Below are positions 1 through 64,000 of a stretch of 64,000 nucleotides of DNA, piece after piece. Position 1 is the first letter of the stretch, and each line of letters opens with the position of its first letter. Location of the stretch: positions 47,605 to 111,604 of the forward strand of contig JAIKYE010000041.1 of assembly GCA_024683455.1 (NCBI GenBank). The letters are read 5' to 3'. The stretch comes from Bacteroidaceae bacterium. Its GTDB lineage: Bacteria > Bacteroidota > Bacteroidia > Bacteroidales > Bacteroidaceae. The translations under genes were made by a program, and so were the position numbers. The notes beneath the pieces were generated by a model, which saw nothing but the letters and a program-made list of their open reading frames with translations, ran no database searches and was not told where the DNA came from.

Positions 1-1152
1 CATGAGCATCCGGCATGGGATAGCTTATGTTTTGATTATGGCAAGAATGAGGTTTTACATTTCCTTCTCTCAAATTGTAAATATTGGCTTGAGGAATATC
101 ATTTTGACGGCTTCCGTTTTGACGGCGTTACCTCTATGCTATACTATAGCCATGGTTTAGGCGAAAGCTTCAATGGATATCCTGATTACTATAACGGACA
201 TCAGGATGGCAATGCAATAACATACCTAACCTTGGCAAATGAACTTATTCATATGGTTAACAAGCATGCAATAACCATAGCTGAGGAAGTAAGCGGAATG
301 CCGGGAATAGCTGCACCTATTAAGGATGGCGGTTATGGCTTTGACTATCGTATGGCCATGAATATTCCTGATTTCTGGATAAAGACCATCAAAGAACTAA
401 AGGACGAGGATTGGAAGCCAAGTTCTATGCTTTGGGAATTAACCAACAGAAGAAAAGACGAGAAGACAATCTCTTATGCAGAGTGTCACGATCAGGCTCT
501 CGTTGGTGACAAGACCATTATATTCCGCCTTATTGATGCTGATATGTATTGGCATTTTAAGAAGGGAGACCAAACATCTATGGTGGAACGTGGTATAGCA
601 TTACATAAGATGATTCGTCTGCTTACAGCCACAACCATGAATGGAGGTTATCTCAATTTTATGGGTAACGAATTTGGACATCCTGAATGGATAGATTTTC
701 CACGAGAAGGTAACGGCTGGAGTTATAAGTATGCACGCAGGCAGTGGAATCTTGTTGATGATAAATCGCTCTGCTACCACTACTTGAATGACTTTGATGT
801 AGCTATGCTTAAATTGATTAAAAAGCAAAAGCATTTCGAAAAGCAACCGGTTCAAGAGATTTGGCATAACGATGGTGACCAAGTTTTCGCATACCAGAGA
901 GGAGATCTTCTTTTCTTCTTCAACTTCAGTCCTACAAGATCATATTGTGGATATGGTTTTATGGTAAAGCAGGGATCGTATGAATACTTGTTGAATACCG
1001 ATGATGTTGCATTTGGGGGGAATGGATTCAATGATGACAAGTTAACACATCTAACTAATTATGATAATGTCTTAGCACGTGACAACAAGGGTTGGCTTCA
1101 ATTATATTTGCCAGCCCGTACGGCATGTGTCTTAAAGAAAGCAAAAGAATAA
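1..1152 (+). CDS. glgB: 1,4-alpha-glucan branching enzyme (GH13), C-terminal part; the 5' end lies outside the window
   Basis: Frame 1 is open from nt 1 and runs into ORF 136..1152. GH13 signatures FDGFRFDGVTSM, AEEVSG and YAECHDQ are present. Confidence 0.9.
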   Translation, partial: HEHPAWDSLCFDYGKNEVLHFLLSNCKYWLEEYHFDGFRFDGVTSMLYYSHGLGESFNGYPDYYNGHQDGNAITYLTLANELIHMVNKHAITIAEEVSGMPGIAAPIKDGGYGFDYRMAMNIPDFWIKTIKELKDEDWKPSSMLWELTNRRKDEKTISYAECHDQALVGDKTIIFRLIDADMYWHFKKGDQTSMVERGIALHKMIRLLTATTMNGGYLNFMGNEFGHPEWIDFPREGNGWSYKYARRQWNLVDDKSLCYHYLNDFDVAMLKLIKKQKHFEKQPVQEIWHNDGDQVFAYQRGDLLFFFNFSPTRSYCGYGFMVKQGSYEYLLNTDDVAFGGNGFNDDKLTHLTNYDNVLARDNKGWLQLYLPARTACVLKKAKE

Positions 1153-1186
1153 CATACAATTTTTATAGAAATAAATTTTATAGAAA

Positions 1187-2386
1187 ATGCCAAAGATATC
1201 TGTACGAGGATTTGAAATGCCCGAATCGCCAATTCGCAAGTTAGCTCCATTGGCCTTCGCTGCAAAAGAACGAGGAGTTCACGTTTATCATCTTAATATC
1301 GGTCAGCCAGACCTCCCAACTCCAAAAGCGGCGCTTGACGCGATTCATAATATTGATCGCAAAATCCTGGAATACAGTCCTAGTCAAGGGTATCTTAGTT
1401 ATCGTAAAAAGCTTGTTGGTTATTATGCAAAATACAATATTAACCTGACAGCAGATGATATCATTATTACTAGTGGAGGTTCGGAAGCCGTATTGTTTTC
1501 ATTTCTGGCTTGCTTGAATCCTGGGGATGAAATTATTGTGCCAGAACCTGCCTATGCAAACTATATGGCATTTGCTATCTCTGCAGGTGCAGTCATCAGA
1601 ACCATAGCTACGACCATAGAGGAAGGTTTCTCTTTGCCAAAGGTTGAGAAGTTTGAAGAGCTTATCAATGAGAAGACTCGAGCTATACTGATCTGTAATC
1701 CAAATAATCCAACGGGTTATCTTTATACCAGACGTGAGATGAATCAGATTCGTGACCTGGTAAAGAAGTACGACCTGTACCTGTTCTCCGATGAAGTTTA
1801 TCGTGAGTTTATCTATACCGGCAGTCCTTATATTAGTGCTTGTCATCTGGAAGGTATAGAAAATAATGTTGTCTTAATTGATTCTGTCAGCAAGCGCTAT
1901 AGTGAGTGTGGAATCAGAATCGGTGCACTCATTACCAAGAATCAGGAAGTACGCAAGGCTGTCATGAAATTCTGTCAGGCACGCCTGAGCCCCCCATTGA
2001 TTGGGCAGATAGCAGCTGAAGCAAGCCTTGATGAACCAGAAGAGTATAGTCGCGAGGTTTATGACGAATATGTAGAACGCAGAAAATGCTTGATTGACGG
2101 ATTGAATCGTATTCCTGGTGTCTATAGTCCTATTCCTATGGGTGCATTCTATACTGTTGCTAAGCTTCCTGTTGATGATGCAGAAAAATTCTGTGCTTGG
2201 TGCTTGAGCGAGTTTAACTACGAGGGCGAAACGGTGATGATGGCACCTGCTGCAGGTTTCTATACAACTCCAGGCTCTGGCCGTGATGAAGTCAGATTGG
2301 CGTATGTTCTTAAGAAAGAAGACCTTACTCGTGCTCTTTTCGTATTGCGTAAAGCCCTTGAGGCATACCCAGGTTCAACGCTTTAA
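1187..2386 (+). CDS. PLP-dependent aminotransferase, class I/II (aspartate/aromatic type)
   Basis: 399 aa with an ATG start. Family motifs NPNNPTG and SVSKRYSECGIRIG (PLP lysine) are present. Confidence 0.85.
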   Translation: MPKISVRGFEMPESPIRKLAPLAFAAKERGVHVYHLNIGQPDLPTPKAALDAIHNIDRKILEYSPSQGYLSYRKKLVGYYAKYNINLTADDIIITSGGSEAVLFSFLACLNPGDEIIVPEPAYANYMAFAISAGAVIRTIATTIEEGFSLPKVEKFEELINEKTRAILICNPNNPTGYLYTRREMNQIRDLVKKYDLYLFSDEVYREFIYTGSPYISACHLEGIENNVVLIDSVSKRYSECGIRIGALITKNQEVRKAVMKFCQARLSPPLIGQIAAEASLDEPEEYSREVYDEYVERRKCLIDGLNRIPGVYSPIPMGAFYTVAKLPVDDAEKFCAWCLSEFNYEGETVMMAPAAGFYTTPGSGRDEVRLAYVLKKEDLTRALFVLRKALEAYPGSTL

Positions 2387-2416
2387 CAAATATATAACCC
2401 ATTATATTAAAGAGAT

Positions 2417-3658
2417 ATGTTTACTTGGTACGTTGCACGCAAGCTTTTCCAACATACTGATGATGTAAAACGTGTCTCTAAGCCAGCCATTCGTATTGCA
2501 ACATTTGGTGTTGCAATAGGAGTGGCTATAATGCTTATAAGCGTAAGTATTGTGTTGGCTTTCCAGAAAGAGATTCGCAACAAGGTTGTTGGTTTCGGTT
2601 CTCATATACAGGTTATCAATTACGATAGTCAAAGCTCAGAACAATACAAGCCAATTGTTTTTAATGAAGAAACTTTTTCTTTATTGGATGCTGTGCCAGG
2701 CGCGAATTCCGTTTCACCTTACTGCATTAAACCTGGAATGCTTAAAACAGAAAATGCATTTAAGGGTGTTATTTTTAAAGGTGTGGGCTCTCGTTATGAC
2801 TATAGTTTCTTCCGTAAGAATCTTGTTGATGGTGAAATTGTTCCTTTTCAGGATACGGTTACTTCAAACAAGCTTGTTATTTCCCAAGCTCTTTCCAAGC
2901 AGATGAACCTTAGTGTAGGTTCTCCTGTTTATGCTTATTTCTTTGAGGACAAGGTTAAAGCCAGAAAATTCACAGTCTCTGCCATATATTGTACAAATCT
3001 TACAGATTTTGACAATACGCTTGTATTCACGGATGTTTCTTGTGTTCAGAAGATTCTTGGTTTTGATTCCTACCAGTTCTCTGGAGCAGAAGTGAAGCTT
3101 TCAGATTTTAGTCTGCTGGATGAAGCTAATGCATATATAATAAATAATGTAAACAAGAAACAAGATCCGTATGGGGCATATTACACCAGTATGACCATTT
3201 TTGAGATGTATCCCCAAATATTCTCTTGGCTTCAGTTGCTTGACCTGGATGTGTGGGTTATCCTGATTTTAATGATATGTGTAGCAGGATTTACTATGAT
3301 AAGCGGTTTGTTAATTATCATCCTCGAGCGAACCAATTTTATTGGAATTATGAAGGCACTTGGCGCAAGTAACTCGCGCATGCGTCACATATTTCTTTAT
3401 TTCAGTTCCTTTATAGTCCTAAAGGGATTGGTAATCGGCAATGTGCTTGCCCTTGCTCTTGTGTATATTCAGCAACATTGGCAGGTTATACATCTTAATC
3501 CTACTGTTTATTATGTAGATGCTGTCCCTGTATATATTAATTGGTGGTATTACCTTATCATTAATTTGGCAACGCTACTGATTTGTCTTCTGGCTTTAAT
3601 TATCCCAAGCTACCTTATTTCCAATATTCATCCTGCCAAGAGTATTCGTTTTGAATGA
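2417..3658 (+). CDS. FtsX-like ABC transporter permease (LolC/LolE-like)
   Basis: 413 aa. It has an N-terminal TM segment, a large periplasmic loop and a C-terminal 3-TM FtsX module (ILERTNFIGIMKALGA). Confidence 0.8.
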   Translation: MFTWYVARKLFQHTDDVKRVSKPAIRIATFGVAIGVAIMLISVSIVLAFQKEIRNKVVGFGSHIQVINYDSQSSEQYKPIVFNEETFSLLDAVPGANSVSPYCIKPGMLKTENAFKGVIFKGVGSRYDYSFFRKNLVDGEIVPFQDTVTSNKLVISQALSKQMNLSVGSPVYAYFFEDKVKARKFTVSAIYCTNLTDFDNTLVFTDVSCVQKILGFDSYQFSGAEVKLSDFSLLDEANAYIINNVNKKQDPYGAYYTSMTIFEMYPQIFSWLQLLDLDVWVILILMICVAGFTMISGLLIIILERTNFIGIMKALGASNSRMRHIFLYFSSFIVLKGLVIGNVLALALVYIQQHWQVIHLNPTVYYVDAVPVYINWWYYLIINLATLLICLLALIIPSYLISNIHPAKSIRFE

Positions 3659-3672
3659 TTCTCTTTTAAGCA

Positions 3673-4521
3673 TTATTGTTTCTCTAACAGAAGCATACAC
3701 CAGTTTTCGTCAGATTCTTTCTTGACGGGGATAAGGCCATACTTCTTTGCCGCCTCTGTCAGGGAAGGGACATCCTCTGAATAGAAACCGCTTATCAACA
3801 GCATTCCCTTATCATCCAATTTGGAGCAGAATGCCTCTAGATCATTTAAAAGAATATTTCTGTTTATATTGGCAATTATTAAATCAGCCTTACTTGTTTT
3901 CCTAAGAACAGATGCATCTCCCAGTTCTACTAGAACCTGATTGTTGATGCCGTTTAAGAGTAGGTTGTCACGTGTGTTGTCCACGCTCCATTCGTCAATA
4001 TCATAGGCAAATACTCTATTTGCACCTCTCTTAACACACATTATGGACAATATACCTGTACCTGTACCAGCATCAACAATTTTTTTCCCATCAAGGTTCA
4101 TGGATGCCAGTTCGCGCAATATCATCCTTGTAGTTTGGTGGCTGCCTGTCCCAAATGCAAGTTTGGGCGTTATGATAATGTCATATGGAAGGGTAGGGAT
4201 ATCAGTATGTTTGACGTCATGAATAACTATCTGATTGTCTATTATGATAGGATGAAATCCTTCTTCCTCCCACACATCATTCCAGTCTTTGTATTCGGCT
4301 TCAGACTTCTCATAACTTATTTGTATGCCTTGTATAGGAAAGTCCTCTATCGTCAGATTTAATTTTTCAGAATCCAAAAGATTTTGTTGGATATAAGCCG
4401 AAATTCCATTGTCGGATGGAACAAAGCTCTCGAAACCTATTTCAGCCAATGAAGCAGAAAGAACATCGGCATAAGCCTCTATATATGGCTCTATCATGAA
4501 GTTTACCTCGTAGTATTTCAT
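3673..4521 (-). CDS. prmA: ribosomal protein L11 methyltransferase
   Basis: The ORF track starts at a TTG (4533), but the ATG at 4521 gives MKYYEV. It carries the SAM-binding motif VDAGTGTGILS and PrmA-like length and layout. Confidence 0.85.
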   Translation of the reverse strand: MKYYEVNFMIEPYIEAYADVLSASLAEIGFESFVPSDNGISAYIQQNLLDSEKLNLTIEDFPIQGIQISYEKSEAEYKDWNDVWEEEGFHPIIIDNQIVIHDVKHTDIPTLPYDIIITPKLAFGTGSHQTTRMILRELASMNLDGKKIVDAGTGTGILSIMCVKRGANRVFAYDIDEWSVDNTRDNLLLNGINNQVLVELGDASVLRKTSKADLIIANINRNILLNDLEAFCSKLDDKGMLLISGFYSEDVPSLTEAAKKYGLIPVKKESDENWCMLLLEKQ

Positions 4522-4613
4522 AACAAAAGACAAAAATACATATATTTTTATAAATGGGGAAATTTCCTCGCCAAATTAGGTAAAATCCTTTTGGCTAATT
4601 CGCTGATTAAGGT

Positions 4614-4621
4614 TAACTTTG
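4614..4621 (+). promoter_or_regulatory. Bacteroidetes sigma-A -7 box (TAnnTTTG)
   Basis: TAACTTTG lies 28 nt upstream of the ATG at 4649. Confidence 0.55.
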
Positions 4622-4648
4622 CACTGTAATCATATAAATTATATCGAT

Positions 4649-5728
4649 ATGAAATGGTATATTCTAACACTGCTAATGTTTTTAGGCATAACCATTAATG
4701 TTAATGCCCAGGACATTGATGATGATATGTATTTTGTTTCGAGCAAGAAGAAGGCGGCTAAAAAGGCTTCTTCCAAATCTTCTTCACAGAATTTGGTGCC
4801 TGTTAAGGTTGTTAAGCCTGTTTATGACAACGATGATGCCAATGTTGATTTCCATACAGGACAGTTGCGCGACGTCGATGACTATAACCGTAGGGGAAAT
4901 AGCAACGGGCAGGTTGTAGCCAGACTTGTTAACGATACCTTGTATGTAACCACCCTTGATAGCACCCAACAGCAACAGACTTATGTCTATGGTAATGCTA
5001 ACGATGGAAAGGGCAAATATTATGAAGATGACAATTACTATGAGGATGATTATACTTATGCATATCGCTTAGGTCGTTATCATAGTGTTCATTTCGTTGA
5101 CCCTTGGTATTGGGATTATTGCTATGGTTGGTATGACCCCTGGTATGATCCTTGGTACGGCTGGTATGCTCCTTATTATCGTCACGGCTATTATAGCTGG
5201 TATGACTGGGGATGGGGTTGGCACTATTATCCCAGCTATAGCTGGAGCTATCCTGGGTACCATAACCACTATCCCATATATCATGGAGGCGTATATCACC
5301 ATTCTGTAAATCCTGCCTATAGATATGGTGGTCAGAGTTCGAAGAGCTATTCCAGCAGAGGGAACAGAACTTACAATTCTGTATCAAGAGGCAACAGAAC
5401 CTCTACTGATGGCAGAGGAAATGTAACAAGGGATAGAAACATACGAAACGGTTCCGAACGTTCTGAATCAACAAGAGGCTCACGTAACGGGTACACACCA
5501 CGTACGGACAGGAGCAGCTCGCGTACAGAATCTTCCAGAACATATAATCAGTCTTCCAGAAGTAACGATTCCTATCGCTCTTCCTCATCCTCTTCGCGTA
5601 GTTCTTCATCGGGCGGTGGCTTTGGTGGAGGTAGTTTCGGAGGAGGTTCACGTGGTGGCAGCTTCGGTGGTGGCGGAGGAGGCGGTCGCGGAGGATACAG
5701 TGGTGGCTCTGGTCGTGGAGGAAGATAG
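4649..5728 (+). CDS. secreted low-complexity protein (aromatic DPWY/GWY block, S/R-rich block, Gly/Arg-rich tail), function unknown
   Basis: The ATG at 4649 gives signal peptide MKWYILTLLMFLGITINVNAQ. The TTG at 4619 lies inside the promoter box at 4614..4621. Composition is described in the findings. Confidence 0.6.
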   Translation: MKWYILTLLMFLGITINVNAQDIDDDMYFVSSKKKAAKKASSKSSSQNLVPVKVVKPVYDNDDANVDFHTGQLRDVDDYNRRGNSNGQVVARLVNDTLYVTTLDSTQQQQTYVYGNANDGKGKYYEDDNYYEDDYTYAYRLGRYHSVHFVDPWYWDYCYGWYDPWYDPWYGWYAPYYRHGYYSWYDWGWGWHYYPSYSWSYPGYHNHYPIYHGGVYHHSVNPAYRYGGQSSKSYSSRGNRTYNSVSRGNRTSTDGRGNVTRDRNIRNGSERSESTRGSRNGYTPRTDRSSSRTESSRTYNQSSRSNDSYRSSSSSSRSSSSGGGFGGGSFGGGSRGGSFGGGGGGGRGGYSGGSGRGGR

Positions 5729-5779
5729 TTGTTATTTATTATTGAAAATTGAGTATTGAACATATTATTCTATAGAGAT

Positions 5780-7354
5780 ATGAAAAAGTTTCTTTCTATT
5801 CCATTGTTTCTTTGTGCTGTTTCTGCTGTAGCACAGAACACGTATATGAACGAACAGCTGCTTAACAACTCTGAAGACGTAATCGGTACTTCTCGTTTCG
5901 TTGGTATGGGTGGAGCTATGGGTGCCTTGGGGGCTGATCTAAGCGTTATAAGTTGGAATCCCGCAGGTATCGGTCTGTTTAGGAAGAACGACGCATCACT
6001 GACTTTTGGCGGCCTATGGGGTAAGAATTCCATTAAAGAAGAAAGTCGTGGAGCCGCAACATTTGACCAGATAGGTGTTGTCTTCAACCTGAGGACAGAG
6101 TCAGATGTTTGTCCTTATATCAACTTTGGGTTCAATTATCAGAAGAAGAAAAACTTCCTCAGTAATTTCTATGCCGACAATAATAATCTGTACGGCATCA
6201 GTCAGATGGACCAGTTGGCAGAAATGGCTACCGCAGGTCTTGATACTCGCTGGAACCTCACTGGTTTGGCTTTAAACAACGAGTTCTTTACAGAAACTAT
6301 AGGGGCCGACGAAAAGAAGAAATACCACAACAAATATTATGGAGACTATAATACCTATACCCACCATAGCGATGGAGCATTACATTCATGGGATTTCAAC
6401 GTCAGCACAAACATTCAAGATCGTGCTTTCCTTGGTTTGACCTTTGGCGTTGACAATCTAAGCTACTCTTCTTGGACCAACTATTTTGAGGCAAATAGTT
6501 ATCTGAGAGATAATGGGGATGAGGTTAGGGGTGACTATAGTGTTTATAACGATTACCGTATTAATGGCTATGGCTTTAACTTTAAGTTGGGTGGAATCGT
6601 CAGACCATTTGAAAGCAGCTCTTTCCGTGTAGGTTTTGCTATAGAATCGCCAACCTGGTATAAACTTAAGAGCGACGTATATACCGAATTATTCGACGAG
6701 ACATATATGCCTGCCAAATTTGTGGCTAAGTCACAATACCCTTATCCTCTTGATTTCAACATGCGTACTCCCTGGAAGTTCCGCGCCAGCATGGGAAGCA
6801 CAATTGGAAGCGTTTTTGCATGGGATGTTGATTATGAGTATGCAGACTATAGCGACATGACCCAGCGTTATCCCAAGTATGATTATGGTCACTCGTTTGG
6901 TGGTGTTGCGGATATAGATATGAACTACCTTACAAATACTACCCTGAAGGGCGTACATACAGTACGAGCTGGTATGGAGGTCCGTCCTGTGTCACCTCTT
7001 GCATTCCGCGTGGGATATAACTTTACGTCTGCTTCTTATGACACTAAAGGCCAATTCGACCAGTATGACCTTAACAGTTATGCAAGGGACTATATGACCA
7101 GCACCAATTACATGATTACCAGACCTACACATATTCTTTCTTTGGGTATGGGATATAAGTGGAAATATTTCTACTTTGATCTGGCGTACAAGATTCGTCA
7201 CCAGAAGGCTGACTTCTATGCTTTCGATGATACTTTTACATCGTCTCCTGATTTTGGTCAGATGAATCCAGACTTGAAAGACCAGGTTCTTTACTCTGTC
7301 CCACTAGATCTGACGCGACACAGCATAACATGCACGCTTGGTATAAAGTTCTAA
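5780..7354 (+). CDS. outer-membrane beta-barrel protein, FadL/TodX/PorV-like
   Basis: The ATG at 5780 gives signal peptide MKKFLSIPLFLCAVSAVAQ. It has the FadL-type N-terminal motif GMGGAMGALGADLSVISWNPAGIG, alternating aromatic beta-strand patterning, and a C-terminal ...LGIKF. Confidence 0.65.
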   Translation: MKKFLSIPLFLCAVSAVAQNTYMNEQLLNNSEDVIGTSRFVGMGGAMGALGADLSVISWNPAGIGLFRKNDASLTFGGLWGKNSIKEESRGAATFDQIGVVFNLRTESDVCPYINFGFNYQKKKNFLSNFYADNNNLYGISQMDQLAEMATAGLDTRWNLTGLALNNEFFTETIGADEKKKYHNKYYGDYNTYTHHSDGALHSWDFNVSTNIQDRAFLGLTFGVDNLSYSSWTNYFEANSYLRDNGDEVRGDYSVYNDYRINGYGFNFKLGGIVRPFESSSFRVGFAIESPTWYKLKSDVYTELFDETYMPAKFVAKSQYPYPLDFNMRTPWKFRASMGSTIGSVFAWDVDYEYADYSDMTQRYPKYDYGHSFGGVADIDMNYLTNTTLKGVHTVRAGMEVRPVSPLAFRVGYNFTSASYDTKGQFDQYDLNSYARDYMTSTNYMITRPTHILSLGMGYKWKYFYFDLAYKIRHQKADFYAFDDTFTSSPDFGQMNPDLKDQVLYSVPLDLTRHSITCTLGIKF

Positions 7355-7373
7355 AAGAACAACTATAAAAAGA

Positions 7374-7405
7374 AGAAGAGTAGAGGAGTTGTCCTCTACT
7401 CTTCT
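7374..7405. terminator. bidirectional hairpin terminator between convergent genes
   Basis: A perfect 14-bp stem AGAAGAGTAGAGGA/TCCTCTACTCTTCT has a GTTG loop. The T-rich run is on the minus-strand side. It overlaps the dNK stop codon. Confidence 0.7.
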
Positions 7406-8016
7406 GGGAATAAGCCATAAAGTTTGGCATCTATCTGATCAGTTATAAACTGAAAATCCTTAGGGTTCGCTTCAAATTTTAGATTATCGCCATCTATAAT
7501 CAGAAGCGGACCTTTATACGTCTTTATCCATTCCTCATATCTGTCGTTCAGACCTTTCAAGTAATCTATACGGATGCTTTGTTCGTAATCTCTGCCTCTT
7601 TTGCTTATCTGGGCTATTAGATTAGGGATGGTGCTGCGGATGTATATCATCAGGTCAGGGAGACCCACCAAAGACATCATCAGGTCAAAGAGGTCCGTGT
7701 AGTTATTGAAGTCTCTGTCGCTCATATAGCCCTGTTCATGCAGGTTGGGCGCAAAGATGCGTGCATCCTCAAAGATTGTCCTGTCCTGTATAATGGTGTC
7801 CTTGCTCTTGGATATCTCCACCACATCGCGAAAACGTTTGTTCAGAAAGTAAACCTGCAGGTTAAAACTCCACCTGTTCATGTCCTTATAGAAATCCTCT
7901 AAGTATGGATTAACCTCTACAGGCTCGTATCTGGGAGTCCATCCGTACCTTTTCACCAACATCTTGGTAAGTGTTGTCTTTCCGCAACCGATATTTCCTG
8001 CTATAGCTATATGCAT
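7396..8016 (-). CDS. deoxynucleoside kinase
   Basis: 206 aa. P-loop GNIGCGKTT and dNK motifs DRTIFED and RGRDYEQ are present. Confidence 0.85.
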   Translation of the reverse strand: MHIAIAGNIGCGKTTLTKMLVKRYGWTPRYEPVEVNPYLEDFYKDMNRWSFNLQVYFLNKRFRDVVEISKSKDTIIQDRTIFEDARIFAPNLHEQGYMSDRDFNNYTDLFDLMMSLVGLPDLMIYIRSTIPNLIAQISKRGRDYEQSIRIDYLKGLNDRYEEWIKTYKGPLLIIDGDNLKFEANPKDFQFITDQIDAKLYGLFPEE

Positions 8017-8042
8017 ATTCTTTTTGTTTACTGTTTACTTCT

Positions 8043-8675
8043 TCACTTTTCACTCTCCAATGGGAAGAGTCCATAGAGTAGGCTGTCTATCTTTTGTGTG
8101 ATAGAAGTGAGATCCTGTTTGTTGTTTAGATAGTCCATATCATCAACCTCTATGGTCAGCACCTTTCCCTTGTATTTGTTGTATATGAAATCCTCATACA
8201 AATCATTCAATCCTTTCAGGTAATCTATCTGAATCGACTGCTCGTAATCTCTGCCTCGCTTCTGTATATTGCTTACCAAGTGAGGAATGCTGGCGCGAAG
8301 GTAGATCATCAAGTCGGGATACTTTACCATATCGGTCATCAGCTCAAAGAGTTCCATGTAGGCTTGGTAGTCCCTATCCGACAGATGTCCCTGTTTATAG
8401 TTGTTGGCTACAAAGACGTGTACACCCTCATATATGGTCCTGTCTTGAATGATTGTCTTTTTTGACTGCTCTATTTCCAGTATGTTTCTGAATCGCTCCT
8501 TTAGGAAAAACACTTCCATATTGAAGGACCATCGCCTTATGTCGCCATAATAATCTTGCAGATAAGGGTTATTGGTCACAGCTTCGTATTGTGGAGTCCA
8601 TCCGTAATGTTCGGCCAGCAATTCTGTTAGCGTGGTCTTGCCGCTGCCTATATTACCGGCAACGGCTATGTGCAT
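8043..8675 (-). CDS. deoxynucleoside kinase (tandem paralogue)
   Basis: The ATG at 8675 gives MHIAVAGNIGSGKTT, parallel to the neighbour. The ORF track start at 8708 is a GTG. Motifs DRTIYEG and RGRDYEQ are present. Confidence 0.85.
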   Translation of the reverse strand: MHIAVAGNIGSGKTTLTELLAEHYGWTPQYEAVTNNPYLQDYYGDIRRWSFNMEVFFLKERFRNILEIEQSKKTIIQDRTIYEGVHVFVANNYKQGHLSDRDYQAYMELFELMTDMVKYPDLMIYLRASIPHLVSNIQKRGRDYEQSIQIDYLKGLNDLYEDFIYNKYKGKVLTIEVDDMDYLNNKQDLTSITQKIDSLLYGLFPLESEK

Positions 8676-8715
8676 TTTTTCTGTATTTATATTTGGTAAT
8701 TCGCTCACTTAATCG

Positions 8716-8723
8716 TACTTTTG
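8716..8723 (+). promoter_or_regulatory. Bacteroidetes -7 box
   Basis: TACTTTTG lies upstream of the M18 aminopeptidase gene. Confidence 0.5.
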
Positions 8724-8728
8724 CTGTA

Positions 8729-8736
8729 CAAAAATA
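8729..8736 (-). promoter_or_regulatory. Bacteroidetes -7 box
   Basis: TATTTTTG on the minus strand lies upstream of the dNK pair. Confidence 0.45.
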
Positions 8737-8783
8737 AATAGATTATCTGATAAAGACAAACTAATAAACATTTTTTTCTGATT

Positions 8784-10076
8784 ATGATACAAGATCTTCT
8801 TCGTTTCTTAGATAGCTCTCCAGTCAACTTCCTTGCTGTTGATACGTTGCGTAAACGTCTTAAAGCGGCTGGTTTTCAAGAGCTTGATGCTAAGAATCCT
8901 ATTGATAACGTAAAGCCTGGCACCCAGTTCTTTGTTACTAAGAACGACTCTTCTATCTACGCCTTCCGTATGGGAATCAAGAAACTCTCGGATAATGGTT
9001 TCCATGTAATATGTGCACATTGTGATTCGCCCACATTCCGCATTAAGCCTAATGCCGAGATGACGTGCGAGGGTGGCATTACCAAGTTGAATACCGAGGT
9101 TTATGGAGGTCCTATCATGAGTACCTGGTTCGATAGGCCTTTGTCTCTGGCTGGACGAGTAATCGTAACGGGTAAAGATGCCATGAGCCCCGACACCCGC
9201 CTTCTTTTCTGCAAGAAACCTTTGATGCAGATAAGTAATCTGGCCATTCATTTCAATCGTCAGGTAAACGATGGCGTTAAGCTTTCTAAACAGAAAGATA
9301 TGCTGCCTATACTTGGTATTGTTCAGAATGAACTGGAACGTGGCAATATGCTTATGAACCTCATTTGTGAGGAGGTAGGTTGCAAGGCAGAGGACATTCT
9401 TGATTTCGACCTTTATCTCTACGACGCCACACCAGCCTGTACGTTTGGCGTGCACAACGAGTTCCTTTCCAGTGGCCGACTGGATGACCTAAGTATGGTT
9501 CATGCTGGACTTCAAGCTCTCCTACAATCAGGCGACAGCGTTCCTGAGACTACGCAGGTCTTGGCAATTTTCGACAATGAGGAGACGGGCAGTCAGACCA
9601 AACAGGGGGCAGGCAGTCCTTTCTTGGCAAGCATCCTGCAACGTATTGTTATGGCACAGGGCGATACGCTTGAGGGTTTCTATCAGGCAGTTGAGAAAGC
9701 CTTTATGATTTCCGCTGACAATGCCCATGCTTGGCATCCAAATTACTCTGATAAGTACGATCCAACCAATCATCCTGTCCTTGGTGGAGGTCCCGTTATC
9801 AAGTTTAATGCAGCTCAGAAATATGCCAGCGACGCAGCTTCTGCAGCCGTCTTTGCGAGTTTATGTAAAGTTGCAGATGTTCCTTGTCAACGTTTTGTAA
9901 ATCACAGCGATGTGGCTGGCGGAAGCACTTTGGGAAATATCCTCGCATCCTCACTCCCTCTGCGTGGCGTAGATATGGGCAATCCCGTTCTTGCCATGCA
10001 TAGTGCCCGTGAGACAGCTTCATGTGCCGACCACGAGTATTGTATCCAGGCCTTCAAAGCTTTCTTTGCTCAGTAA
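8784..10076 (+). CDS. M18 family aminopeptidase (aspartyl aminopeptidase-like)
   Basis: 430 aa. M18 features include HCDSP, FDNEETGS and the C-terminal SARE motif region. Confidence 0.85.
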   Translation: MIQDLLRFLDSSPVNFLAVDTLRKRLKAAGFQELDAKNPIDNVKPGTQFFVTKNDSSIYAFRMGIKKLSDNGFHVICAHCDSPTFRIKPNAEMTCEGGITKLNTEVYGGPIMSTWFDRPLSLAGRVIVTGKDAMSPDTRLLFCKKPLMQISNLAIHFNRQVNDGVKLSKQKDMLPILGIVQNELERGNMLMNLICEEVGCKAEDILDFDLYLYDATPACTFGVHNEFLSSGRLDDLSMVHAGLQALLQSGDSVPETTQVLAIFDNEETGSQTKQGAGSPFLASILQRIVMAQGDTLEGFYQAVEKAFMISADNAHAWHPNYSDKYDPTNHPVLGGGPVIKFNAAQKYASDAASAAVFASLCKVADVPCQRFVNHSDVAGGSTLGNILASSLPLRGVDMGNPVLAMHSARETASCADHEYCIQAFKAFFAQ

Positions 10077-10099
10077 GAAAATCGCATAATAAAATATGA

Positions 10100-10146
10100 G
10101 CGGGTGACAAGCTTTAGATTCTTGTCATCCGCTTTTTGTTTTTTTT
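10100..10146 (+). terminator. rho-independent terminator of the M18 aminopeptidase gene
   Basis: A 12-bp stem GCGGGTGACAAG/CTTGTCATCCGC is followed by TTTTTGTTTTTTTT. Confidence 0.85.
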
Positions 10147-10189
10147 ACTGCCTAGTTAGGAAAAATATTTTTCCCTAGTTAGGCAGTAA
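10145..10189 (+). repeat. long imperfect palindrome / RNA hairpin containing two direct TAGTTAGG copies
   Basis: TTACTGCCTAGTTAGG - AAAAATATTTTTC - CCTAGTTAGGCAGTAA forms 16 pairs on the + strand if two G-U wobbles are allowed. The loop is itself self-complementary. Confidence 0.7.
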
Positions 10190-10254
10190 TTACTCCTTAA
10201 CTAACGAGTAAATAAGCACTCTACTTATATTTTTCGGCTATAATGTAAGAGATT

Positions 10255-10530
10255 TTACTTCTCAAAGATTTCTATTTTCATTTCGCCGCACTCATTGATG
10301 ATGCCAACGTACTCCTTAAACTCTGGTGTCTGACTGTGAGCGTCCAGAGATGCTTGATCAGCCCATGTCTCTATGATGCAGAACACATCGGGGCGGGTAG
10401 CGCTTTCAAAACAATCGTAGGCAATACAGCCTGCATGCTTCTGTGATTTCGCAACCAGTGCAATAGCTGCTTCTAATGCACGATCATACTCTCCCTTTTT
10501 AGCTTGAAAGAAACAATTTAGTCTTAACAT
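10255..10530 (-). CDS. ABM-domain (antibiotic biosynthesis monooxygenase-like) small protein
   Basis: 91 aa with a ferredoxin-like ABM pattern (CIAYDCFE...ETWADQASLDAH). It has its own promoter box. Confidence 0.6.
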   Translation of the reverse strand: MLRLNCFFQAKKGEYDRALEAAIALVAKSQKHAGCIAYDCFESATRPDVFCIIETWADQASLDAHSQTPEFKEYVGIINECGEMKIEIFEK

Positions 10531-10570
10531 AACTACAACAATTTTGATTGAACAATCTATTTTTATGATA

Positions 10571-10578
10571 CAAAATTA
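10571..10578 (-). promoter_or_regulatory. Bacteroidetes -7 box
   Basis: TAATTTTG on the minus strand lies upstream of the ABM gene. Confidence 0.5.
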
Positions 10579-10599
10579 CGAAAATAAGCTGAATTTCTA

Positions 10600-10607
10600 T
10601 ATCTTTG
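10600..10607 (+). promoter_or_regulatory. Bacteroidetes -7 box
   Basis: TATCTTTG lies 40 nt upstream of the GH2 ATG. Confidence 0.5.
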
Positions 10608-10634
10608 TAGCCACGAAATAACATATATTAATAA

Positions 10635-14186
<3,552 letters not shown>

Positions 14187-14192
14187 AGCAGG

Positions 14193-14217
14193 ATAGGGGA
14201 GTGTCAAGCTCCCCTAT
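14193..14217 (+). terminator. hairpin after the GH2 gene
   Basis: A 9-bp stem ATAGGGGAG/CTCCCCTAT is present, but the T-tract is weak. Confidence 0.5.
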
Positions 14218-14281
14218 TCAATTATATATTGACTTAAGTCAAAAAAAAGAAAAATGTTTTCTTTTACTCGGATAAATGTTA

Positions 14282-14289
14282 TAACTTTG
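14282..14289 (+). promoter_or_regulatory. Bacteroidetes -7 box
   Basis: TAACTTTGCAC lies upstream of the glycogen synthase gene. Confidence 0.55.
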
Positions 14290-14321
14290 CACACGATTTA
14301 AGAGCATAAGGCGTTAATCTA

Positions 14322-15980
14322 ATGGTGGATAAGAAATTGAGTCCCGACTTTATCTTCGAAAGCAGTTGGGAGGTATGTAATAAAGTTGGCGGTATATATA
14401 CCGTTCTCAGTACCAGGGCAAAGACACTTCAGGAAACTAATAAAGACAAGTTGGTTTTTATTGGTCCTGATCTTTGGCTAAACCAAGAGAATCCTCTGTT
14501 CTTAGAAGACAAAAAGTTATGGCCTTCTTGGGAAAAGAAAGCTACGGCTGATGGATTGCACGTTCGTCTAGGCCGATGGAACATTCCTGGACAACCATGT
14601 GTCATCTTGGTTGATTTTATCCCTTATATTGCCTTTAAGAATGAGATTTATGGTGAAGCTTGGAATGATTTTCAGGTGGATAGTCTTCATGCATACGGTG
14701 ATTATGATGATGCCAGTATGTTTGCGTATGCCGCTGGTAAGGTCGTAGAGAGTTTCTATCGTCATAATCTGACTAAGAAAAAGAACGTCGTATATCAGGT
14801 TCACGAATGGATGACTTGTCTGGGAGCCCTTTACGTTAAGAAAAATGTTCCAAAGATAGCCACTATCTTTACTACTCATGCGACAAGTATCGGAAGAAGC
14901 ATTGCAAGTAACAATAAACCGTTGTATGAATACTTGTGGGCTTATAACGGAACCCAAATGTCGCAGGAGCTTAATATCGAAGCAAAGCATAGCATAGAGC
15001 GACAGACAGCTCATAACGTTGATTGCTTTACTACTGTTAGCAATGTTGCGGGTTGTGAGTGTAAAGAACTGCTTGACAAGGAATGTGATATAATCATGAA
15101 GAATGGTTTCGAGCAGGATTTCGTTCCCAAGGGTGCCAAATTTACTACTGCTAGAAAGAATGCCCGTAAACGTATCTTCCAAGTAGCTAATGCACTGACA
15201 GGTACTGTGTTTTCTGATGAAACGCTCATTGTAGCTATCAGCGGACGTTATGAATATAAGAATAAAGGTATTGATGTTTTCCTCGAGGCTATGTACCGCG
15301 CTCTTTACGAACAGGACTTGCAACGTCCAGTCTTAGCACTTATTCAAGTGCCCGGCTGGATGGATACTGCACGTATGGATCTCCTGAACAGAATGAAGTT
15401 TGAGAACGTCTATGAAATGCCTCTCAACGATCCTTTATATACTCATTCGTTACACAATTACGAATCAGATGCCGTATTGAACTTTCTACACACACACGGA
15501 ATGCATAATAGCAATGACAGCCAGGTAAAGGTAATCTTTGTTCCTTGTTATCTGGATGGCAACGACGGTATCTTTAATATGTCTTATTACGACTTGCTTA
15601 TTGGCGATGACATAGCTATTTACCCCTCTTATTATGAACCATGGGGATACACCCCATTGGAGGCAATTGCTTTCCATGTTCCCTGTATTACAACGTCACT
15701 TTCTGGCTTTGGATTATGGGCAAATGAGGAGTTGGGGCGCCAAAGTAAGATTCTGGATGGAGTTGAGGTGATAGAGCGTAATGACTACAATTTCAACGAA
15801 GTTGTGGATCAGGTTGTATCAACAATTGCCCGGTATTCTGCATTAGACATTAAACAACAGGATGCTGCACGCAAGAATGCAGCAAAACTTTCAGAGAAAG
15901 CACTTTGGAAACATTTTATAACAAGTTATTACGAAGCATATAACACAGCATTAACTAATAGGAATAAAAGATTAGGATAA
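14322..15980 (+). CDS. GT3-type (eukaryote-like) glycogen synthase
   Basis: 552 aa. The N-terminal SWEVCNKVGGIYTV matches the animal/fungal glycogen synthase signature. Confidence 0.85.
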   Translation: MVDKKLSPDFIFESSWEVCNKVGGIYTVLSTRAKTLQETNKDKLVFIGPDLWLNQENPLFLEDKKLWPSWEKKATADGLHVRLGRWNIPGQPCVILVDFIPYIAFKNEIYGEAWNDFQVDSLHAYGDYDDASMFAYAAGKVVESFYRHNLTKKKNVVYQVHEWMTCLGALYVKKNVPKIATIFTTHATSIGRSIASNNKPLYEYLWAYNGTQMSQELNIEAKHSIERQTAHNVDCFTTVSNVAGCECKELLDKECDIIMKNGFEQDFVPKGAKFTTARKNARKRIFQVANALTGTVFSDETLIVAISGRYEYKNKGIDVFLEAMYRALYEQDLQRPVLALIQVPGWMDTARMDLLNRMKFENVYEMPLNDPLYTHSLHNYESDAVLNFLHTHGMHNSNDSQVKVIFVPCYLDGNDGIFNMSYYDLLIGDDIAIYPSYYEPWGYTPLEAIAFHVPCITTSLSGFGLWANEELGRQSKILDGVEVIERNDYNFNEVVDQVVSTIARYSALDIKQQDAARKNAAKLSEKALWKHFITSYYEAYNTALTNRNKRLG

Positions 15981-16011
15981 TAAAAAAAACATTTAAAACT
16001 ATTCAAGAAAT

Positions 16012-18576
16012 ATGAAAATCAAAGCAAGTAATGCTAACAATCCATGCTGGAAACCCATTACCGTTAAAAGTAATGTTCCTGCAGAACTTAGTAAATTGGA
16101 AGAGTTAGCTCATAATATGTGGTGGTCATGGAACCACAATGCAAGAAGTTTGTTCCGTCTGCTCGATGAAAATCTGTACGAGCAATGCGGCCAAAACCCC
16201 GTCCTTCTGCTGGAGCGTATCAGTTTTGAGAAGATGGAGAAGTTGGCAAAAGACAAGGCTATTATTAAGAAAATGAATGATGTCTATGATGAGTTTCGCG
16301 CTTACATGGACGTAGAACCAGATAAGTCTCGCGCTAGTGTTGCCTATCTATGTATGGAATATGGTTTGAACCAAGTTTTGAAGATATATTCTGGCGGTCT
16401 TGGTATTTTGGCTGGTGACTACCTAAAGGAGGCCAGCGACTCTAACGTTGATATGTGTGCCGTAGGTTTCCTGTATCGTTATGGCTACTTTACACAAACG
16501 TTGAGTATGGATGGCCAGCAGATAGCCAACTATGAAGCTCAGAACTTCGGTACTTTGCCAATCGAGCAACAAATGAATGAGGACGGCACTCCTATGGTAG
16601 TGGATGTTCCTTATATGAACTATCATGTTCATGCTTACGTTTGGAGGGTTAATGTTGGTCGTATTAAGCTTTATTTGCTTGACACAGACAATGAGATGAA
16701 CTCCGAGTTTGACCGCAGCATCACTCATGCCTTGTATGGCGGCGATTGGGAAAATCGACTCAAGCAGGAAATTTTGCTTGGTATAGGTGGTGTGCTCACA
16801 CTCAAGAAACTGGGCATCAAGAAGGATGTATATCATTGCAATGAGGGTCATGCAGCTCTCTGCAACGTTCAGCGTTTAGTAGATTACGTTAAGGAGGGTA
16901 TGAGCTTTACGATGGCTCTCGAACTGGTTCGTGCTTCTTCGCTCTATACTGTACATACACCTGTTCCTGCAGGTCATGACTATTTTGATGAGAGTCTCTT
17001 CAGTAAGTATATGAGTGGATATCCTCAGATGTTAGGTATTAGCTGGGATGATTTTATCGGTATGGGTCGTATGAATCCCGATGACCATTCAGAGCGTTTC
17101 TGTATGTCAACTTTTGCCTGCAACACCTCTCAGGAAGTAAACGGTGTAAGCTGGTTACATGGCGAGGTTAGTAAGAAAATGTTTGCTGGCATCTGGAAGG
17201 GCTATTACCCAGAGGAAAGCCATGTAGGCTACGTAACGAATGGCGTTCATTTCCCCACGTGGTGTGCAAACGAATGGCGTAAACTTTATGCAAAGCATTT
17301 TGATGTCAATCATCTGAAGGACCAAAGTAATCAAGCCATTTGGGAAGCTATATATAATGTAAGTGACGATGAGGTTTGGGAAACACGTATGGCTCTTAAG
17401 ACTAAACTCGTAGATTATATTCGTGAGCAGTTCCGTGATAGCTGGTTAAAGAATCAGGGTGATCCTTCTCGTGTTATCAACCTGATGGAGATGATTAACC
17501 CCAATGCTTTGCTTATCGGTTTTGGTCGTCGTTTTGCTACATACAAGCGTGCTCATTTGTTATTTACCGATTTGGACCGTCTTGCCAAGATTGTTAACAA
17601 CCCCAAACATCCTGTACAGTTCCTTTACACAGGTAAGGCACATCCGGCTGATGGTGCAGGACAAGGCCTTATCAAGAAGATATATGAGATAAGCCAGCGT
17701 CCAGAATTCTTAGGTAAAATCATTTTCCTAGAGAACTACGACATGCAGTTGGCTCGTCGTCTGGTGAGTGGTGTTGATATTTGGATGAATACGCCAACAC
17801 GACCTCTTGAAGCATCTGGTACATCAGGCGAGAAAGCCGAGATGAATGGTGTCGTAAACCTTTCTGTCCTGGATGGATGGTGGCTCGAGGGCTATCGCGA
17901 AGGTGCCGGTTGGGCACTGACAGAGAAGCGTACCTATGAAAGTCAGGAGTATCAGGACCAGCTAGATGCTGCTACTATCTACTCTCTGCTAGAGAATGAA
18001 ATTATGCCTCTCTACTATGCCCAAAATGCTAAGGGTTACAGTCCCGGATGGATAAAGGTAATAAAGAATTCTATTGCACAGATAGCACCTCATTACACTA
18101 TGAAGCGTCAGTTGGACGACTATTATAGCAAATTCTACAATAAATTGCGCGACCGTTCTAATGCTCTTAACGCAGACGGTAGGAAGTTGGCTTATGAGAT
18201 TGCCCTATGGAAGGAGACTGTAGCCGAACGCTGGGATGCTATCAATGTTGTTGACATCAGAAAGTCAGAAGAAGTGATAAACGGAAACATTGAGGCTGGT
18301 AAAAAGTACAACGTAGAGGTTGTTGTTGACGAGGCTGGTTTGGATAATGCTGTAGGTATCGAGCTTGTAACCTTGCAGAGTGATATCCATGGTGAGGACC
18401 ATATTTATCATGTAAATGACTTCGAGTTAGTGAATGTCGAGGGTAACCGCTACACATTCCGTGCTTCGCATAGTGTTGATAATGCAGGATCCTTCAAGGT
18501 ATGTTACCGCATGTATCCTAAGAATGAGAACTTACCTCATCGTCAAGACTTCTGTTACGTTAAATGGTTCGTATGA
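16012..18576 (+). CDS. glgP: alpha-glucan phosphorylase (GT35)
   Basis: 854 aa. Motifs [16 protein letters not shown] and the PLP-lysine region [14 protein letters not shown] are present. Confidence 0.9.
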
Positions 18577-19184
18577 TGCAACATCCAGGCAGCATAACAA
18601 CAGGAAAAGCAAGAATCAAGTTTGCAGTTATTGATAGCAATGTACTAACGTGCATTGGCTTGCAACATCTGTTGGGCCGTTTGCTGCCTATTGCAGAAAT
18701 ACAAGTCTTTACAAATACCAAAGAATTGTTGGAACTTGGAGATACATCTGGGTTCCAGCATTTCTTTGTTTCATCAAACATATACTTCGAACAAGCTAGC
18801 TTCTTTCGTCAATCTCCCAAGAAGACAATCGTCTTGGTTAAGGGAGACATGCAAATTAAGGATATTCATACACTTAACATCTGTCAGACAGAGAAGCAAT
18901 TGGTTAGCGATTTTATGGCTCTGCAACATATGGGGCACGATCATGCCATAAATATGGCTCGACAAATAGACCAGAAGGATATATTGTCTTCGCGCGAGGT
19001 TGAAGTGGCCCTTCTTCTCTGCAAAGGTTATATCAACAAAGAGATAGCCGAGAAGTTATCCCTTGCCACTACCACTGTAATATCACATCGTAAAAATATC
19101 ATGGAGAAAATTCATGCACGCTCTCTTGCAGATATTATTATCTATTGCGTAGTAAAGGGCATCATCAGCATTGAGGATTTATAA
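18573..19184 (+). CDS. LuxR-family HTH regulator with a degenerate receiver-like N-terminal domain
   Basis: The C-terminal LuxR HTH is [38 protein letters not shown]. In-frame ATGs lie at 18564, 18573 and 18576. The 18573 ATG overlaps the glgP TGA as ATGA. Confidence 0.7.
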
Positions 19185-19254
19185 TATCTAGTCTCCCTTA
19201 TTTTTTCCAATATTGTATGATGTAAAGAGCATCTTTTATGATGTATATAAAGAA

Positions 19255-19286
19255 AAGAGAGGTTCTACAAAACGCGAACCTCTCTT
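19255..19286. terminator. hairpin between the convergent LuxR and acyl-CoA ligase genes
   Basis: An 11-bp stem AAGAGAGGTTC/GAACCTCTCTT has a 10-nt loop. Confidence 0.55.
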
Positions 19287-19315
19287 CTGTTATATAATTG
19301 AGAAATGTTTTTTCG

Positions 19316-20992
19316 TTATATTTCCTCGTTAGCATAAAGGAAACGTTTGATGCTTTTCTTTGGAGTCTTCTCAAACTCTTCCTTCATAATCTTGATACCA
19401 GCCAACTGTGCATAGGAAGGCAGTAGGGGATTAACATCTTTACGGTTCTGCTCCATGAGTTCTACGAGAGCTTCTTCATTAAGTTTGGCTGCCTGTACTT
19501 GGTCGGGGTCGGGATAGACAAGACCATAAAGTTTCTCACCTTTTTGAATTACAACACATTCGGCTACCATTCTCATATTGCTAAGTTTATCTTCAATCTC
19601 CTCTGGATAAATGTTTTGTCCGTTGGCGCCTAGAAGCATATTTTTACAGCGTCCTTTGATAAAGACGTTGCCCTTTTTATCCATGATGCCGAGGTCACCA
19701 GTGTGATACCAGCCTTCTTTATCGAGTGTAGCTTCAGTAGCTTCGGGATTCTTATAGTATCCGAGCATAACGTTCAGACCACGTGTAAGAATTTCACCAG
19801 GAATCTTGGAGGGATCAGCGCTATCAATCTTTAGTTCTTGATGTATGACGTTTTTCCCGCAACTTCCAAGAACTGTTTTATGATAGTCTTCGTATGTGAT
19901 AATGGGAGCACATTCTGTTGCACCATAACCTACAGTATAACGGAAACCTATATCATGTAGAAGTTTCTCAATTTCTTGGTTGAGGGCAGCGCCGCCAATA
20001 ATAACCTCATAGAAGTTGCCGCCGAGTGCTTTGGTTAGTCCCTCGCATACTTTGTGCTTGATTATGCGACCTATAATAGGAGTCTTCATGAGAATTCGCA
20101 TCTTGGGAGTCTGTATCTTGGGTAATACAGCTTTGCGAACCACTTTCTCAATGATGAGAGGTACAACAATGAGGACAACGGGTTTGACATCGGCCAGAGC
20201 TTGCATTAGGATGGTTGGCGATGCCATTTTGGTAAGAAAATGAATATGTACACAGGAGAGGAATTCAAATGTAAATTCGAAGGCCATTCCGTACATATGT
20301 GCCATGGGGAGCATAGATAGAACTTTGTCACCAGGTTTAATGACATCTCCTAATACATGTACTGCGAAGTCATAGTTGCTCCAAAGGGCACGATAGGGTA
20401 GCATTACTCCCTTACTATTGCTAGTTGTGCCACTAGTATAATTGATAATTGCGAGTTCATCAGGTTCATCAATATGGTAGTGTAAATCTGAGGGCTGTAC
20501 GCCATCGGGATACTTCTGCTCATACTTACGATCCATTGTTGCAAAAGCATCTGCGAACTTGTCAGTATTACTGTGATAAACACTATAATCGGCAAGTGAA
20601 ATAATTCCTTCAAGATTTGGCATTTCGCTGGCGCTGAGGAAGGGCCATACTTTGTCACCAACAAGTAAAAGTTTGGATTCGCTGTGATTTACTATGTCGT
20701 GAACCTGCGAAGGATGAAACTCATGCAGAATTGGAACAGCTACAGCTCCATAGGTGATAATACTATAGAAGGCTGCTCCCCATCGACTAAGATTACGACC
20801 GCAGAGGGCAATTTTGTCACCTTTTTTAATGCCGAGGGATTCATAAAGTATATGGAACTTCTCAATAATCTCGGCAACATCCTTATATTTAAAGGTAAAC
20901 AACCCATAATCGGACATTGAGTCACATTCCCAATATTTCTGAATGCATTCCTGTACTATCTGATTATAGGAGGGTACTTTTACTTGATTCAT
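19316..20992 (-). CDS. AMP-dependent synthetase / long-chain fatty acid-CoA ligase
   Basis: AMP-binding motifs YTSGTTSNSKGV, GYGATE and GWYHTGDLG are present. The ATG at 20992 (MNQVKV) lies downstream of the promoter box at 21019..21026. The track start at 21019 is a GTG inside that box. Confidence 0.9.
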   Translation of the reverse strand: MNQVKVPSYNQIVQECIQKYWECDSMSDYGLFTFKYKDVAEIIEKFHILYESLGIKKGDKIALCGRNLSRWGAAFYSIITYGAVAVPILHEFHPSQVHDIVNHSESKLLLVGDKVWPFLSASEMPNLEGIISLADYSVYHSNTDKFADAFATMDRKYEQKYPDGVQPSDLHYHIDEPDELAIINYTSGTTSNSKGVMLPYRALWSNYDFAVHVLGDVIKPGDKVLSMLPMAHMYGMAFEFTFEFLSCVHIHFLTKMASPTILMQALADVKPVVLIVVPLIIEKVVRKAVLPKIQTPKMRILMKTPIIGRIIKHKVCEGLTKALGGNFYEVIIGGAALNQEIEKLLHDIGFRYTVGYGATECAPIITYEDYHKTVLGSCGKNVIHQELKIDSADPSKIPGEILTRGLNVMLGYYKNPEATEATLDKEGWYHTGDLGIMDKKGNVFIKGRCKNMLLGANGQNIYPEEIEDKLSNMRMVAECVVIQKGEKLYGLVYPDPDQVQAAKLNEEALVELMEQNRKDVNPLLPSYAQLAGIKIMKEEFEKTPKKSIKRFLYANEEI

Positions 20993-21018
20993 TTGCACAA
21001 ATTCTTTAAATGTGTGCA

Positions 21019-21026
21019 CAAAGGTA
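21019..21026 (-). promoter_or_regulatory. Bacteroidetes -7 box
   Basis: TACCTTTG on the minus strand lies upstream of the acyl-CoA ligase ATG at 20992. Confidence 0.5.
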
Positions 21027-21092
21027 GCCCAACTTTACCGTTTTTGCAAATAAATACCGATTTTTTTGCACAAAAATGACTAAAATGTGAAA

Positions 21093-21764
21093 TCAGCACA
21101 CCCTTGGCCCAAATATCTTACTGCCAATACGAACCATATTGCTACCATATTTGACTGCAATGGGGTAGTCGTCACTCATTCCCCAGGAACGTATTGTGAA
21201 GTAATCTTGCTGAGTAAAGAACTCCTTTTTTATAGTATTGAAAAGTTTTTCTGCTTTTTGAAATTCGCTTGCTATCTGAGCTTCATCTTCTACATTGCTG
21301 GCCATACACATCAATCCGCAAATACGAACATTATTCAATTGTTTCCATTCGCCTTGCTTGACATAATTATACAATTCATCGACAGAAAAGCCATATTTTG
21401 TTTCTTCCTGGGCGATGTGCAGTTCCAACAAGCAGTCAATGATTCGGTTATTTTTTTCGGCCTGCTTGTTTATCTCTTGCAATAGTTTGTGCGTATCGAC
21501 TGCATGAATAAGATGTACATAGGGAGCAATGTACTTAACCTTGTTGGTCTGAAGATGGCCAATGAAGTGCCACTCAATATCCTTGGGTAGCACCTCGTGT
21601 TTTTGTTGGAGTTCTTGTACGTGATTCTCTCCAAACAAACGTTGTCCGCCAGCGTAAGCATCTTCAATCATGCTTGAAGGATGAAACTTACTAACGGCAA
21701 CAAGTTGAACATCAAGGGGAAGGTCTTGTTTAATCTCCTTGATTATCTGCGATGGATTCTTCAT
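21093..21764 (-). CDS. yggS: YggS-family PLP-binding protein
   Basis: It has the VAVSKF PLP-lysine motif and YggS length. The ATG at 21764 is the likely start, because the track start at 21791 is a TTG. Confidence 0.85.
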   Translation of the reverse strand: MKNPSQIIKEIKQDLPLDVQLVAVSKFHPSSMIEDAYAGGQRLFGENHVQELQQKHEVLPKDIEWHFIGHLQTNKVKYIAPYVHLIHAVDTHKLLQEINKQAEKNNRIIDCLLELHIAQEETKYGFSVDELYNYVKQGEWKQLNNVRICGLMCMASNVEDEAQIASEFQKAEKLFNTIKKEFFTQQDYFTIRSWGMSDDYPIAVKYGSNMVRIGSKIFGPRVC

Positions 21765-22197
21765 TTGGGGTAGCCTTAAATATGTCAACAATCTTTGTTT
21801 CTGTGATAGAAACTATAGCCCAATCGCCGAGTGTTCCATGCATACCCTTATCAAGGTTCTTGAGGGCCACATGAAAATCTTTTGCCTGAATTAAAATAGA
21901 CTGAACAGCTCGCTTCTCGGTACCTTTCTTCTCATCTATGGTGATATACGCAACGCGTGCCTTATACCATTTATCGTCCGTGAGATCTTCGCTTTCCATC
22001 AACTCTGCAAGGCGGGCTCTTTTAATATCTGTTACAACAAATTCGCCTGCCATATAGGGCTCAATTTCTTCAATAAACCTTTTTTCAGCTTCAGTAAAAC
22101 TGATAGCATCAACTAAATATGTTTCTGTGGTACTCTTAATGAGGCCATCTTCCATTGTCTTGTCATACTTTACCTTACATTCAAACCATTCTGTCAT
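21730..22197 (-). CDS. DUF4494-like conserved Bacteroidetes protein, function unknown
   Basis: 155 aa with an ATG start and compact coding. I recognise it only as a conserved hypothetical family. Confidence 0.6.
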   Translation of the reverse strand: MTEWFECKVKYDKTMEDGLIKSTTETYLVDAISFTEAEKRFIEEIEPYMAGEFVVTDIKRARLAELMESEDLTDDKWYKARVAYITIDEKKGTEKRAVQSILIQAKDFHVALKNLDKGMHGTLGDWAIVSITETKIVDIFKATPNEESIADNQGD

Positions 22198-22269
22198 ATT
22201 TTTATTCTTTTATTGTTAATTAAATTCTATATGGATGATTTTTCTCTTCTATCAATAAACAGTTTTTTT

Positions 22270-24162
22270 CTAATGGAATAAACGTTTTAGTAAATCTGGA
22301 CGTTTAATCTGTTTAAGATATTGTTCTATATTACGTCGTTCTTCCTTCTTGTACCAGAAGAAGAACATCCTTTGTTGTTGTTTATCTTTGGGTGTTTTTG
22401 CGGAGAAAATAGGCTCTAACGTATAAGGGTGATAACCTGTTGCCCAACATGTTGTAGCTACTGTAAGCGGAGTCGGTGTAAAATCTTGAACCTGCTCGAG
22501 CTGGAAATCCATGTTTTTTGTTTCTATGGCTAATTCTGCCATATCTTGAGCGTGGCAACCAGGGTGACTACTTATAAAATAAGGTATAATCTGTTGATGT
22601 AACCGTTCTTTCCTGCATATATCATCAAAAACTTTTTTGAATAGATGAAATAGACGGAAAGAAGGTTTTCGCATTATTTCAAGCACATGATCAGAGGTGT
22701 GTTCCGGAGCTACCTTTAAACGACCGCTTACATGATTAACGATCAGCTCACGTGTATATTCTCTAGCAGCTTTGTTCAGCGTCTCATCTTTCCAGTCGTG
22801 TAAGAGAAGGTCATATCTAACCCCACTACCGATAAAGCTTTTCTTGATGTTAGGAATCTTGGCCACTTCTCTGTAGATTTCAAGAAGTGGACGGTGGTCA
22901 CCATTTAGATTTGGACATATCTGTGGGTGAATACATGATGGTCGTTTACAAACAGCACATGCCTTAGGATTTTTACCGTGCATCATGTACATGTTTGCAC
23001 TTGGTCCCCCCAAATCACTAAGGGATCCTTTGAAATCTGGCTGTTTGGCAATCTGACGCACTTCCTTGAGTATACTCTCCTTAGAACGGCTCATGATAAA
23101 CTTGCCCTGATGCGCACTAATAGTACAGAAAGCACATCCGCCAAAACAACCACGATGCAAATTCACACTGAACTTTATCATGTCAAAGGCGGGAATTCGT
23201 TTCCCATTATATTTGGGATGTGGAAGACGGGTATAAGGTAAATCAAAACTATGGTCTAATTCCTCTTGTGTTAGCGGAGGAAAAGGAGGATTGACAACAA
23301 CCCACTTCCCCTTGGTTTCCTGCAGAAGTCGTTGTGCCTTAAGCTTGTTACTTTCTTCCTCTACATGTCGAAAGTTATCAGCATGCAGTTTCAGATTTGC
23401 CAAACAATCCTCATAACTATGTAAGACAATATCATCTTTTTGAATCCCTCCAGGAATTTCATGATAGTCATATATAGATACTGTTTGTGGTACTGCATTA
23501 TGTTTCTGTATGACATCTCGGAAGGTTTCTCGAGTAATAAACGCCTCACCGTTCTCGTCATAATACAATGAAGGATGGTAATCAGACAAAGCCTCTGACA
23601 ACAGATCTGAAAGCTGCATTGTGGGTTTCTCACCCATACCGTACGTAATAATATCTGCTTCACTGTCGATGAGAATACTTGGCATGAATTTCTCCTTCCA
23701 GTAGTCATAATGCATTACACGCCGCAAACTGGCTTCAATGCCGCCTAAAACAATGGGAACGTCAGGATAGAGTCGTCTCAGTATCTTGGAATATACAATA
23801 GTCGGATATTCTGGCCTTAAGTCATGACGTCCATCGGGACTATAAGCATCTTCACTACGTAATCTTCTTGCTGCGGTATATTTATTGACCATACTGTCCA
23901 TACAGCCAGGAGCGATACCAAACCAAAGACGCGGGCGACCCAATTTTTTGAAATCACGAAAATCACCATGCCAGTCTGGTTGGGGTACAATGCATACGCG
24001 CAAACCTTCTGCTTCCAACAGTCTGCCTATAACAGCAGCACCAAAGGAAGGATGATCAACATAGGCATCAGCGCTGAAGAGTATTACATCAGCACAATCC
24101 CATCCGCGCAATTCCATTTCTTTACGGGTGGTAGGCAACCAATCTGACAGTTTGTGTTCCAT
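22270..24162 (-). CDS. ygiQ: YgiQ-family (UPF0313) radical SAM protein
   Basis: It has the CxxxCxxC cluster CFGGCAFC and YgiQ-like N- and C-terminal extensions. The ATG at 24162 (MEHKLSDW) is the likely start, because the track start at 24186 is a TTG. Confidence 0.85.
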   Translation of the reverse strand: MEHKLSDWLPTTRKEMELRGWDCADVILFSADAYVDHPSFGAAVIGRLLEAEGLRVCIVPQPDWHGDFRDFKKLGRPRLWFGIAPGCMDSMVNKYTAARRLRSEDAYSPDGRHDLRPEYPTIVYSKILRRLYPDVPIVLGGIEASLRRVMHYDYWKEKFMPSILIDSEADIITYGMGEKPTMQLSDLLSEALSDYHPSLYYDENGEAFITRETFRDVIQKHNAVPQTVSIYDYHEIPGGIQKDDIVLHSYEDCLANLKLHADNFRHVEEESNKLKAQRLLQETKGKWVVVNPPFPPLTQEELDHSFDLPYTRLPHPKYNGKRIPAFDMIKFSVNLHRGCFGGCAFCTISAHQGKFIMSRSKESILKEVRQIAKQPDFKGSLSDLGGPSANMYMMHGKNPKACAVCKRPSCIHPQICPNLNGDHRPLLEIYREVAKIPNIKKSFIGSGVRYDLLLHDWKDETLNKAAREYTRELIVNHVSGRLKVAPEHTSDHVLEIMRKPSFRLFHLFKKVFDDICRKERLHQQIIPYFISSHPGCHAQDMAELAIETKNMDFQLEQVQDFTPTPLTVATTCWATGYHPYTLEPIFSAKTPKDKQQQRMFFFWYKKEERRNIEQYLKQIKRPDLLKRLFH

Positions 24163-24172
24163 TACTTTTTTT

Positions 24173-24511
24173 TCACTCTTCTGCAATATCTTCCTTAAGT
24201 GTAGGTTTTAGTGAATCTAATTGCTCTTTTTCCCAATCAATATAAAGTAGTATTAATTGGTGCAAGCCAAAACACTTCATATTGTTGTGAAAGAGTACAT
24301 TCTGACATAAATCCAACAAATCATAGTCTGATGAATTAGATTCAAGAATAGAACGGACATTAAGTCTTAGTTTCTCCAGTACACTCTCGTCAACAATACC
24401 ATTACTATCCAACAATTCGTTGAAAAGCAAATACTTTTCAATTGTCTGTAGATGCTTCTGAGATATATCTATAGTTCGAGAAGCCTTCATGTTACAGATA
24501 ATCTTATACAT
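24173..24511 (-). CDS. hypothetical small protein (112 aa)
   Basis: The ORF starts at an ATG and fills the gap between the 969-aa gene and ygiQ exactly. I recognise no motif. Confidence 0.4.
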   Translation of the reverse strand: MYKIICNMKASRTIDISQKHLQTIEKYLLFNELLDSNGIVDESVLEKLRLNVRSILESNSSDYDLLDLCQNVLFHNNMKCFGLHQLILLYIDWEKEQLDSLKPTLKEDIAEE

Positions 24512-24524
24512 ATTAACAAATCAT

Positions 24525-27434
24525 TTAATTATTATTCAGTAAAAAATGTACAGAAGCGTTAATGACACTCCGTCTTACTTTCTCATCGGTTATGCATTCC
24601 AGTGGGAAACCGAATGAGATGGTTTTCCTATCAGTCCCGTTGTAGGCAATAGCTGAGGGTAAATCTGTCGGCTTATATAACATTGTACAAAAGGAGTTTT
24701 CCGTTCCGCGTAGCACGTCGGCAGTCCTAATCCAATAGTGCTTTTCACTAGGATTATGATACACTTGTACGCTTGTATTCATGCCACTGATATTTGCTAT
24801 GCTGTCTAAAGACAAAGATTGTTCATAACTAAACTTGAAAATGTTCTTTGTAAAGTTCCTTTCTTCTGGTGTTTGCATGTCTGAACCAATAAAGGCACCA
24901 CTTAATAGAAGGTTACCACCATTAGATGCGTATGAAGATATAGCAGACATCAACTCTAGCGTAAAGGTTTTGTAGTTACATAGACTATATCCATCTTTCT
25001 TCTGCGCTCCAAAAACAAGGTTTATCAATTGATAAGGTGCAGTTTTGATTGAAGGTAGGGCAGTGGACACACAACTGCTAATGTTGAAATCCTTTCCTCC
25101 CGAAATTATATCCTCAGCATATTGAGTACAATAGTCATGTGTATTACCAGCAAGAATCATTCCCTCAAGTTCATTTCCACTTTCACCAATTGTACTCCAA
25201 GATTCTTTGTTGAATAAATACTGATATCCACAATACACGGGTGATTTTACATCTAATACTCCAGGATCAATATCCAATCTGAATCCACGTAAATAACTGT
25301 TATCAACAGGTAAAGGTCCTGCAACTCTTTGGAAGCCATCTACCATTAGAATGTTGTCACAATCGGGAGTAGATATGTATGCACAAACCTCCTGATTAGA
25401 AAGACTCCTTCCACCATCGTTAACGGCACAAACCTTAAATCTGTATAAAACCTTTGGTTCAAGAGACAAAGTTATTGATGTCTCACTTGCAGAAACAAGA
25501 ATACCATTATCATATCCTTTGTTACCTGCGCTTGTGTAAACAATGTAGTTTGTGGGCGTAGCTGATGGCTCTAACTTATCTTCGGTTGCTGTCCAACTTA
25601 AGCGGACCTCATTGTTTTTCGGATTAACAATAGCAGACAAATTATTTACAGGAAGCGGTTGAACTGAATATTCTGTATTCTGATGAACATTATTTATGTA
25701 TTTAAGTACACCTTTGTATATTGCTCTAGCCATTGTAATCTTGAACATTGGATCATGTGCCATACGCATATCCTGCCAATTTTGATGGCTCAACATTTCA
25801 AGTATCATGGCAGGAACTTGAGGGTCTCGTGATTCACCATAGTTTTTGTCGTACAATTGTCTACGATTCCAGGAACCATAAGATTGGGTAAGGTCGTTTG
25901 TAACCTGGGTCATCACCATGTCGGCAAAATCTCTGCTTGACAACCTTGAAAGTCCTGCGCCAGTCAAATTATCATAATAGCCAGTCGTATAAATGCCTAA
26001 TGTTCCAATATACGAGTTATCTTTTCGAAATCCTGCATCGCTATGAACAGCAAGACTCAATTCAAGCGGGACACACAGACCGCTATCGCCTGGAAGATAC
26101 GAACTTCCGCGTGCTAGGTAATTCTGAACGTATGAACGTGTTCTAATATCGTCAGAGTAATCGTCGGATCCATCTTTAGAATAAACCTCATAGGGAAATC
26201 CCGACCATTGAGCCGTATAGCGTGCGCCCTCAAGACAACGTGCTAGCCCGCTTTGTGTTAATGGTGTGGACATTAACGTGTCGCTGCGTGCAATATTACT
26301 CATGCCACCGCCAAGTCTGATAGCATCTGCCGTGATTACACCGCGGTACGAACTATAATTGGAAAGATAAATACAATTTTGATTGTTCCTTCCTTTGTCA
26401 AATCGAAAGGTTCCTAGGTATACCCATGTGCCACCTCCCATTTGCTGATTCACTTTGTAACTTGTTAAAACTCCCTGATGTACAATGGTATAACAAGCAT
26501 CACTTACACTATTTGGCAATGTTTTGTAAGAAACATAAACTGCATATTCTCCATTATCTGTAATTTCAGGAACCCAAAGGGCTGTGCTTAGTTGATGCTT
26601 ATTATTTGTAGTCTCGATTTGTCTGTAAGAACCCTCTATGAAAGGGTTCTGTTTATCAGTATATACATCATGTGTTTTACAAAATCCGGGAGCACCTGTT
26701 TCCCATTCAAACTTAGCATTATTCTCTATATAAGCTCCTTCTTTTTCTCCCATATCATTATCCACAATAACCTCGTTTTTTTGCCAATCCCGCTCTCGTG
26801 GCGAATAGACAATGGCACCAGCATTTTCCAACATTGGTATCAGATAAGGGATAACAATGCTTTGTGTAAAAAGATCCTCGGTCGTACAATACAGATATGG
26901 ACGCTGAAAAATCCATTCGGCTCTCTTTACATTGTAATATTTACCATGACTGGCCCAGACACATAGATGTTTGCCCTTTAATCCTTTATTGATAGAGTAG
27001 GGAAGGTTGACTGGTGTAACCCAAGCGTTCCCTTTGTATAGATTCTTTCCATAAACCCTCATACTGTCACGCTCGGAAAGAAGGTTAATAGGAATTAGTT
27101 GTTCAATGGGAACATCCTGAGCGTAAATAATAAGTTGGTATGTGTTATATGGCGTCTCTAATGTACTACGAACCTCCTCATATATTTTTTGTACTAATGA
27201 TGGCGTAAATGGTTGTGCTTTGAATGCATCATTAAGATAGATAGTATATCGTTTCTCCTCATTATTTATATCTAAATCTTCAATCTTTATTTTATCTGCA
27301 GATGAGAAGTTTGGATTCTGATATTTTTCAAAGTAAACTGCCAACGGCGTTTTTTCTTTATGCCCTCGTTGTGCATTGCAATCTACACATACTGATAGGA
27401 AAAGAAGAAAAGTAATAGTAATCCTGAAAAACAT
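24525..27434 (-). CDS. large secreted protein with a split amidase_3-like (MurNAc-LAA fold) domain, an inserted beta-rich domain, an FN3-like domain and a C-terminal domain
   Basis: 969 aa with signal peptide MFFRITITFLLFLSVCVDCNAQ. Amidase-like motifs are CVWASHGKYY, LAVHSDAG and AMILEMLSHQN. An FN3-like segment runs SWTATED...YRFKVCAVNDGG. Confidence 0.6.
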   Translation of the reverse strand: MFFRITITFLLFLSVCVDCNAQRGHKEKTPLAVYFEKYQNPNFSSADKIKIEDLDINNEEKRYTIYLNDAFKAQPFTPSLVQKIYEEVRSTLETPYNTYQLIIYAQDVPIEQLIPINLLSERDSMRVYGKNLYKGNAWVTPVNLPYSINKGLKGKHLCVWASHGKYYNVKRAEWIFQRPYLYCTTEDLFTQSIVIPYLIPMLENAGAIVYSPRERDWQKNEVIVDNDMGEKEGAYIENNAKFEWETGAPGFCKTHDVYTDKQNPFIEGSYRQIETTNNKHQLSTALWVPEITDNGEYAVYVSYKTLPNSVSDACYTIVHQGVLTSYKVNQQMGGGTWVYLGTFRFDKGRNNQNCIYLSNYSSYRGVITADAIRLGGGMSNIARSDTLMSTPLTQSGLARCLEGARYTAQWSGFPYEVYSKDGSDDYSDDIRTRSYVQNYLARGSSYLPGDSGLCVPLELSLAVHSDAGFRKDNSYIGTLGIYTTGYYDNLTGAGLSRLSSRDFADMVMTQVTNDLTQSYGSWNRRQLYDKNYGESRDPQVPAMILEMLSHQNWQDMRMAHDPMFKITMARAIYKGVLKYINNVHQNTEYSVQPLPVNNLSAIVNPKNNEVRLSWTATEDKLEPSATPTNYIVYTSAGNKGYDNGILVSASETSITLSLEPKVLYRFKVCAVNDGGRSLSNQEVCAYISTPDCDNILMVDGFQRVAGPLPVDNSYLRGFRLDIDPGVLDVKSPVYCGYQYLFNKESWSTIGESGNELEGMILAGNTHDYCTQYAEDIISGGKDFNISSCVSTALPSIKTAPYQLINLVFGAQKKDGYSLCNYKTFTLELMSAISSYASNGGNLLLSGAFIGSDMQTPEERNFTKNIFKFSYEQSLSLDSIANISGMNTSVQVYHNPSEKHYWIRTADVLRGTENSFCTMLYKPTDLPSAIAYNGTDRKTISFGFPLECITDEKVRRSVINASVHFLLNNN

Positions 27435-27451
27435 ATCTTATACCTCACGTT

Positions 27452-27997
27452 TTATAATACAAACTGCTCTGGATGCTTTCCTGTAAAGTCTTGAAAGTAA
27501 TCCTTTATTTCTTGAAGTTGATTTTCTATGTCCCCATTGGGGATAACCTTCTTAGTGCAAACAATTGTCTTGGTCTTAAAATCCAGCCCATAGAGTAGGA
27601 TGGGTATGTTTGCCTTTAAAGCAATATAATAGAAACCTTTCTTCCAATCTGCATTTGCTTTGCGTGTTCCCTCTGGAGTAACACAGATTCTGAATATGTC
27701 TGCTTGTTTAGCCTGTTCTGCAACAGAATCTGTTATATTCATTTTCTTGTTTCGATAAACAGGAATACCGCCTAAACGTCTCATTAGAATCCCTAATGGC
27801 CAAAAGAACCATTCCTTTTTCATTAAGAACAGGTTTGACTCTCCAATTGCTGATGAATATAGTTTGCCAATAATAAAATCCCAATTGCTTGTATGTGGAG
27901 CTAAGGCTATAACGCACTTAGCAGGTAAGGGTTCAGTAACATTTTCACTGAATCCTAACCAACCAAATAAAAATTTCTTGCTAAGCTTTTGAAGCAT
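27452..27997 (-). CDS. PlsC-like (lysophospholipid) acyltransferase
   Basis: 181 aa. It has the HxxxxD motif APHTSNWD and a downstream VTPEGTR motif. Confidence 0.75.
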   Translation of the reverse strand: MLQKLSKKFLFGWLGFSENVTEPLPAKCVIALAPHTSNWDFIIGKLYSSAIGESNLFLMKKEWFFWPLGILMRRLGGIPVYRNKKMNITDSVAEQAKQADIFRICVTPEGTRKANADWKKGFYYIALKANIPILLYGLDFKTKTIVCTKKVIPNGDIENQLQEIKDYFQDFTGKHPEQFVL

Positions 27998-28002
27998 ATT
28001 GT

Positions 28003-28269
28003 TTATGCCAATGTTTTTATTTGCTCAATAATTTCTTCTGTTCGAGTACGTAAATCTTCGCGTAACTTTTTGAAGAAAAGTTTTGTATTACCTGGTTCTA
28101 CATGTGACAGTCTGCTCACCATGTCGTCTTGTAGTTTCAGAACAGTAAGCATCACGTTTTCTACATCCTTTGTATCTGGCTTATTTTTGTAATGAAGTAA
28201 AGCCACACACTCAGCGAACAAGTCGCCACATAATGAATTGATGTCTTTCTTAATCTCTCTTCTTTTCAT
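28003..28269 (-). CDS. hypothetical small helical protein (88 aa)
   Basis: The ATG at 28269 (MKRREIKK) lies downstream of the promoter box at 28304..28311. The longer ORF to 28341 would span that box. Confidence 0.45.
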   Translation of the reverse strand: MKRREIKKDINSLCGDLFAECVALLHYKNKPDTKDVENVMLTVLKLQDDMVSRLSHVEPGNTKLFFKKLREDLRTRTEEIIEQIKTLA

Positions 28270-28303
28270 AATACTGAAAGTTAAAGTGGTGTATCTTACA
28301 AAG

Positions 28304-28311
28304 CAAAGATA
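28304..28311 (-). promoter_or_regulatory. Bacteroidetes -7 box
   Basis: TATCTTTG on the minus strand lies upstream of the 88-aa ORF and the co-directional gene string. Confidence 0.5.
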
Positions 28312-28405
28312 TAAATAAATCTTCAAACCTCTATAATTCAAATGTTTATTTTTAATAAAAATGGAGAAAAATTGTACATTCTTTCTTTATTTCCCCTACT
28401 TTTTG

Positions 28406-28413
28406 TAATTTTG
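28406..28413 (+). promoter_or_regulatory. Bacteroidetes -7 box
   Basis: TGTAATTTTGC lies upstream of pfp. Confidence 0.55.
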
Positions 28414-28469
28414 CGTCGCGAAAAGTGAGTATATAATATTATAACGTAAAAAGAAACATTTATAGAATT

Positions 28470-30116
28470 ATGGAAAAAAGCGCATTGCAGGTAGCTCGTG
28501 CTGCCTATCAGCCTAAACTCCCCAAAGCTCTGCAGGGACCTGTAGTTGCAGTAGAGGGTGCAGCTACACAGAGTGTTGGAAATCAGGAGGAAATAAAGGC
28601 TATGTTCCCTAATACATATGGTATGCCTGTTATTACCTTCAAGGCTGGTGAGCAGAAGAGTCTTGAGCCATTCAACGTTGGTATCATCCTTAGTGGTGGT
28701 CAGGCTCCTGGTGGTCACAATGTTATCAGCGGTTTGTATGACGGTGTTAAATCTCTTAACCCTAACTGCAAGTTGTATGGTTTCTTGATGGGACCTGGTG
28801 GCTTGGTTGATCACAAGTATGTAGAGTTCACCGACTCTTTCATCGACGAATATCGTAATACCGGTGGTTTTGATATTATCGGTTCAGGCCGTACAAAGTT
28901 GGAGAAAGAGGCTCAGTTCGAGAGCGGTATTGAAATTCTGCGTAAGCTTGGCATAAAGGCGTTGGTTATTATCGGTGGTGATGACTCTAATACTAATGCT
29001 TGTGTTTTGGCTGAGTACTATGCAGCCAAGAAGTATGGCGTTCAGGTAATAGGTTGTCCAAAGACTATTGATGGTGACTTGAAGAATGAGCAGATAGAGA
29101 CCAGTTTTGGTTTCGACACAGCTTGTAAGACATATAGCGAGTTGATTGGTAATATTCAGCGCGACTGTAACTCTGCCCGCAAGTACTGGCACTTCATCAA
29201 ATTAATGGGTCGTTCTGCTTCTCACATTGCTCTTGAATGTGCTTTGCAGACCCAGCCTAATGCATGTCTGATTTCTGAGGAAGTTGAACAGAAAGAGATG
29301 TCTTTGGACGATGTTGTGACATATTTGGCTAAGATTGTCGCAGATCGTGCTGCTGAAGGTAACAATTTCGGTACGGTTTTGATTCCAGAGGGACTGATTG
29401 AGTTCATTCCTGCAATCAAAAAGTTGATTGCTGAGTTGAATGAGGTTCTGACAGACCCATCAACAGGAGAAAGTCGTGAGTTTGCTTCAAAAGACGAGCA
29501 AGTATCTTTCGTAAAGAGCCATATTGCTCCTGAAAACCTTGCTGTTTTGGAGTCTCTGCCCAAGGATGTTGAGCGTCAGCTCTGCTTGGATCGTGACCCC
29601 CACGGAAATGTTCAGGTTTCTCTTATTGAGACAGAGAAGTTGCTATCTGCTATGGTTGCTACCAAGTTGGCTGCTTGGAAGGCAGAAGGCAAATACAATG
29701 GCAAATTTAGTGCTCAGCATCATTTCTTTGGTTATGAAGGTCGTTGTGCAGCTCCCTCTAACTACGATGCAGACTACTGCTACAGCCTTGGTTTCAATGC
29801 AAGTCGCCTGATAGCTAACGGCAAGACTGGTTATATGTCTATTATCAAGAACACTACAGCACCTGCAGATGAGTGGATTGCTGGTGGTGTGCCCATCACC
29901 ATGATGATGAATATGGAGCGTCGTAATGGTGCCATGAAGCCTGTTATTCGTAAGGCTCTTGTTGAATTGGATGGTGCACCCTTCAAGTTCTTTTCAAGCA
30001 AACGTGAGGAATGGGCTAAAAATACCTGCTACGTATATCCTGGTCCAATCCAGTATTGGGGTCCTTCTGAAGTATGTGACCAATGTACAAAAACACTTGC
30101 ATTGGAGCAGAAATAA
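28470..30116 (+). CDS. pfp: diphosphate--fructose-6-phosphate 1-phosphotransferase (PPi-dependent PFK)
   Basis: 548 aa. PFK motifs IILSGGQAPGGHNV, GGDDSNT and PKTIDGDL are present, and the length fits the long PPi-PFK type. Confidence 0.9.
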   Translation: MEKSALQVARAAYQPKLPKALQGPVVAVEGAATQSVGNQEEIKAMFPNTYGMPVITFKAGEQKSLEPFNVGIILSGGQAPGGHNVISGLYDGVKSLNPNCKLYGFLMGPGGLVDHKYVEFTDSFIDEYRNTGGFDIIGSGRTKLEKEAQFESGIEILRKLGIKALVIIGGDDSNTNACVLAEYYAAKKYGVQVIGCPKTIDGDLKNEQIETSFGFDTACKTYSELIGNIQRDCNSARKYWHFIKLMGRSASHIALECALQTQPNACLISEEVEQKEMSLDDVVTYLAKIVADRAAEGNNFGTVLIPEGLIEFIPAIKKLIAELNEVLTDPSTGESREFASKDEQVSFVKSHIAPENLAVLESLPKDVERQLCLDRDPHGNVQVSLIETEKLLSAMVATKLAAWKAEGKYNGKFSAQHHFFGYEGRCAAPSNYDADYCYSLGFNASRLIANGKTGYMSIIKNTTAPADEWIAGGVPITMMMNMERRNGAMKPVIRKALVELDGAPFKFFSSKREEWAKNTCYVYPGPIQYWGPSEVCDQCTKTLALEQK

Positions 30117-30182
30117 TAAATTAATATAATATCCCCCTCTTCTGCTTATGACGAGTAGGAGAGGGGGTAATATAAGAAGTTT

Positions 30183-31094
30183 TTGGCCACCAGCAGTAGA
30201 CCTAGAAAGACAAGAAGTGGTTCTATAAATAGGAGATCAGCTTCGTCGTCACTAAAAAACGGAATCAGAAGACACAAAAACAAGAAATCCGTTTTTGGAA
30301 GGTATGCTGTATATATCTGGGTTGGTATTATATTGGTTGCCGTTGCTTATATTGGACTGTTTTACTATTTTTTTGTAAGTCCATATAGTTTCAGATGGAA
30401 AGCCATATACGGCGAACCAAAATATCCGGAGGGATATAATGTGAGAGGTATTGACATCAGTCATTACCAGACAAGTATCAAATGGGAGAAACTTAGAAAC
30501 GCATCACTCAATAATGATCCGGTGCGTTTTATCATAATTAAAGCTACGGAAGGAAAAGATCTCTATGATGATGATTTTAACGACAACTTCTTTCAAGCAA
30601 AGGAGAATGACTTCATACGTGGCGCATATCATTTCTTCGTTCCTGGTGTAGACGCTGCAGAACAAGCTCGTTTTTATTTACATCAAGTCCATCTTGTTCC
30701 TGGAGACTTACCACCAGTGTTAGACATAGAGAAAATTGGGAAACTCACAAAACAACAGCTCCAACAAGACGTAAAGAGATGGTTAGATATTGTTGAGGAA
30801 AAATATGGTGTTAAGCCAATCTTATATACAAGTTACAAATTCAAAAAAGATTATCTAGATAATCCAATATTTAATGAATACCCATATTGGATTGCACATT
30901 ATTATATAAATAAACTTGAATATAAAGGCGACTGGGTGATGTGGCAACATACAGACTGTGGAAAGGTTGATGGTATTAAAGGTTTTGTTGATTGTAATAT
31001 CTTTAATGGAACAATTCGAGAGCTTGAGGCATTCACAATACAAGATAAGGACGAGGTTATTCCCGACGATGATATAGAAGAGGATGGTTTATAG
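30183..31094 (+). CDS. GH25 muramidase (lysozyme) with a basic N-terminus and one TM anchor
   Basis: GH25 motifs RGIDISHYQ, IIKATEG and GAYHF are present. There is no in-frame ATG before the TM segment, so the TTG at 30183 is only tentative. Confidence 0.75.
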   Translation: MATSSRPRKTRSGSINRRSASSSLKNGIRRHKNKKSVFGRYAVYIWVGIILVAVAYIGLFYYFFVSPYSFRWKAIYGEPKYPEGYNVRGIDISHYQTSIKWEKLRNASLNNDPVRFIIIKATEGKDLYDDDFNDNFFQAKENDFIRGAYHFFVPGVDAAEQARFYLHQVHLVPGDLPPVLDIEKIGKLTKQQLQQDVKRWLDIVEEKYGVKPILYTSYKFKKDYLDNPIFNEYPYWIAHYYINKLEYKGDWVMWQHTDCGKVDGIKGFVDCNIFNGTIRELEAFTIQDKDEVIPDDDIEEDGL

Positions 31095-31131
31095 AGAACT
31101 TTCTAAACATAATCACGATTACGATTTATAA

Positions 31132-32046
31132 ATGGCAAGAAATATAACAGGAGAAGAATATTCGGCACAGAAATACATAGAATTACCCGTCAGAGAACCT
31201 ATGGAACTGATGGAATTCATGTTAAAGCAGATGTCTGGAGTTAGTAGAAATCGTGTTAAGGATTTGCTAACAGGACACGCTGTTACTGTTGACCGTAAAC
31301 TGGTAACACAATATAATTATATGCTCAAAGTTGGCGAGATGGTCAGAATCTCTCGCCATAAGCGCAGTACAGAGCTCATAAACAAGCATATAAAGATTGT
31401 TTATGAGGATAAGGATATTGTAGTTATTGAAAAACAGCCTGGAATATTGAGCATGGCTTCTTCCCCAAATCAGTTTTGTGTTAAATCTATCCTTGATGAT
31501 TATTTCCACAAACGACACTTCAAATGTACAGCTCACGTAGTGCATCGTTTGGACAGAGAAACGTCAGGATTGATGATTTACGCCAAAAGTATTGAGATGG
31601 AGCAAATTCTAGAAGGAAATTGGCATGATATAGTCTACGACCGCAGATATGTCGCCGTTTTGTGCGGAAGTATGGAGCAAGAAGGTGGAACTGTTCATTC
31701 ATGGTTGAAAGATAATAAGGCATTCTTTACTTACAGTAGTCCAACTGATAATGGCGGAAAAGAAGCCATAACACACTATCATCTTTTGCAAAAGAATGAG
31801 GATTATAGTTTGGTGGAGATGCGTCTAGAAACAGGACGTAAAAATCAAATTCGTGTACACATGAATGATCTAGGCTATCCTGTTGCTGGAGATACAAAAT
31901 ATGGAAACGGACGGAATCCTATCGGGAGATTAGCTTTACATGCTTATCGCTTAAATTTTTATCATCCTCGAACAGGTGAACCTATGACATTTGAAACACC
32001 CTTCCCCACCTCGTTCAAGAAAGTTTTCGAAACATCTAAAAAATAA
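31132..32046 (+). CDS. RluA-family pseudouridine synthase (RluD-like, with an S4 domain)
   Basis: The catalytic motif HRLDRETSGLMIYAK is present, together with GRKNQIRVH. Confidence 0.9.
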   Translation: MARNITGEEYSAQKYIELPVREPMELMEFMLKQMSGVSRNRVKDLLTGHAVTVDRKLVTQYNYMLKVGEMVRISRHKRSTELINKHIKIVYEDKDIVVIEKQPGILSMASSPNQFCVKSILDDYFHKRHFKCTAHVVHRLDRETSGLMIYAKSIEMEQILEGNWHDIVYDRRYVAVLCGSMEQEGGTVHSWLKDNKAFFTYSSPTDNGGKEAITHYHLLQKNEDYSLVEMRLETGRKNQIRVHMNDLGYPVAGDTKYGNGRNPIGRLALHAYRLNFYHPRTGEPMTFETPFPTSFKKVFETSKK

Positions 32047-32051
32047 ATATT

Positions 32052-32708
32052 ATGAAAAAGAATCTTTCTATTTATGTGTTCATTTTATCTGTTGTTTTGC
32101 TTTCTTCATGTCAAGCATTTAACTATCAGAAAGACACCAAAACAGATGCATCTTCGCTTATTGACAACGCACTATCCGGAAACACTTCTCAGACGACTAC
32201 AGACCTTTTGGGACGTGTACTCTCCTACCTTCTTTATGGTAACACAATCAGTCAAGATAACATTATAGGAACGTGGAAATATTCGTCTCCAAAGGTAATC
32301 TTCGAGAGCGAGAATATCTTGGCAAAGTTAGGCTCCGATGTTGCTTCTGACAAAATAGAGAAATCACTTGGTAATCAATTGTCAAAGATTGGTTTTACGC
32401 AAGGTAAAACCTCGTTGACCTTTAATAAGGACAATACATGTAGCTTTACATGTGGCTCACGAACATACCCAGGTACATACAAGTTTGACGCTTCTGCCAA
32501 CAAACTTACCATAACAGATGCATTAGGAGTGGGCAACGTAAAATGCACAGCTTGTAAAAACGGGAACGAACTGTATTTGCTCTTTGATTCCAACAAAGTT
32601 CTTTCTGTAATAACCGCCCTTAGCAATTCTCCCATTGGTAATTCTACGGCATCTTCTGTGCTCGGCAACTATAAGGGTTTAAAGCTGGGTTGGTCAATGA
32701 CAAAGTAA
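32052..32708 (+). CDS. lipocalin-like lipoprotein (DUF4923-like), function unknown
   Basis: 218 aa with lipobox VVLLSSC. It starts 5 nt after the preceding gene. Confidence 0.55.
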   Translation: MKKNLSIYVFILSVVLLSSCQAFNYQKDTKTDASSLIDNALSGNTSQTTTDLLGRVLSYLLYGNTISQDNIIGTWKYSSPKVIFESENILAKLGSDVASDKIEKSLGNQLSKIGFTQGKTSLTFNKDNTCSFTCGSRTYPGTYKFDASANKLTITDALGVGNVKCTACKNGNELYLLFDSNKVLSVITALSNSPIGNSTASSVLGNYKGLKLGWSMTK

Positions 32709-32758
32709 TTTTCTTTCAGAAAATAAAACTATCTCTTGGATGTGTGCCGAATAATTTG

Positions 32759-32766
32759 TAATTTTG
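32759..32766 (+). promoter_or_regulatory. Bacteroidetes -7 box
   Basis: TGTAATTTTGCACC lies upstream of pheT. Confidence 0.6.
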
Positions 32767-32799
32767 CACCTCGAAAAAATTATTTTCTTATTATAAACG

Positions 32800-35307
32800 A
32801 TGAATATATCTTATAAATGGCTTCGTGAATACGTCGAGACAGACCTCACAGCACAGCAAATAGCAGATGCACTTACAAGTGCCGGTTTGGAGGTAGAAGG
32901 CGTTGAGGAAGTTCAGAGTATAAAGGGAGGCTTGGAAGGTCTCTGGATTGGTAAAGTACTTACATGTGAGGCACACCCCAATAGTGACCACATGCACATC
33001 TGCACTGTAGATGTTGCACAGGGTGAGCCCCTTCAGATTGTTTGTGGGGCACCAAACGTGGCAGCTGGTCAGAAAGTTGTAGTTGCCGTTGTTGGCACGA
33101 AGTTGTATGATGGTGATGAGGTCTTTACCATTAAGCGTAGCAAGTTGCGTGGTGTAGAGAGTTTCGGCATGATTTGTGCCGAGGACGAAATTGGCATTGG
33201 AACTGACCATAATGGTATCATAGTCCTTCCTGATGATGCTGTTGTCGGAACTCCTGCAGCAAAATATTACAATATTGAAAGTGACTATGTTATTGAGGTA
33301 GATATCACACCTAACCGTGCAGATGCTTGCAGCCACTATGGCGTAGCTCGCGACCTTTATGCTTGGCTTATCCAAAACGGTTACAAGACCAGCTTGAAGC
33401 GTCCCTCTTGCGATGATTTCAAGGTTGACGACGAGGCGCTGCCCATCAGTATTGATGTACAAAACACTGAGGCATGTCCCCGTTATTGTGCCGTTTCACT
33501 CACAGGTTGTCAGGTTAAGGAGAGCCCAGAATGGTTACAGAACAAATTACGTGTAATAGGTCTACGCCCCATTAACAACATCGTTGATATCACCAACTAC
33601 ATCATGATGGCATACGGCCAGCCTCTTCACTGCTTTGATGCAGATATGATTCTTGGCAAGAATGTGGTTGTCAAGACGATGCCCGAGGGAACACCTTTCG
33701 TTACCCTTGATGGCGAAGAACATAAACTATCAAATCGCGATTTGGCAATTTGCAATGCAGAGGAACCCATGTGTATTGCTGGAGTTTTCGGTGGTAAGGG
33801 AAGTGGAACTTATGACAGCACAGTTAATGTCTTATTGGAAAGTGCTTACTTCAATCCCACATGGATTCGTAAGAGTGCTCGCCGCCATGGTCTTAGCACA
33901 GATGCTAGCTTCCGTTTTGAGCGTGGAATCGACCCCAATGGACAGATTTATGCCTTAAAGCAAGCGGCAATTCTTGCAAAAGAACTGGCTGGTGCTAAGG
34001 TAAGCATGCAGATTGTAGACATATACCCCAATCCCCTACCCGACTTCAACGTTTCTCTCAAATACAATTATGTAGATACCTTGATTGGTAAGCATATTCC
34101 TACAGAGACCATCAAGAGCATTGTTACAAGTTTGGAGATGAAAATCCAGAATGAGACAGCAGAAGGTCTTGAGCTTGTTGTTCCTGCTTATCGTGTAGAT
34201 GTTCAGCGTCCCTGCGATGTTGTCGAGGATATTCTGCGAATCTACGGCTATAACAATATTGAGATTCCCACGACCCTCAAGAGTAGCCTTTCCGTTAAAG
34301 GTGATCCTGATAAGAGCCACAAACTTCAAAACCTTGTCAGCGAGCAGTTGGTAGGTGCAGGTTTCCGCGAAATTCTGAATAACAGTTTACAGCGCGGTGC
34401 ATACTACGAGGGATTGGAAAACTACAAGAGCGAGAATCTTGTTAAATTGCTGAATCCCCTCAGCCAAGACCTGAACTCACTTCGTCAGACACTTCTCTTT
34501 GGTGGATTAGAGAGCATTGCACGTAATACGAACTATAGAAACGCAGATCTTAAGTTCTTTGAGTACGGTAACTGCTATAAGTTCCAAGCCGAGAAACGTT
34601 GTGCGGATATCATTCCAGGTGTCAGCAGTAGTCGCGACCCAGAGGTTATCAAACATGTTCTTGATGCATACTCAGAGGATTACCATCTTGGACTCTGGGT
34701 TACTGGCAAGCGCGTAAGTGGCAGCTGGGCTCATGCTGATGAAGACAGTTCGTTCTATGAACTGAAGGCATATGTAATGAATATCATCAGTCGTTTGGGT
34801 GTTCCATTTGGTTTACTCGTCTTTGCTCAGGGCACATCAGACATCTACGATAAGAGTATTCAGATTCAGAACCGTGGCGGAAAGGTACTCGTAGAAATGG
34901 GTATTGTGAGTCACAAGATACTCAAGGGCTTCGGCATCTCCGCTCCTGTATACTTTGCCGATTTGCGATGGAAACAACTTATGAAGACCATCAAGAACTT
35001 GGCAGTAACATACACAGAAATAAGCAAGTTCCCTGCAGTGAGTCGTGACTTAGCCTTGCTGCTTGATGAGAGTGTAGAATTTGAACAGGTTGAGAAGATT
35101 GCATACCAGACAGAGAAGAAACTCCTTAAGGGCGTTAAACTATTTGATGTTTACGAGGGAGACAAACTGCCAGAGGGCAAGAAGTCGTACGCGGTTAACT
35201 TTATCCTTCAGGATAACGAGAAGACGCTGAACGACAAACAGATAGATGCTATCATGCAGAAACTCATCAATAATCTCTCCTCTCAGTTGAAAGCAGAGTT
35301 AAGATAA
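32800..35307 (+). CDS. pheT: phenylalanine--tRNA ligase beta subunit
   Basis: 835 aa. The N-terminal MNISYKWLREYV and the tRNA-binding, B3/4, B5 and FDX-ACB layout are typical of PheT. Confidence 0.95.
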   Translation: MNISYKWLREYVETDLTAQQIADALTSAGLEVEGVEEVQSIKGGLEGLWIGKVLTCEAHPNSDHMHICTVDVAQGEPLQIVCGAPNVAAGQKVVVAVVGTKLYDGDEVFTIKRSKLRGVESFGMICAEDEIGIGTDHNGIIVLPDDAVVGTPAAKYYNIESDYVIEVDITPNRADACSHYGVARDLYAWLIQNGYKTSLKRPSCDDFKVDDEALPISIDVQNTEACPRYCAVSLTGCQVKESPEWLQNKLRVIGLRPINNIVDITNYIMMAYGQPLHCFDADMILGKNVVVKTMPEGTPFVTLDGEEHKLSNRDLAICNAEEPMCIAGVFGGKGSGTYDSTVNVLLESAYFNPTWIRKSARRHGLSTDASFRFERGIDPNGQIYALKQAAILAKELAGAKVSMQIVDIYPNPLPDFNVSLKYNYVDTLIGKHIPTETIKSIVTSLEMKIQNETAEGLELVVPAYRVDVQRPCDVVEDILRIYGYNNIEIPTTLKSSLSVKGDPDKSHKLQNLVSEQLVGAGFREILNNSLQRGAYYEGLENYKSENLVKLLNPLSQDLNSLRQTLLFGGLESIARNTNYRNADLKFFEYGNCYKFQAEKRCADIIPGVSSSRDPEVIKHVLDAYSEDYHLGLWVTGKRVSGSWAHADEDSSFYELKAYVMNIISRLGVPFGLLVFAQGTSDIYDKSIQIQNRGGKVLVEMGIVSHKILKGFGISAPVYFADLRWKQLMKTIKNLAVTYTEISKFPAVSRDLALLLDESVEFEQVEKIAYQTEKKLLKGVKLFDVYEGDKLPEGKKSYAVNFILQDNEKTLNDKQIDAIMQKLINNLSSQLKAELR

Positions 35308-35340
35308 TCTTGAATTTATAATATTTGAATTTTATATAAA

Positions 35341-36084
35341 ATGGGAAGAGCATTTGAATACCGTAAAGCTACAAAGCTTAAGAGATGGGGCCACATGGCC
35401 AAGACCTTTACACGTCTGGGTAAGCAGATTGCAATTGCTGTTAAGGCTGCCGGACCAGAACCAGAAAATAACCCTGCATTACGTTCTATTATCGCTGTTT
35501 GCAAACGTGAGAATATGCCGAAGGATAATATTGAGCGTGCTATCAAAAATGCTATGGGTAAGGATCAGAGCGACTACAAGTCTGTTACTTACGAAGGATA
35601 CGGCCCTCATGGTGTAGCCGTTTTCGTTGATACCCTTACAGACAACACTACACGTACGGTTGCAGATGTCCGTAGCGTCTTCAATAAGTTCAGCGGAAAC
35701 ATGGGTACAACAGGTTCTCTGGCATTCCTTTTCGACCACAAGTGTGTATTCACCTTTAAGAAGAAGGCTGATATGGATATGGATGACTTCATCCTTGAGA
35801 TGATTGATTGTGGTGTTGAAGAAGAATACGATGAAGAGTATGACGAGGATAAGGATGTAACAACAATCACCATTTATGGCGAACCCACCAGCTACAATGA
35901 AATTCAGAAGAAGTTGGAGGCTGACGGTTATGAGGATGTCGGTGGTGAGTTTACTTATATCCCCAATGACCTGAAGGATGTTACTCCTGAGCAGCGTGAG
36001 ACTATCAACAAGATGGTTGAGAAGTTAGAGGAGTTTGATGACGTTCAAACAGTTTATACAAATATGAAGCCCGAAGAAGAATAA
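35341..36084 (+). CDS. yebC: YebC/PmpR-family DNA-binding regulator
   Basis: 247 aa. The N-terminal MGRAFEYRKATKLKRWGHMAKTFTRLGK is the family hallmark. Confidence 0.9.
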   Translation: MGRAFEYRKATKLKRWGHMAKTFTRLGKQIAIAVKAAGPEPENNPALRSIIAVCKRENMPKDNIERAIKNAMGKDQSDYKSVTYEGYGPHGVAVFVDTLTDNTTRTVADVRSVFNKFSGNMGTTGSLAFLFDHKCVFTFKKKADMDMDDFILEMIDCGVEEEYDEEYDEDKDVTTITIYGEPTSYNEIQKKLEADGYEDVGGEFTYIPNDLKDVTPEQRETINKMVEKLEEFDDVQTVYTNMKPEEE

Positions 36085-36119
36085 TTCACGGAATTACAAT
36101 TCTACGGATTCATAACAAA

Positions 36120-36147
36120 AAGCCCTTCTGGAATACCAGAGGGGCTT
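36120..36147. terminator. bidirectional terminator between the convergent yebC and dnaB genes
   Basis: A 12-bp stem AAGCCCTTCTGG/CCAGAGGGGCTT has A/T runs on both sides. Confidence 0.7.
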
Positions 36148-36196
36148 ATTATTTTAACCTGTTATCTTTGAAGTTATAAAGTCTAAGGCTTGTCGA

Positions 36197-37744
36197 TTAG
36201 AACGGAACATTCTCTGCCGAAAGTCCTGCAAAAGGCTCCTCTTCTGGTGGAAGTTGACTTTGTGCATTAGCCATTTCCTCGGGGCTAAGTTTGTCTGAGA
36301 CAAACCGTCCTCCCATATCGCTCGATTTCTCTCCTGGCAATGGAACATGTGTCTCCAAATCCTCAAAGCGAGCGAACTCGCTCTTGAACTGCAACTTAAT
36401 ATCCCCTACCTGACCGTTACGATGCTTGGCAATAATAAACTGGGCAAGCCCCTTCCAACTCTGTCCAGACTGGTCTGTATAAATATGGTAATATTCTGGA
36501 CGATGGATAAAGCATACAATATCTGCATCCTGCTCAATGGCACCAGACTCACGCAAGTCACTCAGCTGGGGTCGCTTACCTTCTTCACCCTCGCGATTCT
36601 CAACACCACGGTTCAACTGACTCAATGCAATAATGGGGATATTCAACTCCTTTGCCAATCCTTTCAGCGAACGGCTAATAGTAGAAACCTCTTCCTGACG
36701 ACTATTGATATTCAAACCGCTGGCATGCATCAGCTGTAGGTAGTCAATCATTATTATCTTTACACCATGCTCACGAACCAATCGTCTGGCTTTTGTCTGT
36801 AACTCGAATACGGTAAGCTGAGGTGTATCATCCACATAGATAGGAGCATCCCAAAGCTGACGTACACGGGCATCCAACTGCCCCCACTCGTATGGCTGTA
36901 ACTGAGCGCTACGCAATTTCTCACCGCTAATCTCACTTACGTTTACCATTAAGCGTTGTACAAGCTGCTCATTACTCATCTCCAGAGAGAACATGGCTAC
37001 AGGAACCCCATTGTTAACTGCCATCTTCTTGAGCATGCTCAGCACAAAGGCTGTTTTACCCATTGCCGGACGTGCAGCAATAATAATAAGGTCGCTGTTC
37101 TGCCATCCACTGGTCATCTTATCCAGCTCCTCAAAACCTGTGCTCAGTCCACTCAGACCACCCTCACGAGCTGCTGCCTGCTTCAGTAATTTATATACGT
37201 TGTCAATGACAGGGTTAATCTGGGTGTAGTCTTTTTTTAGATTTTTCTGCGAGATGGAAAATAACTGACTTTCAGCTGTTTGCATAAGGTCAGCTACATC
37301 TATTGTAGAATCAAATGCCTGTGTCTGAATATAGCTTGCAAATGTGATAAGCTGGCGTGCCAAAGACTTCTGGGCAATGACCTTTGCATGATACAGAATG
37401 TGGGCGCTGCTGGCAACCTCTGCGTTGATCTGCATCAGATAAGTATTGCCGCCGGCATCCTCTAACAGACCCGTTCGCTCCAACTGGTCGCAAACCGTCA
37501 TGATATCCACAGGCTTCTGTTCTACGTTCAGTGTCTGAATAGCCTGGAAGATAATCTGATGGCGTTTATCGTAGAAACTCTCGGGTTTCAGTATCTCTGC
37601 GACCAAGCCCCATGCTTCCTGTTCCACCATCAGGGCACCTATCACAGCCACTTCCATATCCAGGCTTTGTGGCTGTTTGTGTCCGTATTGGTCAACGCTG
37701 GGCACCTCGACAATCTTGGTTGTCTGCTTTCTTCTCTCTGCCAT
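36197..37744 (-). CDS. dnaB: replicative DNA helicase
   Basis: 515 aa. Walker A ARPAMGKTAF and DnaB motifs DYLQLM and SQLNR are present. Confidence 0.95.
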   Translation of the reverse strand: MAERRKQTTKIVEVPSVDQYGHKQPQSLDMEVAVIGALMVEQEAWGLVAEILKPESFYDKRHQIIFQAIQTLNVEQKPVDIMTVCDQLERTGLLEDAGGNTYLMQINAEVASSAHILYHAKVIAQKSLARQLITFASYIQTQAFDSTIDVADLMQTAESQLFSISQKNLKKDYTQINPVIDNVYKLLKQAAAREGGLSGLSTGFEELDKMTSGWQNSDLIIIAARPAMGKTAFVLSMLKKMAVNNGVPVAMFSLEMSNEQLVQRLMVNVSEISGEKLRSAQLQPYEWGQLDARVRQLWDAPIYVDDTPQLTVFELQTKARRLVREHGVKIIMIDYLQLMHASGLNINSRQEEVSTISRSLKGLAKELNIPIIALSQLNRGVENREGEEGKRPQLSDLRESGAIEQDADIVCFIHRPEYYHIYTDQSGQSWKGLAQFIIAKHRNGQVGDIKLQFKSEFARFEDLETHVPLPGEKSSDMGGRFVSDKLSPEEMANAQSQLPPEEEPFAGLSAENVPF

Positions 37745-37774
37745 TTGCTATAGTCTATTATTCAAAATGCCTTG

Positions 37775-37782
37775 CAAATTTA
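37775..37782 (-). promoter_or_regulatory. Bacteroidetes -7 box
   Basis: TAAATTTG on the minus strand lies upstream of dnaB. Confidence 0.5.
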
Positions 37783-37824
37783 CACATTCATAGGAACAAT
37801 ACAAAATAAATCAGAATTAATTTG

Positions 37825-37832
37825 TACCTTTG
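37825..37832 (+). promoter_or_regulatory. Bacteroidetes -7 box
   Basis: TACCTTTG lies upstream of the DUF3667-like gene. Confidence 0.45.
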
Positions 37833-37894
37833 ACACAGAATTATTGTACGTAACAACATCCCATGTGTTACATTCATCTAATAGAATTATATAA

Positions 37895-38692
37895 ATGAAA
37901 GCTAAATGTCTAAATTGCGGAACGTCATTTGACAGTAAGTATTGTCCTAATTGTGGACAGAAAGCTGAATCCAAACGACTTAAAATAGTTGAGATTATTT
38001 CATATTCTATTTCCTCCATCTCAGGTTACAACAATAAACTTCGTAACACGTTGACAAGCCTATGCATACGACCTGGGCATATGGCGCGCGAGTACCTTCT
38101 GGGACAACGTACGAAATATTATAACCCTATCCAGTTGTTGGTGTGGATTGTTGCCATATATGCACTTGTACTCTATGGTTTGGGTGATGATGCTTTGGCG
38201 TTTGACAATATAAAAGATCTTAACAATGATGATGAGAATGACACCATTTCCGAGATGGCAGCATACTTTGTCAGTTGGTTAAAGGTTTTGTATGACAAGA
38301 AGGTATATTTCGCGCTCTTCCAGTCGCTTCTTGCTGTATTCCCTTTCTGGCTTGTATTTTACAAAACCAAGATTCAGCGTCCAGATGGTGAACTAATCCC
38401 CCTTAACCCCACAGAACATTTCTATGTACTGATATATTATGCGTGCATCAAGATGCTGTTTGTCATCTGTCTGCTCCCTTTCAGTCTTATTCCTGATTCA
38501 GAGGACATCCTGAATAATATACGTGTTTTTGTGGGAATAATCTTTTATATTATCATGTACAAGCAGCTTATGAAATTAAGCTGGCGTAAGGGCGTCTGGA
38601 TGTCACTTCTCGCATATGCCCTCATGTCCATCTTGATAATTGTCCTTTTTGTAATTATAATCGCTATTTTAGTTCAAACCCATAGAGGATAA
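37895..38692 (+). CDS. DUF3667-like membrane protein with an N-terminal zinc ribbon
   Basis: It has CLNCG...CPNCG followed by several TM segments. Confidence 0.6.
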   Translation: MKAKCLNCGTSFDSKYCPNCGQKAESKRLKIVEIISYSISSISGYNNKLRNTLTSLCIRPGHMAREYLLGQRTKYYNPIQLLVWIVAIYALVLYGLGDDALAFDNIKDLNNDDENDTISEMAAYFVSWLKVLYDKKVYFALFQSLLAVFPFWLVFYKTKIQRPDGELIPLNPTEHFYVLIYYACIKMLFVICLLPFSLIPDSEDILNNIRVFVGIIFYIIMYKQLMKLSWRKGVWMSLLAYALMSILIIVLFVIIIAILVQTHRG

Positions 38693-38702
38693 ACTTAACG
38701 CT

Positions 38703-39971
38703 TCATTCGATATTAAGTGCTTTCTTGATGAGTGGCTCCAACTCCTGTGCATCGTTAGAGGTAGAGAGGATAGTGCCATCTCGGTCAATGAGCATGATCT
38801 TACCAGAGCCGCCATTTTTGCCATGTTTCTCCCATACGCCGTATTGGTCTTTATAATCCACGAGGCTTGACCACGGGTACTTGTCGCGCTCCATTGCGCG
38901 ACGGAAGGCGTTCATGTCCCACTCGCGGGCAATTGATACGACGTTCAGCCCTGCATCGCGATATTTCTTATAGACGGGAATGAGAGCCATGGCATGAGCG
39001 CGACAAGGGCCACACCAAGACCCCCATAGGTTGATGATGGTCACCCGTCCACGATAGAGTGAGCCTACGCTTACGCTCTCTCCGTCGGCAGTTGCAGCTT
39101 TGTAATCGTCAAAGTATGGCTGCCCAGGTTGTAGGCGAAGACCACGTTCTTTTGTGGCAATGCGACGGTGAACGGGATGATTTGGGAAGAGGTGTTCATA
39201 TAACTGGTGGTATTCATCAAGATAAGGTTTTGCCTTGTTTATATCATCGTATGCATAGTGCAGCCACCTCTCTAAGTAGAGCAACCCATAGAGCATAGGA
39301 TGGTCGGCTTTATATGCTTTTTCCCAAGCATCAACTTGTGCGTAAAGTGAGTCTTCCGCTATCTTTAATGTGCGAGCCTCTGGCGAATAGGCACTCTTGT
39401 CGTGCTGCATTGAGTCTATTCGAGCGTAGAGGAGATCAAGGGCATGGGCATGATCGGGGTTGAAACGGTCATATTTATCAAACTCTTTATCCAAGTTTCT
39501 GAATTCTTCAGAATAGTAGAGGTTATTTTCACCCAAGGAGTCTAGTTTGCGTTCTATCATCTCTTCTTCTTGCCCGAAAAGGGCTTTTGACTGACGTTCC
39601 ATTTTCAGCCATTTCTCTTGCTCGGGTCCTCCTGCCACAACTTCCAGACGTAAATGTTCACCATCAGGTGTAACAGTGATGCGCACAGTGTCATTCTCCA
39701 CAAGAAAGATAGCGTAACGTCCATTCCATCGATCTTCTCTTATTTCGTACATCTCCGTCGTATCGGCTACGATGTCAAGGGCGAAACGTCCGTCCTTGAC
39801 GTTTACTTCTGTCCATTTCGCATCATCGTCTCTAGATGTACCTTGTTGTGAGATGTAGAAAGTCTGGCGCTTCACGCCGTCGGCAACAGTCCCTTCGATG
39901 TGGCATTTAATCTGTGCATGGCTTGCCAGAGTGCAGAGCGCAAGTAATGCAAAAAATAATGTTTTCTTCAT
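38703..39971 (-). CDS. TlpA/AhpC-TSA-like thiol:disulfide oxidoreductase with a long N-terminal domain
   Basis: 422 aa with a signal peptide. A C-terminal thioredoxin fold carries WGSWCGPC. Confidence 0.75.
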   Translation of the reverse strand: MKKTLFFALLALCTLASHAQIKCHIEGTVADGVKRQTFYISQQGTSRDDDAKWTEVNVKDGRFALDIVADTTEMYEIREDRWNGRYAIFLVENDTVRITVTPDGEHLRLEVVAGGPEQEKWLKMERQSKALFGQEEEMIERKLDSLGENNLYYSEEFRNLDKEFDKYDRFNPDHAHALDLLYARIDSMQHDKSAYSPEARTLKIAEDSLYAQVDAWEKAYKADHPMLYGLLYLERWLHYAYDDINKAKPYLDEYHQLYEHLFPNHPVHRRIATKERGLRLQPGQPYFDDYKAATADGESVSVGSLYRGRVTIINLWGSWCGPCRAHAMALIPVYKKYRDAGLNVVSIAREWDMNAFRRAMERDKYPWSSLVDYKDQYGVWEKHGKNGGSGKIMLIDRDGTILSTSNDAQELEPLIKKALNIE

Positions 39972-40003
39972 ATTATTGTTAGTGTGTTTTGTTTTTAGTT
40001 TGC

Positions 40004-40011
40004 CAAAGATA
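40004..40011 (-). promoter_or_regulatory. Bacteroidetes -7 box
   Basis: TATCTTTG on the minus strand lies upstream of the TlpA-like gene. Confidence 0.45.
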
Positions 40012-40130
40012 GTAAGTCTATAGTTCAGTCCGAAAGGATTTCTTAGATTCTTTCATTCTTTTTTATTTTTTTAACTTATGAATCACATTCTTTAGAAGCA
40101 AGTGTCCATTTTCGGACACTATAAACATTT

Positions 40131-40196
40131 TACTGCCACGTGTAGCAGTATTTTTTTCTACGTGTACCAGTAAATTTTTCTACGTGTACCAGTAAA
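40131..40196. repeat. three tandem 22-bp units: two perfect copies and one degenerate copy
   Basis: TTTTTCTACGTGTACCAGTAAA occurs at 40153..40174 and again, identically, at 40175..40196. It is preceded by TACTGCCACGTGTAGCAGTATT at 40131..40152, which matches at 15 of 22 positions. Confidence 0.9.
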
Positions 40197-40343
40197 AAAA
40201 GCACAAAATAACTTTATCGGCCGAGAAACCCCTTTTTTCCCCTTAGTAAAAAGAACTTTTGTCATTAGGGATGAAATCTTTGACATCCATTCGGAAAAGG
40301 AAAGAAAAACAGTCTTTTCTTTTGTATTTCCCTCACTTAATCG

Positions 40344-40351
40344 TAATTTTG
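40344..40351 (+). promoter_or_regulatory. Bacteroidetes -7 box
   Basis: GTAATTTTGCAC lies 22 nt upstream of the S9 peptidase ATG. Confidence 0.55.
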
Positions 40352-40372
40352 CACTCAAAAATAAAATCGATT

Positions 40373-42826
40373 ATGCGTAAAATACTTATTTCTTTACTCT
40401 TCCTGCCGACATTGATGGCAGCAGAAAACATTGATGTTACTAAACTGCATGTGGCCGGGCCCTACCCAACTGTAAAACCTTTTATGACTGATACGCTGGA
40501 TGCAGAGGGAAAGAAGATTGATCTGGATGAACTTTATATGGAAAGTATCTCCCCGACTCTCCCAAAGAAAGAGGGAGATTATTCTTCAACTGTACCAGTT
40601 ACCCTCTCCTCAGGAGAGGGCCAGGGTGAGGCTTTGTATCTGGCTTCCTTCACCCTTCAGAATACAGGGTTTGCCAAAGGAAAAGTGAATGTGAAGTGCG
40701 AGAGCAAACATAAGCTATATATCGATGGGAATGAGCAGGGACCTGACTTTGAATTGATTCCTGGCAGACACGAGGTGAGTATTAAGCTGCTGCACAAGGG
40801 CGACAAGTCTGATACGCTGCGCGTAAGCGTGGAAACTGAGCAGCCAGTAACCATCAATCCCGATGGCAAGCGCTACTGGACAAATGCTGATATGATGCAT
40901 GGCGAACGTATCAGCGGCGTGGAACTCTCCAGCGGAGCCAAATATGCTCGCATTCGCAAGAGCATCACTTACAAGGGTGGCGAGACGAGTGGCAAGGATA
41001 CTTTCATAGACCTGACAACTGGCAAAGAGTTCAGTTTGGACGGCTTCCAGTATTGGTTGCCCAAGGGCGACCGATATGTGCGTTGCTATCGCGAAAAGGA
41101 AGGAACTTGGTGCTATGAGACCGTTGATATAAAAACGGGCGAGAAGACTCCTATAGGCAAATACAGAGGCAAGGGACACGCTTACCTAACGCGTGACCTG
41201 AAGAAGTTCTTGGTATCCTATGAGGAGAAAGTGCCAGAAGAAAAGAACAAGGATGTTCATCAGATTCTGGAGCCTGATGATCGTCAGCCAGGCTGGCGTA
41301 ACCGCAGGAACTACTCGCTCTACGATATAGAGACAGGCATCACAACACCCATTACCAAAGGTGCAAAGAATGTATATGTAGCAGCCAACAAGGATGCAAG
41401 CCATTACCTTATATCCATCCATACGGATGACCTGACAGAACGCCCCTTCAGCTTCACCGACCTATTGCTGCTGGATGCTGCAACAGGGAAAGTAGATACG
41501 CTGGTAAAACATGACGGTTTCATAGGCTCGTATACCTTCTCTCCGGATGAGAGATACGTTGCCCTGATGGGAAGCCCTGAGGCTTTAGGCGGCATCGGAA
41601 ATACGTTGCCCCAAGGTGTTACGCCCAGCAGCTACGAGTATGAGTTGTTTACCATAGACCTGCAGACAAAGGAGGTTCGCTGCCTGACACGTGATTTCGA
41701 CCCATCAGTAACGTCATACAAATGGTCGGAACAGGATGGCGTGATTTATGCCCTCTGTGAGTATCGTGACCAGCGTAACATCTATCGCATAAACCCCAAG
41801 AGTGGAAAGGCGGAGCAACTGTCTCTCGCAGAACCTTATATATATGGTAGCTACAGTCTGGCTGAGGAGAAACCCTTCCTGGCGTACATTGGTGAAGGAA
41901 GTATGAGCACAGATCGTTGCTGGCTGCGCGACCTGAAGAGTGGAAAGGAACGATTGTTGTGTGACCTGAACCCTACCCGACTGAAGGACATCCAACTGGG
42001 CAAGTGCTATGACTGGAACTTCAAGGCTGAACGCGGCGACAGCATATATGGTTGCTACTATCTGCCTCCCTTCTTTGATGAGACAAAACAATACCCCATG
42101 CTGGTATATTACTACGGTGGTTGCTCGCCTGTGGGTCGTGTGCTTGATAGCTACTACAACTATCAGGAATGGGCTGCAATGGGCTATGTGGTATATGTAA
42201 TCCAACCTTCGGGCTGTAGTGGATTTGGTCAGGAATTTGCATCACGACACGTGAATGCCTACGGCGACTATACAGCCGACGATATCATTCAGGGTACCAA
42301 GCAGTTCTGCAGGGAGCACCCCTTCGTAAACGAGAAGAAGATTGGCTGTATGGGTGCCAGCTATGGCGGTTTCATGACGATGTACCTGCAGACGCAGACC
42401 GATATCTTTGCAGCTGCTATGAGTCATGCAGGTATCAGCAACCCTGCCAGCTACTGGGGCTTTGGCTACTGGGGCTATTCGTACAGCACGACTTCAGCCG
42501 CTCACTCCTACCCTTGGAACAATATGGAGTTGTATAGCGGTCATGCTCCTCTCTTTAATGCCGACAAGGTTAAAACGCCCATCCTCTTCATGCATGGTGG
42601 AGCAGATACCAATGTACCCATCAATGAGAGTATCCAGATGTTTACAGCTCTGAAGATTCTAGGTAGGGAAACAGCCTTCATAACCGTTGAGGGCGAGAAC
42701 CACCATATCCTGGATTACAACAAGCGCATTCGTTGGCACGACAGCATCATGGCTTGGTTTGCCCGCTGGCTGCAAGATGACCCCACATGGTGGAACACAA
42801 TGTATCCAGAGAAAAACTTGAAGTAA
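40373..42826 (+). CDS. S9-family serine peptidase (prolyl oligopeptidase / acylaminoacyl-peptidase type)
   Basis: The ATG at 40373 gives signal peptide MRKILISLLFLPTLMAA, downstream of the promoter box at 40344..40351. The catalytic motif GASYGGF is present, with a C-terminal alpha/beta-hydrolase Asp/His region. Confidence 0.85.
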   Translation: MRKILISLLFLPTLMAAENIDVTKLHVAGPYPTVKPFMTDTLDAEGKKIDLDELYMESISPTLPKKEGDYSSTVPVTLSSGEGQGEALYLASFTLQNTGFAKGKVNVKCESKHKLYIDGNEQGPDFELIPGRHEVSIKLLHKGDKSDTLRVSVETEQPVTINPDGKRYWTNADMMHGERISGVELSSGAKYARIRKSITYKGGETSGKDTFIDLTTGKEFSLDGFQYWLPKGDRYVRCYREKEGTWCYETVDIKTGEKTPIGKYRGKGHAYLTRDLKKFLVSYEEKVPEEKNKDVHQILEPDDRQPGWRNRRNYSLYDIETGITTPITKGAKNVYVAANKDASHYLISIHTDDLTERPFSFTDLLLLDAATGKVDTLVKHDGFIGSYTFSPDERYVALMGSPEALGGIGNTLPQGVTPSSYEYELFTIDLQTKEVRCLTRDFDPSVTSYKWSEQDGVIYALCEYRDQRNIYRINPKSGKAEQLSLAEPYIYGSYSLAEEKPFLAYIGEGSMSTDRCWLRDLKSGKERLLCDLNPTRLKDIQLGKCYDWNFKAERGDSIYGCYYLPPFFDETKQYPMLVYYYGGCSPVGRVLDSYYNYQEWAAMGYVVYVIQPSGCSGFGQEFASRHVNAYGDYTADDIIQGTKQFCREHPFVNEKKIGCMGASYGGFMTMYLQTQTDIFAAAMSHAGISNPASYWGFGYWGYSYSTTSAAHSYPWNNMELYSGHAPLFNADKVKTPILFMHGGADTNVPINESIQMFTALKILGRETAFITVEGENHHILDYNKRIRWHDSIMAWFARWLQDDPTWWNTMYPEKNLK

Positions 42827-42835
42827 CGTCCACGC

Positions 42836-45361
42836 ATGATTTATCCACAACACTTTGAGCAGAAGATAGGCTTCACGGAGATACGCCAGTTGCTGAACAA
42901 CCATTGTCTGAGCAGCTTAGGACGCAGCCGTGTGGAGCAGATGACGTTCCTGACTAAACATGAGGAGATACGTCTGCTGCATCAGCAGGTTCAAGAGTTC
43001 CGTCGTATTATGGCTGAGGTAACCGAACTGCCCGAGCAGGATTTCTTCGACCTCCGCCCTTCCATCCAACGCATACGCATTGAAGGCGTACACCTGGATG
43101 AAAAGGAACTGCACGACCTGTACCTATCGCTCCGCACCCTGCATTCGTGTGTGTCAATCCTGCGCAACGAGGAAGAGGGCGAGCGTCCCATCTACCCTGC
43201 CCTACAAAAACTGACAGAGGGGGTTTTCACCTTTCACTCCATCACTAAACGGGCTGAACAGATATTGGACCGCTATGGTAGGATTAGTGACAATGCAACA
43301 CCAGAACTGGCCAGCATCAGACATGAACTTCGCAAGCATGAGGGAAGCGTAAGCCGTACACTTAACAAGATACTGAAAGCAGCACAAGCCGAAGGATGGG
43401 TGGACAAGGATGTGGTTCCTACGCTCAGAGACGGACGACTGGTCATACCTGCCGCTCCAGCCATGAAGCGAAAGCTGAAGGGTATCATACACGATGAAAG
43501 TTCAACGGGTAAGACTGTCTTCATAGAACCTGCTGAAGTAGTAGAGGTAAATAATCACATCCGTGAGTTGGAAGCCGAGGAAAAACGCGAGGTTATCCGT
43601 ATCTTAAAGGACTTCACCGAACTATTACGTCCCAACATCCCCGAGCTGGTACGCGGCTACGAGTTTCTGGCCGACGTAGAGTTTGTTCGCGCCAAAGCCC
43701 ATCTGGCAGACCAGATAGGCGGTGTATCACCTCAGATAGAGAAGAATCCGCTTATCGACTGGACCCTCGCCCAACACCCCCTGTTGGCGCTCGCCCTAAA
43801 GAAACAAGGCAAGAAGGTGGTTCCCCTCGAGATAGAGTTGAACAAGAAACAACGCATACTGGTGATCAGCGGACCTAATGCAGGCGGCAAGAGTGTGTGC
43901 CTGAAGACAGTGGGTCTGCTGCAATATATGCTACAATGTGGACTGGCCGTACCCATGGGCGAGAACTCGAAGTGTGGTATCTTTAAGGATATCTTTATTG
44001 ATATTGGCGACGAACAGAGCATAGAGGATGACTTGAGTACCTATAGCAGTCATCTGCTGAATATGAAGAATATGATGCGTGGCTGCAACCCACATAGTCT
44101 CTTGCTTATCGACGAGTTCGGAGGTGGAACAGAACCTACCATCGGCGGTGCAATAGCTGAGGCAGTACTGAAGTGCTTTGTGAAAGATGGTGCCTATGGC
44201 GTAATCACCACACACTATCAGAACCTGAAACATTTTGCAGAGGATACACCGGGTGTGGTGAATGGCGCTATGCTTTACGAACGCCATAGAATGGAAGCCC
44301 TATTCCAACTTCAGATTGGCAATCCTGGCAGTAGCTTCGCCGTAGAGATAGCTCGTAAAATAGGAATCTCAGAGGAAGTAATTGCCGATGCCACAGAAAT
44401 TGTGGGTAAGGATTATGTGAATGCTGACAAATATCTGTTGGATATCACGCGCGACAAGCGCTATTGGGAAGGTAAACGACAGACCATCCACCAGCAGGAG
44501 AAGCAGATGGAAAGCACCATAGATCGGTACGAGAAGGAAATGGCCGAATTGAAGGAGAAACGCAAGGAAATTATCAGAGAGGCCAAGAAACAAGCTGAAC
44601 AGATTCTGCAAGACAGTAACGCCATTGTAGAGAAGACCATCCGTGATATAAAGGAAGCACAAGCCGAGAAGGACCGCACCCGCAAGGCCCGTCAGGAGAT
44701 AGATGATTTCCGTGCCCGTATGGAGGAACAACTGAAGCACGAGCACGACGAGATGATAGAGCGCAAGATACGCCAGATTCAGGAGCGCCGTAAACGCAAA
44801 GAGGAAAGGAAGAAAAACACAGAACTCTCATCCGAAAACACGAAAACAACAGTATACATTAAGCCGACAACCGTTAACGACGAACAGTCAACATTCCAGA
44901 AAGGCGATACGGTTCGCCTGAAGGGGCAGACAACAGTTGGAGTGATAGAAGAAATAAACGGCAAGAAAGCCTCTATTGCATTTGGTATGGTACGCACAAG
45001 AGTGGAACTTTCACGATTGCAGCACGCCACACCCAAGGAAAAGGAAAATCACGCTGTACAGATAATTTCCTTCGTAAGCAAAGAAACACAAAACCAAGTT
45101 CGCGAGAAGCATCTGCATTTCCATCAAGAGATAGATGTCCGAGGCATGCGAGCCGAAGAAGCGCTACAGACCGTTACACATTTTATTGATGATGCTGTAT
45201 TGGTGGGCGCCAACCAAGTCCGTATTCTGCACGGAACAGGATCTGGCATACTACGACAACTGATTCGTCAGTACCTTCAGACGGTACCCAGCGTATCCTC
45301 TGCACATGATGAGCATGTGCAATTTGGTGGAGCGGGTATTACCGTAGTAGAACTATCCTAA
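42836..45361 (+). CDS. mutS2: endonuclease MutS2 (MutS domain plus C-terminal Smr domain)
   Basis: 841 aa. Walker A GPNAGGKS is present, followed by a charged coiled-coil and the Smr motif [11 protein letters not shown]. Confidence 0.95.
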
Positions 45362-47520
45362 ACCTCAACGGTAAAAGTATTTACTGCATCTATCACACGT
45401 TTAACCTGCTCGTCTGTAAAAACAGGAGAGATGGGAAGCGAGAGAATTTCCTTATGAATACGTTCAGAAATACGATACTTTTCATCGTTCCACTCCTTGT
45501 ATGCTTTCTGCAAATGAGGTGGTATGGGGTAATGAATAAACGTCTGTATGTCTTTATCTTTTAGATAGGCAGATAATTCATCACGCATTGAACATCTTAC
45601 AGGATATATGTGATAGACATTCTCTTCTGGATTCTTTGCAACAACGGGCTTAGTAATCAGTGGATTAACAATACCCTTGTCGTACATAGATGCAATCTCA
45701 CGCCTGCGTTCATTATCAACATCCAGAAAAGGAAGTTTGACACACAGGGCTGCAGCTTGTATTTCATCCATGCGGCTGTTATGTCCCTTGTATTCATTGA
45801 CATACTTCTCTGCACTTCCGTAATTGGCCATTGTACGAACAATACGAGCAAGTTCCTCGTCGTTGGTAGTCACGCATCCGGCATCGCCCAAAGCGCCCAG
45901 ATTTTTTCCAGGATAGAAACTGATTCCTGCAGCATCACAGAGGTTTCCAGCCATCTTACCCTTATATCGAGCACCATGTGCTTGTGCCACATCCTCTATC
46001 ACTTTCAGTCCATGCTTTTGGGCAATTGCATTGATAGCATCCATGTCACAAACACGTCCGTATAGATGAACAGGCAAGATGGCGCGGGTCTTTTCTGTAA
46101 TCAAGGGTTCTATAAGCTCAGCATCTATCAGATAGTCATCGATATGAGGTTCACATAGTACAGGCTTCATTCCTGCATATGTAACGGCCAAAATGGTAGC
46201 AATATAGGTGTTGGATGGTACGATTACCTCATCTTCATCCTGCCAGCCCAGTTTCTCCTTGTATGCAAGCAGTATGAGTGACAATGCCTCCAATCCATTA
46301 CCAACAGGAACACAATATTGGGCACCGCAATACTCTGAAAAGAGCTTTGAGAATCGTTCGTTTTCCTTACCTAACAAATACCATCCGGTACGGATAACAC
46401 GTGTTACCTCGCTGCTAAGTTCTGGTTCAAATCGTTCGTTTATCTGTTTCAGACTAAGGTACTTTATGGTCTTACTCTGCGTATTTCGAACATTACCCGT
46501 CATCTTATCTATTTGCGAGTTATGCAAATCCACCTCGTATGTGTCATAGCATACAGCCCTACCGCCAAAGCCTTCTTTCTGGAATATCAGTCCTTCGTTC
46601 AGGAACTTGCCGTCATTCTCGTTGCTAGTACCCATATCCAGATACTCCATCTGTTTATAACGTTCGTTTATCAAATGTTTAAACAGCAAATCCAAAGCAC
46701 CGTATTCCCTACCCTCGTCGCCTGAGGCTATGTATTGTACGTGCGCTACCTGTCGACTCTCAAAGATAACAGTACCTGCAACTATATGATCTTCGTGACG
46801 GACAACATAAACCTTAATATTCTTGGGAAACAAACGCATCAGAAGCAAAATCTCGTGATAAGAGTGAACTGGTTTACTGTTGTGGTGCGTCATTAGCACG
46901 TCCTCCAACAGGTTCCAGAACTCCAACAAGCCAGCCTCGTCATTTTCTATTACATGACCCAGATAGCATCCATGATCTACAGCCTTCTTTGCCTGTCGCA
47001 TACGCAGCGTACGCATCTTAAGCGTATTACGTTGGTTGATAGCTGTGCTTACAAGTCGTCGTTTTAACTGAGCACCAGCACGGAAAAGGGCATATAAGTC
47101 TTCATCACTGGGGATAGCACTATATATATAAGGTATAGGTTTGTAAAAGACCTTTACAGCCTGCATAAAGTCACGATAATAGCATAACACCTCCTGCATA
47201 ATAGAAATTACCTCCATCTGAGTCACCTCGGGCAACACGATAAGACCACCGTATGTAAGTCCCTGATGAGAATATACACATTTAGTATGTTCATCATAAT
47301 TTGCTGGGAAGACAGCAACAAGATCCTTGGTAGTCATATGACTCTCTTTATACTCATCATCCGGCGATACGCCATCATATATCAATAAAGAGCAATCAAA
47401 AAAGCGATCACTATGATAGTCCATAAAATTGCGCTGCAACAGGAATGTGCCGTTCTTGGAACTCTCAACAAACGCATCCCATGTATCTTTCCTATTAATA
47501 GAATAAGGTATAATCGTCAT
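45358..47520 (-). CDS. fusion protein: N-terminal FemABX/GNAT-like acyltransferase-fold domain plus C-terminal DegT/DnrJ/EryC1-type sugar aminotransferase
   Basis: 720 aa. The N-terminal ~340 aa end in [12 protein letters not shown], which resembles the FemABX/GNAT_6 motif GLxxFKxxFGG. The C-terminal ~370 aa carry DegT features including the PLP-lysine motif [16 protein letters not shown]. Confidence 0.75.
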
Positions 47521-47945
47521 TTTGCAGTCAATTCTTTAAATTCATTATAATCATGGATATAATCTTCTGCGCTGTATGGCTCAGATGCCAGACTAACGCA
47601 TGCGGCATCACGTGTAAAGTCATAAAGTTTGCACCACACCAAGGGGGGGATAAGAATTCCCACGTGAGAATCGTTCATCTCAAGAATAATTTTCTGCTCA
47701 CCGTCATCCACCTCCATTTTAAAGCTGCCTCCCAAAGGAAAGATTACCATAGAGCACGTTCTGTGCGCATGGTTTCCACGGCTCAACCCGTCTTTTATGT
47801 TATACGTCCAGAACACACGCTCAATTTTAAAGGGGATATGATTCCTGCATTCCCCAAAAGCCAGTGCTCCACGTTCGTCTGCAATAAGGGGAAGTTCTAT
47901 CAACTTACACCCTTTAGGCATCTTGAACTGTACGTTTGTATCCAT
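47517..47945 (-). CDS. FdtA/WxcM-like cupin (NDP-4-keto-6-deoxyhexose 3,4-ketoisomerase family)
   Basis: The ATG at 47945 (MDTNVQF) lies downstream of the promoter box at 47964..47971. The cupin pattern DERGALAF...RGNHAHR is present. Its stop overlaps the next gene's start as ATGA. Confidence 0.7.
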
Positions 47946-47963
47946 AGTTTCATTATTTTTATG

Positions 47964-47971
47964 CAAAGATA
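47964..47971 (-). promoter_or_regulatory. Bacteroidetes -7 box
   Basis: TATCTTTG on the minus strand lies upstream of the FdtA-like gene. Confidence 0.5.
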
Positions 47972-48096
47972 CGATTAAGTGAGAGGAATACAAAAAAAAA
48001 CATCATTTTTCAATCCCAAACATAAGTATCTTCTGGATTTTATTTCAAAAGTACAAAAAAAATTGCAAAGTACTTGTGATATTCGGAAAAAAGCTA

Positions 48097-48104
48097 TACC
48101 TTTG
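48097..48104 (+). promoter_or_regulatory. Bacteroidetes -7 box
   Basis: TACCTTTG lies ~54 nt upstream of tRNA-Ser. Confidence 0.5.
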
Positions 48105-48157
48105 CATCGCATTTGAGAAAAAGAGCTGCTAAAACAGTTCTAAACGGAATGCCGGAA

Positions 48158-48247
48158 GGAAGTTTGGGTGAGTGGCTGAAACCACCAGTTTGCTAAACTG
48201 ACGTGCGGGTTACCGTACCGGGGGTTCGAATCCCCCAGCTTCCGCCA
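48158..48247 (+). tRNA. tRNA-Ser (anticodon GCT), class II with a long variable arm; CCA is encoded
   Basis: Folded by hand. The acceptor stem is GGAAGTT/AGCTTCC. The D-loop is GAGTGGCTGAA, the anticodon loop is TTGCTAA, and the T-arm is GGGGG-TTCGAAT-CCCCC. Confidence 0.9.
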
Positions 48248-48269
48248 GAAGACCTCTCAAATTGCAAAT

Positions 48270-48341
48270 GGCGCTTTCGTCTAGCGGCTAGGACACATGC
48301 CTCTCACGCATGGAACACGGGTTCGATTCCCGTAGGCGCTA
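48270..48341 (+). tRNA. tRNA-Glu (anticodon CTC)
   Basis: Folded by hand. The acceptor stem is GGCGCTT/AGGCGCT with two G-U pairs. The D-arm is GTCTAGCGGCTAGGAC, the anticodon stem-loop is CATGC-CTCTCAC-GCATG, and the T-arm is ACGGG-TTCGATT-CCCGT. Confidence 0.85.
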
Positions 48342-48344
48342 CTA

Positions 48345-48380
48345 AATGAGACTTCAAGAATTTGTGGTCTCATTTTTCTT
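48345..48380 (+). terminator. terminator of the tRNA-Ser/tRNA-Glu transcript
   Basis: An 8-bp stem AATGAGAC/GTCTCATT is followed by TTTTCTTT. Confidence 0.6.
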
Positions 48381-48471
48381 TACATTATTTACCTCTACGC
48401 TTTTTCAATTTTTCACATCTATACCTTATTATTTTATAATAGAAAAACTTTGTTTGTGTTTCTCTTTTTTG

Positions 48472-48479
48472 TAATTTTG
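48472..48479 (+). promoter_or_regulatory. Bacteroidetes -7 box driving the riboswitch and DASS transcript
   Basis: TGTAATTTTGCACC lies immediately 5' of the riboswitch. Confidence 0.6.
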
Positions 48480-48483
48480 CACC

Positions 48484-48712
48484 CGCAATTGGTTCACCGA
48501 CCCCTAAACAGGGGAATAAATGGAGCTAAGATGGGAATGCAGTGAAATTCTGCGACATTACCCGATGCTGTGAGTCCTTTTATTTGAAGACGGTCGACAT
48601 GCCACTGGAGTCCAACCCATGCGAACCAAGACAGAGATAATGGGTTGAATGTCTCTGGGAAGGCCGCATCGCCTATAAGGATTAAGTCAGAAGACCTGCC
48701 TTTTGCAATACT
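48484..48712 (+). promoter_or_regulatory. cobalamin (B12) riboswitch
   Basis: The conserved core ATGGGAATGCAGTGAAATTCTGCGACATTACCCGATGCTGT matches the AGGGAA..GGTGAAAnTCC..CCCGC..CTGT pattern. GCCACTGG lies at 48601 and GGGAAGGC at 48657. The B12 box AGTCAGAAGACCTGCC lies at 48685..48700. It starts just after the promoter box at 48472. Boundaries are approximate. Confidence 0.9.
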
Positions 48713-48833
48713 ATAAAGCCTGCCTGCGGGATTACGGGTAGAGCCATATCAAACAGAATAACCTAAACTAACCGCCATGTGAGCCATGTGTGTGGTGCAT
48801 TGGTGTGTGTATATGTATTAAATATTAACAGAT

Positions 48834-50342
48834 ATGTTTAAAATCTTTGCTGGTAATCATCTTGTTGAGGCGTATCACCGCCGTAAGAAGGAAAAGCGGA
48901 ACAGCTGCCTCCTCTGCAAGGTAATGAAATTACTCATAGCTATTACTATGGGTATTACACTGTGGACTCTACCCACAGAAACTTTCGGAATAGAGGGTCT
49001 TACCCTTATAGAACAACGTGTAATTGCTCTTTTCTGCTTCGCTACCCTTATGTGGATAACAGAGGCTATCCCATCCTGGACTACCTCTGTGGCAATTATT
49101 GTAGTTCTATTGTTCACATGTAGCGATAGTGCACTGAAATTTTTCATCAACGATCCTGAAGATGTTTTGGGAACCGTTATCTCGCACAAAGCTATTATGG
49201 CCTGCTTTGCCAACCCTATCATCATGCTCTTTATTGGAGGATTCATTCTGGCTATTGCAGCAACAAAAAGTGGATTGGATGTCAAGTTGGCCAAGGTGTT
49301 ACTGAAACCTTTTGGAACGAAATCAGAAAATGTACTTCTGGGATTCCTATTGGTAACAGGTCTTTTTTCAATGTTCCTCAGCAACACCGCCACAGCGGCT
49401 ATGATGCTCACCTTCCTTGCACCTATCTTGAAGTCACTACCCGCTAATGGCAAGGGAAAGATTGCCCTCGCACTGGCTATTCCTATAGGTGCCAACATCG
49501 GAGGTATTGGAACACCTATCGGAACTCCTCCCAACTCCATTGCTTTATCTTACTTGGCCGATCCAAATGGCCTGAACATACAAATTGGATTCGGTCAATG
49601 GATGGCCTTCATGGTTCCCTTTGCATTGCTTCTGCTTTTCATAGCTTGGATTATTCTAAAGACTATGTTCCCCTTTACGCAGAAAAGAATTGAGCTTGAA
49701 ATAGAGGGTGAGACCAAGCATGACTGGCGATCAGTTGTAGTATATGTTACTTTCGCCATTACTGTTCTACTGTGGATGTTTGATAAGAAAACAGGCGTAA
49801 ACTCCAACGTAGTTGCCATGTTGCCCGTTGGTGTATTTTGTACATGCGGCATTATAACACGTAAGGATTTGGAAGAAATCAACTGGTCTGTCCTTTGGAT
49901 GGTTGCAGGTGGTTTCGCCTTGGGTCTTGCGCTTCAAGATAGCCACTTGGCAGAACACCTTATATCTGTTATACCTTTTGGTTCATGGTCACCCCTGCTG
50001 ATGATTTTAGGTAGCGGACTGCTGTGCTATGCTATGGCTAACTTCATTAGCCATACAGCTACAGCAAACTTGCTTTTCCCTATTCTGGCTCTTGCAGGCA
50101 TGTCAACAACAGAAACACTTGCAAACTACGGTGGTGTAAGTACCTTACTTATTGGTGTTGCCCTTGGCTCATCACTGGCAATGATACTACCCATTTCGAC
50201 ACCGCCTAATGCCTTGGCCCATGCCACAGGTTTGATTGAGCAGAAGCAGATGATGCGTGTAGGAATCATCATGGGTATAATAGGTCTTGTATTGGGCTAC
50301 ATCATGCTGATATTCATCGGTAAATCTGGTTTTGTTAGTTAA
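48834..50342 (+). CDS. DASS/SLC13-family anion:Na+ symporter (dicarboxylate or sulfate type)
   Basis: Hairpin-tip motifs FLSNTATAAMM with GTPPN, and FISHTATANLL with STPPN, are present across ~12 TM segments. The ATG at 48834 has an AU-rich upstream region. An internal ATG at 48924 (MKLLIAITMG) is an alternative start. Confidence 0.85.
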   Translation: MFKIFAGNHLVEAYHRRKKEKRNSCLLCKVMKLLIAITMGITLWTLPTETFGIEGLTLIEQRVIALFCFATLMWITEAIPSWTTSVAIIVVLLFTCSDSALKFFINDPEDVLGTVISHKAIMACFANPIIMLFIGGFILAIAATKSGLDVKLAKVLLKPFGTKSENVLLGFLLVTGLFSMFLSNTATAAMMLTFLAPILKSLPANGKGKIALALAIPIGANIGGIGTPIGTPPNSIALSYLADPNGLNIQIGFGQWMAFMVPFALLLLFIAWIILKTMFPFTQKRIELEIEGETKHDWRSVVVYVTFAITVLLWMFDKKTGVNSNVVAMLPVGVFCTCGIITRKDLEEINWSVLWMVAGGFALGLALQDSHLAEHLISVIPFGSWSPLLMILGSGLLCYAMANFISHTATANLLFPILALAGMSTTETLANYGGVSTLLIGVALGSSLAMILPISTPPNALAHATGLIEQKQMMRVGIIMGIIGLVLGYIMLIFIGKSGFVS

Positions 50343-50381
50343 AAACAGTTTCTAACAATCTGCTTATAATATGAAACTAAA

Positions 50382-50416
50382 AATGCCTCAGCTTCAAAGC
50401 TGGGGCATTTTATTTA
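50382..50416. terminator. bidirectional terminator between the DASS gene and gdhA
   Basis: A 12-bp stem AATGCCTCAGCT/AGCTGGGGCATT is followed by TTTATTT and preceded by AAAAA. Confidence 0.75.
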
Positions 50417-50463
50417 AAATATCAGAATTAAAATCATGTCTTACATCTATTTCTTCTATTACA

Positions 50464-51804
50464 CTACACAATTCCTTGTGCCATCATTGCTCTGGCAACC
50501 TTCATGAAGCCTGCAATGTTAGCCCCCTTAACATAATTAATGTAACCATCTGGTTCCGTGCCATACTCACAACATTGTTTGTGTATGCCGTGCATAATCT
50601 CATGCAGGCGCTTGTCAACGTCGGCAGCACTCCAAGAAAGGTGCATGGCATTTTGACTCATCTCCAAGCCACTGGTAGCCACACCGCCAGCATTTACAGC
50701 CTTGCCGGGGGCATATAGAATCTTATTCTTGAGGAACAGATCTATGGCATCAGGAGTACAGCCCATATTACTTATTTCACCTACGCAAAGCACTTTGTTG
50801 TCAATCAATTGTTGTGCATCTTCGGCATTCAACTCGTTCTGTGTAGCACAAGGCAGGGCAATATCCACCTTCACCTCCCAAGGTTTCTTGCCTGGATAGA
50901 AGGTTGCACCGGAGAACTCCTCTGCATATGGAGCAACAATATCGTTACCGCTCGCACGAAGCTCCAACATATAGTCTATCTTACTGCCATCAATTCCATT
51001 GGGGTCATAGATATAACCATCAGGACCACTGATTGTCACAACCTTAGCCCCCAACTGTGTTGCCTTAGTGGCAGCGCCCCATGCGACATTGCCAAATCCG
51101 CTAATAGCAACCGTCTTGCCAGCTAATTCTTGGCCGGCCGTCTCCAGCATCTCATTAACAAAGTACAATCCACCAAAACCCGTTGCTTCAGGACGAATCA
51201 ATGAGCCACCATAATCCAATCCTTTACCTGTGAGCACGCCACTGAAATCACGGGTCAGCTTCTTATACAGTCCGAACAAATAGCCAATCTCTCTGGCACC
51301 AACGCCGATATCACCGGCAGGAACGTCTATCTCAGGACCAATGTAACGGTACAATTCACTCATGAAAGCTTGGCAAAAACGTTCAATTTCGGCATCACTT
51401 TTTCCGCGTGGAGAGAAATCACTACCACCCTTTCCGCCACCCATTGGTAGTGTGGTAAGGGCATTCTTGAATGTCTGTTCAAATCCTAAGAACTTAAGGA
51501 TACTTAAGTTTACTGAAGCATGGAAACGCAATCCACCCTTATAAGGACCAATTGCGCTATTAAACTGAACACGGTAGCCGATGTTTACCTGCACCTGTCC
51601 CTTATCATCTACCCAAGGAACACGGAAGGTAATAATACGCTCGGGCTCCACCAGTCGTTCTAATAGTGCTTTACGTTCAAACTCTGGATGTTGGTCATAT
51701 ACATCTTTAATAAAAACCAACACCTCACGAACTGCTTGTAAGTATTCTCTTTCTCCAGGATGACGTCTTTCAAGACGTTGCATAAAATCATTAATATCCA
51801 ACAT
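50464..51804 (-). CDS. gdhA: NADP-specific glutamate dehydrogenase
   Basis: 446 aa. Motif PMGGGKGGSDF and the dinucleotide fold GFGNVAWG are present. Confidence 0.95.
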   Translation of the reverse strand: MLDINDFMQRLERRHPGEREYLQAVREVLVFIKDVYDQHPEFERKALLERLVEPERIITFRVPWVDDKGQVQVNIGYRVQFNSAIGPYKGGLRFHASVNLSILKFLGFEQTFKNALTTLPMGGGKGGSDFSPRGKSDAEIERFCQAFMSELYRYIGPEIDVPAGDIGVGAREIGYLFGLYKKLTRDFSGVLTGKGLDYGGSLIRPEATGFGGLYFVNEMLETAGQELAGKTVAISGFGNVAWGAATKATQLGAKVVTISGPDGYIYDPNGIDGSKIDYMLELRASGNDIVAPYAEEFSGATFYPGKKPWEVKVDIALPCATQNELNAEDAQQLIDNKVLCVGEISNMGCTPDAIDLFLKNKILYAPGKAVNAGGVATSGLEMSQNAMHLSWSAADVDKRLHEIMHGIHKQCCEYGTEPDGYINYVKGANIAGFMKVARAMMAQGIV

Positions 51805-52004
51805 GGTATATCTCGTTTTAGTTAATTAAAGAATCTAATGCAAATATATTAAACTTTCATTTCTTCGCAAAGGATTTTCCCCTAATATTTATCAACGAGC
51901 TATCATTTTGTAAAGTTACATGTGGCAATTTTAGGACTTTAGCGGCGTTTAAAGTAGCATTTTATCACTAAACAACAATCATATATACAATGATTATACA
52001 AATC

Positions 52005-53117
52005 TCACAGTTTCTGGTATCCCCAGAAATCTATAATATCCCCCCATGCATCGTTTACCATTTTCACAGTTCGAGAATCATATTTATACATGTTCTTTTT
52101 ATGTCCCTTTTTTAAATTCACATAAGATTCTATCACAAAGCGAGCTTCATCCCAACCAGGAATCTCCAGTTCATGGTAAATGCGCTCTGTAATCTCAAGG
52201 GCATTACGCTCAAACTCTTCAAACTTCACCTCGAACAAATTTCCATCAGGGATATATTTCTTCTGCTCCTGATAAGCATCGAACAACTCTCGGTATACAT
52301 ACAGGATGTTTTGCTCCATCTCCTCAACAGAAATGCTGTTTAACTCCAAAGGAGCACCCGTCTGGGTAAAGAAGGAACGGCAGCTTTCGAACACCGTGTA
52401 AGGGTTGCGGATGAGATAAATAAATTTGGCCTTAGGAAACATCTCCACCAATGTTTTTATTTTACCAGTATGAGGTGGATTTTTGCTTAGATACTGTGCA
52501 TCCTTAACGCCGTATCGGCTATTCCACATACTCACCTTTACAACCTTCATAAACTTATCTTTGAAGTCGGCAATCTCTTCTGGAGTTGCTTTCTTCATGG
52601 TCAGAAAGCGGTCACAATACTCTCTCATATTCTGCGGAAAGAACCAGAAATTGTAATAAGATGCGGGGCAGGTATTCAGAAGAGCGAACTCTTCCTCCTG
52701 TGGAAGATCAGGACTCAGCTCCATCTTATCTGTAGGTCTATTCTTAGGCATAAAAGTGCTAAAAATAGGCTTCAACAGCCATTGCATGGACATCATTAGG
52801 TGAGGAAATACTGTTTGATACGTTGTCGTATAGCCAAAATGAGAATCTTGAGCAAAAATATTATGGACAAAAGTCGTTCCGCTACGCCAATGTCCCAATA
52901 TAAAGACAGGGTCATGTTGCAGAGGGTCATTAGCCAATAGTTTCTGATATTTCCGATCCTGCAGGGGAGCAAAAAGACTAACCACTCTGCAGAGACATCG
53001 GGTTAGCAACATTTTGGAACGTTTATTTGGTGCTACATAACGACTATGCGTTACAGTCTTGAACGTTTTCCAGTCGGCTCCTACCAAAGTATTCACTGGT
53101 AAATCAGAAAAATTCAT
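52005..53117 (-). CDS. PAPS-dependent sulfotransferase family protein
   Basis: 370 aa. It has a 5'-phosphosulfate-binding loop HWRSGTTF and a 3'-phosphate-binding-like segment LIRNPYTVFES. It is the last gene of the cys operon. Confidence 0.75.
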   Translation of the reverse strand: MNFSDLPVNTLVGADWKTFKTVTHSRYVAPNKRSKMLLTRCLCRVVSLFAPLQDRKYQKLLANDPLQHDPVFILGHWRSGTTFVHNIFAQDSHFGYTTTYQTVFPHLMMSMQWLLKPIFSTFMPKNRPTDKMELSPDLPQEEEFALLNTCPASYYNFWFFPQNMREYCDRFLTMKKATPEEIADFKDKFMKVVKVSMWNSRYGVKDAQYLSKNPPHTGKIKTLVEMFPKAKFIYLIRNPYTVFESCRSFFTQTGAPLELNSISVEEMEQNILYVYRELFDAYQEQKKYIPDGNLFEVKFEEFERNALEITERIYHELEIPGWDEARFVIESYVNLKKGHKKNMYKYDSRTVKMVNDAWGDIIDFWGYQKL

Positions 53118-53164
53118 TTCTCAAGTTTGACATTATACATTTAACATAGGCATAAATCAACAAC

Positions 53165-54616
53165 CTAACGCCTAATATGAATCTCCAATCCCTGACGAGA
53201 AAGTTCTTTCACTGCTTTCTCTATTGAATCATAGTGCTCCTCTCCTATTCCAAGTTTCTTCAGGTCGAGCGTGGGAACATCTGCTTGGTTGATATCGTTC
53301 ATCTCATGCGAACGGATTATCATACCCACAGCAGAGGTGTTGTTTGTGATGGGATCGATGAGGATGAAGGCGCCAGTAGCCTTATTCTGCTTGTAGGCAT
53401 CGAAGAAGATTGTCTTGGCCGTGGTAATCCGGACGCAACCTATCTCGTTCAGTTTAAAGTCGGTGCCAAACGACAGCTTCATGGTATTGACGTCCACGCG
53501 GTAAAGAATCTCATCAATTGTGGCACGAGTAGTATTGGTGTTGTGCTTCAGAAAAAACTGCTTGCCGCGGTCCATAGGCTCCTCGTCCATCCATACGAGC
53601 ATAGTCTGGAAGTAGCGACCTATGTTCGGCAGGTTGTCGGGGCGGACAATCATCTCGCCACGACTGATATCAATTTCGTCCTCCAAGGTAACAGTTACAC
53701 TTTGGGGGCAGAAAGCGTAGGTAAGCTCACCTTCATAAGTGACAATGCTCTTTACGCGGCTTTTCTTCATGCTAGGCAGGGCAACAACCTCATCGCCTTT
53801 ATGGATTACGCCGCTGGCAATCTTTCCGCAGAAACCGCGGAAATCTAGGTTTGGACGCAGGACGTACTGAACAGGGAAACGGAAGTCTTGCATGTTGCGA
53901 TCGCGGTCGATTGGCACAGTCTCCAGAAATTGAAGCAATGACGAGCCCTGAAACCATGGCGTGCGATGACTCTTCTCCACCACATTGTCACCATCCAAGG
54001 CAGACAAGGGAATGCACGTTACATCCTCAATGCCCAACTGAGTGGTCAGTGTCAGGTATTCGTTCCTTATCTTTGTAAATACTTCCTCAGAGAAGTTAAC
54101 CAAATCCATTTTATTTACTGCCAGAACAATATGCTTGATTCCTAGGAGGGAAACCAAGAAAGAATGACGGCGCGTCTGCGTGATAACTCCAGAACGGGCA
54201 TCTACCAAGATGATAGCCAGATTAGCCGTACTGCCACCGGTAATCATATTACGTGTGTACTGTTCATGTCCCGGTGTATCAGCGATGATAAACTTACGCT
54301 GATTGGTAGAGAAATAGCGGTACGCCACATCAATGGTAATGCCTTCCTCGCGTTCGGCTTTCAAACCATCCAGCAAGAGGGCATAGTCTATCTGACCAGC
54401 TCCAGCATTTCCGATACGTCTAGAATCTCGCTCCAATGCTTGCAACTGATCTTCGTAAAGTTTCTTGCTATCAAAAAGAAGTCGGCCTATCAGTGTCGAT
54501 TTTCCATCATCAACAGAACCTGCTGTCAAAAGCCTAAGCAAATCCTTCTTCTCGTCGGCATCAAGATAAGCCTTTATATCTAATTTCTTGTCTTCCACGT
54601 TGAACCAAATTTTCAA
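53165..54616 (-). CDS. cysN: sulfate adenylyltransferase subunit 1 (GTPase)
   Basis: G-domain motifs [14 protein letters not shown] and NKMD are present. There is no in-frame ATG upstream of the G1 motif, so a TTG start at 54616 is assumed. Confidence 0.9.
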
Positions 54617-54633
54617 TTCACAATTTTTAACTA

Positions 54634-55545
54634 TTAAAAGTATCCCTCCCTTTTCTTTTGCTCCATGCTAGCTTCCTGATCGAAGTCAATTACTCGGGTT
54701 GTTCTCTCGCTCTTAGTTGTGGTCATCATCTCTTCCACAATCTCTTCAATAGTGGTTGCTTTAGACTCTACGGCACCCGTTAATGGCCAGCAGCCGAGCG
54801 TACGAAAACGAACCATGCGATTACGAATCTTGGGTATCAGCTCTTTGGGCAGACGATTGTCATCGGCCATGATAAGGTTACCATCAATCTCTACACAAGG
54901 ACGTTCCTTTGCATAATATAAGGGTACAATGGGAATATTCTCCAGACGGATATACTGCCAGATGTCTAGCTCAGTCCAATTACTCAGCGGAAAAACACGA
55001 ATACTCTCGCCTTTGTGAACTCTACTGTTGTAAATGTCCCATAGTTCTGGCCGTTGGTTCTTGGGATCCCACTGGTTAAACTGGTCGCGGAAACTGAAAA
55101 TACGCTCCTTGGCACGACTTTTCTCCTCATCCCTGCGAGCACCGCCAAAGGCTGCATCGAACTTATATTTGTTCAACGCATCCAATAGGGCTTTTGTCTT
55201 CATCAGATCGGTATGCACTTTACTTCCGTGCGTAAAGGGTCCCACTCCAGCATTGAATGCCTCCATATTGCTTTCAACTATCAGGTTCCAACCATGCTCT
55301 TTGGCATAACGATCACGAAACTCTATCATTTCACGAAACTTCCATTTAGAATCAATATGCATCAAAGGGAACGGAACCTTGCCTGGAGCAAAAGCTTTTT
55401 CGGCCAAACGCACCATTACACTTGAGTCTTTACCTATACTATAAAGCATGACAGGATTCTCAAACTCGGCAGCCACTTCACGAATGATATGAATGCTCTC
55501 AGCTTCTAGTTCCTGCAAATGCGACAGGCTGTATTCTATAGCCAT
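54634..55545 (-). CDS. cysD: sulfate adenylyltransferase subunit 2
   Basis: 303 aa. The PAPS-reductase-like fold motif YSIGKDSSV is present, and the C-terminal EQKKREGYF is typical of CysD. Confidence 0.95.
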
Positions 55546-55569
55546 AATTCAAAAAATATAAATCCGAAA

Positions 55570-56160
55570 TTAAAAACTATTCAGAATCATCATCACCACC
55601 CTATTTACAGATTCCTCTAACGCAAGGCGGCTGGTATCAATCTCCAATGCAGGGTTCTCTGGTATCTCGAAGGGTGCACTAATACCAGTAAAGTTTTTCA
55701 CCTCACCCATTCTAGCTCTAGCATATAGACCTTTAACATCACGACGCTCACATTCTTCAAGGGGAGTTGAGACAAAAACATCCTTAAAGTCCTCCTCGCC
55801 AATGATATTACGGGCTAACATTCGCAAATCGTTGGTAGGGCTGACAAAACAGGCAAGTGTTACAATCCCCGTCTGTACAAATAATTTTCCTATTTCTGCT
55901 ATCCTACGGATATTCTCCATTCTGTCTTCGGCAGAAAAACCGAGATTGCTATTGATGCCAGCTCTGATATTATCACCATCCAAAATCCTACAGAGTATGC
56001 CACGTTTGTGTAGTTCACGCTCAACCCCCATAGCAATGGTACTCTTGCCGCTTCCACTCAGGCCAGTGAACCAAACCATTAGGCCATGCTGGTGTAGAAG
56101 TTTCTCCTTATCAGAACGAGACATCATCTGATCATATATAGGATATATGTTTTCAGCCAT
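55570..56160 (-). CDS. cysC: adenylyl-sulfate (APS) kinase
   Basis: 196 aa. P-loop GLSGSGKST and LDGDNIR are present. Confidence 0.95.
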   Translation of the reverse strand: MAENIYPIYDQMMSRSDKEKLLHQHGLMVWFTGLSGSGKSTIAMGVERELHKRGILCRILDGDNIRAGINSNLGFSAEDRMENIRRIAEIGKLFVQTGIVTLACFVSPTNDLRMLARNIIGEEDFKDVFVSTPLEECERRDVKGLYARARMGEVKNFTGISAPFEIPENPALEIDTSRLALEESVNRVVMMILNSF

Positions 56161-56166
56161 AATTTA

Positions 56167-57747
56167 TTAACAATAAAACAGAGGTATCAAGAATACGCTC
56201 ATCAGGAATACTATGATATTAAGTGGGAGTCCCACCTTGACAAAGTCCTTAAACTTGTAGCCTCCGACGCCTTGCACAATCAGATTTGTCTGATACCCAA
56301 TAGGGGTGCTAAAGGCTGCACTGGCAGCAAAACAGATGCAAACAAAGAAAGGTGTCGGATCCATCCCCAATTTATTACTAATGGACACTGCCAATGGAAA
56401 TGCTAAAGCTGCGGCAGCATTGTTAGTGATTACCTCAGTAAAGATGTTGGTTATGACAAACAATGCCGATAACATAATGTAGATACCGTTCTCACTATGT
56501 CGGGCTTGCTCAGCCAAGGCAATAATGTAATCGCCAATATAATCTGCCAAACCACTATTTATCATTCCTTTACTAATACCAAAGGCACAGGCAATGGTAA
56601 TAAGAACGTCCCAAGAAATCAATTTGGTGTATTTACGAGGCGAAAACATCTTAGTCCATGCCATCAACACTGTGGTTATGGCAGCAAAAAAGAACATATC
56701 GAGCTTCACCTTCAATCCCCACTCCTGAACAAAAGGCAGTTCACCTACCGTAGCTCCTAATACCATTAGGGCTACCAGCACCAACGCAAAGTTTTTTTTA
56801 TGCATACTTAATTCTGGTTCTGCCCCAACCACGTTCAACATCCAAAATACACGACTCTCACCCCACGTGGGCATAAAAGTATCATCAGCTTCTAGAACAA
56901 GGGTATCATGCTTAGTAAGTGGTTCATTAACCCAGTCACCTGTCAGGAGCGTACCTCCTCGTTTAATACACTTCACATTGGCTCCATAATGACGATAAAA
57001 ATCAAACTCTCGCAACGTCTTTCCCAAACCAGGAAAACGAGTGCTTGGCATTGCCTCCACATATACAACACCTGAGTCTACGTTTTCTTCCTCCTCATTA
57101 AGCGCGGTCTCACGTTTATCTGGTAGCAAATAGCGGGATATCATTATTAAGTAAAACAGACCTGTCAATGCAATAAAGACTCCTACCTTAGAAAGTTCAA
57201 ACATACCCAATGTATGTCCATTCGTTACAATATTGGCTTCTATAGCATCGTCAATCAGTCCGTCTAAAACAAGATTGGTACTGGTTCCAATCAAAGTACA
57301 GACACCACCCAGGATGGTTGCATAACTTAAGGGGATAAGGAATTTTGTTGGAGGCATTTTCATCTTCTTAGCCCAGTTCTTAATCATGGGTCCAAAGATT
57401 ACTACCACAGGTGTATTATTCAAAAAGGCTGATATGAAAGATATCAGCGGAAGGAAATTCATTAATGCCTTGGTCAACGAAACATTCTTGGATGGTAACA
57501 TGTAATAGATAATACGTTCTAGAACACCACTTTTGCGGACTCCCTCGCTAACAAGATACAGCAGAGCCACCGTTATCATACCTTTACTACAGAAGCCCTC
57601 CAAAGCTTCCTTAGGCTGCAAGATTCCAACGCATAGGAGCGAAACAACAACCGAGAACAAAATTAGTCCCGGCCTCAACTTGTCTGTCATCAGTGCCCAT
57701 AGCATCAGCACAATGACACACGCCATAAAAATGATTTCAAATGACAT
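56167..57747 (-). CDS. SLC13/DASS-superfamily permease with two central TrkA-C (RCK_C) domains; candidate sulfate importer
   Basis: Two transporter halves flank a ~150-aa soluble insert (VEAMPSTRFPGLGKTLREF...TLVLEADD). The ATG at 57747 is the likely start, because the track start at 57786 is a TTG upstream of the promoter box. It is the first gene of the cys operon. Confidence 0.8.
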   Translation of the reverse strand: MSFEIIFMACVIVLMLWALMTDKLRPGLILFSVVVSLLCVGILQPKEALEGFCSKGMITVALLYLVSEGVRKSGVLERIIYYMLPSKNVSLTKALMNFLPLISFISAFLNNTPVVVIFGPMIKNWAKKMKMPPTKFLIPLSYATILGGVCTLIGTSTNLVLDGLIDDAIEANIVTNGHTLGMFELSKVGVFIALTGLFYLIMISRYLLPDKRETALNEEEENVDSGVVYVEAMPSTRFPGLGKTLREFDFYRHYGANVKCIKRGGTLLTGDWVNEPLTKHDTLVLEADDTFMPTWGESRVFWMLNVVGAEPELSMHKKNFALVLVALMVLGATVGELPFVQEWGLKVKLDMFFFAAITTVLMAWTKMFSPRKYTKLISWDVLITIACAFGISKGMINSGLADYIGDYIIALAEQARHSENGIYIMLSALFVITNIFTEVITNNAAAALAFPLAVSISNKLGMDPTPFFVCICFAASAAFSTPIGYQTNLIVQGVGGYKFKDFVKVGLPLNIIVFLMSVFLIPLFYC

Positions 57748-57755
57748 ATTGACGG

Positions 57756-57763
57756 CAAATTTA
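57756..57763 (-). promoter_or_regulatory. Bacteroidetes -7 box of the sulfation operon
   Basis: TAAATTTG on the minus strand has a TTTG about 20 nt further upstream. It sits only ~8 nt from the ATG at 57747, which implies a near-leaderless mRNA. Confidence 0.45.
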
Positions 57764-57794
57764 CGAAAAATCGAGAATAAGGCCAAATGAAATC

Positions 57795-57840
57795 AAAGAA
57801 AAAGTGGTATTTCCCAAACACAGAAGGGGAATACCACTTT
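57795..57840 (-). terminator. terminator of carB
   Basis: A ~15-bp stem AAAGTGGTATTCCCC/GGGAAATACCACTTT, read on the minus strand with one mismatch, is followed by TTCTTTGATTT. Confidence 0.7.
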
Positions 57841-57881
57841 CGAAAACTCAAAATTAATTCTGATATGCAAAGAGAAACTTA

Positions 57882-60800
57882 TTAATACTCGTTCCAGCTC
57901 TTGATGGCCAAATCATCTTGACTAAGTGTACAGAACGCTTCGATGAAGGCACTTGCCAAACGAGAGTTGGTAATTAGAGGAATGTTATGGTCGATGGCAC
58001 CACGACGAATCTTGTAGCCGTTTGTCAACTCACGCTCCGTATGATTCTTAGGAATGTTGACAACCAAATCAAACTTGTGATCCGCAATCATCTGCATTAC
58101 ATTTTCGCGACCGTTGTCATTATTCTCATCAGGCCAGTTTACAGCAATAGCCTTGGCACCGTTATCATTCAAGAATTTAGCAGTACCTTCGCTAGCATAG
58201 ATGGTATAGCCAGCCTTTGTTAACATACGAGCGCCATCCAGCAATCTAACTTTCTCCTTAGTCTCACCACTTGAAATCATGATGCCTTTATCTTTGCTTG
58301 GAATCTTATAACCTGTAGCGATGAGTGAGTTCATAAGAGCCTCTTCGAAAGTATCACCTAAGCAACCAACCTCACCAGTACTGCTCATATCTACGCCTAG
58401 AATTGGGTCTGTGTTTTGCAGACGATTGAAGCTGAACTGACTGGCCTTAACACCAATGCGGTCAATATCAAATGCACTCTTGTCAGGCTGTGTATAGGGA
58501 GCATCCAACATGATACGTGTTGCTGTATCAATGAAGTTGCGCTTTAACACCTTGCTAACGAAGGGGAACGAACGGCTTGCACGCAGGTTACACTCAATAA
58601 CCTTAACGTCACGTCCCTTAGCTAAATACTGGATATTGAAAGGTCCGCTGATGTTCAATTCCTTGGCAATAGCACGTGAAATCTTTTTTATTTGACGAGC
58701 TGTAGCAAAGCTGATCTGTTGGGCGGGGAATGTCATAGTAGCATCACCAGAGTGAACGCCAGCAAACTCAACGTGCTCGGAGATAGCATATTCAACAACC
58801 TCACCGCACTTGGCAACAGCATCAAACTCAATCTCGTTAGTCTCCTGCATGAACTGACTGATAACAACAGGATACTCCTTGCTAACCTCACTGGCAAGTT
58901 CCAAGAAGCGTTTCAACTCCTCGTCGTTGTGACATACGTTCATGGCAGCACCAGAGAGTACATAAGAAGGACGAACCAGAACGGGATAGCCAACTTCGTC
59001 AACAAACTTTTTAACATCGTCCATTGATGTCAAAGCACTCCACTTGGGCTGATCAATGCCCAGTTGGTCAAGCATTGCTGAGAACTTGTTTCGGTTCTCG
59101 GCACGGTCGATGCTGACGGGACTAGTACCCAAGATGGGCACACTCTGACGGTATAGCTTCATAGCCAGGTTGTTAGGAATCTGACCACCCACACTGACAA
59201 TTACGCCATTGGGATTCTCAAGATCAATTACGTCCATTACACGCTCGAATGACAACTCATCAAAGTACAGACGGTCACACATATCGTAGTCGGTACTTAC
59301 GGTCTCAGGGTTGTAGTTAATCATGATTGACTTGTAACCCAACTTGCGTGCAGTCTGAATAGCATTTACAGAACACCAGTCAAACTCAACACTCGAACCG
59401 ATACGATAAGCACCAGAACCTAATACAATTACGGATTTTTCATTCTTGTAGTAATTTACATCATATCCTTCAGTTGCGTAGGTCATGTAAAGATAGTTGG
59501 TCAGGTCGGGATGCTCGCTGGCAACGGTAGGAATACGCTTAACCGCAGGAAGAACACCTTCCTTGATACGGTGTTGACGTACAGCCAAATTCTCACGCTC
59601 CATATTACCGCTTGTAGGCTTCAACACGAAGCGTGCAATCTGAAAGTCAGAGAAGCCCAACATCTTAGCCTTCTTCAGTACATCTTTGGGAAGTTCCTCC
59701 AGTGTGTTGTAACCTTCCAGTACCTTTTTGTAATCTACAATGTTCTTCATGCGCTCGATGAACCAAGGATCAATCTTGGTCAACTCATTGATGCGCTCTA
59801 CAGTATAGCCTTCTTCCAAAGCCTGAGCAATAGCAAAGATGCGTAAGTCTGTGGGGTTGGCTAACTCCTCGTCAAGGTCAGTGAACTTAACGTGGTCATT
59901 ACCTACAAATCCGTGCATACCCTGACCTACCATACGCAGACCTTTCTGAATCATTTCCTCGAAACTGCGACCGATACTCATAATCTCGCCTACAGACTTC
60001 ATGCTGGAACCAATCTTACGACTTACACCGGCAAACTTGGTGAGGTCCCAACGAGGAATCTTACATATCATATAATCCAGTGAAGGAGCAACGTATGCTG
60101 AGTTTGTGGTACCCATCTCACCAATCTGGTCAAGGGTATAACCCAATGCTATCTTGGCAGCAACAAAAGCCAAGGGATAACCTGTAGCCTTAGAAGCCAA
60201 AGCAGAAGAACGGCTCAGACGCGCATTAATCTCAATAATGCGGTAGTCGTTGGTCTCTGCGTTGAAAGCAAACTGAATGTTGCACTCGCCAACGATGTTC
60301 AAGTGCTTAACACACTTGATAGTGATATCCTGCAACATCTTTACCTGCTCGTCGGTAAGTGAGCAAGTTGGAGCAACAACGATAGATTCACCTGTATGGA
60401 TACCCAGAGGATCGAAGTTCTCCATTGATGCTACTGTAAAGCAATGGTCATTAGCATCACGGATGCACTCAAACTCAATCTCTTTCCAACCCTTCAAGCA
60501 TTCTTCTACCAAAACTTGAGGTGCAAAAGTAAAGGCACTCTCAGCAATCTCACGGAAAGTCTTCTCATCAGGACAAACACCGCTGCCCAAACCACCAAGT
60601 GCATATGCAGAACGAATCATGATGGGATAGCCAATCTTACGTGCAGCAGCCACAGCAGCGTCCATTGTCTCACAAGCTTCAGATACGGGGACCTTAAGAT
60701 CAACCTTGTTCAGTTCCTTAACAAAGAGGTCACGATCCTCAGTATTCATGATAGCTTCAACCGAAGTACCCAATACCTGTACACCGTACTCCTTCAGCAC

Positions 60801-61112
60801 GCCACTCTGGTAAAGTGCAGTACCAACGTTCAAACCAGTCTGTCCGCCCCATGCCAGCATGATACCATCAGGACGCTCCTTTTTGATAATCTCAGTAATA
60901 AAATGAGGAGTGATGGGAAGGAAATATACCTTGTCAGCAATACCTTCGCTTGTCTGTATGGTTGCTACATTGGGATTTACCAGCACAGAGTAGATGCCCT
61001 CCTCTCTCAGTGCTTTCAATGCCTGGCTACCAGAGTAGTCAAACTCACCGGCCTGACCAATCTTCAATGCGCCAGAACCCAGTACAAGTACTTTCTTCAG
61101 TTTCAGTTTCAT
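57882..61112 (-). CDS. carB: carbamoyl-phosphate synthase large subunit
   Basis: 1076 aa. It has duplicated ATP-grasp halves, an oligomerisation domain and an MGS-like C-terminal domain. The N-terminal KKVLVLGSGALKIGQAGEFDYSG is the CarB hallmark. Confidence 0.97.
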   Translation of the reverse strand: MKLKLKKVLVLGSGALKIGQAGEFDYSGSQALKALREEGIYSVLVNPNVATIQTSEGIADKVYFLPITPHFITEIIKKERPDGIMLAWGGQTGLNVGTALYQSGVLKEYGVQVLGTSVEAIMNTEDRDLFVKELNKVDLKVPVSEACETMDAAVAAARKIGYPIMIRSAYALGGLGSGVCPDEKTFREIAESAFTFAPQVLVEECLKGWKEIEFECIRDANDHCFTVASMENFDPLGIHTGESIVVAPTCSLTDEQVKMLQDITIKCVKHLNIVGECNIQFAFNAETNDYRIIEINARLSRSSALASKATGYPLAFVAAKIALGYTLDQIGEMGTTNSAYVAPSLDYMICKIPRWDLTKFAGVSRKIGSSMKSVGEIMSIGRSFEEMIQKGLRMVGQGMHGFVGNDHVKFTDLDEELANPTDLRIFAIAQALEEGYTVERINELTKIDPWFIERMKNIVDYKKVLEGYNTLEELPKDVLKKAKMLGFSDFQIARFVLKPTSGNMERENLAVRQHRIKEGVLPAVKRIPTVASEHPDLTNYLYMTYATEGYDVNYYKNEKSVIVLGSGAYRIGSSVEFDWCSVNAIQTARKLGYKSIMINYNPETVSTDYDMCDRLYFDELSFERVMDVIDLENPNGVIVSVGGQIPNNLAMKLYRQSVPILGTSPVSIDRAENRNKFSAMLDQLGIDQPKWSALTSMDDVKKFVDEVGYPVLVRPSYVLSGAAMNVCHNDEELKRFLELASEVSKEYPVVISQFMQETNEIEFDAVAKCGEVVEYAISEHVEFAGVHSGDATMTFPAQQISFATARQIKKISRAIAKELNISGPFNIQYLAKGRDVKVIECNLRASRSFPFVSKVLKRNFIDTATRIMLDAPYTQPDKSAFDIDRIGVKASQFSFNRLQNTDPILGVDMSSTGEVGCLGDTFEEALMNSLIATGYKIPSKDKGIMISSGETKEKVRLLDGARMLTKAGYTIYASEGTAKFLNDNGAKAIAVNWPDENNDNGRENVMQMIADHKFDLVVNIPKNHTERELTNGYKIRRGAIDHNIPLITNSRLASAFIEAFCTLSQDDLAIKSWNEY

Positions 61113-61158
61113 AATCTTTTTCTATATTTCTATATCATTAAAATGTGTCTTTTTCTAC

Positions 61159-61201
61159 AAAAAAAAGACCACCTTGCCGATTGTGACATCGGAGGTGGTC
61201 T
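61159..61201 (-). terminator. strong intrinsic terminator inside the carB 5' leader; either a candidate attenuator or the terminator of the upstream gene
   Basis: On the minus strand, AGACCACCTCCGAT-GTCACA-ATCGGCAAGGTGGTCT is followed by eight T. It lies 47 nt upstream of the carB ATG and downstream of the promoter box at 61267..61274. Confidence 0.75.
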
Positions 61202-61266
61202 CTTTATTTTACCTTTTATGTGATGTTCTTGGTTGTCCCATAAACGCTCTTTTCATTTTTCGGGTG

Positions 61267-61274
61267 CAAAATTA
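61267..61274 (-). promoter_or_regulatory. Bacteroidetes -7 box upstream of the carB leader
   Basis: TGTAATTTTGCACC on the minus strand has a TTTG about 22 nt upstream. It is the only good box between the upstream gene and carB. Confidence 0.55.
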
Positions 61275-61327
61275 CAACATAAATTAATACCCACAAAAAA
61301 ATCTGCGTTTTTTTTTCTTCACATCCA

Positions 61328-63832
61328 TTATTTTTTATCCATCAACACTTTCATCCAGTATCCGCCAATAACAGATCGGGCCTTAAAACCTGTCATCCAT
61401 CCCGTTTTAGTATCGTGCCAGTCAGAGATGGGAACACGGCTTTCTGTCTCATTGATGTACTTGTATAGTAGATCAACAAACTTCTTGAAGTCCTTGTCTG
61501 TCTGAGCCATAGCTGCTGTCCACATAATCCAGTCGCTCTTAGTATAATCCTTGCGACAGTCGAGGGGCAAACCATACTTGTTCTGCTTGGTTAGGTAATA
61601 CTTGATTTCTGTATGTATAGCGTTATTGGGGATGATGCCTGTGTTCCAAAGTTTATCCCATACCATATTATATTTTTGGCTCCAAGTATCATATCCTGCT
61701 CCGTATGCCAGTTCGTAGTGGTCTCCCACCTTTGTTTCTTTTTCCCAGACAGCAGCCATCTCCTTGGCTTTAGTATTATACCTTACATAAACATCATTTA
61801 GACCCTTCATCCTTGCTATTTCTGCATAACCTGCTACGCCCATGATGGCCTTAATAGCCAGATTACAATTGCCTGCCCAGTGACCGGCAAAGTCATCGGT
61901 GCACAATTGGTTGGCAGGATGCAAGCCGTTCTCTACCAGATAGTCCGCCCATGTGGTGATGATGTTCCAGTACTTATTAATATATAATGTATTACCTTCC
62001 TGCTTGCAGATTTGCGCCGCCAGGGTTATCATGTTACCAGCCTCTTCAAGGGGCATATCGCCACCATATACCTGTTTGTTGGCCTTAGGATATTGACCCA
62101 AATCGTGGGCTGCAAAAGGCTTGGTCCAACGACCTGTATAACTATACTCGAAGATAGAAGTCATCATACCTTTCTGCAACTCTGGGTTATAGCATAGATA
62201 CAGAGGAGCCTCAGGATATGTAAGGTCGACGGTATTCACGCAACCGTTTGAGTTATTCTCCTTTGAAAAGAAGAGCACATTTCCATCAGAATCCTTAAAG
62301 AGTTTGTGGGCAGCATTCACATGACGATAAGACCCACTCAGAATCTCAGCATACTTCACGCCACCAGAGGCAAAGGCATCGTCGTAGATGGTCTTATCCA
62401 TCTGACGACAACGTTTCATGATGCTGGCATAATTGTTGGACATACGGTCGAACATATCAAAGATGCTCACACTTCCATCATGTGCCCAATAGCCTTTGTA
62501 ACGCTTATAGAAGTATTCAATATCCCAAATCTCATCATAACCAATCATTGCAAAGCTGCTACCTTGCATAGTGGAGCCAAAATCATGCACATAAGCCAGC
62601 GTGGGCAAGGAAACCTGTTTCTGGCAAACCACTTCATGTTCTCCACGTGGCAAACGACCATCAGCCAAGAACTGTGTCTTTATATCGTTGTCTGATGCCA
62701 TAGAAAGATGACCATTCACACCTGATAGGTAAACGTATCCCCAGTCTATGCATATGCCGTCGCCCGTCTTAGCCAGAATGGGCTGCTCAATGGTTCCAGC
62801 CTTCAGATACTGCTTGTCATTCATGAAGACCTTGCTCGAAATGGTAGGTTGATGTACTTTATTCACAGCCATCTGAGGCGTGGTGGAAACATAAAACTGG
62901 ACATTATGCTTCTTCTCGTCAGTTGAACGTACTTGATAGGAGATGTAGTTGATAGGAGCGCTAAGCAAATCGTAATCGTCTATTATATGTGGAGCGGTAA
63001 ATACAACATCTAACTCCACAGGGCCACACGAAAATGTATAATAGGTGTTACAGGCCATCACATCCACACTCTTCTGCTTAGCGGTCTTAATGCTTTCGTT
63101 ACCCTTGGCAATGTTACGGAATATACCAAAGTCCACCAGTGCGCCACCCGTCTTATTATAACAATGTATAGCTAACACGTTCTTACCTTGCTTCAGCAGT
63201 TCTCGCTTCTCACCATCTAAACGGACTACCACCCCATCTACATAGTCCATGATACCTGTAGCGGCTTTCTTTCCATTGATGTAAATCTCGCAGGCATCGT
63301 CATGCGAGAATATAAGGTACAAGTCGCCTTGCAACTGGTCTGCTGTCAGATCCACAGTGCGACGCACCCAGATATTGTCATCTTCCTTAGTCCAAGGAGT
63401 TCTGATATTATCATAATTATCAGAACCAAAGGCACCCTTGCCACTCTTCCATGTCGATGCGTTAAAATCTGGCTTTTCCCATCCTTCTGATGGCTTCTCA
63501 CAGGTGTACTGTGCTTCCCACTCTGCCTCATTTGACATAGGAATAACACTCTCCATCAATGTCCGCTGGGCTGCACCCATCCAACGATAGGTGATGCCAT
63601 CAACACGCAAAAGGCCTTCCAGGGGCTTCTCGTCATTGGTCCAATGCCGAGTTGAGCCATCGGTAAGATTATCATAAGGACTCCAAACGGAGAAATAAGG
63701 ATCACTAACTATCAGGGGAACGCTGGGCAAACGCAAGTTAGTCTTTTTGTAAGGTTTGAACATTTCTTCACTCTGTGCCCACCCGAACATACATACTAAC
63801 GTAAGGGTAATGGTCAAGAAGTTTTTTTTCAT
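61328..63832 (-). CDS. glutaminase-A-like / DUF4965-DUF1793 family glycoside-hydrolase-like protein with an inserted jelly-roll domain
   Basis: The ATG at 63832 gives signal peptide MKKNFLTITLTLVCMFGWAQ. The family layout is N-terminal beta domains followed by an (alpha/alpha)6-like C-terminal region. Confidence 0.75.
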   Translation of the reverse strand: MKKNFLTITLTLVCMFGWAQSEEMFKPYKKTNLRLPSVPLIVSDPYFSVWSPYDNLTDGSTRHWTNDEKPLEGLLRVDGITYRWMGAAQRTLMESVIPMSNEAEWEAQYTCEKPSEGWEKPDFNASTWKSGKGAFGSDNYDNIRTPWTKEDDNIWVRRTVDLTADQLQGDLYLIFSHDDACEIYINGKKAATGIMDYVDGVVVRLDGEKRELLKQGKNVLAIHCYNKTGGALVDFGIFRNIAKGNESIKTAKQKSVDVMACNTYYTFSCGPVELDVVFTAPHIIDDYDLLSAPINYISYQVRSTDEKKHNVQFYVSTTPQMAVNKVHQPTISSKVFMNDKQYLKAGTIEQPILAKTGDGICIDWGYVYLSGVNGHLSMASDNDIKTQFLADGRLPRGEHEVVCQKQVSLPTLAYVHDFGSTMQGSSFAMIGYDEIWDIEYFYKRYKGYWAHDGSVSIFDMFDRMSNNYASIMKRCRQMDKTIYDDAFASGGVKYAEILSGSYRHVNAAHKLFKDSDGNVLFFSKENNSNGCVNTVDLTYPEAPLYLCYNPELQKGMMTSIFEYSYTGRWTKPFAAHDLGQYPKANKQVYGGDMPLEEAGNMITLAAQICKQEGNTLYINKYWNIITTWADYLVENGLHPANQLCTDDFAGHWAGNCNLAIKAIMGVAGYAEIARMKGLNDVYVRYNTKAKEMAAVWEKETKVGDHYELAYGAGYDTWSQKYNMVWDKLWNTGIIPNNAIHTEIKYYLTKQNKYGLPLDCRKDYTKSDWIMWTAAMAQTDKDFKKFVDLLYKYINETESRVPISDWHDTKTGWMTGFKARSVIGGYWMKVLMDKK

Positions 63833-63912
63833 TTCTTTTGTTAATAAATGGGTTAATTTGTTGTTTACGGCCGCGAAGTTACAAATAAATTCATTAAACC
63901 AGAAATTAATAA

Positions 63913-63939
63913 ACAAAAAAAGAAGCCTTATGGCTTCTT
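63913..63939 (-). terminator. terminator after tRNA-Met
   Basis: On the minus strand, AGAAGCC-ATAA-GGCTTCT is followed by TTTTTTGTTT. Confidence 0.75.
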
Positions 63940-63944
63940 CTTAG

Positions 63945-64000
63945 TTGCGGGGGTCCGACTCGAACGGGCGACCTCCAGGTTATGAGCCTGGCGAGCTACC
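63945..64000 (-). tRNA. tRNA-Met (anticodon CAT), initiator-like, 3' portion only; the 5' end lies outside the window
   Basis: The reverse complement reads GGTAGCTCGCCAGG-CTCATAA-CCTGG AGGTC GCCCG-TTCGAGT-CGGAC CCCCGCA A. The 3' acceptor strand plus discriminator CCCCGCAA is identical to that of E. coli tRNA-fMet. Confidence 0.8.

Follow-up and report, generated by a model that had tools for sequence, protein, structure and literature searches.

A class-I cobalamin riboswitch upstream of a DASS-family carrier gene in Bacteroidales, and a possible role for the carrier in organic-acid uptake when B12 is scarce

The window, the whole 64,000-nucleotide stretch of DNA from a gut or rumen Bacteroidaceae bacterium that was analysed, contains what its sequence marks as a genuine class-I cobalamin riboswitch, for which adenosylcobalamin binding is predicted. 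The gene that follows encodes a member of the DASS/SLC13 family (TC 2.A.47), predicted from sequence and structural model to carry out sodium-coupled anion transport. The reading that we favor, tentatively, is that the adenosylcobalamin riboswitch turns the carrier off when B12 is plentiful, and that the carrier is an importer of C4-C6 di- or tricarboxylates belonging to a low-B12 response. The kind of riboswitch is known; the DASS carrier as its cargo is new, as far as the literature searched shows. The catalogued classes of the B12 regulon are B12 synthesis, transport of B12 or its precursors, cobalt transport, and isozymes of B12-dependent enzymes (PMC3766115). A DASS carrier falls outside all four, in keeping with the first-pass annotation, which had called it non-standard cargo for such a riboswitch. 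In the supplements of PMC3766115, neither a DASS nor a dicarboxylate carrier is mentioned as cobalamin-controlled, and a full-text literature search found no published B12 riboswitch-DASS association, although the coverage of that search was incomplete and absence is not proof. As the pairing recurs, an uncharacterised carrier would be added to the genes turned on under scarce B12.

Whether Bacteroidales of the rumen and gut put out succinate or propionate is known to depend on B12 supply, and the carbon side of this switch has so far had no B12-sensing element tied to it. Relatedly, none of the four riboswitches of Xylanibacter ruminicola lies near a propionate-pathway gene (PMC11575231). If the carrier moves succinate or 2-oxoglutarate, vitamin cross-feeding would be linked to organic-acid cross-feeding; if it moves another substrate, the B12 regulon would gain a new transporter class. 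The pairing also draws attention to a DASS subfamily that occurs widely among Bacteroidales and is as yet unstudied. The elements of the unit and its boundaries, in window coordinates, are as follows.

48344..48375, plus strand: hairpin and U-run terminating the tRNA-Ser(GCU)/tRNA-Glu(CUC) unit (fold energy, shuffles)
48449..48479, plus strand: Bacteroidetes-type promoter; -33 TTTG at 48449-48452, 19-nt spacer, -7 box TAATTTTG at 48472-48479
48473..48717, plus strand: class-I cobalamin riboswitch aptamer with P6 extension (RF00174 match)
48720..48741, plus strand: P13 regulatory hairpin; 7-bp stem 48720-48726 / 48735-48741, loop L13 CGGGAUUA at 48727-48734
48742..48833, plus strand: spacer from P13 to the start codon, 92 nt and variable; C-rich and G-poor in its first 36 nt (11 C, 3 G), then a GU-rich tract
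48834..50342, plus strand: DASS/SLC13-family anion:sodium symporter gene, 502 aa (TIGR00785, PF00939, PF03600)
50380..50411, either strand: bidirectional intrinsic terminator common to the DASS gene and the convergent gdhA (terminator scan, both strands)
50464-51804, minus strand: gdhA, convergent with the DASS gene

The first-pass annotation had recognised a cobalamin riboswitch from its motifs, and Rfam cmscan bears this out: RF00174 (Cobalamin) matches with 77.9 bits (E = 1.7e-17) against a gathering score of 31.5, and the alignment spans the whole model, positions 1-189 of 189. The motifs that it had quoted were all found where it had placed them. They include GGGAATGCAGTGAAATTCTGC at ~48523-48543, the L5 loop TACCCG (UACCCG in the RNA) at 48559-48564 and, aligned to the RF00174 consensus, GCCACTGG at 48592-48599, GGGAAGGC at 48648-48655 and the B12 box AGTCAGAAGACCTGCC at 48685-48700. 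The conserved core (GGGAA, GCCACUG...GGGAAGGC P6 extension) is present, and the aptamer is kept among relatives.

The P13 hairpin folds at -11.9 kcal/mol, and the CGGG in its loop is complementary to the CCCG of L5, making a kissing loop possible. In an alignment of 16 distinct leaders the stem is paired in 103 of 112 cells, a count that 0 of 2000 shuffles reached, and each of the five inner stem positions shows two to six standard pair types. The L13 loop is conserved (consensus CG(N)GGAYU) and complementary to the invariant CCCG of L5; this complementarity is conserved rather than covarying. An identical L13 loop occurs in the leader of a TonB receptor of the BtuB type (L036, 3278-3501). The second CCTGCC copy noticed earlier in this region is indeed there, at 48719-48724, and can now be identified as the 5' arm of P13. 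The expression platform does hold a recognisable element, which corrects the earlier reading.

The class-I riboswitches of Bacteroides btuB and E. coli btuB share the RF00174 architecture seen here, including the P6 extension, the B12 box and the CCCG of L5, as well as P13 with its L5-complementary loop; OFF logic is presumed for the present case. The cargo differs, being a DASS carrier and not a corrinoid receptor or transporter, a cob/cbi gene, a cobalt transporter, or a metE or nrd isozyme. A further difference is that the start codon in the window lies 92 nt past P13, and that the platform is not conserved.

Bacteroides promoters have a consensus of the TTTG / TAnnTTTG type. The -7 box of such a promoter abuts the aptamer start (P1), matching the earlier claim that the aptamer lies directly 3' of a promoter box; TAnnTTTG occurs nowhere else within 48300-48900, and 22 of 23 related leaders have this box where the aptamer begins. 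We infer that transcription starts at this promoter. A sigma-70-like TTCACA-17-TATAAT at 48412-48440 (11 of 12 matches) was not taken as the promoter because Bacteroidetes use TTTG / TAnnTTTG and it is the latter that is conserved next to the aptamer. The riboswitch transcript forms a unit of its own, since the hairpin and U-run at 48344..48375 (-13.4 kcal/mol, z = -3.8; none of 200 shuffles equally stable) end the tRNA unit upstream. At the other end, the terminator shared with gdhA has a 14-bp stem (-21 kcal/mol, z = -6.6) that stands between an A-run and a T-run. The carrier gene is the only gene before it, as had been proposed. The locus would be one transcription unit with a promoter abutting P1, a complete aptamer, P13, one DASS gene and a strong terminator.

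The 502-aa protein scores 247.5 bits against TIGR00785 ('dass', cutoff 198.6), 146 bits against PF00939 and 148.9 bits against PF03600 (CitMHS), and a database entry of identical sequence bears the name 'SLC13 family permease [Bacteroidaceae bacterium]'. The first-pass annotation had started the coding sequence at 48924. Its true start is 48834, because orthologues of 56-92% identity conserve, at the protein level, the 30 N-terminal residues thereby added (MFKxFxGxxLVExYH...). This leaves 116 nt of leader past the aptamer in place of the ~130 to 220 nt given before. The carrier motifs SNT, GTPPN, SHT and STPPN are all present. The HPin SNT (183-185), TPPN (231-234) and STPPN (455-459) are invariant in 81 orthologues, whereas the HPout motif is SHT in the carrier's own clade and SNT or SNS in others, so that one of the two signature Asn residues is replaced. 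An AF2 model of the carrier (pLDDT 73.3, pTM 0.70) retrieved only DASS structures among its top 39 Foldseek matches, led by VcINDY (2.3e-16) and Pho90 (4.5e-16). By sequence, the best PDB match is Pho90 (129.7 bits), and VcINDY follows with 125 bits.

Comparison with these two proteins shows what the carrier retains and what it lacks. VcINDY, the sodium/succinate symporter of Vibrio cholerae, is ~27% identical over residues 67-492; the HPin stretch SNTATAAMM differs little between the two, the (S/T)PPN segments are both retained, and the common DASS fold is backed by the Foldseek significance above and a TM score of 0.58-0.66. The differences are that N378, the HPout Asn of VcINDY that is a ligand of both Na2 and substrate, is His in the carrier's clade, giving SHT, and that the carrier has a conserved basic N-terminal extension of ~30 residues; transport by the carrier is a prediction. 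The yeast low-affinity phosphate transporter Pho90 (DASS; PDB 8r33) has the same HPout SHT and equal Foldseek significance, and differs in having an HPin SNV and an SPX domain.

The riboswitch-DASS pairing was counted at about 26 loci in all, and spans Bacteroidaceae, Muribaculaceae and other Bacteroidales. Orthologues thus uphold the pairing first noted in the window: the riboswitch is carried by 7 of 7 close relatives (72-92% identity) and is present at 12 of 80 GTDB-species orthologues, with four further metagenome loci and two more found via the MetE-like partner described below. In a neighbor-joining tree of the carriers, those with a riboswitch form one main clade and two small ones. The flanking genes all differ among the about 26 loci that have aptamer, P13 and promoter box before DASS. 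Most DASS orthologues are without a riboswitch, so B12 control is not intrinsic to the carrier's function. Decayed riboswitches were not found in four riboswitch-less clade members (L021, L023, L031, L059; L numbers denote individual loci), where an Rfam search at E <= 1 returned no remnant.

Genomic neighborhoods point to the type of substrate. Riboswitch-less orthologues adjoin korAB, gdhA and DcaP-like porins, with korA-korB-(gdhA)-DASS-(DASS2)-(DcaP-like porin) clusters in two separate clades, and gdhA adjoins DASS also in the window and in L081. Because of these neighbors, a di- or tricarboxylate such as succinate or 2-oxoglutarate is favored. Consistent with this, the HPin SNT, TPPN and STPPN align with the succinate-binding residues of VcINDY. 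The dicarboxylate substrate put forward in the first-pass annotation fits both the VcINDY-like binding motifs and the korAB/gdhA/porin clusters, as a predicted specificity only, and the hypothesis of succinate handling by the carrier at limiting B12 is plausible. Counting against the carboxylate reading, the carrier matches Pho90 as well as VcINDY by both sequence and fold.

A parallel comes from the succinate user Phascolarctobacterium faecium, in which SLC13 carriers, korAB and gdh all go up on succinate feeding (PMC7568257). There, as here, a DASS carrier goes together with 2-oxoacid:ferredoxin oxidoreductase and glutamate dehydrogenase, in genome and transcription in P. faecium and as korAB-gdhA-DASS gene clusters in Bacteroidales. 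The two cases differ in that the P. faecium carrier feeds a B12-dependent conversion of succinate to propionate, whereas the present carrier is predicted to be made without B12. Counting against the favored reading, the B12-responding genes of X. ruminicola KHP1 include no DASS gene, an orthologue of which may or may not exist there, and the carriers that do respond are of the Dcu type and go up with B12 (PMC11575231).

OFF polarity is suggested by the company that the carrier gene keeps. DASS is followed in one operon by a BtuB-like TonB receptor in L037 (best match TIGR01779), starts 50 nt past cbiD in L115, and adjoins riboswitch-TonB-receptor units in L036, L055, L124, L151 and L170. The opposite arrangement, an ON switch under which the carrier would be made with B12 to import succinate for propionate formation, was rejected on the strength of the BtuB-type L13, the BtuB-like receptor operon and the upstream cbiD. 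As to direction, uptake is favored over succinate export because the sodium-site motifs are retained and the co-transcribed partners are porin, BtuB-like and MetE-like proteins; these features of the sequences point to uptake. A succinate exporter is further disfavored in that the energetics of a sodium symporter would be unfavorable for moving succinate out into a medium already rich in it.

The operon partners of riboswitch-DASS units include anion porins, and OprP-like, DcaP-like or DUF2490 outer-membrane proteins lie directly 3' of DASS in many loci. Taken together with the above, sodium-coupled import is the most likely function of the carrier, its substrate being a C4-C6 di- or tricarboxylate akin to succinate or 2-oxoglutarate, and in many relatives the carrier would cooperate with an anion porin of the outer membrane. 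Its synthesis would be confined to times of scarce B12, in which MetH and methylmalonyl-CoA mutase (on the way from succinyl-CoA to propionate) idle, and for this reason the carrier may be part of a low-B12 response that re-routes or re-supplies dicarboxylate and glutamate-family metabolism.

The carrier may instead have a role related to methionine or to corrinoid supply. The first of these, possible though doubtful, is uptake of an anion that serves, as precursor or co-substrate, a B12-independent methionine or homocysteine route involving a MetE-like protein or MetY; its premise is that these bacteria depend on MetH, so that scarce B12 mainly means scarce methionine. Supporting it, a short MetE-family gene lies 11-37 nt 3' of DASS in nine loci (L032, L035, L036, L039, L113, L150, L115, L171, L172), and metY (O-acetylhomoserine sulfhydrylase, TIGR01326, 570 bits) lies directly 5' of DASS on the same strand in L022, L045 and L062. 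Moreover, metY is among the strongest B12-repressed genes of X. ruminicola KHP1 (log2FC -5.22; PMC11575231 supplement). On the other hand, comparison of the MetE-like partner with PDB 1ypx shows that all four canonical zinc ligands are lost (H->Y, C->S, E->P, C->T), so that this protein, which annotation pipelines label methionine synthase, may not be one at all. The window and most riboswitch loci have no methionine gene adjoining DASS, the korAB and gdhA contexts are left unexplained, and we know of no DASS member that transports a methionine-pathway intermediate.

A related conjecture, which we consider rather unlikely, is that the DASS carrier, its outer-membrane anion porin and the zinc-less MetE-fold protein found after it in Muribaculaceae-type genomes constitute a previously unknown B12-starvation module. 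Such a module would combine uptake and conversion of an anionic metabolite into a route standing in for a B12-dependent step, with the succinyl-CoA / propionate branch and methionine formation as candidates. In that case, the choice of organic acids taken up or released by dominant gut and rumen Bacteroidales would depend directly on B12 availability.

Unlikely, too, is a part in B12 supply itself, in which the carrier would import a small anionic precursor of corrinoids, or cobalt complexed with a carboxylate as an anion, and would join the classical class of cobalt or precursor transporters in the B12 regulon; corrinoid-precursor transport was already among the alternatives of the first-pass annotation. 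The BtuB-like receptor operon, the upstream cbiD and the adjoining riboswitch-TonB-receptor units, with a further one in L087, would all suit this role, as would a corrinoid adenosyltransferase (BtuR) neighboring DASS in L171, except that a hairpin and T-run separate BtuR from the operon there. The CitMHS match has the same tendency, since this family includes metal-citrate carriers. Against this role, the riboswitch-less orthologues adjoin korAB and gdhA and not cob or cbi genes, no gene of cobalamin synthesis or salvage, nor any other B12-related gene, was found among the window ORFs scanned, and to our knowledge no DASS member is a cobalt or corrinoid-precursor carrier.

Transport of an inorganic oxyanion (phosphate, sulfate or thiosulfate) in place of a carboxylate is improbable; sulfate had been listed as an alternative in the first-pass annotation. 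The rank of Pho90 as best PDB match and the HPout SHT common to both proteins speak for it. So do phosphate-selective-porin-like genes (PF07396) that follow DASS in L011, L020, L025, L031 and L059, although these matches are weak at 34-43 bits, and a sulfotransferase-cysN-cysD-cysC cluster 1.7 kb away in the window. However, VcINDY matches nearly as well as Pho90, and phosphate specificity is not implied by SHT because orthologues alternate among SNT, SNS and SHT within unchanged korAB contexts; SHT was accordingly discarded as a diagnostic of phosphate carriers. A link to the cys cluster was likewise rejected: the cluster is encoded on the opposite strand past gdhA, and an SLC13/CitMHS permease of its own (56167-57786) is only ~20% identical to the DASS carrier. 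Nor does B12 have an evident link to phosphate or sulfate supply.

How the riboswitch would act on the carrier gene, if the favored OFF control is correct, depends on the 92-nt spacer. Neither its sequence nor its length (66-172 nt) is conserved among relatives of 77-92% protein identity, and in the window it shows no structure beyond that of shuffled sequences (z = -0.21); a conserved structured platform in the spacer was rejected on these grounds. The minimum free energy of the whole leader (z = -0.23) is uninformative. A terminator scan of 48717-48834 found no GC-rich hairpin with U-run before the ATG, in agreement with the first-pass annotation, which had seen no terminator there. In the compact leaders of L011, L020 and L087, by comparison, the ATG lies 15-20 nt past P13. 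That a real riboswitch does not control DASS (because of a hidden promoter in the spacer, a relic aptamer, or a short terminated RNA as its only product) is very improbable: the spacer is unconserved and shows no significant structure, and neither an intrinsic terminator nor a classical sequestering helix was found, but TAnnTTTG is absent from the P13-ATG spacer of the window and from all 23 spacers scanned, compact leaders exist, riboswitch absence in the four clade members searched is clean and not decayed, and aptamer, P13 and promoter box are kept before DASS while all flanks change.

Under the OFF control that we favor, B12 binding would lock the L5-L13 kissing loop. In the window, where the 92-nt spacer intervenes, repression would then probably proceed via premature (Rho-type) termination or mRNA decay and not via an intrinsic terminator; in the compact relatives, the locked loop would lie 15-20 nt from the start codon and block initiation.

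A full-length match to the Rfam cobalamin model RF00174 was found at 48473..48717 (+) with 77.9 bits (gathering score 31.5, E = 1.7e-17), which bears out the first-pass annotation's call of a cobalamin aptamer; each motif it quoted is present at the coordinates given. The remaining Rfam matches across the window, which derives from an uncultured Bacteroidaceae bacterium, were three tRNAs and nothing else. The surrounding features are:

Upstream of the riboswitch: tRNA-Ser(GCU) and tRNA-Glu(CUC), ended by a hairpin/U-run
48344-48375: hairpin and U-run closing the tRNA unit (-13.4 kcal/mol, z = -3.8)
48449-48452 and 48472-48479 (+): Bacteroidetes-type promoter, -33 TTTG and -7 TAATTTTG, abutting the aptamer
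48720-48741: P13 hairpin, 7-bp stem, loop CGGGAUUA (-11.9 kcal/mol), two bases 3' of the Rfam match
48834..50342 (+): DASS (SLC13-family anion:sodium symporter) carrier ORF, 502 codons, matching TIGR00785, PF00939 and PF03600
50380-50411: 14-bp terminator hairpin with A-run and U-run flanks (-21 kcal/mol, z = -6.6)

The -7 box is the sole TAnnTTTG within 48300-48900, and the hairpin at 50380-50411 stands between DASS and the convergent gdhA. The DASS product scored 247.5 bits against TIGR00785 (cutoff 198.6), and an identical NCBI entry is named 'MAG: SLC13 family permease [Bacteroidaceae bacterium]'. A DASS fold is also supported by an AF2 model (pLDDT 73), whose best Foldseek matches were VcINDY and Pho90. 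Because aptamer, promoter, DASS as the next gene and separating hairpin were all found, the observed riboswitch-to-DASS arrangement is confirmed. The start codon is at 48834, not at 48924 where the annotated interval ended, since the 30 N-terminal residues from 48834 are conserved as protein in orthologues of identity down to 56%. A near-perfect sigma-70-type match at 48412-48440 (+) (TTCACA, 17 nt, TATAAT; 11/12), ~32 nt 5' of the -7 box, is probably irrelevant in the Bacteroidetes phylum and would be of consequence if the leader were assayed in E. coli.

The expression platform does hold a recognisable element, the P13 hairpin, and the 'second CCTGCC' noticed there is present (+) as its 5' arm. 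Among 16 distinct related leaders the P13 stem sequence is wholly altered with pairing kept (e.g., CCUG/CGGG, UACCA/UGGUA, AUCU/AGAU, UACCC/GGGUA, GUCUG/CGGAC): 103 of 112 cells pair, a count equalled by 0 of 2000 shuffles, and 2-6 standard pair types occur at each of the five inner positions. The invariant CCCG of aptamer loop L5 (48561-48564) finds its complement in the L13 loop consensus, CG(N)GGAYU, and a BtuB-type, TonB-dependent receptor gene in a relative's locus, L036, has the same loop in its leader. The hairpin is thus P13/L13, which in characterised cobalamin riboswitches makes the regulatory kissing loop; we infer that OFF control operates via L5-L13 kissing.

The gap from P13 to the start codon is 15-20 nt in three relatives (L011, L020, L087), and a start codon close behind P13 is the classical layout for an initiation block. 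Most of the remaining relatives, like the window, have a spacer of 66-440 nt; it is not conserved even between relatives of 77-92% protein identity, its folding shows no gain over shuffled sequence (z = -0.21), and no intrinsic terminator was found in it, in agreement with the first-pass annotation. TAnnTTTG boxes were found in the spacers of 0 of 23 leaders. The first 36 nt of the window spacer are C-rich and G-poor (11 C, 3 G). In the window, Rho-type termination or mRNA decay would probably bring about the downstream effect. The spacer's GU-rich tract holds a minimal ATG-TGA ORF (48778-48783) and an 11-codon ORF, MCVVHWCVYMY (48787-48822, +), and in the MFE fold CCAUAU right after P13 pairs with AUAUG of the start codon; neither the mini-ORFs nor the pairing is kept in relatives.

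The first-pass annotation had raised the question of riboswitches on DASS orthologues of other genomes. Among 80 orthologue loci from GTDB contigs (one genome per species, 56-73% identity), all searched with Rfam, RF00174 lies directly 5' of DASS on the same strand in 12 (70-111 bits; L001, L011, L020, L024, L025, L030, L032, L035, L036, L037, L049, L069), and each of the seven closer relatives retrieved through their protein (72-92% identity) has it as well, with flanking genes all different. An nhmmer profile made from the aptamers, whose calls on L001-L090 agreed exactly with those of Rfam, gave four further riboswitch-DASS loci in 80 metagenome loci (L091, L113, L114, L150); two more (L171, L172) were reached via a MetE-like partner gene. 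In a neighbour-joining tree the riboswitch-bearing carriers fall into one main clade, with members from Bacteroidaceae, Muribaculaceae and 'Porphyromonadaceae' MAGs, and two small groups; no remnant of the switch was found in the four switch-less clade members searched (L021, L023, L031, L059). The pairing is thus meaningful.

Neither partner is unusual in itself, the RNA belonging to the ordinary class-I cobalamin riboswitches and the protein looking like an ordinary DASS member; the new element is their pairing, the class of mechanism being standard and the carrier's function predicted. A comparative riboswitch-regulon catalogue has four functional classes for cobalamin, and its text and supplements assign cobalamin control to no DASS or dicarboxylate carrier (PMC3766115); full-text searches, of incomplete journal coverage, found no published report of the pairing. 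The conserved pairing links a vitamin sensor to anion/organic-acid transport in bacteria that dominate gut and rumen, and can be tested cheaply.

Methylmalonyl-CoA mutase requires B12, and succinate builds up without it, so the background to the earlier succinate idea is sound. Our leading interpretation, tentative as a whole, is that the carrier imports a carboxylate as part of the low-B12 response and is linked to the idle mutase and the succinyl-CoA/2-oxoglutarate node; confidence in the regulatory part far exceeds that in the substrate part. In alignment with VcINDY, HPin is nearly identical (SMFLSNTATAAMM against SMWISNTATAAMM) and both (S/T)PPN segments lining the succinate site are retained. 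Switch-less orthologues occur as korA-korB-DASS in Prevotella and as korA-korB-gdhA-DASS-DASS2-DcaP-like porin in Cryptobacteroides and others; some have metY directly 5' or gdhA directly 3' of DASS, and gdhA adjoins DASS in the window too. This korAB-gdhA-DASS trio mirrors the response of the succinate user Phascolarctobacterium faecium, in which SLC13 carriers, korAB and gdh are raised together on succinate (PMC7568257). Because the VcINDY-like motifs are kept and the trio mirrors P. faecium, the predicted substrate is most likely a C4-C6 di- or tricarboxylate, and the porin partners favour uptake as the predicted direction. The riboswitch unit of L089 holds a DUF2490 protein. In riboswitch units of L049 and L069, DASS is followed by accC-BCCP-pccB, and in L087 (80% DASS identity; 1996-5509) the riboswitch precedes a carboxyltransferase gene, with DASS 86 nt later. 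The divergent 551-aa carboxyltransferase is PycB/OadA/transcarboxylase-5S-like (229 bits, cutoffs >= 402) and has no biotinyl domain; biotin-enzyme parts thus recur in B12-controlled units. X. ruminicola KHP1 has four cobalamin riboswitches, none near propionate genes, no DASS gene among its listed B12-responsive genes, and two Dcu-type C4-dicarboxylate carriers that rise with B12 (PMC11575231), so that a carbon-side riboswitch target is so far undescribed in that system.

Methionine-linked uptake, the second-ranked explanation, is unlikely, if worth weighing. The strongest B12-repressed genes in KHP1 are the cbi/TonB-receptor operon and metY (O-acetylhomoserine sulfhydrylase; log2FC -5.22) (PMC11575231); the 37-fold repression of metY, equal to that of the operon (PMC11575231 supplementary Table S6), passes there without comment. 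It would fit methionine starvation at low B12, or could mean that MetY uses methanethiol directly and so makes methionine without B12; methionine shortage is shown to rank among the main effects of lacking B12 in X. ruminicola's group. A short MetE-family gene also stands immediately behind DASS in part of the relatives, 11-37 nt 3' of it in the riboswitch units:

L032 2908-3999: MetE-like gene, riboswitch unit
L035 4528-5619: MetE-like gene, riboswitch unit
L036 2010-3095: MetE-like gene, riboswitch unit
L113 5528-6616: MetE-like gene, riboswitch unit
L150 5527-6618: MetE-like gene, riboswitch unit
L171 6001-7110: MetE-like gene, riboswitch unit
L172 6001-7092: MetE-like gene, riboswitch unit
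L039 1374-2456: MetE-like gene, locus 5' end cut off
L115 2411-3511: MetE-like gene, DASS without riboswitch upstream

The ~361-aa product is homologous over its full length to short 'B12-independent methionine synthases' (PDB 1ypx, 195 bits) and retains the DAHSP motif; 4/4 canonical zinc ligands are replaced (MHICRGN to IYLSGGD, FFLEYD to FFLPFD, PQCGF to PRTGF), and the protein may be something other than a methionine synthase. Its 607 homologues, every one from Muribaculaceae- or Bacteroides-type MAGs, are annotated 'hypothetical' or 'methionine synthase II family'.

Corrinoid supply, e.g., of a cobalt complex or precursor, ranks third and is improbable. DASS lies 50 nt past cbiD in L115 and adjoins a corrinoid adenosyltransferase gene in L171, and a BtuB-like TonB receptor shares the riboswitch unit of L037. 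Separate riboswitch-TonB-receptor units adjoin DASS in L036, L055, L124, L151 and L170, so the carrier tends toward B12-uptake neighbourhoods. Several DASS loci without their own switch are back-to-back with, or just 5' of, such a receptor riboswitch. The separate cobalamin riboswitches driving a TonB-dependent receptor are:

L055 2631-2821 (-)
L151 3758-3934 (-)
L170 3707-3888 (-)
L115 4053-4235
L124 5350-5597
L036 3278-3501

An inorganic oxyanion carrier, fourth, is quite improbable. The HPout Asn of VcINDY is replaced by His in the window clade, giving an SHT shared with the yeast phosphate carrier Pho90, which outscores VcINDY marginally (129.7 and 125 bits), and phosphate-porin-like outer-membrane proteins occur in riboswitch units of L011, L020 and L025. 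SHT as a sign of a switch to phosphate was rejected, since SNT, SNS and SHT alternate among orthologues and korAB context occurs in SNS and SHT clades alike. Last, that the riboswitch exerts no real control over DASS is very improbable given how the pairing recurs.

Elsewhere in the window, 52005-57786 (-) holds a sulfate-activation/sulfotransferase cluster (sulfotransferase PF13469, cysN, cysD, cysC, plus a further SLC13/CitMHS-type permease only ~20% identical to the riboswitch-controlled carrier), presumably akin to the PAPS/sulfotransferase clusters of Bacteroides to which a part in steroid sulfonation has been ascribed. A partial tRNA at 63945-64000 (-), cut by the window end, scores 29.1 bits, right on the gathering threshold. 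At 45358-47993 (-), transcribed away from the tRNA/riboswitch region, an FdtA/WxcM-like gene is accompanied by one for a 720-aa protein in which a FemAB/GNAT-like acyltransferase domain is fused to a DegT/DnrJ/EryC1 sugar aminotransferase; together they suggest amino-sugar modification for a surface glycan.

Follow-up and report, generated by a model that had tools for sequence, protein, structure and literature searches.

Five minus-strand ORFs were found in a row (57747..52005) in the window, that is, the whole 64-kb stretch of DNA that was analyzed (Table 1). The gaps between them were 6, 24, 17, and 47 nt, identical to those given in the first-pass annotation, which had described five co-directional genes. 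Its naming of cysC, cysD, and cysN agreed with the Pfam and NCBIfam matches, with CysD and CysN scoring above the model cutoffs. No CysC fusion was present in cysN, as the bifunctional CysN/CysC model was matched at positions 8-437 of 632 only, and cysD was 85-98% identical across 65 related loci. At this equivalog level of family assignment, CysD/CysN would be expected to produce APS and CysC to convert it to PAPS.

Table 1. Predicted genes and transcription signals of the five-gene locus
Feature	Position	Strand	Evidence or remark
carB intrinsic terminator, hairpin followed by U-run	57800..57841	-	RNA fold; parts carB from the cassette
Bacteroidetes-type promoter, TTTG (-33) N20 TAAATTTG (-7)	57756..57787	-	Pattern search
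Permease, SLC13-like; counterpart of BT_0412	56167..57747	-	Pfam CitMHS / Na_sulph_symp
cysC, APS kinase (APS + ATP -> PAPS)	55570..56160	-	PF01583, 2.8e-60; TIGR00455, 218 bits (cutoff 139)
cysD, ATP sulfurylase small subunit	54634..55545	-	TIGR02039, 495 bits (cutoff 397)
cysN, ATP sulfurylase GTPase subunit	53165..54616	-	NF003478, 698 bits (cutoff 590)
Predicted PAPS-dependent sulfotransferase, 370 aa; BtSULT / BT_0416 orthologue	52005..53117	-	Sulfotransfer_3, E=5.4e-38

The permease starts at either ATG 57747 (526 aa) or ATG 57726 (519 aa). The ORF start at TTG 57786 was rejected, since it lies inside the -33 box and ATG 57747 aligns with the start of the Bacteroides fragilis permease. 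Pfam matches were to CitMHS (2e-58, 198 bits) and Na_sulph_symp (5e-16). Ten hydrophobic segments were seen around a central soluble stretch of about 108 aa, which leaves room for one TrkA_C domain only, and a single sub-threshold TrkA_C match was obtained (E=0.12, residues 254-299). The earlier description of a permease with two TrkA-C domains was thus not upheld. The score against the DASS subfamily model TIGR00785 was 105.8 bits, below the cutoff of 198.6, so that the protein differs from the DASS/SLC13 permeases with paired TrkA_C domains (YfbS-like) in both score and domain number. Judged by these profile matches, it is better named an SLC13-like or CitMHS-family permease with one degenerate RCK_C (TrkA_C) domain. 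From its context, it is presumed to be a sulfate importer.

Upstream of the permease, a TTTG element at 57787-57784 was followed by a 20-nt spacer and the -7 box TAAATTTG, the first base of which, 57763, is where the first-pass annotation had ended the cassette. The motif was found 13 times in the window by pattern search, compared to 1.6 expected, nearly always directly 5' of genes, with a single occurrence at or within the cassette, in line with the single promoter box previously proposed for the five genes. Four relatives (L001, L002, L003, and L042) had an alignment that reached the ATG, and each of them carried a TAnnTTTG box 8-9 nt 5' of it; the box was also found in L005. A sigma-70 scan was uninformative for this phylum. 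The -7 box lies 8 nt from ATG 57747, and the mRNA would therefore be nearly leaderless or be translated from ATG 57726. The 47-nt spacer between cysN and the sulfotransferase gene contained no TAnnTTTG box, and no internal promoter was seen there. Because the gaps are tiny and no internal promoter motif was found, all five genes are probably carried on one transcript. In B. thetaiotaomicron, the lactose response of BT_0412 and BT_0416 differed (PMC9417993).

The terminator of carB immediately precedes the promoter. Its hairpin had a folding energy of -19.4 kcal/mol (z = -4.2), which was equaled in none of 200 shuffles, and it was kept across five relatives, in which compensatory changes had turned G-C pairs into A-U. 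An attenuator or riboswitch in the leader, made up of TAATTTTG at 57856-57849 and a hairpin, was considered and rejected; the -33 spacing was wrong, and the hairpin was the conserved carB terminator. A search of Rfam over 51500-58200 returned nothing relevant. No convincing terminator was found 3' of the sulfotransferase gene, where the fold was no better than those of shuffled sequences.

The 370-aa protein covered the whole Sulfotransfer_3 profile (PF13469, positions 1-216) in the HMM search that had been recommended, with the E-value given in Table 1. The motifs HWRSGTTF and LIRNPYTVFES, which had been read as PAPS-binding, were found at residues 76-83 and 235-245. The 5'-PSB loop (R78-S79-G80-T81-T82), K212, R237, and S245 were invariant across a set of 42 sequences and near-invariant across one of 239, and K212 lined up with CNKDPF, a Lys-containing segment of TPST1. 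An AF2 model was obtained with a pLDDT of 90.3 and a pTM of 0.89. The 50 best Foldseek matches in the PDB were all sulfotransferases or the sulfotransferase-fold retinol dehydratase (probability 1.00), the closest being Stf9 (TM 0.72), Stf1, TPST1/2, and CurM ST. The model predicts a PAPS-sulfotransferase fold with intact 5'-PSB and 3'-PB motifs. Invariant His and Glu residues that are candidates for the catalytic base by sequence conservation were H85, H106, E133, E141-143, and H216. No Glu was visible in the conserved stretch T98-H106, within which the catalytic Glu99 of TPST2 would presumably align. Loops 110-140, modeled at lower confidence (pLDDT 72-84), probably lie over the active site. 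Compared to the closest relatives, dN was 0.12-0.15 and synonymous sites were saturated, which indicates purifying selection; dS was saturated in the comparison with every GTDB relative, which precluded a dN/dS ratio.

Similarity to the BT_0416 cluster of B. thetaiotaomicron, pointed out in the first-pass annotation, was confirmed at several levels. A BT_0416-type sequence, P0245, was recognized by its termini and served as the stand-in for BT_0416: its first 14 aa and last 11 aa are the same as those that the BT_0416 cloning primers specify (Le et al. 2022, Supplementary Table 1). The 370-aa protein was 57% identical to P0245 (73% positives over 367 aa) and shared 58% identity with its B. faecis and B. 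fragilis counterparts from one end to the other; the N-terminal helical extension and the PAPS motifs are the same as in BT_0416. Clustering at 50% identity left a single representative for the whole Bacteroidales family, and the nearest full-length sequences outside it were at most 42% identical. Across the Prevotellaceae-type and Bacteroides-type clades, 122 of the 370 residues were near-invariant, and fixed differences were confined to 7 positions. By these comparisons, we assign the 370-aa protein as the predicted orthologue of BT_0416 (BtSULT).

The five genes and their order, permease-cysC-cysD-cysN-sulfotransferase, are also those described for BT_0412-BT_0416 (PMC9417993), and at both loci the last gene encodes a Sulfotransfer_3 enzyme some 370 aa long. 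The B. fragilis locus (L081) reads cysQ-permease-cysC-cysD-cysN-SULT, with identities of 90% for cysD, 75% for cysN, 71% for cysC, and 59% for the permease (aligned from its Met1). Unlike BT_0411-BT_0416, the locus studied here has no linked cysQ (BT_0411, the Inositol_P gene) and carries carB upstream in its place. A tblastn search of the 64-kb window with B. fragilis CysQ gave a best E-value of 2.1, and Pfam scans returned no Inositol_P match. With the same query, cysQ was linked in only one of loci L001-L080, the Odoribacter locus L068. Since cysQ is an accessory gene, its absence leaves the sulfotransferase assignment unaffected. The host also differs from B. thetaiotaomicron: it belongs to the Prevotellaceae, and its nearest relatives are rumen MAGs.

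The distribution of the locus was examined in 80 loci (L001-L080) from a GTDB scan, mostly of Prevotellaceae or Bacteroidaceae MAGs and without B. thetaiotaomicron among them. The gene cysN was less than 400 nt upstream of SULT in 71 of the 80 species loci, and all five genes were present in 46 of the 65 with enough upstream sequence. The closest homologues were from Prevotellaceae MAGs of rumen and gut, as the earlier guess of a Prevotella-like organism had it.

Taken together, the data suggest that the locus is likely a single-promoter five-gene operon of rumen/gut Prevotellaceae that links sulfate uptake and PAPS synthesis to O-sulfonation of a lipophilic hydroxyl acceptor, and that it is a real counterpart of BT_0412-BT_0416 and probably a functional one. 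The kind is already known, as that cluster was characterized earlier for cholesterol and steroid sulfonation. The previous reading that PAPS is destined for sulfo-transfer was supported by a Sulfotransfer_3 orthologue of BT_0416 in the same gene order, with the acceptor deduced by orthology. In the proposed sequence of events, transcription would start from TTTG-N20-TAAATTTG, directly past the carB terminator, and probably run through the five genes; sulfate would be imported by the SLC13-like permease, a role suggested by its context, and turned into APS by CysD/CysN and into PAPS by CysC. The sulfotransferase would then move the sulfo group to a sterol 3-hydroxyl, yielding sterol-3-sulfates and PAP. 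Since this locus lacks the cysQ that accompanies the Bacteroides cluster, PAP would have to be cleared by a CysQ from another part of the genome. Judged by orthology only, the acceptors are most likely 3-hydroxy sterols whose A/B ring is flat; phytosterols, cholesterol, and 5-alpha stanols are examples.

These acceptors are deduced from the Bacteroides enzyme. Steroids whose A/B ring is flat are substrates of BtSULT, and beta-sitosterol sulfate has been described as a microbial metabolite (PMC13449962). The product of BT_0416 is cholesterol sulfate in vitro, in Escherichia coli, and in mice, where bacterial sterol sulfonation altered host levels of cholesterol and cholesterol sulfate (PMC9417993). 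Human SULT2A1 and SULT2B1b likewise perform PAPS-dependent 3-O-sulfonation of sterols, the reaction proposed here, and share an overall P-loop-like fold and the 3'-PB Arg/Ser spacing (R237...S245 in the 370-aa protein). They belong to another Pfam family, Sulfotransfer_1, match the fold weakly (TM 0.35-0.37, 13-14% identity), and are functional analogues or very remote homologues rather than orthologues. The BtSULT cluster of B. thetaiotaomicron was reportedly also treated by Yao et al. (2022, Nat Microbiol 7:1404).

It is unlikely that an enzyme of the same architecture acts on an acceptor unlike that of BtSULT, for example a hydroxy fatty acid, a glycan, a membrane lipid made by the cell itself, or, from plants, a triterpenoid or saponin aglycone, and so gives an undescribed sulfated product. 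Compared to the BT_0416-type sequence, 43% of the residues differ, including those in loops 110-140 and in segments 107-135 and 145-175, and the alignment with P0245 shows a 4-residue insertion after residue 200; these differences could alter the acceptor pocket. The nearest solved folds are those of mycobacterial Stf9 (PDB 2Z6V, TM 0.72) and Stf1 (PDB 2ZQ5, TM 0.66) rather than steroid SULTs. These were the only PDB sequences at a significant E-value (3e-10 and 3e-9) and, like the 370-aa protein, surround the core of a Sulfotransfer_3 fold with additional helices, but they are only 14-16% identical, come from another phylum, and are not in a cysDNC operon so far as tested. Most homologous loci were from MAGs of herbivore rumen and gut, a habitat in which cholesterol is scarce. 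ErSULT of Eubacterium ramulus, a gut PAPS-dependent enzyme found via sulfotransferase Pfams and given as another Sulfotransfer_3 enzyme, sulfonates hydroxy fatty acids; in the authors' account, it has no homology to BtSULT (PMC13449962). Against a different acceptor stand the scarcity of fixed differences, the spread of the shared near-invariant residues over all predicted active-site segments, and the gap that separates the one tight family cluster from everything else. Phytosterols, moreover, carry the flat 5-ene ring system accepted by BtSULT (PMC13449962).

It is very improbable that the permease and cysDNC serve assimilatory cysteine synthesis with the adjacent sulfotransferase as a minor side-consumer. 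The CysD, CysN, and CysC families are those of assimilation, and 64 kb of the genome was inspected, but the Pfam scan of the non-overlapping ORFs in this window that were 150 aa or longer detected no cysH, cysIJ, or sir, as stated earlier for this DNA; CysD was the only PAPS_reduct match, and there was no NIR_SIR match. To our knowledge, Bacteroides and Prevotella generally lack cysH and cysIJ and require reduced sulfur, which also argues against assimilation, as does the tie of the sulfotransferase to cysN across species. The Bacteroides cluster has, in addition, been described as the PAPS supply of BT_0416 (PMC9417993; PMC13449962). Mere adjacency of the genes, or a decaying sulfotransferase, is scarcely credible: it could draw on the lack of a significant 3' terminator, but the reading frame is uninterrupted over its full length with all motif residues invariant, the divergence pattern is that of strong purifying selection, and two independent metagenome assemblies contain a copy at 99% identity in the same gene neighborhood.

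Sterol sulfonation by bacteria was described in 2022; in the literature searched, it was attributed to Bacteroides and Parabacteroides, and no report of the cluster outside these genera was found. Among Prevotellaceae, including many rumen MAGs, the operon is widespread, intact, and subject to purifying selection, which adds taxa to be weighed for sterol-sulfate production in livestock and in human guts dominated by Prevotella. The operon reveals no new mechanism, and the Prevotellaceae operons are concrete candidates for phytosterol sulfonation. We tentatively raise the possibility that the Prevotellaceae branch of BtSULT is tuned to plant acceptors of the rumen and hindgut (phytosterols, triterpenoid or saponin aglycones). 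If so, a major and so far unrecognized source of the sulfated plant sterols that reach the host would be the abundant Prevotellaceae of the rumen, and loss of linked cysQ together with swapping of permease alleles would represent an adaptation of PAPS supply in this lineage.

Prevotellamassilia timonensis is a cultured species with the sulfotransferase. In other species, genes with no link to sulfur were inserted in the cassette, encoding a DUF4011 helicase/nuclease and HU-HIG/BT4734-like mobile-element proteins, and glutamine synthetase III, unrelated to sulfur metabolism, was located upstream in some.

The sulfotransferase encoded by the last gene of the cassette had been likened to BT_0416 (BtSULT), the characterised cholesterol/steroid sulfotransferase of Bacteroides thetaiotaomicron, and the comparison bore this out. 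The termini of BT_0416 were deduced from its pET28 cloning primers (Le et al. 2022, Supplementary Table 1; PMC9417993), which encode the N-terminus (M)GLLEFNKLPINTL and the C-terminus DFALKQWNYNL-stop. Four 368-aa members of a cluster containing B. faecis matched both ends exactly, and the window sulfotransferase aligned with one of them at 57% identity and 73% positives over 367 residues with one 4-residue gap; the proteins of B. faecis and B. fragilis were 58% identical to it. The gene order was also the same. In B. fragilis the locus consists, in order, of cysQ (Inositol_P), a permease (CitMHS, weak TrkA_C), cysC, cysD, cysN and the sulfotransferase, in agreement with BT_0411-BT_0416 as described in PMC9417993. 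The cassette in the window follows this order from the permease onward, with carB and not cysQ as its upstream neighbour. No cysQ was detected anywhere in the 64-kb window, and of the related loci that the GTDB scan supplied, the Odoribacter one alone had a linked cysQ.

The closest database relatives of the 370-aa protein (the nearest at up to 99% identity, the next at 92%, further ones at about 80%) were unnamed or labelled 'sulfotransferase [Bacteroidaceae/Prevotellaceae bacterium]'. The GTDB scan yielded 80 species-level loci, the best of them 80-81% identical and nearly all from Prevotellaceae MAGs of the rumen or herbivore gut. A second search, started from a Bacteroides-like homologue, led to clusters that include named proteins of B. 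faecis, B. ovatus, B. fragilis, Phocaeicola and Odoribacter. When 1.84 billion 50%-identity representatives were searched with HMMER, the whole Bacteroidales family appeared as a single full-length sequence (71%), beyond which full-length relatives fell to 42% or less. Comparison of 119 Prevotellaceae-type with 119 Bacteroides-type sulfotransferases demonstrated 122 of 370 positions near-invariant in both groups and only seven fixed-different between them (32, 87, 117, 136, 150, 209 and 222). The identity, the gap around the family cluster, the shared near-invariant positions and the synteny together argue that the window sulfotransferase is an orthologue of BT_0416, beyond mere family membership. 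Against the nearest relatives its dN was 0.12-0.15 with saturated dS, which indicates purifying selection.

Coordinates and supporting matches of the cassette genes and the terminator preceding them
Feature	Window position	Strand	Evidence or remark
Permease, CitMHS / Na_sulph_symp	ORF listed TTG 57786 to 56167	-	upstream-most of five
cysC	56160..55570	-	APS_kinase PF01583, 2.8e-60
cysD	55545..54634	-	TIGR02039, 495 bits vs cutoff 397
cysN, not fused to CysC	54616..53165	-	NF003478, 698 bits vs cutoff 590
370-aa sulfotransferase	53117..52005	-	Sulfotransfer_3 PF13469, 5.4e-38, full profile
carB intrinsic terminator, strong hairpin + U-run	57841-57800	-	-19.4 kcal/mol, z = -4.2

The five ORFs were co-directional as the first-pass annotation had described, with intergenic gaps of exactly 6, 24, 17 and 47 nt, and profile matches assign CysC, CysD, CysN and the Sulfotransfer_3 protein to their families unambiguously. 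The two TrkA-C domains attributed to the permease were not recovered: TrkA_C matched it only once, below threshold, at residues 254-299 (E = 0.12), and the soluble stretch in its centre, about 108 aa long, could hold one such domain, not two. A second anion symporter (48834-50342, plus strand), a genuine member of the DASS family (TIGR00785, 247 bits vs cutoff 199), lies just downstream of the cassette, convergent with gdhA, and is kept in a 99%-identical metagenomic contig; its substrate may be a dicarboxylate or sulfate. Contigs at 99% identity occur in the ENA assemblies ERZ27257204 and ERZ27257203.

Bacteroidetes-type promoters follow the consensus TTTG-N(19-21)-TAnnTTTG. TTTG at 57787-57784, a 20-nt spacer and TAAATTTG form such a promoter ahead of the permease; 57763, the end coordinate previously given for the cassette, is the first base of TAAATTTG, the -7 box. 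A pattern search with TTTG-N18-22-TAnnTTTG returned 13 matches in the window, where 1.6 would be expected by chance. Almost all stood just upstream of a gene, such as gdhA (51871-51841) and carB (61297-61267), and for these two reasons the motif should be usable as a promoter predictor for this genome. Only one match lay at or inside the cassette. All five relatives had the -7 box, and in the four aligned as far as the ATG it lay 8-9 nt from that codon. A number of listed starts, GTG 21019 and TTG 57786 among them, overlap this motif, and these ORFs were probably called too far upstream. Since TTG 57786 lies inside the -33 box, it is not the permease start codon. Met1 of the permease of B. fragilis lines up with ATG 57747, which was also the start called in an identical metagenomic contig; an alternative, ATG 57726, would give a 29-nt leader of more typical length.

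The carB terminator hairpin, which five relatives retain through compensatory substitutions, is directly upstream of the cassette promoter, which follows its U-run within about 15 nt. No promoter motif was found by pattern search in the 47-nt spacer ahead of the sulfotransferase, and gdhA, 200 nt downstream of that gene, has its own promoter; no convincing terminator was found after the sulfotransferase. Given the single promoter, the carB terminator, the spacer free of promoter motifs and the separate promoter of gdhA, co-transcription of the five genes is well supported at the sequence level.

The confident AlphaFold2 model of the sulfotransferase (pLDDT 90.3, pTM 0.89) matched almost only sulfotransferases in the PDB by Foldseek, with mycobacterial Stf9 (2Z6V, TM 0.72) and Stf1 (2ZQ5, TM 0.66) as the best matches, followed by tyrosylprotein sulfotransferases and CurM ST; the cytosolic steroid SULTs were much weaker. 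Sequence and fold searches returned no BtSULT structure among PDB entries. The cofactor motifs named earlier were located at residues 76-83 (HWRSGTTF) and 235-245 (LIRNPYTVFES). Profile alignment placed R78-T82 on the 5'-PSB loop, K212 (SKNPPH) opposite the Lys-containing CNKDPF segment of TPST1, and R237 and S245 on the 3'-phosphate-binding strand-helix. All of these residues are invariant, as are the candidate catalytic bases H106, E133, E141-143 and H216.

The sequence shows a promoter, five closely spaced genes, the full set of PAPS-making enzymes (CysDN and CysC) and a PAPS-type sulfotransferase whose cofactor motifs are intact. In the proposed mechanism, the permease may import sulfate, as its context suggests, and the sulfotransferase would spend the PAPS. 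BT_0416 produces cholesterol sulfate in vitro as well as in E. coli and gnotobiotic mice (PMC9417993) and is described as selective for 5-alpha or 5-ene steroids (PMC13449962), and orthology to it points to a 3-hydroxy sterol with a flat A/B ring as the acceptor. Phytosterols would be obvious candidates because relatives of the organism live in herbivore guts; beta-sitosterol sulfate has been noted as a microbial product (PMC13449962). The main rival to a flat-ring sterol acceptor, a shift of acceptor in the Prevotellaceae branch, is judged rather improbable.

As had been claimed, Pfam searches of the window detected no PAPS/APS reductase and no sulfite reductase; no PAP phosphatase was found there either. 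In 71 of 80 species loci cysN preceded the sulfotransferase by less than 400 nt, and of the 65 loci having enough upstream sequence, 46 carried all five genes on the same strand. A purely assimilatory role for the cassette is unlikely in view of this fixed cysN-sulfotransferase linkage and the lack of reductases within 64 kb.

In the literature searched, the cluster is reported in Bacteroides and Parabacteroides only, with no mention of Prevotella(ceae) carriers (the homologue survey of Yao et al. 2022 lies outside it), and public databases already label relatives of the 370-aa protein 'sulfotransferase'. The cassette is thus not a new system; it extends the known BtSULT-type cluster in taxonomy and ecology.

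Several of the species loci (L numbers) differed in arrangement. A co-directional 1284-aa DUF4011 / AAA_11-AAA_12 helicase / REase_MTES_1575 nuclease gene lies between cysD and cysN in L043 (4471-8325) and at the equivalent position in L044, L046, L047, L049, L055, L056, L057 and L064, nine Prevotellaceae species loci in total; pairwise identity among its copies is 71-98%, so it has been passed on stably within the operon. The sulfotransferase does not adjoin cysDNC in L072 (9992-12747, the cultured species Prevotellamassilia timonensis) and L078 (9992-12910), so its PAPS supply must be encoded elsewhere; a response-regulator/PglZ protein is downstream and priA or a fasciclin protein upstream. 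Among close relatives, the permeases of L004 and L042 were 90-91% identical to that of the window and those of L001-L003 and L005 only 63-65%, against 97-98% for the adjacent carB in the five of these loci reaching it, which suggests recombinational replacement of the permease gene. Synonymous divergence in the same genome pairs (L001-L005) was about 0.9-1.5 for carB (57882-61112) vs saturated or >1.3 for the cassette genes (52005-57747); codon-usage constraint on carB or a separate cassette history could explain the difference.

Elsewhere the window holds ordinary chromosomal genes (glycogen metabolism, pheT, dnaB, mutS2, PPi-PFK, carB and gdhA). An FdtA/WxcM-like isomerase followed by a 720-aa GNAT acetyltransferase and DegT/DnrJ aminotransferase fusion (45358-47993, minus strand) looks like a 3-acetamido-3,6-dideoxy-sugar nucleotide pathway. 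At a Pfam threshold of E<=1e-5, the adjacent plus-strand ORFs at 4619-5728 (369 aa) and 5756-7354 (532 aa) matched nothing. The minus strand encodes a tandem pair of deoxynucleoside kinase paralogues (7396-8708; 206 and 221 aa) and a 969-aa protein (24525-27434) in which a Golvesin_C domain is combined with fibronectin type III and part of an Amidase_3 domain.
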